DNA from: Octopus bimaculoides
Taxonomy: Eukaryota
Direction: 5' to 3'
Assembly: GCF_001194135.2 (NCBI RefSeq)
Contig: NC_068991.1
Coordinates: forward strand, 67,491,212 to 67,545,901
Length of the DNA: 54,690 bases
Notes under the pieces: generated by a model
Told to the model about the DNA's origin: nothing
Database searches by the model: none
What the model saw: the letters and a program-made list of their open reading frames with translations, nothing else
Shown here: piece after piece, positions 1 through 54,690 of the stretch
Position numbering within the stretch: position 1 is the first letter of the stretch
Layout of the letters: every line of letters begins with the position of its first letter
Position numbers and translations under genes: made by a program

Positions 1-47
1 AAAAAAAAAAGATAAAGAAAGAAAAGAAAATCTCTATTATATTGCAG

Positions 48-220
48 ATGTAAGTTTTGGCATTATCCCGAAGAAATAAAACTGCCATCAGCAAGTGTGG
101 TTATAGTGTTCCATGATGAATGTTTGTCCCCACTTCTGAGGACCATCCACAGCGTTATTGCTACGTCTCCATCAGCTTTACTCAAGGAGGTTATCTTGAT
201 TGATGCTAACAGTAATAAAG
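48..220 (+). CDS. GALNT7-like: GALNT7-like polypeptide N-acetylgalactosaminyltransferase, first in-window exon (GT-A domain start)
   Basis: ttgcag acceptor and AG|GT donor at 221. Translates [57 protein letters not shown], matching the GalNAc-T pattern CKxWx[23 protein letters not shown]. Missed by the ORF track. Confidence 0.93.
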
Positions 221-409
221 GTTAGCTTCCTGTATTTTGTGTATATATATATATATATGTGTATGTATGTAATTACACACAGAGTCTGTGTGTGTGTTAG
301 TATGCATGCATGTATGTATGTATGTATGTGTGTATATTCACTGCATGATGACCTTTGCTGACTGGTGTAGTTAATGTAGTTAGTGCTGCAATTTCTTTTC
401 TTTTATTTC

Positions 410-1050
410 TTTTACGTCCTTTCAAAGCCTAGCCAGGCTCATGGGCCCGGTTGGACGATTTGACTGAGGACTGGTGCAGCCCAAAGGCTACACCAGGCTC
501 CAATCTGATTTGGCAGAGTTTCTACAGCTGGATGCCCTTCCTAACGCCAACCACTCTGAGAGTGTAGTAGGTGCTTTTACGTGTCACCCGCATGAAGGCC
601 AGTCAGGCGATACTGGCAACGGCCACGCTCAAGATGGTGTATTTTATGTGCCACCCGCACAAGAGCCAGTCCAGGGGCACTGGCAACGATCTCACTCGAA
701 AGTCCTTACACATGCTACAGGCACAAGTGCCAGACAGGTGACGCTGGGCACAGGTGCCATCCCGATTTCGCTTTTGCTTGCCCCAATAAGTCTTTGCAAG
801 CTGAGTTTCGTGTCCAATAAAGCAGACGACGTTGGCACGGGTGCCAGTCATCGAATTTAGTTCGATTTCGATTTCACTTGCCTCNNNNNNNNNNNNNNNN
901 NNNNNNNNNNNNNNNNNNNNNNNNNNNNNNNNNNNNNNNNNNNNNNNNNNNNNNGTTTAGTGTCCAATGAAGGAAAGGTATGCATAAGTGGGCTGGCTAC
1001 ACCCCTGGCAGAGGCCTTGGATTTAGGTCTCACTTGGTCTGCCTGGTTTC
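410..1050 (-). mobile_element. Family B copy
   Basis: Reverse complement of 8330-9090; explains ORFs 474-860 and 603-851. Confidence 0.75.
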
Positions 1051-1306
1051 TATGGCGTATGTGTTCCCCCCAGCTGGACGGGACGCCAGTCCATCGCAGC
1101 GTTACTTAAGAAACAGGAAGAAAGAGTGAGAGAAAGTTGGGGCGAAAGAGTACAGCAGGGGTCGCCACCACCCCTTGCTGGAGCCTCGTGGAGCTTTTAG
1201 GTGTTTGCACTCAATAAACACTCATAACGCTCGGCCTGGGAATCAAAACCGTGATCCTCCAACCGCGAGTCTGCTGCCCTAACCACTGGGCCATTGCGCC
1301 TCCACA
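1050..1306 (-). mobile_element. SINE family C partial/variant copy
   Basis: Reverse complement of the tRNA-like head plus about 200 bp of body shared with 7490-7873. Confidence 0.75.
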
Positions 1307-1629
1307 GTGCTGCAATTTAGCTAAATTAAATCACAACGAGCAACTGCTTTGACTAAATTAGCTAAATTAAGGCGATGAGCTGGCAGAATTGTTAACACTG
1401 GGTAAAATACTTAATAACATTTTGCCCGTCTTTACATTCTGAATTCAAATTCCACCAAAGTTGACTTTAGTTCAAGCCATGCCAGCATGGTAAATGGATA
1501 TTAAATGAGAGCAATGATGAAACTGCCAGAGTTCTTCCAGTTTCTATGCTGATATCTCTTTCATTCAAAATTCTTGCATTTAACTAAGTGGATAATTCTT
1601 ATCATCGTTTTTTGGTACACTCTTTTTAC

Positions 1630-2030
1630 TCTTTACTCTTTTACTTGTTTCAGTCATTTGACTGTGGCCATGCTGGAGCACCGCCTTTAGTCGAGCAAAT
1701 CGACCCCAGGACTTATTCTTTGGAAACCTAGTACTTATTCTATTGGTCTCTTTTTGCCGAACCGCTAAGTTACGGGGACGTAAACACACCAGCATCAGTT
1801 GTCAAGCGATGTTGTGGGGAGGGGGGACAAACACAGACACACAAACATATACACATACATATGTATATACATATATACGACGGGCTTCTTTCAGTTTTCC
1901 GTCTACCAAATCCACTCACAAGGCTTTGGTTGGCCCGAGGCTATAGTAGAAGACACTTGCCCAAGGTGCCATGCAGTGTGACTGAACCCAGAACCATGTG
2001 GTTGGTAAGTAAGCTACTTACCACACACCC
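1630..2030 (-). mobile_element. tRNA-derived SINE family A (CORE-like segment, internal CA/TA microsatellite)
   Basis: Minus-strand head TGTGGTAAGTAGCTT...GGTTCAGTCACACTGCATGGCACCTTGGGCAAGTG; near-identical copies elsewhere in the window. Confidence 0.85.
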
Positions 2031-2189
2031 ATGCCAGTACCTCTGTCAATCATTCCTCTATCTCCACCTTACATGTTCAATTAAAAAGTACGAAGCCCTC
2101 TCTTGTTACTTCAGATCAACAAAAGTGACTGATTTCTTCAATTTTAGACCAAATTTCTAATTCTAATTTTCTAACCTGTTTTATTTCAG

Positions 2190-2400
2190 AAAATTTTACA
2201 ACAGATCTCGTAGAATATATAGAAAACAATTTTAATGACAAAGTGATGCTATCTCATAGCAGCAAGAAAGAAAGTTTGATTCATTTGAAGACAATTGGTG
2301 TTAAATATGCATCTGGAGATGTCATAGTATTTATGGATGCTCCTTGTGAATGTGGTCAGAACTGGTTGGTACCACTTTTAGCCCTGATAGCAACTAACAG
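2190..2400 (+). CDS. GALNT7-like: GALNT7-like exon 2 (DxH region)
   Basis: tttcag acceptor, GT at 2401, phase fits neighbours. ENFTTDLVEYIENNFNDKVMLSHSSKKESLIHLKTIGVKYASGDVIVFMDAPCECGQNWLVPLLALIATNR aligns to G.VIVFLDAHCE...NWL.PLL. Confidence 0.93.
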
Positions 2401-3019
2401 GTAGTGTTATTAATTGTTCAAAAGATGTTTCAATAAAAATAATATCATGAAAAACAACAACAAAGTCATTTTCTTAGAAATGTCTGGCTCCCATTTAAAG
2501 GACTTTTATGATATTGAAAAGGGTTGCTTTTGCAGATTTAACACTTATAGAATCAAAAGGGACCATTCAAGGGTCATTAAGAATTCCTCCATATGGCTGC
2601 TTAGCCTGCAAGAAATAGCAGCAAATACTTCCTCAAATTAAATAATTTCCTTTCTTAATAAAGAAAACATAAACTACATCTAACACATGTTAGACATAGA
2701 TCTTATATATAAAAGCTGGAAACAAACAAACAAACAAACAAAAAAAGGTAGATTGAGGCTGGAATGCTGCTGATTACAGGTGTGTTGATCAAAAAGACCA
2801 AGTGACAGAGTCACTAGAGCTTTAGATTGAATGCTTTGCAATATTCAGTCCAACCCTGGCAGAAACGTTAGCTGGCAGAAATGTTAGTACACCGAGCGAA
2901 ATGCTTTGCGGTATTTTGTCTGTCTTTACGTTTTGAGTTCAAATTCTGCTGAGGTCGACAATGACTGAAACAAGCAATAAAAGGTAAAAGATAAGGTACA
3001 CCAGGGTAGACAGGAGAGA

Positions 3020-3331
3020 TATCATCATCATCACCACCACCACCATCATCGTCATCATCATTATCACCACCACCACCATCATCGTCATCATCATTATCAC
3101 CACCACCACCATCATCGTCATCATCATCATCATCATCATCATCGTCATCACCACCACCACCATCATCGTCATCATCATCATCATCATCGTCATCGTCATC
3201 ATCATCACCACTACCACCACCACCACCACCACCATCATTGTCATCGTCATCGTCATCGTCACCACCACCACCACCACCGCCACTGCCACTGTCATCGTCA
3301 TGGTCGTCGTCGTCATCATCATCATCATCAT
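3020..3331. repeat. Compound (CAT)/(CAC)/(CGT) trinucleotide microsatellite
   Basis: Direct reading; produces spurious poly-D/G, poly-M/V and poly-S/P ORFs. Confidence 0.95.
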
Positions 3332-3537
3332 TTAACATCTGTTGTCCATGCTGGCATGGGTTGGACAGTTTGACCAGGGCTGGCGAGCTGGAAGACTGCA
3401 GCAGACTCCAGTCTGATTTGGCAGGGTTTCTACTCCTGCATGTCTTCCCTAAAGCCAACCACTCCGAGAGAATAATGGGTGCTTTTACGTGCCACCGGCA
3501 TGGCTGCCATTTGCATGACACCAGTATCTGCCACTCT

Positions 3538-3764
3538 TTACTCTTTTACTCTTTAACTTGCTTCAGTCATTTGACTGTGGCCATGCTGGAGCACCGCCTT
3601 TTAGTCGAGCTAATCGACCCCAGGGTTTATTCTTTGTAAGCCTAGTACTTATTCTATTGGTCTCTTTAGCCGAACAGTTAAGTTACGGGGATGTAAACAC
3701 ATCAGCATCGGTTGTCAAGCGATGTTGGAGGGACAAACACAGACACACAAACATATACACACAC

Positions 3765-3798
<34 letters not shown>

Positions 3799-4090
3799 CT
3801 ATATATATNNNNNNNNNNNNNNNNNNNNNNNNNNNNNNNNNNNNNNNNNNNNNNNNNNNNNNNNNNNNNNNNNNNNNNNNNNNNNNNNNNNNATATATAT
3901 ATATATATATACACATATAGATATACATATATACGACGGGCTTCTTTCAGTTTCCATCTACCAAATCCACTCACAAGGCTTTGGTCGGCCCGAGGCTATA
4001 GTAGAAGACACTTGCCCAAGGTGTCACATAGTGGAACTGAACTCGGAACCATGTGGTTCGTAAGCAAGCTACTTACTACACAGCCACTCC
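3538..4090 (-). mobile_element. SINE family A copy
   Basis: Same sequence as 1630-2030; N gap in the internal (TA)n. Confidence 0.85.
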
Positions 4091-4214
4091 TACGCCACAG
4101 ATATGTCTTATATATTTTACAAGATCCTAATTAGGAAGAATATTGTAATGTCACTATATATCTCTTATTGCATAACCCATTTATGGATATTGTCGCACTT
4201 TGAAATATTCTCTT

Positions 4215-4742
4215 CTAGACTAGGCACAAGGCCTGAGATTTTGGGGGAAGGGGCTAGTCGATTAGATTGACCCCAATACAAAACCGGTACTTAATTTATC
4301 AACTCCGAAAGGATGAAAGGCAAAGTCAACCCTGGCGGAATTTGAACTCAGAACATAAAGACAGATGAAATACCATTAAGTTTTTCACCTGGTATGCCAA
4401 CGTTTCTGCCAACTTGCCGCCTTACCCAACAAAGTATTAATTATTCTTTTCTTTTCTAATCTAGGCACAAGGCCCGAAAATTTTGGGGGAGGGAACCAGT
4501 TGATTAGATCAACCCCAGTATACAACTGGTACTTAATTTATCGACCCTGGCGGAATTTGAACTCAGAACGTAAAAACAGATGACATACCGCTAAGCATTT
4601 CACCTGGCATGCTAACGTTTTTGCCAGCTCAACACCTTTAAAAGGATGAAAGGCAAATTTGACTTCGGTGGAATTTGAACTCAGAATGTAAAAACTAACG
4701 AAATGCCGTTAAGTTAAAAATTCTGCCAGCTCATTGCCCCTC
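4215..4742 (-). mobile_element. Cluster of tRNA-derived SINE family D copies
   Basis: Repeated GGTACTTAATTTATCGACCCCGAAAGGATGAAAGGCAAAGTCAACC..GGCGGAATTTGAACTC; further copies at about 2830-2985, 5870-6000, 6081-6290, 6930-7080 and 7190-7370. Confidence 0.75.
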
Positions 4743-4823
4743 ACACTTTGAAATATTAATATACTGTACATTATTTACATTATTTACATTTGATGGATAT
4801 TTGTCCTCATCTTGTTTCTTGTT

Positions 4824-4869
4824 AACACAACGTTTCAGCTGATATACCCTCCTGCCTTCATCAGGTGTC
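4824..4869 (-). ncRNA. Hammerhead ribozyme motif, family 1, weakened stem II
   Basis: Reverse complement GACACCUGAUGAAGGCAGGAGGGUAUAUCAGCUGAAACGUUGUGUU; core intact, one A-A mismatch and one G-U pair in stem II. Confidence 0.65.
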
Positions 4870-4924
4870 TTGGGGAAATTTCAAACCTGGGTTCTCATTC
4901 CTAAGGTATTTTTCGATGTTATTA

Positions 4925-4978
<54 letters not shown>

Positions 4979-5221
4979 TCACTGCCTGGAATCGAACTTG
5001 GAATCTTGGGGTTAGTAGCCCGCGCTCNNNNNNNNNNNNNNNNNNNNNNNNNNNNNNNNNNNNNNNNNNNNNNNNNNNNNNNNNNNNNNNNNNNNNNNNN
5101 NNNNNNNNNNNNNNNNNNNNNNNNNNNNNNNNNNNNNNNNNNNNNNNNNNNNNNNNNNNNNNNNNNNNNNNNNNNNNNNNNNNNNNNNNNNNNNNNNNNN
5201 NNNNNNNNNNNNNNNNNNNNN

Positions 5222-5430
5222 TACATAACAAAAACACCAGGACTTACAAATATATATAACATACAGAAAATTGCACTACTGGGCACTGCACACATCCTAC
5301 GCAAAACACTTTCAATACAGTAACCATAAGAGCATCACAGCAAACCACAGCACATACCCAAGGCACACAGAACTGCGCTCGGTAGTGAAGTGAAAGCATG
5401 CTATAAAAATAAAATTAATGAATAATAATA
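5222..5430 (+). mobile_element. 3' end of an R4/Dong-type (RLE) non-LTR retrotransposon
   Basis: ITKTPGLTNIYNIQKIALLGTAHILRKTLSIQ* is the QK.xLLGT..ILR.xL C-terminus of R4/Dong ORFs; followed by a 3' UTR ending in TAA repeats. Confidence 0.75.
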
Positions 5431-5480
5431 ACATCGGAAAATACCTTAGGAATGAGAACCCAGGTTCGAAATTTCCCCAA

Positions 5481-5523
5481 GACACCTGATGAAGGCTGGA
5501 GGGTATATCAGCTGAAACGTGTT
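5481..5523 (+). ncRNA. Hammerhead ribozyme motif, family 1, probably inactive
   Basis: CUGAUGA...GAAAC present, but a 3-nt deletion relative to the other copies removes the NUH site and stem I 3' strand. Confidence 0.55.
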
Positions 5524-5618
5524 AACAACAAACAAGATGAGGACAAATATCCGTCAAATGTAAATAATGTAAATAATTGTGATTTTATGTAGTTGTTTTC
5601 TTTTTTATTTCTTTGCAG

Positions 5619-5789
5619 AACCATTGTGGCATCTCCAATTGCTAATGCAATTGACTGGGAAACTTTTGCTTACCAGACAAATTCTAGGGAGAAACATCGT
5701 GGTATTTTTGAATGGGGGCTTCTTTATAAAGAGAGTAAAGTGCCAGAAATGGAACTGAAGAGAAGAGAGTACAATAGTGAACCCTATAG
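5619..5789 (+). CDS. GALNT7-like: GALNT7-like exon 3
   Basis: ttgcag/GT boundaries. TIVASPIANAIDWETFAYQTNSREKHRGIFEWGLLYKESKVPEMELKRREYNSEPY; RGIFEWG(L/M)LYKE is typical of the GALNT7/pgant7 subfamily. Confidence 0.93.
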
Positions 5790-6425
5790 GTATCAACTTT
5801 CTTCAAATAACTATTTATTCTCAATTTGATAATAATTGTTTCCTAAAATAAGCATAAAGTCACATATCTTTTGCAAGGCAAGGTACTGCCAATTTACATT
5901 GACTCCAGTGATTAACTGGTACTTATTTGATCCAGTCCCAGAAAAATGAAAGACCAATTTGGCGTTGGCTAGTTTTGAACTCAGAATATAAAGAAAACTG
6001 GAACATATTTTCCAATACATTTTGTTCATTGTATAAATGATTCTACTAATTCACTGCCCTTAATAATAATCCTTTCTACAATAGGCACAAGGCCTTGAAT
6101 TTGTGGGGAAGGGGATAGTCGATTAGATCGACCCCAGTACTTGGCTGGTACTTAATTTATCGACCCCGAAAGCATGAAAGGCAAAGTCAACCTTGGCGGA
6201 ATTTGAACTCAGAATGTAGTGGCAGACAAAATACTGCTAAGCATTTCGCCTGGCGTGCTAGTGATTCTGCCAGCTTGCTGCCTTAAAGACAGACCATAAT
6301 GAATCAATGAACTGCCCTTAATAATAATGGTTTCAAATTTTTGCACAGGATCAACAATTTTTGAGGAGAGCTGGAAGTCAATTATATTGACCCCCAATAC
6401 TCAACTGGTACTTATTGTATCGACT

Positions 6426-6811
6426 CTTTTACTTGTTTCAGTCATTTGACTGCGGCCATGCTGGGGCACCACCTTTAGTCGAGCAAATCGACCCCAGGAC
6501 TTATTCTTTGTAAGCTTAGTACTTATTCTATTGGTCTCTTTTTGCTGAACCGCCAAGTTACGGGGACGCAAACACACCAGCATCGGTCGTCAAGCGAAGC
6601 TGGGGGGACAAACACAGACACACATACATACATATATATATATATATACATATGTATGATGGGCTTCTTTCAGTTTTCGTCTACCAAATCCACTCACAAG
6701 GCTTTGGTCGGCCCGAGGCTATAGTAGAAGACACTTGCCCAAGGTGCCACGCAGTGGGACTGAACCCAGAACCATGTGGTTGGTAAGCAAGCTACTTACC
6801 ACACAGCCACG
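6426..6811 (-). mobile_element. SINE family A copy nested in a family D copy
   Basis: Family D sequence is interrupted at about 6425 and resumes at about 6812. Confidence 0.8.
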
Positions 6812-7489
6812 TAAAGATGACCTAGGAGGAATTTGAGCTCAAGGCATAGAGATGGACAAACTGCTACTAAGTGTGGTAATGATCCTGCCAGTTCGTTGTC
6901 TTAATAACAATAATGGCTTCAAATTTTGGCACAAAGCCAGAAATTCTGGGTGATGAGTCAAGTTGATTACATCAAACTCCAAAGCTCAATTGGTACTTAT
7001 TTTATTAACCCTGGAAGGATGAAAAAGCAAAGTTTACCTCGGCAGAATTTTAACTCAGTTGTTAGAAAAAGTTTGTCTGCTCAGCATGGCCAGAACCAAC
7101 AAAACATGTGGTACCATGGGCAGCAGGTAACAAGCCTGCTACTTCTACGAAATTCCAGGAATCTAACAAAACCTGAGTTAAAAGAATATAATAATGGCTT
7201 CAAATTTCGGCAAAACTGGGACAGGTTGATTGATATCATTGGTCCCAATATTTGACTGGCAATATAGTTTGGTGGCCCCCTGAAGAAGGATAGGCAAATT
7301 TGACCTTAGTCTCATTTGAACCACAGAAAGTAAAGAGCCAAATGAAATACTCCGAAGCATGTCTATCGATGTTCTTCTCACAATAAGTTTAAACATAAGC
7401 ATGGCTTAGCACAGGCAAGGCTATCTGCATGCATGGTTGTTAATAAGTTTGCTCTCCAACCATGTAGCTTTGGGTTTAGTCTTGGAAAA

Positions 7490-7873
7490 GTGGAGGCACA
7501 ATGGCCCAATGGTTAGGGCAGCGGACTCGCGGTCGTAAGATCGCGGTTTCAATTCCCAGACCGGGTGTTGTGAGTGTTTATTGAGCGAAAACACTTAAAA
7601 GCTCCACGAGACTCTGGCAGGGGATGGTGGCGAACCCTGCTGTACTCTTCCACCACAACTTTCTCTCACTCTTACTTCCTGTTTCTGTTGTACCTGTAAT
7701 TCAAAGGGTCAGCCTTGTCACACTGTGTCACGCTGAATCTCCCCGAGAACTACGTTAAGGGTACACATGTCTGTGGAGTGCTCAGCCACTTGCATGTTAA
7801 TTTCACGTGCAGGCTGTTCTGTTGATCAGATCAACTGGAACCCACATCGTCATAAGCGACGGAGTGCCAACAA
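7490..7873 (+). mobile_element. tRNA(Arg)-like-headed SINE family C with 10-bp TSD
   Basis: GTGGAGGCACAATGGCCCAATGGTTAGGGCAGCGGACTCGCGGTCG head (TCG anticodon-like, A/B boxes); TSD TCTTGGAAAA at 7480-7489 and 7874-7883. Confidence 0.85.
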
Positions 7874-8329
7874 TCTTGGAAAAATATTTTCTGCTGTAGT
7901 CCCTAGCTGACCAAAGTCTTTTAGTAGACAGAAACTACACTACTGCAGTATTCAGAATGGAAGGAGGTTATATTATAACATGAGATCACATGATCGACTG
8001 AACTATTGGATGTTGTTAAACATCACTAGTCACAGTGCACTTTGCATCATCTTAGCTTTTGAATGATGCTACCCTGATGGCTAGGCAAGAAGGCCAATAT
8101 TCCACCTGGCTGTAAGGCTACTCCATTGTAGGCTTACCCATTTACAGCTGAATGGATCGGAGCAACTGGAAACGAAGTGTCTTGCTCAAGAACACATTGT
8201 GCTCTTTGTCCTGAAATCATACCCACAATCTAGTGACCATGAGTGCAAAGTCCCAACCGCTAGGCTGTGAACCTTCAGATAATAACACAAGGAAGGTCAT
8301 TTTTGCTGGGTCATATCCGAGGCAATGAC

Positions 8330-9090
8330 TTCTGACTGAGACCTTTGGAAATATGCTGTGTGTGAGAAGACCTGGCAAGCCAAGTGAGACCATAATCCGT
8401 GGCCTCTGCCAGGGGTGTAGCCAGCCCACTTATGTGTACCTTCCTTCATTGGACATTAAACTCCACTTGCGAAGACCTGTTGAAGCAAGTGAAATTGAAA
8501 TCAAATTCGATGACTGGCACCCATGCCAACATCGTCTCCTTCTTTGGACACGAAACTCGGCCTCCAAAGACCTGTTGGGGCAAGCGAAAGCGAAATCGTG
8601 ATGACACCTGTGCCTAGTGTCGCCTTCCTGGCACTTGTGCCAGTGGCACATGTAAAGACATTCGAGCGAGATCGTTGCCAGTGCAACGCTGGACTGGCTC
8701 TTGTGCAGGTCGCACGTAAAATACACCATTTCGAGTGTGGCCGTTGCCAGTACAGCCTGACTGGCTTTCGTGCCGGTGGCACGTAAAAGCACCCACTACA
8801 CTCTCTGAGTGGTTGGCGTTAGGAAGGGCATCCAGCTGTNNNNNNNNNNACCATTTCGAGTGTGGCCGTTGCCAGTACAGCCTGACTGGCTTTCGTGCCG
8901 GTGGCACGTAAAAGCACCCACTACACTCTCTGAGTGGTTGGCGTTAGGAAGGGCATCCAGCTGTAGAAACTCTGCCAAATCAGATTGGAGCCTGGTGTAG
9001 CCATCTGGTTTTCACCAGTCCTCAGTCAAATCGTCCAACCCATGCCAGCATGGAAAGCGGACGTTAAACAACGATGATGATGATGATGAT
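8330..9090 (+). mobile_element. (GAT)n-tailed repeat family B (RTE-type 3' end), long copy
   Basis: ...GGCGTTAGGAAGGGCATCCAGCTGTAGAAACTCTGCC...GCATGGAAAGCGGACGTTAAAC(GAT)n. Assignment to an RTE tail is inference from the microsatellite tail. Confidence 0.7.
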
Positions 9091-9327
9091 ATCTGAGGCC
9101 TGTTTTTTTTTTTTTTTTACTACCCTAAAACCATATATATTTTTTTATCCTTTTGTTAGGAAGGAGGGGCAGTAACCATGGCTTTTCACCTCTTCCTCTT
9201 CATGCCACCACCACCACCACCACCACTACCGTTTTCCTCTCCCCTATCCTTACCCTTGCTGTTTAAATATCTGCTGTTGATAATGTCTTGTTTCATGATG
9301 TAAATCTTGTTGTTTACTGGTGTCCAG

Positions 9328-9445
9328 TTCTCCAATCCTTGCAGGTGGTTTGTTTGCTATAGACAGGGAATATTTCTTTGAACTTGGAGGTTATGACCCA
9401 GGACTTCAGTCACGGGGAGGAGAGAATTTTGAATTGTCTTTCAAG
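9328..9445 (+). CDS. GALNT7-like: GALNT7-like exon 4 (Gal/GalNAc-T motif)
   Basis: gtccag acceptor, AAG|GTAAGT donor. [39 protein letters not shown]. Confidence 0.95.
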
Positions 9446-9475
9446 GTAAGTATTTCTATCAGAAACAAACACACT

Positions 9476-9522
<47 letters not shown>

Positions 9523-9542
9523 CACGCATGCACGCACGCATG

Positions 9543-9576
<34 letters not shown>

Positions 9577-9812
9577 TATTATATATATATATACATATAT
9601 AAACATAATTAAGGGATCAGCAACAGTTGCTTCACCACATACCGAAGTTCAGAAATAGCAGCTAAAATGCTGAGACTCCAACAGATAGCATTACTTACCC
9701 TTTTAATTGTAATAATTATATATATATAAATAAGGATAAGATCGATATTTAAATATCAATTTTATCAAGTGGCCAGCATGGGAATAAAAACCATCAGAGG
9801 TAGCAATTATTT

Positions 9813-10030
9813 AAAATTATAGTTTAGGGTATCTAAGAGATACTGCTATGCTGAAAATAGCAGTCAAATCTTGACTCTAAACCACAATGAATGTTCATAT
9901 GGCACCAGTTTATTTCGTTTCTTCGTCTTCGCTCCTGGTGCCATATGAACATTTATTGTGGTTTAGAGTCAAGATTTGACTGCTATTTTCAGCGTGGCAG
10001 TATCTCTTAGATACCCTAAATTATAATTTT
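9813..10030. repeat. Fold-back palindrome, 96-bp arms, 26-nt loop
   Basis: 9813-9908 vs 9935-10030: 4 mismatches, all transitions; followed by (TA)n. Confidence 0.88.
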
Positions 10031-10926
10031 ATATATATATAGAAAGAGAAAGAGAGTTTAAAGATCTAGTAGAGCTAGAATCAAGAAAAAGAGTATTCCA
10101 TGCAGTGAGAGATTAATATCAATTTAAATACACAACTGAAAGAGCAACTCATAGTTTCATGCTTTTATGATACTTGAACAGGCACAAAGGATTGCTTTAA
10201 GATACATGGCGTATCGAAATCTTTTACGAAATCTTTTATCAGGACATTACTAACGATTTTTAGGAATTTTTTTTTCTAGTGTGTGTATATATACATGTAT
10301 GTATGTATGTATGTATGTATGTTATCAATCAGTTTCATTTCTGTATTTCTTGTCCATAGAGAAAAAGCTGGACTCTAACATATATTCAAGGCTCCGCCAT
10401 TGGAACTTTTATCAACATCATCTAGGTATTTGACTTAGATAATGGAAGCTATTGACTACCTTGTGCTTACCCCACTAGAATTTGATGGAATCTATTTTCT
10501 ATACGTATATACTTATATATATATGAACTGTCAGTTGTTATTTTATGCATAAAATATACATGTGTAACACAGATGTACATATGTAACACATGTATGTACA
10601 TATGTAATACATGTATGTAGCTGTGCATGCATGAATACACACACAGGTGCACACACATACATGTGCGCGCGCGCAAACACTCTCACACATGTACATATGT
10701 ACACAAGCATGGTATGGTTATCCAACTTCTTTAAAGGACAATCACTCTAAATAAGGCTTGACATGGCCCATGACAGCCTCTGCAATCCTGACTAGCATGG
10801 AAAGCAGATGTGAAATGAGTATGTTGATGCTGCTGCTGCTGACGATGATGATGATGATGATGATGATGATATTATATAAAATGCATGGTTGTCTAAAATC
10901 GATTGTATCCTTGTTTTCTTTTCCAG

Positions 10927-11037
10927 ATATGGCAGTGTGGAGGCAGCATAAAGTGGGTCCCATGTTCACATGTTGCACGCATCCATCGATCATCCATGTT
11001 TTTAGGTGCCTCCCAAGATCTCAGTGTTCTTGCTATG
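10927..11037 (+). CDS. GALNT7-like: GALNT7-like exon 5
   Basis: ttccag acceptor. IWQCGGSIKWVPCSHVARIHRSSMFLGASQDLSVLAM. The donor ATG|GTTTGT was chosen because it gives phase 0 into the next exon; the 3' boundary is less certain. Confidence 0.88.
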
Positions 11038-11239
11038 GTTTGTATCTGTTATTGTAGATAAACATTACTGTTTAGTTCCAGTGAAAAACTGGGGTTAATT
11101 TGATCAGCCATAATGTCCCTCCTTCTATACCAGTGACAATGGTAGAAACTAATATTTAAAGACAGTGCAGTAAACTGCATATTTTATTCATAAACATCAA
11201 TTTCTAATTGTTTGCAAATAACGTTTATCATCGTGATTG

Positions 11240-11725
11240 AACCAAATTCGATGACTGGCACCTGTGCCAGTGGAGCGCTAAGAGCACCGTCCGAGCGTGA
11301 TCATTGCCAGAGCAGCTGTCTAGCTTCCGTGTCAGTGGCACGTAAATAGCACCATTTGAGCGTGATCGTCACCAGCGTCGCCTTGTTGGCACTTGTGCCA
11401 GTGGCACGTGAAAAACATTTGTGTGAGGTCATTGCCAGTGCCACTGGACTGGCTCCTGTGCAGGTGGCACGTAAAAAACACCATTTTGAGCATGGCCGTT
11501 GCCAGTACTGCCTGACTGGCCCTTGTGCCGGTGGCACGTAAAAGCACCCACTACACTTTTGGAGTGGTTGGCGTTAGGAAGGGCATCCAGCTGTAGAAAC
11601 TCTGCCAGATCAGATTGGAGCCTGGTGCAGCCTTCTGGTTCACCAGTCCTCAGTCAAATCATCCAACCCATGCTAGCATGGAAAGCAGACGTTAAACAAT
11701 GATGATGATGATGATGATCATGATG
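11240..11725 (+). mobile_element. Family B copy
   Basis: Same body and (GAT)n tail as 8330-9090. Confidence 0.75.
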
Positions 11726-12110
11726 ATGTTGGTTTCATTGGCCTTAGAGGATCTTCAAAGACCATAAGTTAACCTTTTAGAAGTGGGTGAGCTTTAGAAG
11801 CAGATGAGTTTTCCTAATTCCATTTAGAAGTTGATTACTGGCTGCTATAGTAGCTGGTGATGAAATTTGGGCTCTCTTTGTTATTCTCACAAGAAATTTA
11901 AAAACAAAGAATTTAAGACATTAAGAGAGTTATTACATTACATGTTATCACACCATAATTCATCAGCTCATAAACTGTAATATCATAAGTAATGACATCA
12001 CTAGCTATTCACTTCACATGGCTGTCGCATCATCACCTGTGACATGAAATGTTACATCGTAGCTAATCACACCCTAGCCTGTTATATGCCATGGAGTCAC
12101 ATCATAGTCA

Positions 12111-12236
12111 CATCATAGTCCCTCACGTCATAATCCCTCACATCATAGTCCCTCACATCATAGTCCCTCACATCATAGTCCCTTACATCATAGTCCCTCA
12201 CATCATAGTCCCTCACATCGTAGTCCCTCACATCAT
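12111..12236. repeat. 15-bp minisatellite (CATCATAGTCCCTCA) x ~8
   Basis: Direct reading; source of the spurious PHIIV ORF. Confidence 0.9.
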
Positions 12237-12490
12237 ATGCTGTTACAGCATTAACTTGATAATGTCATATTGTTATATCATAGTTCCTCACATTATATGC
12301 TGTTGCATCACATCCAGTTACATTATAAGATATATGTCATGTTGTTAGATCACAGCTCCTTGCATGATAACCTATTACATTGCATATTGTTAAAATGCAC
12401 TTGATTACACAACAGGCTCTTACATAACACCATCTTATCACCATTTCCTCCAGGAAAGCTAACATCTAACCCTTTAAATTGTTTACTCAG

Positions 12491-12712
12491 GATTACATAC
12501 GAGTTGTTGAAGTGTGGCTGGACAATGAACACAAACGGTATTTCTATGCGAGACAACCTTTAATGGAAGAATATCCTTATCTTAACATTACCAAACAATT
12601 GGAATTTAAGAAGGAACACAATTGTAAGAGCTTCGAATGGTTTCTGAAGAATGTAGCCTATGAAGTACTGGACTATTATCCCCCACAGCCTCCTAATAAA
12701 TATTGGGGCCAG
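12491..12712 (+). CDS. GALNT7-like: GALNT7-like exon 6 (end of catalytic domain and linker)
   Basis: ctcag acceptor, CAG|GTAAGT donor. DYIRVVEVWLDNEHKRYFYARQP...KKEHNCKSFEWFLKNVAYEVLDYYPPQPPNKYWGQ matches NY.RV.EVW.D....YFY and C(K)SF.WF. Confidence 0.94.
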
Positions 12713-12745
12713 GTAAGTATTCAGATTAGTCTTCATACTATACTC

Positions 12746-13145
12746 TTACTCTTTACTCTTTTACTTGTTTCAGTCATTTGACTGTGGCCATGCTGGAGCA
12801 CCACCTTTAGTCAAGCAAATCGACCCCGGGACTTATTCTTTGTAAGCCTAGTACTTATTCTATTGGTCTCTTTTGCCGAACTGCTAAGTTACGGGGACGT
12901 AAACACACCAGCATCGGTTGTCAAGCAATGTTAGGGAGACAAACACAGACACACAAACACACACACACATATATATATACATATATACGACGGGCTTCTT
13001 TCAGTTTCCGTCTACCAAATCCACTAACAAGGCTTTGGTCGGCCCGAGGCTATAGTAGAAGACACTTGCCCAAGATGCCATGCAGTGGGACTGAACCCGG
13101 AACCATGTGGTTGGTAAGCAAGCTACTTACCACTCAGCCACTCCT
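12746..13145 (-). mobile_element. SINE family A copy
   Basis: Full-length match to the other copies; begins about 30 nt after the GALNT exon 6 donor. Confidence 0.85.
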
Positions 13146-13369
13146 GCACCTATATGTACCTTTTGTAAGTATGTGATAGATGGTTTCAGGTACAGTTCAG
13201 GTAGATGCAGTGGCATGACACCTTGGGCAAATGTCTGCTACTAATAACTCAGGGATGACTAAGAGCTTGTGAGAGGATTTGTAGCCTGTCATATATATGT
13301 ATGTGCTATCCAGTATTATACATACTTCCGGGTTTACATTTGGGCTTCTGTCATGTGTGAATAGATAAA

Positions 13370-13852
13370 TGAAAAAATTGGAGTCAACAAGAAGGAGTAC
13401 GGTTGGACATTTAGTTTCAGTCACTACAATTGTTTCTATGCAACGTAGTTCTCCAGGCATGCAGGTACTTGGTTATGTAACCACTTCCCTGCATTATATC
13501 TAGCTGTGTTTCCTCAGGCGATATGTAAATATTGTCTCCGTAAGTTCAAATTCTCAGCCTTAAGATCATCCTCTCTGTCAGTCATGGCCTGAAGTTCGTA
13601 GTAGCCACTGAGTTTATCTAGGTGGTTTGTTGCTGAAGGACTATTGGCAAGAGGATGCTCTTGAAGCCAAGTGTTTGAACTTACAGAGACAATATTTACA
13701 CATCGCCTGAGGAAACACAACTAGATCTCATAATGCAGGGAAATATTGCATAATCAAGTACCTGAATGCCTGGCGAACCACGTTGCATAGAAACAATTGT
13801 AGTGATTGAAATTAAATGTCCAACTTTACTCCTTGTTGTTTCCAATTTTTTC
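13370..13852. mobile_element. Fold-back element, ~180-bp imperfect inverted arms, 123-bp spacer
   Basis: 13370-13550 is the reverse complement of 13674-13852 (e.g. TTGGACATTTAGTTTCAGTCACTACAATTGTTTCTATGCAACG); abuts a (TATG)n/(TA)n tract. Confidence 0.8.
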
Positions 13853-13924
13853 AATTGTATGTATGTATGTTTGTATGTTTGTATGTATGTATGTATGTAT
13901 GTATGTATGTATGTATATGTACAT

Positions 13925-14032
<108 letters not shown>

Positions 14033-14171
14033 GTGTGAGTGAATACATATATATATATATATATATATGTATATACATATATATGTATATATATATATGA
14101 ATGTATGTATGTATATGTATGTATCGCTTGCTTGCTCCGTCTGTCTATCTCTCTCTCTATATATATGTATA

Positions 14172-14717
14172 CTAGCTTAAAAGCTATAGTCTATGTGGAC
14201 TTATAAGCTAGCTCCTGTGGAGGGTCACTGGGCCTGTGGCCCAAAACTAAAGAGAGCTAAATAGTATGCCTATAATACATCTATAATGACTATATGCCCC
14301 AGTGGTGTTTGATCAGAGGTTAAGGATGGATGAGAATTAATTCTGCAATGCAATCATTTTATTGTTCCAGTCCCAAGTTGAATTCCAGCTGTTGTACAAT
14401 TTGTCCCAAAGTTCTTACCTTGACGTAAAATTAATGAAGCGAATGTGATTTATCTCCCCCTTAATCTCTGATGTCATCTGACAGTCACCAACCAAGATGG
14501 TGTGAATCAGCAAGGCTTTACCAGCTAGAAATAATAACTCAAATCCTTTTAAGTCAGATCCCAATGCTGGATGTTCAAGAACCAAACAAAGGGCAGACTT
14601 TCAGTTCTGGGATCATCCTGATTCCAAAAAGGTATATTGTGTCAATGTAGAGGAAATGTAGTCTGAGATACAAGGATCCCGGACAGACTGACAGAATTTC
14701 ACTTTTATTATTATAGA
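14172..14717 (-). mobile_element. Probable non-autonomous Helitron
   Basis: Minus strand starts A|TCTATAATAATAAAAGTGAAATTCTGTCAGTCTGTC and ends CTAG|T. The GC hairpin GGGCC-ACA-GGCCC (14230-14242) lies farther from the 3' end than usual. Confidence 0.45.
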
Positions 14718-15362
14718 TAATACACAATACTATATGTACCTTTTGTAAGTATGCGATAGATGGTTTCAGGTACAGCTCCCTGTTGGGTTTTTTTTTCCTA
14801 AAAGATTTTCCTAAGAGATTTCCCAGTTCATGTTGGGTTTTTTTTTTCCTAAAAGATTTTTCATATTTCCTTGTAAGTCCTTTATGCTTCGTTTTGGAAT
14901 AATAGTGTCCGTAAATCCTATTATTCTTCTATTATTCTTCTAATCATAACGTCCGCTTTCCATGCTAGCATGGGTTGGACGATTTGACTGGGGACTGGCA
15001 AACCAGATGGCTACACCAGACTCTAATCTGATTTGGCAGAGTTTCTACAGCTGGATGCCCTTCCTAACACCAACCACTCCGAGAGTGTAGTGGGTGCTTA
15101 GATATAAAATTATACTATGATAAGTTTTGGTGAGTTTTTTTGGTATATTTAAAAGGCCATTTGAAGGATATTTGGCTGTCATTACTTGCAGGTGAGTGAA
15201 TATGTCAGGAACGTTTCTCTTTGGTGCATGAAATGGAATTTTGGGGTATGTAAACTGTTAAGTATCTGGTTATTGAGTTGCTTCTGTTGTATTATATTTT
15301 TGATCAAGCATCTTACTCACATCTTTTCTTATAGTAAATACCTATTATTGTCTGTCATTCAG

Positions 15363-15464
15363 GTTATGTTGGAAAAAACTGGAGATTGTAGTAACTGGCA
15401 GGCATCATCTGTTGGAGAAAAAACTATTCGTATGAGTCCTTGCAAGTCCGACAAAGGAAACCAG
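15363..15464 (+). CDS. GALNT7-like: GALNT7-like exon 7 (ricin-B lectin alpha repeat)
   Basis: ttcag/GTAAC boundaries, phase 0. VMLEKTGDCSNWQASSVGEKTIRMSPCKSDKGNQ with the C...C....GNQ lectin pattern. Confidence 0.85.
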
Positions 15465-15682
15465 GTAACAGTGACAGTATACATTATGATTTATTAATTA
15501 CAGATATGCTGACAGTTTTATTTTATTGCTATAATCTAGGTACAGGCATAGCTGTGTGGTAAGAAGCTTGCTTGCTTCTCAATCACATGGTTCTGAGTTC
15601 AATCCCACTGCATGGCATCATAGGCATGGTTGACCCAAGCTTTGCAAGTGGGTTTGGTAGACAGAGACTGAAAGAAGCCTGT

Positions 15683-15724
<42 letters not shown>

Positions 15725-15857
15725 AATTCTCTAATTCTCTAAAACAGGACACAGTCGTGTGTCGATAAGCCAGCTGGAGGAGATGTCCTCCTGGGGCTAA
15801 AAGCAACAGTAACATCCACCCCTAGGGGTCAGCCACACTTAAGTGGCAATATACTAC

Positions 15858-15902
<45 letters not shown>

Positions 15903-16002
15903 GCATGTATGTATGTATGTATTTATGCGTGTCGGTATTTGTTCCCCTGCCATCACTTGACAACCAATGCTGTATATATGTATGTATTTGGTTCTTTTAC
16001 AG

Positions 16003-16125
16003 CTGTTTCGGTTAAATATGAAAGGTCAATTGATATGGGATGAGTTCTGCATTGAAACAATAAACGATATTTTACACATACAAGAGTGTCCTGTCCAACC
16101 TGTTGGTAACTGGTCCTATCTAGAG
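16003..16125 (+). CDS. GALNT7-like: GALNT7-like exon 8 (lectin beta repeat)
   Basis: ttacag/GTAAG boundaries. LFRLNMKGQLIWDEFCIETINDILHIQECPVQPVGNWSYLE matches LFRLN..GQL....C. Confidence 0.9.
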
Positions 16126-17088
16126 GTAAGCTGATATTTTAACATACTGCTTTACATAATCTTTGTAATGGTTTCTGTTCATTTGTGTTGATTTAAAAGA
16201 CAAAATGGAGCCTGGGCAGCCCTCCAGCTGACCACTTCCGGTCAAACCATCCAAGTACGGAGAACAGACCTTAAACAATGATGATGATGATGATGCTGAT
16301 AATGATGATGATGATCATGTGGTTTTCTTTAAATCAATGCTTTACTACATTATTATACTACAACACAACACATACAATACTACACTATCACAGTGCATAC
16401 TACATCACTATACTGTAACATATACAGCACCACTGTACTGTAGTATATAGAGCATCACTGTACTGAAAGGCAGAAGGTTATCGCAACCCTGCGTCATCAT
16501 CGTTTAACGTCCGCTTTCCATGCTAGCATGGGTTGGATGATTTGACTGAGGACTGGCGAACCAGATGGCTACACCAGGCTCCAATCTGATCTGGCAGAGT
16601 TTCTACAGCTGGATGCCCTTCCTAATGCCAACCACTTTGAGAGTGTAATGGGTGCTTTTACATGCCACCGGCACGGGTGCCATTTGTGTGGCACTGGTAT
16701 CTACCACGACTGCGATTCTGCTCGGCTCGATGGCTCTTTTTCTCAAGCATGACATGCATATACATATATATGTATTCAACCATGTATGTATGTATGTATG
16801 CATGCATATATGTATGTGTGTGTGTTTTCATGTATGTACGTGTACACACACACACATACACACAGACACACACACATATATGTATACAGCATTTTAGTTA
16901 GTTTCCATTTCTCAAATCTGTGGAACTGAGCCTGGAACCACGTGGTTGGAAGGCAAATTTCTTACCAAGAACCCACATCTATGGCCTTGAATCTATGGTA
17001 AGACAGCAGACCCCCCCACTCTAAAATATTTGTCCTCCCCACCCATCTCCATCAACCTAAATGTCTTTTTTCTTTTATTTCCTCCTAG

Positions 17089-17388
17089 AATACAAAACAA
17101 ATTTTCAACAGTCGTTTCCAAAAATGTGTTGAAGTGGTATCAAACTCTGTACTTTGTCTCAAAGACTGTGATGCTAACAACAAGATGCAGCAATGGAATT
17201 TTAAGAAATTTAAGGCCTGGGATATTCCTAAACAACAACAACAACAACAACAGCAGCCTCAACAACAACAACAACAACAAGAACAGAAGCCTCAACAACA
17301 ACAACAACAACAACAGCAGCAGCAACCTCAACAACAAGAACAACAACAGCCTCAACAACAACAACAACAACAACAACAACAGCAGCAG
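17089..17388 (+). CDS. GALNT7-like: GALNT7-like exon 9 (lectin gamma repeat + poly-Gln tail; runs into assembly gap, stop not seen)
   Basis: cctag acceptor. NTKQIFNSRFQKCVEVVSNSVLCLKDCDANNKMQQWNFKKFKAWDIPK, then in-frame CAA/CAG-rich codons up to the N gap at 17389. Confidence 0.88.
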
Positions 17389-18229
17389 NNNNNNNNNNNN
17401 NNNNNNNNNNNNNNNNNNNNNNNNNNNNNNNNNNNNNNNNNNNNNNNNNNNNNNNNNNNNNNNNNNNNNNNNNNNNNNNNNNNNNNNNNNNNNNNNNNNN
17501 NNNNNNNNNNNNNNNNNNNNNNNNNNNNNNNNNNNNNNNNNNNNNNNNNNNNNNNNNNNNNNNNNNNNNNNNNNNNNNNNNNNNNNNNNNNNNNNNNNNN
17601 NNNNNNNNNNNNNNNNNNNNNNNNNNNNNNNNNNNNNNNNNNNNNNNNNNNNNNNNNNNNNNNNNNNNNNNNNNNNNNNNNNNNNNNNNNNNNNNNNNNN
17701 NNNNNNNNNNNNNNNNNNNNNNNNNNNNNNNNNNNNNNNNNNNNNNNNNNNNNNNNNNNNNNNNNNNNNNNNNNNNNNNNNNNNNNNNNNNNNNNNNNNN
17801 NNNNNNNNNNNNNNNNNNNNNNNNNNNNNNNNNNNNNNNNNNNNNNNNNNNNNNNNNNNNNNNNNNNNNNNNNNNNNNNNNNNNNNNNNNNNNNNNNNNN
17901 NNNNNNNNNNNNNNNNNNNNNNNNNNNNNNNNNNNNNNNNNNNNNNNNNNNNNNNNNNNNNNNNNNNNNNNNNNNNNNNNNNNNNNNNNNNNNNNNNNNN
18001 NNNNNNNNNNNNNNNNNNNNNNNNNNNNNNNNNNNNNNNNNNNNNNNNNNNNNNNNNNNNNNNNNNNNNNNNNNNNNNNNNNNNNNNNNNNNNNNNNNNN
18101 NNNNNNNNNNNNNNNAAAAAAAAACCCCAATGATAATGACAATATTTTCCCTTAATTTTGTTACCAAACCAACCAATTGGTATTACTAAATTTATCATAT
18201 TTCAATTGAATTGCATTTTAATTCCATGT

Positions 18230-18810
18230 TGTGGACCAAGTCTCAGCCAGAGACCTAAGGCATGTACATATTAATATCAGATGGAGAGAAACTTGCTGAG
18301 AATATATGGGTGGTTGATGTTAGCACAGTTTTTTGAGTCTCATAAATTGTTGGTTTCCCAGAGGGATCTAGTCAAAAAATTTGTCAGTACCTTTCTTGAT
18401 CATTCCCTCGGGGCTCCTACAACAACAGGGATGGTTTTTAATTGCTATGTCTGAGATAATCTCAATCTCAAGGCCTTTATATTTCAACAGTTTTTCAAAT
18501 TCCTTCACTAAGATGTTTCTATCAGTAGGTAATGTCATGTCAATTAACAGGCATATTTTTTTGTTTTGGGTCTTTGATGACAATGCCAGGTCTGTTAGCA
18601 TTTATTTGCCTGTCCGTATGTATCCACCAAGGGACATGCTCAACTGGTTAAGGTCAAACAACTGACAAGCAAATCTGTGGTATTGAGCAGAATATTTGCT
18701 GTAGCCCATCTTATTATTATGTTATTTTTTTCTTCTTTCTTCAAATTTTCTTCTATTTCTTGTAAAAATGTTTTCCGTACACCTAGGGCAGAGAAACTCA
18801 TTGTATGCAT
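18230..18810 (-). mobile_element. Degenerate R4/Dong RLE-domain fragment
   Basis: KKICLLIDMTLPTDRNILVKEFEKLLKYKGLEIEI matches ID..P.D.N...KE.EK..KY..L..EI; frameshifted. Confidence 0.75.
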
Positions 18811-18879
18811 TCCCAGTTTACACACGCAAATTCACAGGTAGAATATGTATTTTTAAAAAAATTAATAAATAAATTCATG

Positions 18880-19187
18880 AATGGATGTTGTTTTCACAGC
18901 GATAATGGTCTTCTCAGTACATGAGTCGTTCCAGTTAACACAATTTTCTGCACTTCCTGTAGAGATGGTAAGCCTGGTATCATTTTCAAATTGGTTTCAG
19001 TACCTTTTTTTTATCATTCCTAGAGATCCTACAATCACTGGTATGGTAGTCGCCTTGAGATGCCACATTTTTTTCAATTTCTATTAGCAAGTCTTTATAT
19101 TTACTGATCTTGTCAAATTCTTTTGCCGCTATATTATGATCGCAGGGAATACTCATCATCATCAGCAACAAGTTGAGAATCTTTGGG
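18880..19187 (-). mobile_element. Second R4/Dong RLE-domain 3' fragment
   Basis: With two frameshifts reads MSIPCDHNIAAKEFDKISKYKDLLIEIEK-MWHLKATTIPVIVGSLGMIKK-GTETNLKMIPGLPSLQEVQKIVLTGTTHVLRRPLSL*. Confidence 0.8.
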
Positions 19188-20213
19188 NNNNNNNNNNNNN
19201 NNNNNNNNNNNNNNNNNNNNNNNNNNNNNNNNNNNNNNNNNNNNNNNNNNNNNNNNNNNNNNNNNNNNNNNNNNNNNNNNNNNNNNNNNNNNNNNNNNNN
19301 NNNNNNNNNNNNNNNNNNNNNNNNNNNNNNNNNNNNNNNNNNNNNNNNNNNNNNNNNNNNNNNNNNNNNNNNNNNNNNNNNNNNNNNNNNNNNNNNNNNN
19401 NNNNNNNNNNNNNNNNNNNNNNNNNNNNNNNNNNNNNNNNNNNNNNNNNNNNNNNNNNNNNNNNNNNNNNNNNNNNNNNNNNNNNNNNNNNNNNNNNNNN
19501 NNNNNNNNNNNNNNNNNNNNNNNNNNNNNNNNNNNNNNNNNNNNNNNNNNNNNNNNNNNNNNNNNNNNNNNNNNNNNNNNNNNNNNNNNNNNNNNNNNNN
19601 NNNNNNNNNNNNNNNNNNNNNNNNNNNNNNNNNNNNNNNNNNNNNNNNNNNNNNNNNNNNNNNNNNNNNNNGGATCGCTGAAAAAAAGCATATTTATCCT
19701 TTTCTATTCAACTGCAATAATAAACATTTTAGCCTTTTTGAAATTATAGTATCAAATGTGATTGTGTATGAAATATCAATGAATGATATGGATGGGAAAT
19801 GCAAAAAAAAAAACAAAAACAAAAAAAAAACGTTTTCAAAACAGTCAATATTTTTGTAGTTCAAAAATTGCGATTTATGACATAAAATGTCCTCTAGAAT
19901 TAGCCAGAGCTAATAATGACAAACTTTAATTACTAAATATTATTAAACACACCTCTGCAAATGCAATGTACATAAGCAATTCACTTTAAATACAACAAAC
20001 TGGTAGTGAGGCTGTTTTTAGCAGATCCCCAAATCGGTCTCGTGGCAGGCAATGGGTTAAGGACAACAGTGTTATGGTAACGCTGGTGGAACTGGCATAA
20101 CTACATGTACATAGACATCTTGTATTTCTATTTCTCTCATTTAAGTTTTCAGGCAAAGAAAATTCTACATTATCTACATTTGACGGATATTTGTCCTCAT
20201 CTTGTTTGTTCTT

Positions 20214-20259
20214 AACACAACGTTACGGCTGATATATCCTCCAGCCTTCATCAGGTGTC
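20214..20259 (-). ncRNA. Hammerhead ribozyme motif, family 1, core-mutated
   Basis: Reverse complement has CUGAUGA and the GGCUG/CAGCC stem II, but GAAA is changed to GUAA. Confidence 0.55.
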
Positions 20260-20643
20260 TTGGGGAAATTTCAAACCTAGGTTCTCATTCCTAAGGTATT
20301 TTGCGATGTTTTTATTATTAAATTCAAATTACGATAAACATAAACAAACAAAGTTTGCTTTTAGAAACATTGAGATGTCTTAGAAAGTTAAAGAAGTGAT
20401 TTTAAGTTCTCAAATGCAGGATAATGCTAATAATATAGCTTGAACAGGATAAGCTACCCCTATTTTGCAGAAAAAAGTGTAGGTGGCCAGTTCAGGCTAT
20501 ATTATTAACATTATCCTGTGTTTGAGAATTTAAAATTAGTTGTTATTATTATTATTATTATTCAGACCACTGCCTGGAATCGAACTCAGAATCTTGGGGT
20601 TAGTAGCCCGCACTCTTAATCACTACACCATATGCCCACAGGC

Positions 20644-20679
<36 letters not shown>

Positions 20680-20727
20680 TTAAAAAATACCCTAAGAATG
20701 AGAACCCAGGTTCGAAATTTTCCCCAA

Positions 20728-20773
20728 GACACCTGAAGAAGGCTGGAGGGTATATCAGCCGAAACGTTGTGTT
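20728..20773 (+). ncRNA. Minimal type I hammerhead ribozyme motif (family 1, intact copy)
   Basis: GACAC-CUGAAGA-A-GGCUG(GAGGGUAUAU)CAGCC-GAAA-CGUU-GUGUU: stem I GACAC/GUGUU, 5-bp stem II, palindromic loopless stem III (ACGU). Confidence 0.75.
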
Positions 20774-22428
20774 AACAATAAACAAGATGAGGACAAATAT
20801 CCGTCGAATGTAAATAATGTACATAATTCCTCATCTCTGAAATATAGAACTGAAAGAAAATTCTGATTGGAGTTTGGTGCTACAGTGTCAATTCTTCCTT
20901 ATTCTCTTTGTCTTCATACAAAGGAGGAGATGTCTGCTAAATGGTGCATCACCAAGCTTCATGATTAAAAGCTATAGGAAACATTGGACGATGGCAAATG
21001 TGACACGTGCCAAAGGATTCTTCAGAGAGCCCTGGTAGTCAGTAGAGATTTTGCTATACAGGATAATCTTGAGCAAATGCCGTCTCTTTTCCATTCTAGA
21101 AAAGTGCTCTGTTTAATGCTATTGTAAATTGAATAGTATGGCCATTGTGCTGGTGACTTCTGCTTGTTTTAGGATTTCAATATTGTAAGAAAATTATTCC
21201 AGTCAATGGCGACAGTGGTATGCAAGCAGTCTTCAAGAGGTCATTGGTGTTTATGGTAGGTCATTCCCTACTCAGAGCCATAGACACACACACATGCTAG
21301 TATACACATGCACACACTCCCCAGTAGTGATAGGTTCCCTCAACTACAGCTTGCCTTCCACTTGACCCATTCTACCTTTATATTTTCCTGCATCATGATC
21401 TGAAATGTCAGGTTTTTATCTCTCTACCTTGAAGACAGAGGACAGATCTATCCAATATCTATTTGCTTCCATTACTGGTTGTATACTCTGGTGGACTACA
21501 TCTACCAACATTATAAATTAAATCTGATCCTCTAGAAACAGCTGTTGGACATGTGGCACCATAACTTCTCCCCTTTAATTTTATCTGTTGTTTGTACTCT
21601 GTGTAAGTTTGCTCTGTTAATATATAAATATCTATTTATTTATACTTGAATATTCATCGTCTGAAAATTTTCCAGTCTTTGCTTTCTCTCTATTTACATG
21701 TATACATATTTCGTACATTAAACTTAAGCAGTTTTATTTGTCTATATGCATCATTGTCTCCAATTCTGCTCATCTGGATTCCTCTTATAGCCTGCAGACT
21801 TGGTCCTTGGTAAAAATATTGGAGAGTAAGTTCAAATCATTTGAGCACTACTGTTTTCTATACTGAGAATCTCTGGATCTCACATTCACTCTATACATAC
21901 ACACACCTCTCTCTCTCTCTATATATATATGAAGGTGTGTGGCTTGCTTAGGTGTTAGGCTGTTGTACCCATGATTGCAAGATCGTAGTTTCAATTCCCA
22001 AAGCAGTAGTTTGTTGTGTCCTTCAACAGAAAACTTAATTTCACATTGTTCCAGTTCATTTGACTGTAAATAGGTAATCCTGCACAAGGCTGGCATTCTG
22101 TTCAGGAGGAATGTTGGCCTGGCCAGTTGGGGGTTATCCTTGCAAAAGTACAATGATCTGAGGAAGGGCACTGTGGCCAGTGATGTATAAACTGCATCGG
22201 ATATTCTGGTTGATACAGTGATGTGTATGTGTATATATATATATATATAAATTCGAATAAATGAATAAAAACGAAAAACAAACATGAGGACATGCACAAG
22301 AAATGCATTAGCCTGACACTTGGTGAAAGGAGAAAGCTTAACATTCGGAGCATTACTCTTTGTTGGAAAGGAGAAAGGGAAAGTCCAAAGAAGAAATCGT
22401 CAATGGTATAAGTGTAGTTACATTGCTG

Positions 22429-22481
<53 letters not shown>

Positions 22482-24115
22482 CACATATACACTTTGTGTA
22501 TTGAAGCTACCATTGGTTTCATGCTAAAAAAAGCCCTCAACAATTATTAAACCTATTGCATGGAACATTGGTGCATATCTCGATTTTGGATTAAAACATG
22601 TGACTTTTATTGTGATTTTATGCTACTTTCATTGTTTCAATCCAAAATGGAGACAAACACTGATGCTCCATGCAATAAGGCTTGATAATTGTGGAGGGAT
22701 TCTTTCACATGAAACTAATGGTAGCCTTAATACACAAATAAAAAGATCTTTTATCTACCAATGCGGTATTAAGCACTCATTCTCATTGTTCAATATCTAC
22801 ATCTATCTATCTATCTATCTATCTATTAGTAACAGAAAAAAATGCCATTATGATATTGAAATAAGAATAATCATTTTACTGGACTTGAACCAACAAAACA
22901 GAAATAGAGAAATATAGACCCCCCCCCCAAAAAAAAAAACAAAGAAAAACCCACACATACACAGAGAAAAAGACATATTAGGAGTCCATGGGAGAAAAGG
23001 ATTTTATTTTCTGAAATAATAAATATAACGAAAACAAACTTCATTTTTGTACGATGTCCCAAACTGTAGCAGTCTTCAAAACTAATACTAATCAATATAT
23101 TTAAATGTTTTAAATAAATTTTAATTATCCAAGGTTATCTTTTCATCATCATTATAATAATAATAATAATAATACCACAAATGTATGAAGCGATGTTAAA
23201 AAAAAAAAAAGAGACTGGTTGAAAACAAGTTTAAATTCCTTCCAATTCCCAAACTGCAGTTGGGTGTTGGTGGTAGGTGAAACCTTTTATGTTACAGCAG
23301 ACTTTGGTAAGATCTATTTTCAGAAAGTGAATGTCCCAATGAATACTTTGTCCTCATGAAATAAATGGCAGATTTATTTTCAGACTTCATAACCAGAACA
23401 AACAAAATTTTAGAAATGTCTACAATCAATGGAAGAAGGAAGTTTGAGAGAGACAAAAGCAACAATGAACAAATAAAGCACCTAGACACTATATATATAT
23501 NNNNNNNNNNNNNNNNNNNNNNNNNNNNNNNNATATATATAATTAATGTTAAATCTTTTAATATAAATAACAATAAACATTATACTTTTCATGTTTAAAA
23601 AATATATAATGTTTAATATTTCATATAACACAAGCACACACACATATATATATAATGATGATTTTCATAATTTATTTCTGCAGGTCCACCTTGCCAAGTT
23701 TTACAAATGTTTGCTACAAAATTCTTAAAAGTCAGAAGATTGACACATATGTTTGCTCCAGAGATAATTTAAATTATATAAATATTTCTTCTGTATTTCT
23801 TAGCTGTGGTGAATTTGTGCTCAAAGTAAGGAAATTGGAAAAACTTTAGTAATAATTAAACCACACAACACCCCTCCATGCTACCAGCTGAGCTACTTTG
23901 AGAAGCCAAGAGCTATAGTTCTTTATTGAGGTGAACAGAAGAAATGGTGCTATATGCTTATTGGTAAGAGTAAAACCATTATGGCTAAGCTATTTCTAGT
24001 AGCAAAACTATACTATAAGCTAGTTTATACAAGTCTATAATATTTTTGTCTAGTATCAAGTGCTGTTTACAACTAATATCAGAGAAATGCTTGGTGCTAG
24101 ACATCTGTTCTATAT

Positions 24116-24806
24116 CAAGGGTCACCAAACTTTTTTCACAGCAAGCCAGATAACTGAGAGAATGATGAGTGTGGACCACATAACCATTTTGTTCAATACA
24201 ATACAATGAATACACAAAAACCTAAAGACAACCAGCATATTTATTTACCAAAAAACTATCAAAGAAGGTGACGTTAGCAATAAGATTGTGTTGTGTCAAC
24301 GCCCCCAAGCGAAGAAGTAGGATCGCCCAAGACATATAAATAGAGGTAGTCTGGCCATGGTAGGAGTGTTGAGTAGTGGTTGAGTAGAGATCATCCGAAG
24401 GTGCTAGATAGCAGTAGCTTGAGACATAACAGATTGTTATATCACACCCAGTGTACACGTATCTGAATTTCACAAACTAAGCAGCAAAAAAGGTTGCTGA
24501 GATTTGTGAAACTGGTGTTTAACTTTTAAGATATCATCAATATTTGCTTTGGAATTGTTGCATCCAACCAAAAGAATTGCTTTCAAATGTTCATCAGTCA
24601 ACCTTGTTCGATGTGCTGACTTTACATCCTTCATTTTTGAGAATGTTTGCTCACAGATATAAGTTGTTCCAAACACTGATGCAAACCAGAGGCAAATGAA
24701 CTCTCATTGTAGGTACTTACACAAAAGGTACTGTGCATTAGCGGGCCAGATGAACTGACCCCCACAGGCCAGATCTGGCCCATGAGCTGTATTTTGGTGA
24801 CCCCTG
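24116..24806 (-). mobile_element. Non-autonomous hAT (Buster/Charlie/SPIN-type) deletion derivative
   Basis: 14-bp TIRs CAAGGGTCACCAAA / TTTGGTGACCCCTG; 8-bp TSD TTCTATAT / TTCTATAC; transposase C-terminal dimerisation remnant VFGTTYICEQTFSKMKDVKSAHRTRLTDEHLKAIL at 24470-24676. Confidence 0.88.
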
Positions 24807-25821
24807 TTCTATACTATATTCTGATTGTGATTGGCTCTTTGAAGGGCAGGTAACTGTTAAAAATTTTCAGGACAACTCCTTAGATTTTACTAAACAATAT
24901 TATTTAAAGAAATATGGCCAGGCAGACCTGTCTAAGTCCTGCAAGCTTTATAAAATAGATATTAAGTGAAATGATGGTGATGATGATGATGATGATGATG
25001 ACAATACTGATTATGTACTTGTAATTAGTTCATTCTTGAACATCTGATGGTTTGTAAAGTATGAAGAATTTTGTGACATGAGCAACTTAACAGAAGACAA
25101 AAATTTTCAGCCTCAAGAACCTGATAAATAATTCCATAGATTTTTTTTTATTTTAGTAGAAATAACCTAGCAATTTAGTACTAGACATTTCTTTAGTTTT
25201 ATATATCTACTTCATTTCACAGTATGACTAGTTAATATTTTCTCTCTTATAATAATGCAACATTAAATAAAATTGATCATGAAAATCAATAAAAACAATT
25301 CAAAATTAACACATATACATACTCAAAAATATTCGCAAATAGGCAATGCACCAAGTTTCAAAATGATGAACTGTTTAAATTTTTATACCTAAAAATCATG
25401 AAATAGCACAATTGAATAATCTTTGTACATTCCACCAGAAATCCAGATCCTGGTATGTCTGAGATATCTTAAGAGTATAAATATTAGTTGACTATTTCAT
25501 GAGAAAGCATGTGCTTCATAGACACTACAAAACATTTAGATTTTGTTTTTATTTTCCTTTCTAAACCATTGATCAAAATATTTTCAAGGAATCGGAATTG
25601 GTCACAGCTTTAAATCGACAAAGAAGTCGATGCAATGTAAAGAATTTTCTGTACAATCTGTAAAATTTGGTTTCAATCATATACATTGTATTGGAATAAC
25701 TTTTCAATTGAAGATTTTTATAGATGCAGTGAATAATTCTGACAGTCAAGACAGTGACATAGAAGAAATATTCCTTTAAGTAGTTGGAGGAGAGAAGGTC
25801 GTTAGTTAGTGTGTGTGTGTG

Positions 25822-25860
<39 letters not shown>

Positions 25861-25868
<8 letters not shown>

Positions 25869-25965
25869 AAAGTTTTAAATTTAAATTTAAGAGAGATTTG
25901 ACGCTAATATCCATTATTATTGTAATTTATTCCTCTTAAATTTAAATTTAAAACTTTGGATATAT
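25861..25965. repeat. Perfect 33-bp inverted repeat, 39-nt loop
   Basis: ATATATCCAAAGTTTTAAATTTAAATTTAAGAG ... CTCTTAAATTTAAATTTAAAACTTTGGATATAT; directly after (TA)n. Confidence 0.85.
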
Positions 25966-27173
25966 AAACAAGGAGAATGAACCCTAAGAAGTCTAATTTA
26001 GACTTTTTTGCGGTGAAATCTCTTGCTATATTGGTAACGATTACATGGTTTTCTATGAAAAATTATATATATATATATGTACACACACACATACAAATTA
26101 CATGTGGCAAGTAAGCGAGTGATAAGATTACTTAACAGCTTTCCTTTCTTTTCTGGTTATAGTATCACAGATTGAAAATAATTTTAATTCACATAAACAA
26201 CAAAATTTGTTAAAACAAATTATCAAAATAAATTTTAAAACACCATTGTATGAAATAGAAGCTTAATCTACTTTGAAATTTCGATTCCAGTTAAGAATCA
26301 TTCTTCTTCTTTTCCTTTTTCTTCATCTCTTCCTCCTCCTCCTCGTTCTTTTGTCTTCCCCCATCATAAATCATTATTATTATCATCATAATACAAATCC
26401 TCATTTTAGCAACAGCCTTTTTAGACAGGCAATGCTGTTTCAAAATGAAAAAATATTAGCATGTAACTGAAAAAAATGATCACAATAAAATATTCCTGCA
26501 CAAGGATTGTCAAAAATAAATACATGAAAAAAAAAAAATTGTAAAATAATATTTGTAAAAAAAAAAAAAAAAATGAAAGCAAAATATCTGAATGCAAAAT
26601 ATAAAAATAAATTGATCATTTTGTAAATAACATATTGATACAATAAAAGAATATGAGCTTGGGTTTGTAATTATCAGCCAGTGATATTAGCAATAAAAGG
26701 TCTGGAATGATAATGGGCAATGTTTATAATTTATGTTGTCGTTGAAATTTTCTCATAAACTTGAGAAAGCAGAAAATTTATCTGTTATTTCCAGATGCAG
26801 TAGTTCTAAAGATATAAAATTTGTCAGTTATTCCAAGAAACAGTTCTAGAAGTACGAATTTGATAATTATTCCTAGAAACAATTCTAAAGATACAAATTT
26901 GTCGAGTTATTCCTGGATAAATTCTTTAAGAAGGAGGCATTGACATTCTGGAGAAGAATTTACAAGAAATAAGTTAACCAGGATTGCAACTCAGATGTAA
27001 TAATTCTACAGGTGAACCACATCATTTGACAAAATATGATATAATTGGTTTGCCGGTGAAAGCAGCTTGATTCTGTAAGGGACTTTAAGCATGACATAAA
27101 TAGAAAATTGATAGAAAGACATGGTCTATGTATGGGCTCAGTAGATTAAATGTGTGTGTGTGTGTATGAGAGA

Positions 27174-27231
<58 letters not shown>

Positions 27232-28164
27232 TGATTTTCAGTATACCTTTCAATTGAGAAATTGAAGTTATTTTTAATGGCTACGTCAAGTATCCTTTCT
27301 CTTCTACCATTTGAAAGATTTTATATACATTGTGTGTATGTGTGTGTATATATATATAAATATATATATATATACACACATACACAGATACATGTGCATA
27401 TGTAAGAGTATATATATATAAATACACACACAAACACAGGAGAGATGGACCAACACCATTATTATCATTATTATTATTAATATTATTATTATTATCATTG
27501 TTGTCCCAAATCTACAAAGACATCAACTTACTGATTATTTTTTTTTCTATTAAGTGATGAGAATTTTATACACAAATAAACCACACCCGTGTGTTGAGTA
27601 TATTTTTTCCTTTCAGATTTGTACATCGAAACACTCTCTCACATACACACGCGCGCATGCGCACACATGCACACATACATCTATGTAAATATGCATGTAC
27701 AAGTGTGTGTGTGTGTGTGCACACATATATCTACATTAATATAGGGCTGTGAGGAGCTGTATGCAATAACATGATTGTTAAAGAGAGATGAAATGAATAC
27801 ACACAATGATTATATATCTGACATAAGCCGTTTTTGCAAATGCCTTTCGTGCCGCATATAGCCTTCTTTTTCTTCTTATTGTCTCCAATCGATTGCAGTG
27901 CTAACGAGTACCCAGAGTTCAAAGGTCAAGGTCAGTGGGACAGAGATAAGCGGAAAAGGGAAGAAGCCAGGGATCTGTGTGAAGAATGCTGCAAACAAGA
28001 CAGATTTACATTTTGTGATTTTGGAACAGTTATTAATCACACGCATACACAAATGCACACACGCATATTTACATGTTATTCTACGTCCATGATTATTTGC
28101 ATGTGTGTATGTAAGTGTTGTGTGTGTTTGTATGTGTGTGAGTGCGTGTGCATATAATTATATA

Positions 28165-28299
28165 TATATTTATATAAGGGGCATTACTACAGAATAATGC
28201 CACACACTGGACTTTCCAAAATAAACACATTTAGTACCAAATGCGAGGAAAAAACAGTGTGTGGCATTATTCTGTAGTAATTCCCCTTATATAAATATA
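28165..28299. repeat. 45-bp inverted repeat (1 mismatch), 45-nt loop
   Basis: GGGGCATTACTACAGAATAATGCCACACACTG ... CAGTGTGTGGCATTATTCTGTAGTAATTCCCC with TA-rich extensions on both sides. Confidence 0.85.
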
Positions 28300-28524
28300 A
28301 ACGAATAATTATATTCTTGGGAATAGAAATTTCCCTTACGAATTTTTCTACACACTGGCTTCCTGATAAAATTCTTGTAAAAGATTTTTATCCTATTATT
28401 GAATTTATCAATCAAACATATATATATATATATGTATATGAAAATGTGTGTACATGATTGTGTATGTATATGTGTAATTGTGAGTACATGATTGTGTGTG
28501 TGTGTGTAATTATGTGTATGATTG

Positions 28525-28572
<48 letters not shown>

Positions 28573-28741
28573 TATACAGCCACAAACACCCAAATGCACA
28601 CACACCCACTTCTTTTAATTTTTGTTTATGGGGAAATGTTTTGAATATGCAAATAAAGCTCCCATTCCATTATGCTGGCCACTGTCTAATGATGCTGACT
28701 AGTGAACCAGCTTTATGGGGTTGCATTGAACTCAAGGTTTA

Positions 28742-28775
<34 letters not shown>

Positions 28776-28949
28776 TATATATGTTGGTAAAGACAAACAG
28801 TAACAGGAGTGGATGGGAGTAAATGAACAGAGTGTCAGGAAATGGGAAGTTGTAGGGGTGTATATGTGTGTGTGTGTTGCTGTGGTTTAACCCCAGGTCA
28901 ACCCCTATCAAGCAGAACCTACAAGCAATGAGACATTCCAGCAATCCCA

Positions 28950-29550
28950 TCTTCCTGGATCTCTGACTACATAACATAATCCAATGTGTCCTTCCTGTTT
29001 TCAAAAAAGAAGGTAGAAATTTGGCTGTTATTTCTAGCAGGTCAAAGATCTTCCTGTATCTCAATAATTACGTTACACAATCCAATGTGTCCTTCCTGTT
29101 TTTAAAAAAGAAGGTAGAAATTTGGCTGTTATTTCTAGCAGATCAAGGATCTTCCTGTATCTCAATAATTACGTAACATAATCCAATATGTCCTTCCTGT
29201 TTTTAAAAAAGAAGGTAGAGATTTGGCTGTTATTTCTAGCAGGTCTTGGATCTTCCTGTATCTCAATGACTACGTAACATAATCCAATGTGTCCTTCCTG
29301 TTTTTAAAAAAGAAGGTAGAAATTTGGCTGTTATTTCTAGCAGGTCAAAGATCTTCCTGTATCTCAATGATTACGTAACTAATCCAATGTGTCCTTCCTG
29401 TTTTTAAAAAAGAAGGTAGAAATTTGGCTGTTATTTCTAGCAAGTCAAGGATCTTCCTGTATCTCAATGATTACGTAACATAATCCAATGTGTCCTTCCT
29501 GTTTTTAAAAAGACGGTAGAGATTTGGCTGTTATTTCTAGCAGGTCAAGG
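28950..29550. repeat. Tandem array of ~5.8 x 101-bp units
   Basis: The unit marker CCAAT(G/A)TGTCC recurs at 28981, 29082, 29183, 29284, 29384 and 29485. Confidence 0.92.
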
Positions 29551-29652
29551 GTTACTTATATACATGTGTGTTTTGTTTGTATGTGTGTGAGTGTGTGTGT
29601 GTGTTTGTGTGTGTAAATGGGCGGCGGCGGCGGTAGTGGTGGTGGTAGGTAA

Positions 29653-29810
29653 TTATACAATTTCCCAATCATCGTCCATTGTCGATTGGTCCAGCAGGTC
29701 AGCAGGTGCGGCAGGCATTGCTGATTGACGTTTGCGATAAATAAACTTCGTGTGATGACGATACAGCTGTAGTTCTTTACTGATTGCCCACAGCTCATTA
29801 GACGGAGACG
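29653..29810 (-). CDS. TECPR2: TECPR2 terminal exon with C-terminal LIR motif and stop
   Basis: ttacag acceptor. ASPSNELWAISKELQLYRHHTKFIYRKRQSAMPAAPADLLDQSTMDDDWEIV*. The 14 exons total 4359 nt, an exact multiple of 3. The ORF track shows a different, spurious frame here. Confidence 0.92.
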
Positions 29811-30257
29811 CTGTAACGAGAAACACAAATGTAAGACAATGTAGAGAATGACAGACCGAGATAGATAGATGGATAGATAGATAGATACATTTCTTTTATT
29901 AGCCACACAGGGCTCAACGAAGATGGGACAAATACAATGTAGAGCTTTTCTTTTTGGGAGGGGGAAGTAAGGAAAAAAANNNNNNNNNNGGAAGGGAAAA
30001 AGGGGGAGTTCGATCAAAAGGGATCGGAAAAAAAAAAAAAAAAAGGGGAAAGGCCGATCAATAGGGATCGTGTATCACACAGTAATGTTCTCGTGTAAAA
30101 GGAGGGGAGGACAGTTTAGGTTTAGCCGTGGAAAGAAAAGCCTACGGAAAAGACCACGGTAACCTTGGTCAATATTCTCATTGAAGAAACTATAACAGTA
30201 AGTGACTCTCTTTTGCCTTTTTGTTTTATTTTTTTTTCTTGGATTTTTTTTAGGCAG

Positions 30258-30288
<31 letters not shown>

Positions 30289-30615
30289 GGTAGGTAGATA
30301 GATAGATGGATAGATAGGTAGATAGATAGATACAGTAATTAACTTATGGGGAAGAAATATGTTATATAATTGCAGCAGAAGAGGCAGAAAAGACATGACA
30401 TAGCTTAATGACAAGCCAGTTGTTGAAGGATGTTGGTGGATGTGGTCTTGTCTAATAGACAGCTTGAATAATGTGTGTGTGTGCGTGTGTGAGTGTGTAT
30501 TTGGTTGGCGCAATATTACAGATATGTGGGGTAGACTCCAGATAGATCATATCTACGTCATTTTAAAGTCAGCTTGCTACTGAAGGTTAGAGTACTTTAA
30601 AAATTCAAAACTTAC

Positions 30616-30765
30616 CTGATAGAAAAGAAAATACGCCAGGTATTTTCTTCCAGTAATCTCCACCTCGGTTAGCAATAGAGACGCCAAGTCTATGCAATAT
30701 TTCTCCCTCAGGATTTAGGGCCCAGACAGTTAACTTGCTTATACTTAACTGATTTGCAGGGGTAC
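30616..30765 (-). CDS. TECPR2: TECPR2 exon 13 (TECPR repeat)
   Basis: GTPANQLSISKLTVWALNPEGEILHRLGVSIANRGGDYWKKIPGVFSFLS; donor GTAAGT. Confidence 0.92.
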
Positions 30766-31194
30766 CTAAAGAGAAAGACACAAATTCAAGCATTTGATTA
30801 CTAGACAATCAGTATTAAGACGTGGTTATAACGTCATGTGGTCATCATATAGTGAAAATGGTGCTAGATATTAACTGAACGGTTTAATGGTTTCAACTAA
30901 AAGTCAATATGACAACCTCTCAAAATACAACCAAGGGTTTTAAAGAATGACTGCAGCATGGTTGAGGATTAAGAGTTTTGCCTCACAAACACAAGGTCTT
31001 AGATTTAATCTCACATCTTGGGTAAGTGTCTTTTATCATTGCCTTGAATCACCTCAATTCATGATAATTACCATCATTTTTTAACCCTTTACTATTTAAA
31101 CTAACCTTCATCTTTTAACCCTTTACCATTTAAACCAGTCATATCCGGCCAAAATATTTTACCTGTTTTAGGGTTCAAACTGGTTAGATCTTAT

Positions 31195-31425
31195 TTCTTT
31201 ATTGCCCACAAGGGGCTAAACATAGAGGGGACAAACAAGGACAGACAAAGGGATTAAGTCGATTACATCGACCCCAGTGCGTAAATGGTACTTAATTTAT
31301 CGACCCCGAAAGGATGAAAGGCAAAGTAAACCTTGGCGGAATTTGAACTTAGAACGTAATGGTAGACAAAATACCGCTAAGCATTTCGCCTGGCGTGCTA
31401 ACGTTTCTGCCAGCTCACTGCCTCT
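31195..31425 (-). mobile_element. SINE family D copy
   Basis: Same central segment and tRNA-like end as 6081-6290. Confidence 0.78.
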
Positions 31426-31515
31426 AATACCTATGCTACAACATCATTCTAAATATAAACAATCACATTATTGAAATCTCAAAGCTATGAGATTATGCAC
31501 GATTAATTGTTGTTT

Positions 31516-31884
31516 GTTGGCACTCCGTCGAGGGTTCCAGTTGATTCGATCAACAGAACAGCCAGCTCATGAAATTAACATGCAAGTGGCTGAGCACTCC
31601 ACAGACATGTGTACCCTTAACGTAGTTCTCGGGGATATTCAGCGTGACACAGTGTGACAAGGCTGACCCTTTGAATTACAGGCACAACAGAAACAGGAAG
31701 TAAGAGTGAGAGAAAGTTGTGGTGAAAGAGTACAGCAGGGTTCGCTACCATCCCCTGCCGAAGCCTCGTGGAGCTTTAGGTGTTTTCGCTCAATAAACAC
31801 TCACAATGCCCGGTTTGGGAATCGAAACCGCGATCCTATGACTGCGAGTCTGCTGCCCTAACTACTGGGCCATTGCGTCTCCAC
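31516..31884 (-). mobile_element. SINE family C copy
   Basis: Full-length reverse-complement match to 7490-7873. Confidence 0.85.
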
Positions 31885-32444
31885 ACAATTAATTGAAACA
31901 GTGTGAATAAATAAGCATTGCATTTAACAGTAATCGGAATGCTAAAGGTTTAATGTTCATCTTTGATGCTGGTATGTGATGGATGCTTTGACTGGACCTG
32001 ATGTGTCTGAGGACTGCACTACGCTGCAATAATCTGCTTTGGCATGGTTTTTACAGTTGAATGCCCTTCCTAATGCCAACCACCTTACAGAGGATACTGA
32101 GGGCATTCTTCCTTGGCACCAGCATGAGTGAAGTTGCCTTTCACAAGGTACAACCTTACCACACACTGAATTTTGCTAATCCTACCTGAGAATTACACTA
32201 AAGGTGCAGGAGTCCCCACAGGCTGTTTCAATGAGCAGGTAGTGCAGATGATTGAGTATACGAATCTTTATTATTGAAACCAATAGAGATCTTGCTTTTA
32301 CTTGCTCTACTTTCCTAAATTCTATGATGCAGACCCAGATGTACCACATCTGAGAATCAAAAAAGTGGGAAAGCTGCTCATGGGTGCTAGCACTCTTTTG
32401 ATCAGAAGTCTGTTAGATCAAAGCTAATCCTGGAACTACACAAC

Positions 32445-32880
32445 AAAACATACATACATACATACACAATCATGCACACATACACACACACACAAATCTG
32501 CACATACAATTACTTACATACACACATATATATCTAATCATGCACACACAATTACTTATACACATATATATCTACACACACACACATATCTATACATACA
32601 CACACATATATATATCGACACACACAAACACAATCATGCACACACAATTACTTATACATACACGCACATACACATATATCTACACACACATATATCTACA
32701 CATACACACACACATATCTATACATACATACACACATATCTACACACACACACACATATCTACACACACAAACACAATCATACACACACAATTACTTATA
32801 CACATGCATGCACATACATCTACACACACACATACATATGCAAGTATATACATGTGCTTATCTATACACACACTCACATC
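32445..32880. repeat. CA/TA-rich compound microsatellite with ~70-bp internal repeats
   Basis: CACACAATTACTTATACA recurs several times. Confidence 0.85.
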
Positions 32881-32924
32881 TCAGTTATATAAATTAAACA
32901 AACAGCAAACAAATGTAAACTCAC

Positions 32925-33015
32925 CAGTAACCTGGCACCATTTCGTTCCAATAGACATTTTATCTGAAATACCATCCCTCATATACACTTGCTTTCGGTT
33001 GTCAATGGCCCAAAC
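32925..33015 (-). CDS. TECPR2: TECPR2 exon 12 (TECPR repeat)
   Basis: VWAIDNRKQVYMRDGISDKMSIGTKWCQVT; ttcag acceptor, G|GTGAGT donor. Confidence 0.92.
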
Positions 33016-33501
33016 CTGAAATGGAAAAACACCAAACTCACCCTTAATCACATGGATACAGTTTATTCCAGTCCTCGCGACGTTACGAGAAAGACGTGTT
33101 CTGATCAGGAGCGATCGTGTACCCCGCTGCGGTCGGCAAGGTAAGGTCCAACGTTTCATTCTGTCCTTTTGCTTCTTGTTGTCTTCTTCCTCCATCTCAC
33201 CACAGTCACACTTATATTCTTTTCAAAATTCAACAACACACCTGAACAGGTTACACTGTGGCACACTTAGCATTGTCTTGTGACACACCAGTGTGCCATG
33301 ACATACTGGTTGCGGTGCACTGGTTTATTCTATGCTGCTAGTAATTTCTGCATTATAACAATGCTCATTTGAATTCTTTCACAACCATTTTACTAATACT
33401 TTCCTGGTTGATGGAATAGTTTATTGTTGAGGGTAAATATTTTGCTTGACTACACACTTACAATGCTCAAAGGATTTTTCAAACAATACACACTTATATA
33501 T

Positions 33502-33862
33502 GTCGTGGCACTCCGTCGGTTACGACAACGAAGGTTTATCCGATCAACAGAACAGTTTGCTTGTGAAATTAACATGCAAGTGGCTGAGCACACCACAGAC
33601 ACGTGTACCCTTAATGTAGTTCTTGGGGAAATTCAGCATGACACAGAGTGTGACAAGGCTGGCCCTTTGAAATACAAGTACAACAGAAACAGGAAGAAAG
33701 AGTGAGAGAAAGTTGTGGTAAAAGAATACAGCAGGGTTTGCCACCAGAGCCTTGTGGGTGTTTTCACTCAATAAACACTCACAACGCCTAGTCTAGGAAT
33801 TGAAACTACGATCCTACGACCATGAGTCTGCTGTCCTGACCACTGGGCCATTGCACCTCCAC
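33502..33862 (-). mobile_element. SINE family C copy (more diverged)
   Basis: Reverse-complement match to 7490-7873. Confidence 0.8.
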
Positions 33863-34403
33863 TCATATGTATATATATATACAAAAAGGTAAAGACCTCT
33901 TTGATCATGAATGACCATGGGATGCACCTAGAAAATTCCCCTCTGAGGCACAAGTCTGGTCAAGGTTGTTTGTGAAAGAGCAGCAGCTGCCCATGCATAC
34001 TAGCCTCCCCTCTAATCAAAGGTCTGCCTGGTCAGGCCTTATGTGAAGTTAAACAATAACATCCTCTGTCACACATTTAAACTATGTTTGTCTTTGAATT
34101 CCACAAGATGGGTCCTTTGTAAATCCCAAGTTCTCTTTCAGTTTTTCCTGGAGACAGAACATATTTATTTACCAATAAATATGGGTGGGAGGAGGTGCCT
34201 GGCATTTTCCTGACAAGGATTTGTCTGGGTATTCTGCCTATGGAGACGACATATTTCAGCAGTACTTAGGTACCACCCAGTCAGCTTTGGGAATGATATA
34301 TGTGTTTATAGGTGTGTGGAAACATTCAGACACACACACACATAAATACAGATTCAAGTACACACACAAACACATGTATAAATAAAGTGACAGATCAACT
34401 TAC

Positions 34404-34597
34404 CATCCAGTTCTCAGGTCCAGCTATTACATGAGTGAAACATATACCATTGGGCTCCGGGTCCACCTGGAGCCAGACAGGCGTGAATACAGTATGAGAC
34501 GGAGGATGCACTCCAAACTTGTGGTAGACGCTGCCTTTGTTATCCACAGCCCAGATACAGTCACTGCCGCAGGAAAGATGGGTAAAGAAATTGTTTC
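34404..34597 (-). CDS. TECPR2: TECPR2 exon 11 (TECPR repeat; not in ORF track)
   Basis: NNFFTHLSCGSDCIWAVDNKGSVYHKFGVHPPSHTVFTPVWLQVDPEPNGICFTHVIAGPENWM; donor GTAAGT. Confidence 0.92.
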
Positions 34598-34667
34598 CTA
34601 AGAGGAGAGAGAGCAGGGATATACAGATGTGAAAGAAAGGTGTGCTTTCTGGGTGCAGGTGAAATAA

Positions 34668-34704
<37 letters not shown>

Positions 34705-35054
34705 NNNNNNNNNNNNNNNNNNNNNNNNNNNNNNNNNNNNNNNNNNNNNNNNNNNNNNNNNNNNNNNNNNNNNNNNNNNNNNNNNNNNNNNNNNNNNNNN
34801 NNNNNNNNNNNNNNNNNNNNNNNNNNNNNNNNNNNNNNNNNNNNNNNNNNNNNNNNNNNNNNNNNNNNNNNNNNNNNNNNNNNNNNNNNNNNNNNNNNNN
34901 NNNNNNNNNNNNNNNNNNNNNNNNNNNNNNNNNNNNNNNTTTATATCACTTTGTGGGCATGTCAACAGCATGCAAATAGACTAAATGTATATAATTCTTC
35001 ATCAACAAACCTCCAAGCATTTTATATGTCAGATAAGATTTAAGTCAATTATCG

Positions 35055-35720
35055 TTTCCAGCTTTGCCTTACTGGCACTTGTGCTGGTGGCATGTGAAGA
35101 AAATATGGACTGACTCCTGTGCAGGTGGCACGTAAAAAGCACCCACTACACTCTCAGAGTGGTTGGAGTTAGGAAGGGCATCCAGCTGTAGAAACTCCGC
35201 CAGATCAGATTGGAGTCTGGTGTAGCCATCTGGTTCGCCAGTCCCCAGTCAAATCGTCCAACCCATGCTAGCATGGGAAGCGGACGTTAAATGATGATGA
35301 TGAATCAAAATAAAATTATATAAAATCAATGAAATACTTTTTATGGCACGTGAAAAGCACCATTCAAGTGTGGTTGTTGCCACTGCTGCCTGACTGGCTC
35401 CCTTGGTGGTGGCACATAAAGAGCACCATTTGAGTGTGGTCGCTGCCAGTACTGCCTGAATGGCTCTTGTGCTGGTGGCATGTAAAAAGCACCATTCAAG
35501 CATTGTCGATGCCAGTACCGCCTGACTGGCCTGACCCTCATGCCAGTGACATGTAAAAAGCACCCAGTACACTCTCGGAGTGGTTGGCATTAGGAAGGGC
35601 ATCCAACTGTAGAAACCAGATGAGAATGGAGTCTGGTACAACCTTCTGGCTTGCCAGTCCTCAGTCAAACCGTCCAACCCATGCCAGCATGGAAAGTGAA
35701 TGTTAAACAATGATGATGAG
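35055..35720 (+). mobile_element. Two tandem family B copies
   Basis: Tails end at about 35305 and about 35720. Confidence 0.75.
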
Positions 35721-35777
35721 TACAAAACATATTCTGCAGGGCAATTTGTAAGGGTACATAAGGGTGTGTTAGCATAC

Positions 35778-36008
35778 CTAGCTGCTCTAGATCCAATCGC
35801 ACCCAGTTAATTCCTTCAGGACAAGTACTGCGGACAGCACTACGGACATATATGGTTCCATTGGTAGCAAGACCCCACAGGGAATCTTCGGAGGCACTAA
35901 TACAAATGAAGTGGTTTGTAATTGAAGGTTGGGAGACCATCTTAAAGTGACGAGCTTCCGGTGAGAATATCACCATTTCTCCATTGACATGCTGTGCCCA
36001 GATATATT
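35778..36008 (-). CDS. TECPR2: TECPR2 exon 10 (TECPR repeat)
   Basis: YIWAQHVNGEMVIF...SEDSLWGLATNGTIYVRSAVRSTCPEGINWVRLDLEQL; acceptor ttacag, donor GTATGC. Confidence 0.92.
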
Positions 36009-37062
36009 CTGTAAGTGAGAAAAGAAAACGGTAAACATCAACATTGGCATCGATAATGATCAGACATTTAAATTAACTGTGTTCTGTAGGTCAACTTCTT
36101 GGAGGCTAACCTGGGGTTATACAACAACAGGAAGGAAGAAAGGGAAGGAGAAAACAATGAAGAAAGAAGCAGGCAAAAAAGAGGATTATAATGAAGAGTT
36201 AGGGGAGCAAGCATAGTGTCTGTGATCCTTCCAGGGTGATGAGACTGATATAAGATGATGTCCAGTCATAACAGCTGTAGGTACATGTCTGAAGAAGGAT
36301 ACTGAGGGTTATGTCCAAATGCTTGCAATATAGCAGGAGTCAGTCTTGAGCCAATGGCCTTATAAGGCTGGAGCTTTTCTAGATTTTCAAAGTGTTTAGA
36401 CTGAAAGCACAAGACCCCTGAATCAGATGCCTGTCCATCATATGGCTAATCTCCAGGTGCTACTGGTAATGAACAGACTAAGATCTAATCCTTGCAGTGG
36501 TGTATTGGTTTGTGTGCCTCAATGACTGCAAGAGCTATGCCAGTGGAGTGCAAGGTCCAGGTAGGGCCTCCCATGCTGGAGGCCAGACTAATATGGACTG
36601 TCTCTTCCCAGAGGTAAAAATAGGATTGCATAGGGCCACGACACCTATCTAGAAAAGAAAAAGCAAAATTACAATTCAAAACCAACAAGACCTAGAAGAG
36701 AAGGCTTTCCCTTAGGGAAACATAGTGTGATACAGCAAAATCCGAAAGGAGGAAAAGGTGAAAATGTAGGGACCCAACTGGAAAGAAGCAGGAATGACAG
36801 TCATGAGTTGAGAACAATGGAGAAAAGTCATCGATGACTTAGGTTCCATTGGGAGCAAAGTCTTAAGCTGCAAATAATGGAAAAAAATGAAGTGTTTCGC
36901 TCAAGGATACAATGCATTGCCCAGTCAGAGTGGTGAACCCTATGACTTAATGGTTGTGAATACAAAACCTTAAGGGGTTTTATTATATGAAAATTAGCAA
37001 AACATTACTCAAGGAAGCTTAATTTCAATTCCACCAACTTCATTTCAAAAACATTAACTTAC

Positions 37063-37152
37063 CATGTTCTTCGGTGTATGCACCAGCACTAACTAATCTC
37101 CAAGACGATGATATAGCCATGCCAAGGGGTGGAGTTATGGTCCAGTGATGAC
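37063..37152 (-). CDS. TECPR2: TECPR2 exon 9 (90 nt; not in ORF track)
   Basis: ctaccag acceptor, G|GTAAGT donor, phase 1/1. GHHWTITPPLGMAISSSWRLVSAGAYTEEH. Confidence 0.85.
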
Positions 37153-37734
37153 CTGGTAGAGAAACAACAATAAGCAATGTAATTAAATCTCTTTTTGGAC
37201 CAGATACATTTCTAGGAAAAGGATGTAGGTAGAAATATTATGAAAGAAATGGAGGAGATGTGGACCCCAGAGGCCAGAATGAAGGTAACCTGGGTACGAG
37301 GGCAGGAGCTCTGAATAAGAACTGATATAGGTTAGAAGGGGATATCTAAGACTGGTGGCATAAACAAATTAACTCAGTCCAAGCTGTAAAGCAGAAGGTG
37401 ATAGGAAGAGAATCTAGCTTTGGTGGTCATGACATGCACCACAGAACTTTGGCAGTTTTCTCTGTTGTTGTGTAATAAAAAAGGTAAAATGAACTTCTAG
37501 AGTTATACTGACTCACAAGGGCCATGATGTCCTGGTTTCCATGTTTCGTGTAAATATTCTCCACCTGGATGGGACACCGGTCTGTCCAGGTGGGGAATTT
37601 ATACGTCATGGAAACCAGCCCTTATGAGTCGGCATGACTCGAGAAGGTAAATTTACCTTCTGTGTTATTGTGCGTCAGATAATGAAGGGCCACAGCAAGT
37701 GGCCCGTCCTATAACATGGCAGCATGGGAAAATG

Positions 37735-38070
37735 GGTGGTTGATGATGATGAGGATAATGATATGATGTTGATAATGACAATATTATGATGATGACGATG
37801 ATGTTGATATGATGATGATGATGTTGATATGATGATGATGATGTTGATATGATGATACTGACGATGATGATGATGATGACGATGATGATGATGATGACGA
37901 TAATGTTGATATGATGATACCGACGATGATGATGATGTTGATATGATGATACTGATGATGATGATGATGTTGATATGATGTTGATGATATGATAATGATG
38001 TTGATATGATGACACCGACGATGATGATAATGATATGATGTTGATGACATGATGATAATGATGATCTTCA
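37735..38070. repeat. Degenerate (GAT)n low-complexity tract
   Basis: Direct reading. Confidence 0.9.
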
Positions 38071-38369
38071 ATGAACGAAAGGCAAATTTGAAACAAATGG
38101 TGTATGAACTTAGAAGAAGAATATATTCAGGTGTTGGAGAAGTGTTTTTTTTTCGTTTTGTTTTTTGTTTAGACAGAAAATGGGTAGGGCTTGGACATCT
38201 TAGCATGACTGCATACAGAAATCTATACAGAAAAGGTGCAGCAAGATGCCTAGTAATATATTAAGAAATATTTCAGAGCAGCAAACAATTAACAAGACTC
38301 ATTGATTTTTGACAGAGAGAGAGAGAGAGAGTGGGTGAGTGGGGAGAATGGTTTTCAAAGAATTCATAC

Positions 38370-38571
38370 CTTGCATGATACTTTTACAAACTTGAATGAC
38401 ATTTCTATAACTTGGCACAAACCAGGTGCCGACATGCGTAGCAGCAATCAGTCCGCCCCCTCTTGGAGATATTAGCAATTGGGACAACTTCTGTGGATCG
38501 AGTCGTTCAGCCACAGACCTCATCATGTCGGTCATTGTTGGGTCCATCATAAAATAATCACTAAAGGCAAC
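38370..38571 (-). CDS. TECPR2: TECPR2 exon 8
   Basis: VAFSDYFMMDPTMTDMMRSVAERLDPQKLSQLL...WFVPSYRNVIQVCKSIMQ; phase 0/1 fits; resembles the VSITDY...HVAKGSLIG segment of vertebrate TECPR2. Confidence 0.85.
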
Positions 38572-38616
38572 CTAGAGGTAAACAGATAGATAAATAGAGA
38601 GAGGGAGAGAGAGAGA

Positions 38617-38649
<33 letters not shown>

Positions 38650-38940
38650 NNNNNNNNNNNNNNNNNNNNNNNNNNNNNNNNNNNNNNNNNNNNNNNNNNN
38701 NNNNNNNNNNNNNNNNNNNNNNNNNNNNNNNNNNNNNNNNNNNNNNNNNNNNNNNNNNNNNNNNNNNNNNNNNNNNNNNNNNNNNNNNNNNNNNNNNNNN
38801 NNNNNNNNNNNNNNNNNNNNNNNNNNNNNNNNNNNNNNNNNNNNNNNNNNNNNNNNNNNNNNNNNNNNNNNNNNNNNNNNNNNNNNNNNNNNNNNNNNNN
38901 NNNNNNNNNNNNNNNNNNNNNNNNNNNNNNNNNNNNNNNN

Positions 38941-39005
<65 letters not shown>

Positions 39006-39924
39006 TAACATGACAGAAGTAAATTGCTTACAGAATCGCAGGAAAAGAAATGATTTGACCATTCTGCAGAGGACTTGAAGAACTATTATTCATCATTCTT
39101 TAAAGATAAATTAATGCAAAGTCGGAGGAAAATGTATTTAAGCAATATTCCAGTTGTAACCCTTTAGTATTTAGACCAGCCATATGAGCCCCTAATATTC
39201 TGCCAGTGATATGTTAAAACTGGCCAGGTCCAGCCTCTCACACTTACCCTACAATGCAATTCTAAAATTAAACAATCACATCATTGAAATCTCGAAGCTA
39301 GGAGATTATCCTTGCTTGATTCAAAACAATGTGAATAAATAAGTATTATTCGATAGAGTGATCTGAATGATAATTTCTAATTAGGTTTTTGATGCTCCAC
39401 TGCAAAGAATACATTAATGTTAACTTAGCTTTTGTCGTGATATAAACAGTATGGTAGGATTGGGTGGATTATGGTACTGAAATGGTATTGACAATTGTAA
39501 AATTCATAGCAACTGCTGTTGCAGTTCAGTTACAGATTCATCCTGATCATGTGGAAATGTTCTGTGCACATGTTAGTTAACAACATGATATGTATCAGTG
39601 ATACCATTCCTACATGTGTCATCAATAGTATTTGCACATGTATCAGAAACACCACCATTACCATGTCTCAGTAATAATAACAACACTACATATGTCAGTA
39701 ATACGAACAATTAGATAACAATTATTCAGGTTGTTTTTAAATCAGCTTTACAACTTCCACAATTTATTCTATTCTATCACCTAGATATGTGGTGTGCAAC
39801 CAAAGGAGCCCATGTAGAAGTGTTCTGATGTTTCTAATAAAACTTTGTTTTCCAATAAACTCTGAGTTATCCTTATTTTAAAAATTTTTTTCTGAATTTT
39901 TTCAGAAAATTTATGGCCACGCTA

Positions 39925-40290
39925 TCATCATCATCATCGTTTAACGTCCGCTTTCCAGGCTAGCATGGGTTGGACGATTTAACTGAGGACTGGTGGACCA
40001 GGAGGCGACACCAGGCTCCAATCTGATTTGGCAGAGTTCCTACAGCTGGATGCCCTTCCTAACGCCAACCACTCCGAGAGTGTAGTGGGTGTTTTACATG
40101 CCACCGACACGAGGGCCAGTCAGGCGGTACTGGCGACGGCCATGCTCAAAATGGTGTATTTTACGTGCCACCTGCACAGGAGCCAGTCCATCGGCACTGG
40201 CAACGATCTCGCTCAAATTCTTTTCACATGCCACTAACACAAGTGCCAGGGAGGCGATGTTGGTAACGATCAACGGCCACGCTCGAAATG
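39925..40290 (-). mobile_element. Family B copy (others at about 3330-3530, 14945-15100, 16495-16700, 44235-44630, 51865-52200)
   Basis: (CAT)nCGTTTAACGTCCGCTTTCC... reverse-complement start, identical across the listed loci. Confidence 0.75.
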
Positions 40291-40496
40291 TATTATAATA
40301 TTGGATATCATGTATTACAATTATATGACAATCATACATGTTATGATATATCACAGCATATAGTATTAGTAGCAACAATGTGTTATGAGTAGTACCAATG
40401 TTGTCACAGCTATTACTAGTACTGATACCAAATTGACACATCTGTTGGCTGTAGCCATTATCACCGTTTATACTAAGTTCCAAAGACTGAACTTAC

Positions 40497-40641
40497 TTGG
40501 TACCACATTCCTTGTCCGAAAGGATGTTCTCGAGTTACATTTGTACAGAACCACACCCGACCTTGGGTATCCACACACCAGCCAATGTTGTTGTCACCTA
40601 ATGCGATATTCATCATTTCAGGAACATGCCAGTTAGATGGG
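40497..40641 (-). CDS. TECPR2: TECPR2 exon 7 (TECPR repeat)
   Basis: PSNWHVPEMMNIALGDNNIGWCVDTQGRVWFCTNVTREHPFGQGMWYQ; GTAAGT donor. Confidence 0.92.
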
Positions 40642-40672
40642 CTGTTATAATAGAAGGGAAAACAACAACAAC

Positions 40673-40722
<50 letters not shown>

Positions 40723-42397
40723 TGATAATACAATGCATCACTTCAGTGTCCAAACATGGGGATATATACACTGAGGTACAGGAATGTACACATGGAGACA
40801 AAAAGGATATAGAAATGAAAGTAAACAGATATAGACATAGAAGTATAGAAATGCAGTGATAAGTAATTTCTTTTTGGTTAATGAAAAAAAAATAATCAAA
40901 AAACTGTTGCTAAAACTTACAAGTAACTTATCTACCAAATTTCGTTTTGGGTTTGACATTTACAGTGCTTACTAACACACATACACAGAGATAAATAACT
41001 GAGTGAGTTGGTTGTGTCGCTACTAAGTCATACAAATATCAGCATGGTAAATGAATATATGTTGATGACATCAAAAAAAGCTTTCTTGTATGTGAAATAT
41101 ATAATAGATACATGAGCAGTTCTTTCATCATCATCATCGTTTAACGTCCGCTTTCCATGCTAGCGTATTTAGCCAGCAGTAATCCTAATACTCTTTAGAT
41201 GCAGTAGACATTGTCAGTCAACCAGGGGTGGGGATTTAAAAGCACTGGCTAATCTGCTTCTCTTAGGTAAAGGTTATAGAACCACATTACATTGGCATCT
41301 ATGGTTCCTGTCATAAATCGTAGAAATACATGGCTATATTCATAGTTCCAAGCACAGGTTATAATGCATTGCTATGATATATTTATGATTCTCAACATAG
41401 ATGACTGAAACACATTACTGTGATACATGTATGGCTCCAGATATAGATAATAGGAACATGTTGCCGTGATATCCATAGTTACGAGACCTTGGGAAGACTT
41501 CAAGTAAATGTTTTATTTTTTATTTACAAGTAATCGCCAGGTAACTTGCAAGCAGTATTTATTAAAAACATGTGATTTATGTATGAGGCAAAAGCTGAAG
41601 CTACAATACTAAAAACATAAAAGAGTGAGGTCTGTTTACTGTTGTGACTTACATATGAATAATACATACATATATATATATATAAGTTAGAAAGATGAAG
41701 GTATAAAGATGAAGACATATATATATAAAGACTGAAAGACAGNNNNNNNNNNNNNNNNNNNNNNNNNNNNNNNNNNNNNNNNNNNNNNNNNNNNNNNNNN
41801 NNNNNNNNNNNNNNNNNNNNNNNNNNNNNNNNNNNNNNNNNNNNNNNNNNNNNNNNNNNNNNNNNNNNNNNNNNNNNNNNNNNNNNNNNNNNNNNNNNNN
41901 NNNNNNNNNNNNNNNNNNNNNNNNNNNNNNNNNNNNNNNNNNNNNNNNNNNNNNNNNNNNNNNNNNNNNNNNNNNNNNNNNNNNNNNNNNNNNNNNNNNN
42001 NNNNNNNNNNNNNNNNNNNNNNNNNNNNNNNNNNNNNNNNNNNNNNNNNNNNNNNNNNNNNNNNNNNNNNNNNNNNNNNNNNNNNNNNNNNNNNNNNNNN
42101 NNNNNNNNNNNNNNNNNNNNNNNNNNNNNNNNNNNNNNNNNNNNNNNNNNNNNNNNNNNNNNNNNNNNNNNNNNNNNNNNNNNNNNNNNNNNNNNNNNNN
42201 NNNNNNNNNNNNNNNNNNNNNNNNNNNNNNNNNNNNNNNNNNNNNNNNNNNNNNNNNNNNNNNNNNNNNNNNNNNNNNNNNNNNNNNNNNNNNNNNNNNN
42301 NNNNNNNNNNNNNNNNNNNNNNNNNNNNNNNNNNNNNNNNNNNNNNNNNNNNNNNNNNNNNNNNNNNNNNNNNNNNNNNNNNNNNNNNNNNNNNNNN

Positions 42398-42440
<43 letters not shown>

Positions 42441-42506
42441 ATAATAGACATAATGATTTAATCTTATACATTACAAGTCAAAATTCAACAGACATATCTG
42501 GCTTAC

Positions 42507-42722
42507 CCCTCATATTTACACCACTCATCTCCTTCTGGATGCTGGTCAGAGACACCAGCTCGACACACAAGCTGTCCTTCTTTGGTAAGGCCCCAGATTA
42601 CTTGATTCAGACATGCTAGTTGGATGAGGTTATATTCACAGGGTATTTTCTGACTGCGGTATGCTGGTCGCTCTCTTGAAAGCTTTTTATGCACAGCTAT
42701 CTCTCCATTTACCTTGATATAC
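42507..42722 (-). CDS. TECPR2: TECPR2 exon 6 (TECPR repeats)
   Basis: YIKVNGEI...VIWGLTKEGQLVCRAGVSDQHPEGDEW: canonical tectonin repeat W.l...G.v..R.Gv....P.G..W. Confidence 0.93.
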
Positions 42723-42870
42723 CTGTGTGTTGAAGAAAATAAATAAAATCGTGTCTTAACAGTAGATAGGTTTTGGGACTTCATCATTTTCATTTCAGCC
42801 TAGCATTATTATTATTAATACTATTAAAAAGTATTATTATTATTATTGTTACTAATGGTAATAACAATGT

Positions 42871-43250
42871 TGTTGGCACTCCGTCGTTTACGACGTCGAG
42901 GGTTCCAGTTGATCCGATCAACGGAACAGCCTGCTCGTGAAATTAACGTGCAAGTGGCCGAGCACTCCACAGACACGTGTACCCTTAACGTAGTTCTCGG
43001 GGATATTCAGTGTGACACAGTGTGACAAGGCTGACCCTTTGAAACACAGGTACAACAGAAACAGGAAGTAAGAGTGAGAGAAAGTTGTGGTGAAAGAGTA
43101 CAGCAGGGTTTGCCACCATCCCCTGCCGGAGCCTCGTGGAGCTTTAGGTGTTTTCGCTCAATAAACACTCACAACACCCGGTCTGGGAATCGAAACCGTG
43201 ATCCTATGACTGCGAGTCCGCTGCCCTAACCACTGGGCCATTGCACCTCC
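42871..43250 (-). mobile_element. SINE family C copy
   Basis: Full-length reverse-complement match to 7490-7873. Confidence 0.85.
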
Positions 43251-43814
43251 ACCCGTAATAACAATGATGATGATGAAATAGGTGAAGGCACAGATGTGTG
43301 GTCAAGAAACTTGTTTCACAACCACATGGTTTCAGGTTTAGTTCCACTGCTTTGCATCTTAGGCAAGTGCCATCAACTATAGCTCCAGCCTGTGGGGATC
43401 TTGCAGAGGGAAACTAAAAGAAGCCCATTGTATACATATATACGTGTATATGTGTGTGAATGTGCATGAACATTTTATATTCCCTGCTTGTTACCATTTA
43501 AGTGAAGCACTGCTGATATGGGCAGTCCTTATTGACATTATAATCAATTGCTCTGCACCTTCAAAGACCTGTGGCATAAAAAATAAATCCTTTACTTGAA
43601 AGTGTGGTACAGGTTGGGGACAACATGAGCACCTATTAGTAAAACCTTGCCTCAAATAACTCTCTGTCCAAAGTAGTATGGAAAATAAAATGCTAAACAA
43701 ATAAAATATTTATGATGAGAAAGAACAACAGTGCAGAACAATCTATGATGTTACCCAAACTAAAATCTGTCCCAACTCCACTGAGCCAATATGTATTGAA
43801 GGGAGACAACTTAC

Positions 43815-44045
43815 CATCCACAGTCATTGTCGACAGCAATATAGGCTACGTCTCGGATGGCTTCCACCTGTTTTTTACCCTCGGGCTTTCGTGCACTCAC
43901 TCCTATGGCCACGTACACTGTGTTTTGGTAGAGGCGCCAAAATATATTGCCAGAGCGTGAAACAGCAATCTGATGGGCGTACAAGTCAACTTTATGCCAG
44001 GCTCCTGACATCGAATCTGTTTGTCGATAGAAGAGGTTTTCACTT
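43815..44045 (-). CDS. TECPR2: TECPR2 exon 5 (TECPR repeats)
   Basis: SENLFYRQTDSMSGAWHKVDLYAHQIAVSRSGNIFWRL...VAYIAVDNDCGW; GTAAGT donor; phase 2/2. Confidence 0.92.
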
Positions 44046-45596
44046 CTGTCGTCCATCATAAAAAAAAAAGGAGAAAAAATAAAGAGAGAAAATAAATGGA
44101 AACATTCAAATACTCAGTGATTTTAGTGTGATAAATGTTGTTGTTTGAGCTTAGGTCATACCTTGAAGGTGGTGTCCCAGCATAGCCGTAGTCCAGCAAG
44201 TGGGAATCAGTGGAAAAATAAAATATGTGATGTAAGTCATCATCATCATCATCATCGTCGTTTAACGTCCGCTTTCCATGCTAGCATGGGTTGGACGATT
44301 TGACTGAGGACTGGTGAACCAGATGGCTACACCAGGCTCCAATCTGATTTGGCAGAGTTTCTACAGCTGGATGCCCTTCCTAACGCCAATCACTCCAAGA
44401 GTGTAGTGGGTGCTTTTACATGCTACTGGCACGAAAGCCAGTCAGGAAGTTCTGGCAATGGCCACACTCAAAATGGTGTATTTTACGTGCCACCTGCAAA
44501 GGAGCCAGTCCAGCGGTACTGGCAACGAACTCGCTCGAATGTCTTTTCATGTGCCAGGAGGGCGACGTTGGTAACGATCACGCTCAAATGGTGCTATTTA
44601 CGTGCCCCTGGCACGGAACCCAGTGTTGAGGATTTTTACAGAGATAATATTATAGTGGCATCATGATGACGATGATGATGATAGTATGGAAGTTAGAATG
44701 AAGGGATGTTAGTATTGGAGGCTTTTATAGTGGCAGTAATAGTGTAGTAATCAAAATAAGGAAAATATGTTAGTGTTGGAAACTGTTAAAATGTGATGTA
44801 TTCAACACTAAGTTGGTTATTGTTTTCTTTCAATTTTTTTTTAGGATAGGATGTTGTTTTAACAGGCTGAAGGAGCCAGTGGAGACTCCAGTATGGACAA
44901 TGATGGTGATGATGATGATGATATCTTTCTGACACACTGTCCTTTAATCATTGATAGTTTTACCAAGAAAAAGAAGAAAACCCATTAAATAATGGTTTGA
45001 TGAGGTGGTCATTAGAAGCTTGACCCTTGCAAGCAAAACATAGTTGTATGCAGACGAAACTAGTTTCACAGCCATACAACAATCATGTTATTCTGTTAGA
45101 AACACTGGAATGAATCTTGGTGGCAAATTGGCAGGATTGTTAGCGAGTTGAATAACAGGTTTTTTTTCTGGTCTTTATTGAGTTCAAGTCTTGCCGAGGA
45201 CAACTTTGCTTTTTTTTTTTTTCCTTCAAGGTTGATAAAGTACCAGTCGGGTAATGGAGAAGGGAGAGTGTCATTTCGTTTTTCTCCTCCTCTCTTTCTT
45301 TCTCAGTCTGTCTCTCAGAATTAAATACAAATGACAAAATGGTATCATATAAAAACATCTGAATCAAAGCATAGATCTGGAAATATAATAACGACTGTGT
45401 TGGAATAAAGAACTAAACTTGCTACTGGCTGATTTAGCAACAAATCTAATATAGTTTTTTTTTTCCAAGAAAAAGGGAATTAAGCATTGAAAGAAGGGGG
45501 AGGGGAAGGAGTAACATGCTGTACACCTTTGTCCGAATGGGGTTGCTTAGCTGCCCTCCACAGACATAATAAAAAGGCATTAGAAAATCTCTCCCA

Positions 45597-45632
<36 letters not shown>

Positions 45633-45837
45633 AACCCTATGACAAGCACCATGTGCTTGATATGGAAGCTATTAAGGGTTGTTTGTTGATCCTGAAGTGG
45701 CAAAGAAGGGCTTGGAATCAATTAGATGAGATTTTGAAGAAGGAAAAATTCAATTTGACAATAGAGAAACTAATTTTCTTGTGGTGAAACAGCAATATAA
45801 ATAAATCAAAAATGAAAGCAGTGAAGAATGTCGTTAC

Positions 45838-47179
45838 CTGTCTGTGTACCAAATGTGTGAATGAGTTGCAGATAAACTGTGGATATTTTCTGGAACACTC
45901 CACACCAACCAACTGTTAACTAACTTTGGTAGAAGAATTTGCTTTGGTAACACTTCATTTTTCCTGTCTTTTTCTTGCTCTTCAAGTTTGGAGAGATTTT
46001 TGGAATTTGTGAAAGCAGAACTTGATTTGTTATCAGTATTGGAAAGATGCGTGACACCATTATTAGAAGGCTGTAGAGGAGATTCTAGAAAGCTAACAGA
46101 AGATGAAGATCGATACATTCTATAAAAGTCTTCTTCAGTTGTAGAATCTGTACTCTCTGACCTGTGCAATGGCGGTTTAGATGAAGTTTCACGGGTCAGC
46201 TGTTGTGGCAAAGGATTAACATCGGTTGAAAGATTGGCAGGTCTTGGACAGTGATTAGGAGAGTCAAAGTCATAACGAGCTGTTTCGTTAGTGTCATTGC
46301 TTTCCGTGTAATACGAAACATTTTCCCCATTTTCTAACGTCATGTTACCTGTACTGTCGACAATTTTTTCTAAAGGTGACAAAGCCTTATCAGCAACAGT
46401 GCAGACATGCAGAGAGTTATTGCATTCAGGTTGCTCACTTTCTGATGCATTCTCTGTAGACAGTTGCGGAGAGGATGCACTTTTTATGGGTTCATTGCGT
46501 TTTGAGAACGGATCACCTACTTTGTGATCCTCAGATACTTTATTACTTCCAGTCGACAAATTGACAGGAGTTTCACCCAAGGGACTGGAATCGGAATCAG
46601 AAGTCAAGTCCTGGACAAAAATCTTTGTGGTGTTCTCCTGAATACCTTTATTGCCTTCATCATTGTCTATTTGAACTGTGTTGTGAGGTAAACTCTGAGT
46701 TTTTTCAGCAGAACTATTAAGTTCTGCTTTCAACGATGTATTATCACTAGCAATGTCGGTTCTGATTGGTTCAGACTTGACAACCTTAGTTTCTTTAAAT
46801 TTCAACAGTGTATCGTCAGTTTCTTTCTCAACAGACCTACAACAGGTGATTACAGGGAGAGATGGAGGTATTAGGTTCTCGTCTGAATCAGTAACATTTT
46901 CTGGATTCTCTGGAGATGTGGCAGAAGAATTGTCAGTCGAAGACAGAGACTGGCAGCTTCCTGGAGAAGTTGCAGTTAGAACAAGTTGGTCACTGAGATT
47001 TAGTGATGCCTCAAAAGAATTATTAGTCAGGGTTTTGTGTTGAAGGTTCGAAGAAGAAGCCTTGATGTTATCACAGACACTATTTGGGGTGGCGGATATT
47101 TCAAGGCTGTCCACAGAACAAGTATCTGAAAGCTGGGAGGTAGTTTCAATACAGCTGAAGCGTTTTTTGGATTTAATAC
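45838..47179 (-). CDS. TECPR2: TECPR2 exon 4 (long disordered linker into first TECPR repeat)
   Basis: 1342-nt open exon with tttcag acceptor and AG|GTAACG donor. Ends SWLVWSVPENIHSLSATHSHIWYTDR, which resembles the start of the TECPR2 propeller repeats. Confidence 0.9.
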
Positions 47180-47275
47180 CTGAAAAACAATAATAAAAGT
47201 AATAATAACACGAAGTATAGTAACATACATAACACAGTAATTTTCCAAACTGTAGAGGTGAAACATTTTTCACAC

Positions 47276-47440
47276 AGGCGTGGCTGTGTGGTAAGTAGCT
47301 TGTATACCAACCACATGGTTGCACCTTGGGCAAGTGTCTTCTACTATAGCTTCGAGCCGACCAAAGCCTTGTGAGTGGATTTGGTAGACGGAAACTGAAA
47401 GAAGCTCGTCGTATATGTGTATATATATATATATATATAC

Positions 47441-47487
<47 letters not shown>

Positions 47488-47686
47488 TGTCTCTGAGTTT
47501 GTTCCCACATCGCTTGACAACCGATGCTGGTGTGTTTACATCCTCCGTAACTTAGCAGTTCGGCAAAAGAGACCGACAGAATAAGTACTAGGCTTACAAA
47601 GAATAAGTCCTGGGGTCGATTTGCTCGACTAAAGGCGGTGCTCCAGCATGGCCGCAGTCACAAATGACTGAAACAAGTAAAAGAGT
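47276..47686 (+). mobile_element. SINE family A copy (internally deleted head)
   Basis: GTGGCTGTGTGGTAAGTAGCTTG head to AAACAAGTAAAAGAGT tail; supplies the false 5' end of ORF 45834-47510. Confidence 0.85.
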
Positions 47687-47949
47687 ATGCAAGAGGCAGG
47701 GAACTCCACAAACGTGTGTACCCTTAACGTAGTTATCAGGGAGATTCAGCACGATGACACAGAATATGACAAAACTGGTAGAATGCATTTTTGTCAGCTG
47801 AGTGGACTGGAGCAATGTAAAATGAAGTGAGTTGCTCAAGGACACAATGCCTTGCTGGAAACTGAACTCACCACCTTATGAGTGTGAGCCAAACACCTTA
47901 ACCACTATGTCATGTGCCTTCACAGACATACACCTACTACTAAATTAAC

Positions 47950-48515
47950 ACCATAATACCATCACCATTAATACTTCTTCATCACCACCATCCCAGCTAG
48001 CTCCTAACATAACTCCTTCCAATACTGTTCCACCACCACAACCATACCACTGTCAACAGTTACCCACCAACAACACATCACACCACTGTTAAGACGGCCA
48101 ATGCTTCCCTACCACCGCCACCACCACCACCACCGCCGCCACTACCACCACCAACTCTACCACCGCCATACCAGTGAACATTTTCCCCACCATCATACCA
48201 CCACTGTTATCACTTCCCCACCAACATACCACCATCATACCATTGTTAACACTTCCCCACTACCACCACAACCACTGCCAACATTTTCCCCACCACCATA
48301 CCACTGCTAATGCTTTCCTGCCACTGTTCCCACCACCACAACCACTGTCAACACTTACCCACTACCACCCTCAATATTTCTCCACTCCACCACCATACCA
48401 CTGTCAGTACTTCCCCACCGACAAACACACCAACACCATTACCACCAGTCAACACCCCCATCCCATCCTATCTCCATCACCACCACACCAACACTTCCAA
48501 TTCCAATAAATACTT
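47950..48515. repeat. CAC/ACC-rich low-complexity tract in TECPR2 intron
   Basis: Direct reading. Confidence 0.85.
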
Positions 48516-48541
48516 AAAGAACTCTTAAACGGTCTACCTAC

Positions 48542-54690: not shown

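What the first reader, a model, noticed from the sequence alone, without database searches (positions are those of the whole stretch)
48..11037. GALNT7-like gene with an intact frame but a dismantled active site: candidate GalNAc-T pseudoenzyme
Seen in sequence: nine exons splice in phase with no stop over about 510 codons. Yet DxH reads D-A-P (GAT GCT CCT, 2336-2344), PCSRVGH reads PCSHVAR (His to Arg, CGC 10978-10980) and WGGEN reads RGGEN (CGG 9413-9415). Other donor-binding motifs also differ: FHNE to FHDE, VDDxS to IDANS, REGLIRxR to KESLIHLK, PIID to PIAN. Established: GalNAc-Ts bind Mn2+ through the Asp and His of DxH plus a distal His (D224/H226/H359 in human T2), and the WGGEN Trp (W331) engages UDP-GalNAc. 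Inference: the structural scaffold ([26 protein letters not shown]) is well kept while catalytic residues in five exons are lost. That pattern suggests selection for a non-catalytic role (glycan/peptide sensor, scaffold or dominant-negative regulator of O-glycosylation) rather than decay. None of the three key changes can be reversed by cephalopod A-to-I editing, because they would need C-to-A, G-to-A or C-to-U.
Basis: partly seen in the sequence, partly recalled or inferred. Interest (0 to 1): 0.88.

Follow-up and report, generated by a model that had tools for sequence, protein, structure and literature searches.

The report
Catalytically dead octopus GALNT7 parental copy
This Octopus bimaculoides gene is the old, intron-bearing copy of the O-glycosylation enzyme GALNT7; it has lost its active-site residues and changes its protein sequence almost as fast as non-coding DNA, yet three octopus species keep its reading frame open, while an intronless copy keeps the normal enzyme.

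Summary
Nine exons (48 to 17388, + strand) splice in frame into exactly 510 stop-free codons. They encode XP_014776901.1, best matched by human GalNAc-T7. The codons are as reported: DAP, RGGEN and PCSHVAR. All four flagged gaps lie in introns.

O. sinensis and O. vulgaris orthologues keep DAH but carry Trp-to-Gln and distal His-to-Tyr. The Trp was therefore lost before the species split, and the His residues were lost independently afterwards.

- dN/dS between O. bimaculoides and O. sinensis is about 1 (ML 1.26, roughly 0.8-2.0). It is 0.05-0.08 for the intact octopus paralogue and 0.13-0.27 for the same gene in Sepia.
- 27 of 150 family-invariant positions are changed, including the lectin alpha-site Asp. 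The scaffold is eroding too.
- It is still not a plain dead pseudogene. There are no stops (P about 0.002), no frameshifts (P about 3e-5) and all splice sites are kept. Conserved sites change less (p = 0.004), and replacements are conservative (p = 0.007).

The intact paralogue is intronless in every coleoid checked. The window gene keeps scallop intron positions, so it is the parental gene of an old retrocopy.

Best reading: a catalytically dead, weakly constrained GalNAc-T-like protein. Expression was not tested.

The parts
48..220 (+). Coding exon, first in the window (residues 153-209 of XP_052827964.1). Carries FHDE (109-120; the family-invariant Asn is now Asp) and IDANS (199-213; the second Asp of VDD is now Ala, GCT 205-207).
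2190..2400 (+). Coding exon. Carries KKESLIHLK (2264-2290; Lys 2288-2290 replaces the equivalent of GalNAc-T2 Arg208) and D-A-P in place of the DxH metal motif (2336-2344; CCT 2342-2344).
   Evidence: residue roles from PMC4388629 and PMC13071866
5619..5789 (+). Coding exon with PIANAIDW (5635-5655). The O. sinensis orthologue has a 3-nt in-frame insertion in this exon.
9328..9445 (+). Coding exon holding the Gal/GalNAc-T motif. AGGLFAID is kept (9341-9364). Arg CGG (9413-9415) stands in place of the WGGEN Trp.
10927..11037 (+). Coding exon. CGGS is kept. PCSHVAR has Arg CGC (10978-10980) in place of the distal Mn2+-binding His. The region equivalent to the start of the flexible loop is degenerate (10981-11004; the Tyr367 equivalent is Leu).
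12491..12712 (+). Coding exon covering the end of the catalytic domain and the linker (VVEVWLD ... NCKSF ... YWGQ). This is the most conserved stretch between octopus species (local omega about 0.34).
15363..15464 (+). Coding exon for lectin subdomain alpha. The conserved Asp is now Asn (AAC 15393-15395), and HxxGGNQ is now KSDKGNQ (15444-15464).
16003..16125 (+). Coding exon for lectin subdomain beta. The O. sinensis and O. vulgaris orthologues have a 9-nt in-frame duplication at its start.
17089..17388 (+). Last mapped coding exon, for lectin subdomain gamma. The ancestral stop after ..AWK is gone (GAT ATT CCT AAA follows Trp 17218-17220). From about 17227 the frame runs into a CAA-rich 30-33-nt minisatellite (Gln-rich tail), which is cut by the assembly gap at 17389-18115.
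885..954 (.). Assembly gap inside intron 1 of the window. No effect on the coding sequence.
3809..3892 (.). Assembly gap inside intron 2, within a TA/CA microsatellite.
5028..5221 (.). Assembly gap inside intron 2.
8725..8964 (.). The 10-N gap (8840-8849) in intron 3, flanked by a perfect 115-nt duplicate. This is an unmerged contig overlap.

Best explanation
The window holds the last nine coding exons of the ancestral, intron-bearing GALNT7 gene of coleoid cephalopods, here called copy B.

History (inferred from the comparisons below):
- An old intronless retrocopy, copy A, carries the normal enzyme in octopods and decapods.
- In the Octopus lineage copy B lost catalysis. The common ancestor of O. 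bimaculoides and O. sinensis/vulgaris had already lost the WGGEN Trp, the Arg208 equivalent, the FHNE Asn and the lectin alpha-site Asp.
- The metal-binding His residues were then lost independently. O. bimaculoides lost both. O. sinensis and O. vulgaris lost only the distal one.

Present state (shown):
- Amino-acid changes accumulate at about the local neutral rate.
- Mutations that would break the reading frame or the splice sites are still absent.
- Conserved core positions still change about half as often as variable ones.

Most likely nature (inferred): a type II membrane protein with a GalNAc-T fold that can no longer bind Mn2+ and UDP-GalNAc. Any remaining role would be non-catalytic and weakly constrained, for example a protein-protein role in the secretory pathway. 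Expression and any function remain unshown.
For: Identity and orthology:
- The translation is 100% identical to XP_014776901.1. Human GalNAc-T7 (6IWQ) matches at E = 1e-122. Pfam finds GT2, Glyco_transf_7C and Ricin_B domains.
- The O. sinensis (L001) and O. vulgaris (L002) loci have the same nine exons. There are 27 collinear intron matches and the same TECPR2-like neighbour.

Catalytic loss:
- Obim CCT (Pro), CGG (Arg), CGC (Arg). Osin CAT (His), CAG (Gln), TAC (Tyr).
- TGG to CAG must pass through CGG or a stop codon, so the Trp was lost in the common ancestor.
- CAC to CGC and CAC to TAC are independent single steps from His.
- Residue roles are documented for GalNAc-T2.

Relaxed constraint:
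- 101 of 457 residues differ between Obim and Osin. dN is 0.115-0.126 and dS 0.097-0.127. Differences by codon position are 54/57/38.
- GY94 maximum likelihood gives omega 1.26. Omega of 0.8 or less is rejected, and omega = 1 is not.
- Ovul against Osin shows 14 non-synonymous and 4 synonymous changes.
- Intron mismatch is p = 0.098 against 0.109 in the coding sequence.
- Controls: copy A between Obim and Ovul has omega 0.05-0.08, with codon positions 20/8/98. Copy B between two Sepia species has omega 0.13-0.27 at a similar dS.
- 27 (Obim) and 25 (Osin) of 150 family-invariant positions are changed. Sepia B has 0, octopus A has 0-1, and the family median is 0.

Frame still selected:
- About 5.9 stops are expected under neutral substitution. 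P(none) = 0.002.
- 14.4 indels and 10.5 frameshifts are expected from the intron indel rate. Two in-frame indels are seen. P(no frameshift) = 2.8e-5.
- All splice dinucleotides are kept, P = 0.037.
- Omega is 0.83 at conserved sites and 1.50 at variable sites, LRT p = 0.004. dN is 0.076 against 0.172, p = 2e-4.
- Replacements are more conservative than random, p = 0.007.

Retrocopy:
- Copy A is a single-exon coding sequence in O. bimaculoides, O. vulgaris, Argonauta hians and a sequence that groups with the non-octopod copy-A proteins.
- Sepia copy B spans 130 kb.
- Octopus copy B exon junctions coincide with those of Pecten maximus GALNT7.
- Octopus B and Sepia B form a clade with 96% bootstrap support.
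Against: - Overall omega is indistinguishable from 1, which is what a dead gene gives.
- No transcript of octopus copy B turned up among the Logan run assemblies, while Sepia copy B has 21 transcript contigs. However, the searches that could have found fragments were insensitive.
- Omega at conserved sites is not significantly below 1 on its own (p = 0.47).
- The lectin sugar site is degenerate as well, and the ancestral stop codon is lost. Both look like general decay.
- Only three species, two of them very close, are available.
- Loss of catalysis is inferred from residues, not measured.
Confidence: 0.55

Rival explanations
1. It is a non-functional unprocessed pseudogene. After the retrocopy took over, the parental gene died. 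Its frame is open in three species only because death was recent or by luck.
For: - Omega is about 1, the coding rate equals the intron rate, and third codon positions are not enriched for changes.
- Catalytic residues, lectin-site residues and the stop codon are all lost.
- No Logan transcript clusters with octopus copy B.
Against: - Under neutrality about 6 stops and about 10 frameshifts are expected on the Obim-Osin path alone. None is seen (P = 0.002 and 2.8e-5).
- Splice sites are intact in all three species.
- Omega differs between site classes (p = 0.004), and replacements are conservative (p = 0.007).
- The Trp loss predates the species split, so the relaxed period is longer than the path tested.
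Confidence: 0.25
2. It is a neofunctionalised, fast-evolving non-catalytic protein under positive selection. The GalNAc-T fold has been reused for a new binding role, and a long Gln-rich tail was gained through loss of the stop codon.
For: - Omega is 1.5-1.7 at family-variable sites (p = 0.05-0.07).
- O. sinensis has a burst of 5 replacements (7 base changes, none synonymous) within 8 codons of lectin subdomain alpha.
- All three species share the stop loss and the read-through into a Gln-rich repeat; the tail is about 260 to 335 residues in the two gap-free assemblies.
- The frame is kept.
Against: - Omega above 1 is not significant.
- A (CAA)n repeat has no stop in any frame, so the tail needs no selection to stay open.
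- The end of the tail is frame-shifted between O. sinensis and O. vulgaris.
- There is no expression evidence.
Confidence: 0.15
3. It is still an active GalNAc-transferase that uses alternative residues.
For: The fold-defining motifs are kept ([16 protein letters not shown]). O. sinensis and O. vulgaris keep DAH.
Against: - O. bimaculoides has lost two of the three Mn2+ ligands.
- All three species lack the Trp331 equivalent, and their Arg208 and Tyr367 equivalents are replaced by Lys and Leu. These residues are described as essential or transition-state-stabilising in GalNAc-T2.
- The different replacements in sister lineages argue against a new working solution.
Confidence: 0.03
4. The changed codons are assembly errors in the O. 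bimaculoides draft.
For: The window is a gap-rich draft. The His-to-Pro change is seen only in this species, and the newer annotation reuses the same assembly.
Against: - Independent O. sinensis and O. vulgaris assemblies are altered at two of the three same positions.
- 101 further differences show the same relaxed pattern.
- The sites lie in unique, non-repetitive exon sequence, far from the gaps.
Confidence: 0.02

Closest known systems
Human and animal GalNAc-T7 (GALNT7; CAZy family GT27; PDB 6IWQ/6IWR)
   Same: It is the best sequence match (E = 1.4e-122, aligned over nearly the whole catalytic and lectin region). The domain order is the same: GT-A domain, Gal/GalNAc-T motif, ricin-type lectin. 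The intron positions match those of scallop GALNT7.
   Different: The DxH His, the WGGEN Trp, the distal His, the Arg208 and Tyr367 equivalents and the lectin alpha Asp are all replaced. 27 of 150 family-invariant positions are changed. The stop codon is lost, with read-through into a Gln-rich repeat.
GALNTL5 (mammalian GalNAc-T-like protein without transferase activity)
   Same: It is a member of the GalNAc-T family that is reported to have no glycosyltransferase activity yet is functional: it interacts with ER chaperones and has sperm-surface roles (PMC11655647, PMC12443989). It is the known precedent for a non-catalytic family member.
   Different: From my own knowledge, not tested here: GALNTL5 is a vertebrate gene that lacks the lectin domain, and it has a clear knockout phenotype. 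The octopus gene keeps a degenerate lectin domain, arose separately from the GALNT7 lineage, evolves at omega about 1, and has no known expression or phenotype.
Retrogene replacement and 'orphan' retrogenes
   Same: An intronless copy under strong purifying selection carries the ancestral function, while the multi-exon parental copy degenerates. The concept is described in PMC5803294 and PMC3548309.
   Different: The parental gene has not been lost or visibly disabled. It is intact and constrained in Sepia. In Octopus it is catalytically dead but keeps an open frame. This is an intermediate state rather than a completed replacement.
Cephalopod GALNT7 copy A (XP_052833021.1 in O. bimaculoides)
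   Same: It is a paralogue in the same genome and the same family, about 55% identical to the window gene. It has all canonical motifs.
   Different: It has a single-exon coding sequence, omega of 0.05-0.08, 96% identity between octopus species and 0-1 deviations at invariant positions.

Membership tests
GT27 polypeptide GalNAc-transferase (by homology) | GT-A catalytic domain with a Gal/GalNAc-T motif region, homologous to solved GalNAc-Ts | tested here: met
   6IWQ matches at E = 1.4e-122. PF00535 scores 70 bits and PF02709 26 bits, both above their cut-offs.
GT27 polypeptide GalNAc-transferase (by homology) | C-terminal ricin-type (beta-trefoil) lectin domain | tested here: met
   PF00652 scores 43.8 bits against a cut-off of 29. 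However, the alpha-subdomain Asp is replaced by Asn (15393-15395).
Active GalNAc-transferase | DxH motif (Asp224 and His226 of GalNAc-T2) that binds Mn2+ | tested here: not met
   D-A-P at 2336-2344. O. sinensis and O. vulgaris keep D-A-H.
Active GalNAc-transferase | Distal Mn2+-binding His (His359 of GalNAc-T2) | tested here: not met
   Arg CGC at 10978-10980. It is Tyr in O. sinensis and O. vulgaris.
Active GalNAc-transferase | Trp of WGGEN (Trp331 of GalNAc-T2), which contacts GalNAc and the leaving phosphate | tested here: not met
   Arg CGG at 9413-9415. It is Gln CAG in O. sinensis and O. vulgaris. Role taken from PMC4388629.
Active GalNAc-transferase | Transfer of GalNAc from UDP-GalNAc to Ser/Thr | not testable with these tools
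   Needs a recombinant enzyme assay.
Pseudoenzyme (a conserved, functional, non-catalytic homologue) | Catalytic residues lost while the protein stays under purifying selection | tested here: inconclusive
   Catalytic residues are lost. Overall omega is about 1. Yet the frame and splice sites are kept beyond chance, and constraint differs between site classes.
Pseudoenzyme (a conserved, functional, non-catalytic homologue) | Expressed as a protein | not tested
   No read-level or proteome data are reachable. No Logan transcript was found, but the searches were insensitive.
Unprocessed pseudogene | Frame-disrupting lesions (stop codons, frameshifts, broken splice sites) | tested here: not met
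   None in 457-510 codons and 8 introns, in three species.
Unprocessed pseudogene | Neutral substitution pattern (dN/dS about 1) | tested here: met
   Omega is 0.9-1.3. The coding rate equals the intron rate.
Retrogene replacement | An intronless paralogue with an intact, constrained coding sequence, and a multi-exon parent with ancestral intron positions | tested here: met
   Copy A has a single-exon coding sequence in four cephalopod genome assemblies, with omega 0.05-0.08. Copy B junctions equal the Pecten junctions.
Retrogene replacement | Retroposition hallmarks at the retrocopy (poly-A remnant, target-site duplications) | not tested
   The event is old, predating the split between the octopod and the other copy-A sequences, so such traces are unlikely to survive. 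The flanks were not examined for them.

The most novel reading that the evidence does not exclude
The dead parental GALNT7 copy has become a new, fast-evolving non-catalytic secretory-pathway protein in Octopus. On this reading its GalNAc-T fold is under diversifying selection at surface positions. It has also gained a Gln-rich tail through loss of the stop codon (about 260 to 335 residues where the assembly is complete), which gives it a lineage-specific binding or scaffolding role.
Probability: 0.15. Interest if true: 0.65.

Novelty: new member of a known kind. Interest (0 to 1): 0.4.

Why it matters
Non-catalytic members of the GalNAc-T family are known (GALNTL5), and replacement of parental genes by retrocopies is known. 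This locus shows both processes together and caught midway: an ancient retrocopy keeps O-glycosylation going, while the parental gene, still intact and constrained in cuttlefish, has lost catalysis in Octopus but not its reading frame.

It is a clean natural case for asking what keeps a dead enzyme's frame open. It is also a caution for annotation, because the gene is currently named 'N-acetylgalactosaminyltransferase 7' as if it were active.

It does not make a long-standing question newly testable, and its function, if any, is unknown.

Tried and rejected
- **Short homologue search.** A second search used only the lectin region (131 aa) to look for octopod transcripts. It returned nothing, not even the gene's own protein, so the word index is too sparse for short queries.
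- **Chimeric homologue search.** A third search used a stem-plus-lectin query. It found only the O. vulgaris model. Expression could therefore not be assessed, and the negative result carries little weight.
- **Global alignment of intron flanks.** Fixed 250-nt intron flanks gave inflated, noisy divergence (p = 0.18 with many forced gaps). I replaced this with a collinear chain of local alignments.
- **Copy A dS as the neutral yardstick.** It is 0.17-0.32, against 0.10-0.13 for copy B, and would give omega of about 0.4-0.7 for copy B. I preferred the local intron rate at the copy B locus, because the flanks of copy A are also more divergent.
- **Three-class codon model.** It did not converge cleanly, so only the two-class result is used.
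- **Structure prediction.** Not run. It cannot place Mn2+ or UDP, and it would be driven by the canonical homologues.
- **tRNA scan.** It found nothing.
- **Literature.** No paper mentions octopus together with GALNT7.

Full report
**What is in the window**

The window is Octopus bimaculoides DNA. On the + strand, nine exons have canonical AG and GT borders: 48-220, 2190-2400, 5619-5789, 9328-9445, 10927-11037, 12491-12712, 15363-15464, 16003-16125 and 17089-17388. Read from base 49 they join into exactly 510 codons without a stop, up to the assembly gap at 17389.

The translation is 100% identical to XP_014776901.1, 'N-acetylgalactosaminyltransferase 7-like'. The newer model XP_052827964.1 adds an N-terminal hydrophobic anchor encoded upstream of the window. 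The best solved relative is human GalNAc-T7 (6IWQ, E = 1.4e-122), aligned without breaks across every exon junction. Pfam finds the GT2, Glyco_transf_7C and ricin-lectin domains, but with lower scores than in the intact paralogue (70 against 110 bits, and 44 against 60 bits).

**Gaps**

The four gaps flagged by the scan's program lie in introns. The gap-free O. sinensis (L001) and O. vulgaris (L002) loci carry the same nine exons, one to one and in the same phases, with no extra exon. The coding sequence is therefore continuous. The 10-N gap at 8840-8849 sits between two perfect 115-nt copies, which is an unmerged contig overlap.

**The reported codons**

- D-A-P is GAT GCT CCT at 2336-2344.
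- Arg CGG at 9413-9415 replaces the WGGEN Trp.
- Arg CGC at 10978-10980 replaces the distal His.
[22 protein letters not shown] and NCKSF are kept.

In GalNAc-T2, Asp224, His226 and His359 hold the Mn2+ ion. Trp331 contacts GalNAc and the leaving phosphate. Arg208 and Glu334 bind GalNAc, and Arg362 and Tyr367 bind the diphosphate (PMC4432651, PMC13071866, PMC4388629). By motif register, the Arg208 equivalent is Lys (2288-2290) and the Tyr367 equivalent is Leu in all three octopus orthologues. The Arg362 equivalent is Gln in O. sinensis. The A-to-I editing argument is correct, because none of the three reversions is an A-to-G change.

**Orthologues and the order of events**

O. sinensis and O. 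vulgaris keep D-A-H but have Gln (CAG) at the Trp site and Tyr (TAC) at the distal His site.

- A change from TGG to CAG must pass through CGG, the O. bimaculoides state, or through a stop codon. The Trp was therefore already lost in the common ancestor.
- CGC and TAC are each one step from CAC, so the distal His was lost twice, independently.
- The lectin alpha-site Asp is Asn in O. bimaculoides and O. vulgaris, and Tyr in O. sinensis.

Repeated, different hits on the remaining catalytic residues are what relaxed selection on catalysis predicts. Because independent assemblies are altered at the same positions, assembly error is an unlikely explanation for two of the three sites.

**Rate of evolution**

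Between O. bimaculoides and O. sinensis, over 457 aligned codons:
- 101 residues differ.
- dN is 0.115-0.126 and dS is 0.097-0.127, giving omega of 0.9-1.3.
- Differences by codon position are 54/57/38.
- A pairwise GY94 fit gives omega 1.26. Values of 0.8 or less and of 2.0 or more are rejected, and omega = 1 is not (p = 0.27).

O. vulgaris against O. sinensis shows 14 non-synonymous and 4 synonymous changes. A collinear chain of 6015 aligned intron columns gives p = 0.098, against 0.109 in the coding sequence.

Two controls:
- The intact paralogue (copy A) between O. bimaculoides and O. vulgaris has omega 0.05-0.08, codon-position counts of 20/8/98, and 14 of 458 residues differing in the homologous part.
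- The same gene lineage (copy B) between two Sepia species has omega 0.13-0.27 at a similar dS.

Of the 150 positions that are at least 95% conserved in 117 GALNT7 homologues, 27 (O. bimaculoides) and 25 (O. sinensis) are changed. Sepia copy B has 0, octopus copy A has 0-1, and the family median is 0. The changes are spread over the catalytic and lectin domains.

**Still not a plain dead pseudogene**

- Starting from either sequence, 160 random substitutions with the observed transition bias give about 5.9 stop codons. Only 0.2% of simulations stay open.
- The introns carry 63 indels in 6015 columns, 73% of them not multiples of three. That predicts 14.4 indels and 10.5 frameshifts in the 1371-nt coding sequence. 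Two are seen (3 and 9 nt), and both are in frame. P(no frameshift) = 2.8e-5.
- All 32 splice dinucleotide positions are unchanged (P = 0.037), and O. vulgaris is intact as well.
- dN is 0.076 at family-conserved positions and 0.172 at variable ones (p = 2e-4). A two-class codon model gives omega of 0.83 against 1.50 (LRT p = 0.004).
- Replacements are more conservative than random single-step changes (mean BLOSUM62 +0.12 against -0.35, p = 0.007).

Together these results reject strict neutrality since the species split. They say that frame-breaking mutations, and to a lesser degree radical changes in the core, have been removed. Omega above 1 at variable sites is only marginal (p = 0.05-0.07).

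**Origin**

Cephalopods have two GALNT7 copies.
- Copy A has a single uninterrupted coding exon in O. bimaculoides, O. vulgaris, Argonauta hians and an ENA assembly whose protein groups with the non-octopod copy-A sequences.
- Copy B is multi-exon. The Sepia gene spans 130 kb. The octopus exon junctions project exactly onto those of scallop GALNT7.

In a neighbour-joining tree, octopus B groups with Sepia B (96% bootstrap) on a very long branch, and copy A forms its own clade (100%). Sepia B is closer to cephalopod A (about 72% identity) than to other molluscs (about 67%). I infer that A is an old retrocopy of B, made before the octopod and the other (presumably decapod) lineages split. B stayed a constrained, expressed enzyme in Sepia, where 21 transcript contigs encode it in full. 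In Octopus it became dispensable as an enzyme. This corresponds to 'retrogene replacement' caught midway (PMC5803294, PMC3548309).

**C-terminus**

The ancestral ...AWK-stop ending seen in Sepia is gone in all three octopus species. The frame runs into a CAA-rich minisatellite with a 30-33-nt period. The last exon has 308 codons in O. sinensis and 383 in O. vulgaris. In the window it is cut by the gap at 17389-18115. A (CAA)n tract has no stop in any frame, so this tail needs no selection to stay open.

**Comparison with what is known**

The closest functional precedent is mammalian GALNTL5, a GalNAc-T-like protein without transferase activity that has real roles in sperm (PMC11655647, PMC12443989). 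The octopus gene differs from it in several ways: it has a separate origin, it keeps a (degenerate) lectin domain, it evolves at a near-neutral rate, and no expression or phenotype is known. No paper links octopus and GALNT7.

**Verdict**

- Best explanation (0.55): a catalytically dead, weakly constrained parental copy whose frame is still under selection.
- Main rival (0.25): a pseudogene that has not yet been hit by a disabling mutation.
- More novel reading (0.15): a neofunctionalised, fast-evolving protein with a Gln-rich tail.
- Expression and activity are untested and would decide between these readings.

Noticed in passing
window 35665-52871, minus strand: Exons of a convergent neighbouring gene with HPS5 beta-propeller and tectonin/Hyd_WA repeats (TECPR2-like). 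The same neighbour lies downstream of the O. vulgaris orthologue, which confirms synteny. It includes a long 558-codon exon (45834-47510) with no Pfam match.
   Followed up: partly
window 17227-17388 and gap 17389-18115; L001 53710-54695: The GALNT7-like frame reads into a CAA-rich minisatellite with a 30-33-nt period (units such as KQPEQQQQQQ). The last exon differs in length between O. sinensis (308 codons) and O. vulgaris (383). The end of the tail is frame-shifted in O. sinensis, where it reads as Thr-rich.
   Followed up: partly
L001 46076-46177 against L002 53126-53227 (orthologues of window exon 15363-15464): O. sinensis carries 5 amino-acid replacements (7 base changes, none synonymous) within 8 codons of lectin subdomain alpha, compared with O. 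vulgaris and O. bimaculoides. Exon-plus-flank identity here is 93.8%, against 97.4-99.6% for the other exons. This could be a mutation cluster, a conversion tract, positive selection or a local assembly problem.
   Followed up: no
L003, L004, L005, L006 (copy A loci): The canonical cephalopod GALNT7 paralogue has an intronless coding sequence in all four genome assemblies checked (three octopods and one unnamed ENA assembly). It appears to be an ancient functional retrogene.
   Followed up: yes
window 1648-1685, 3561-3598, 6436-6473, 12768-12805: Four copies of the same interspersed repeat lie in the introns, in the same orientation, each followed by a CA/TA microsatellite. Several assembly gaps sit in or next to such repeats. 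ARAGORN finds no tRNA-like gene in the window.
   Followed up: partly
window 23655-23849: Both NCBI gene models for O. bimaculoides end in ...CGEFVLKVRKLEKL, taken from an ORF about 6 kb downstream of the Gln-rich repeat. This is probably a modelling device to bridge the gap and reach a stop codon. The O. sinensis and O. vulgaris loci instead reach a stop at the end of the repeat.
   Followed up: no
L001 1690-7956, minus strand: A Helitron-like N-terminal domain ORF (540 aa) lies upstream of the O. sinensis orthologue.
   Followed up: no
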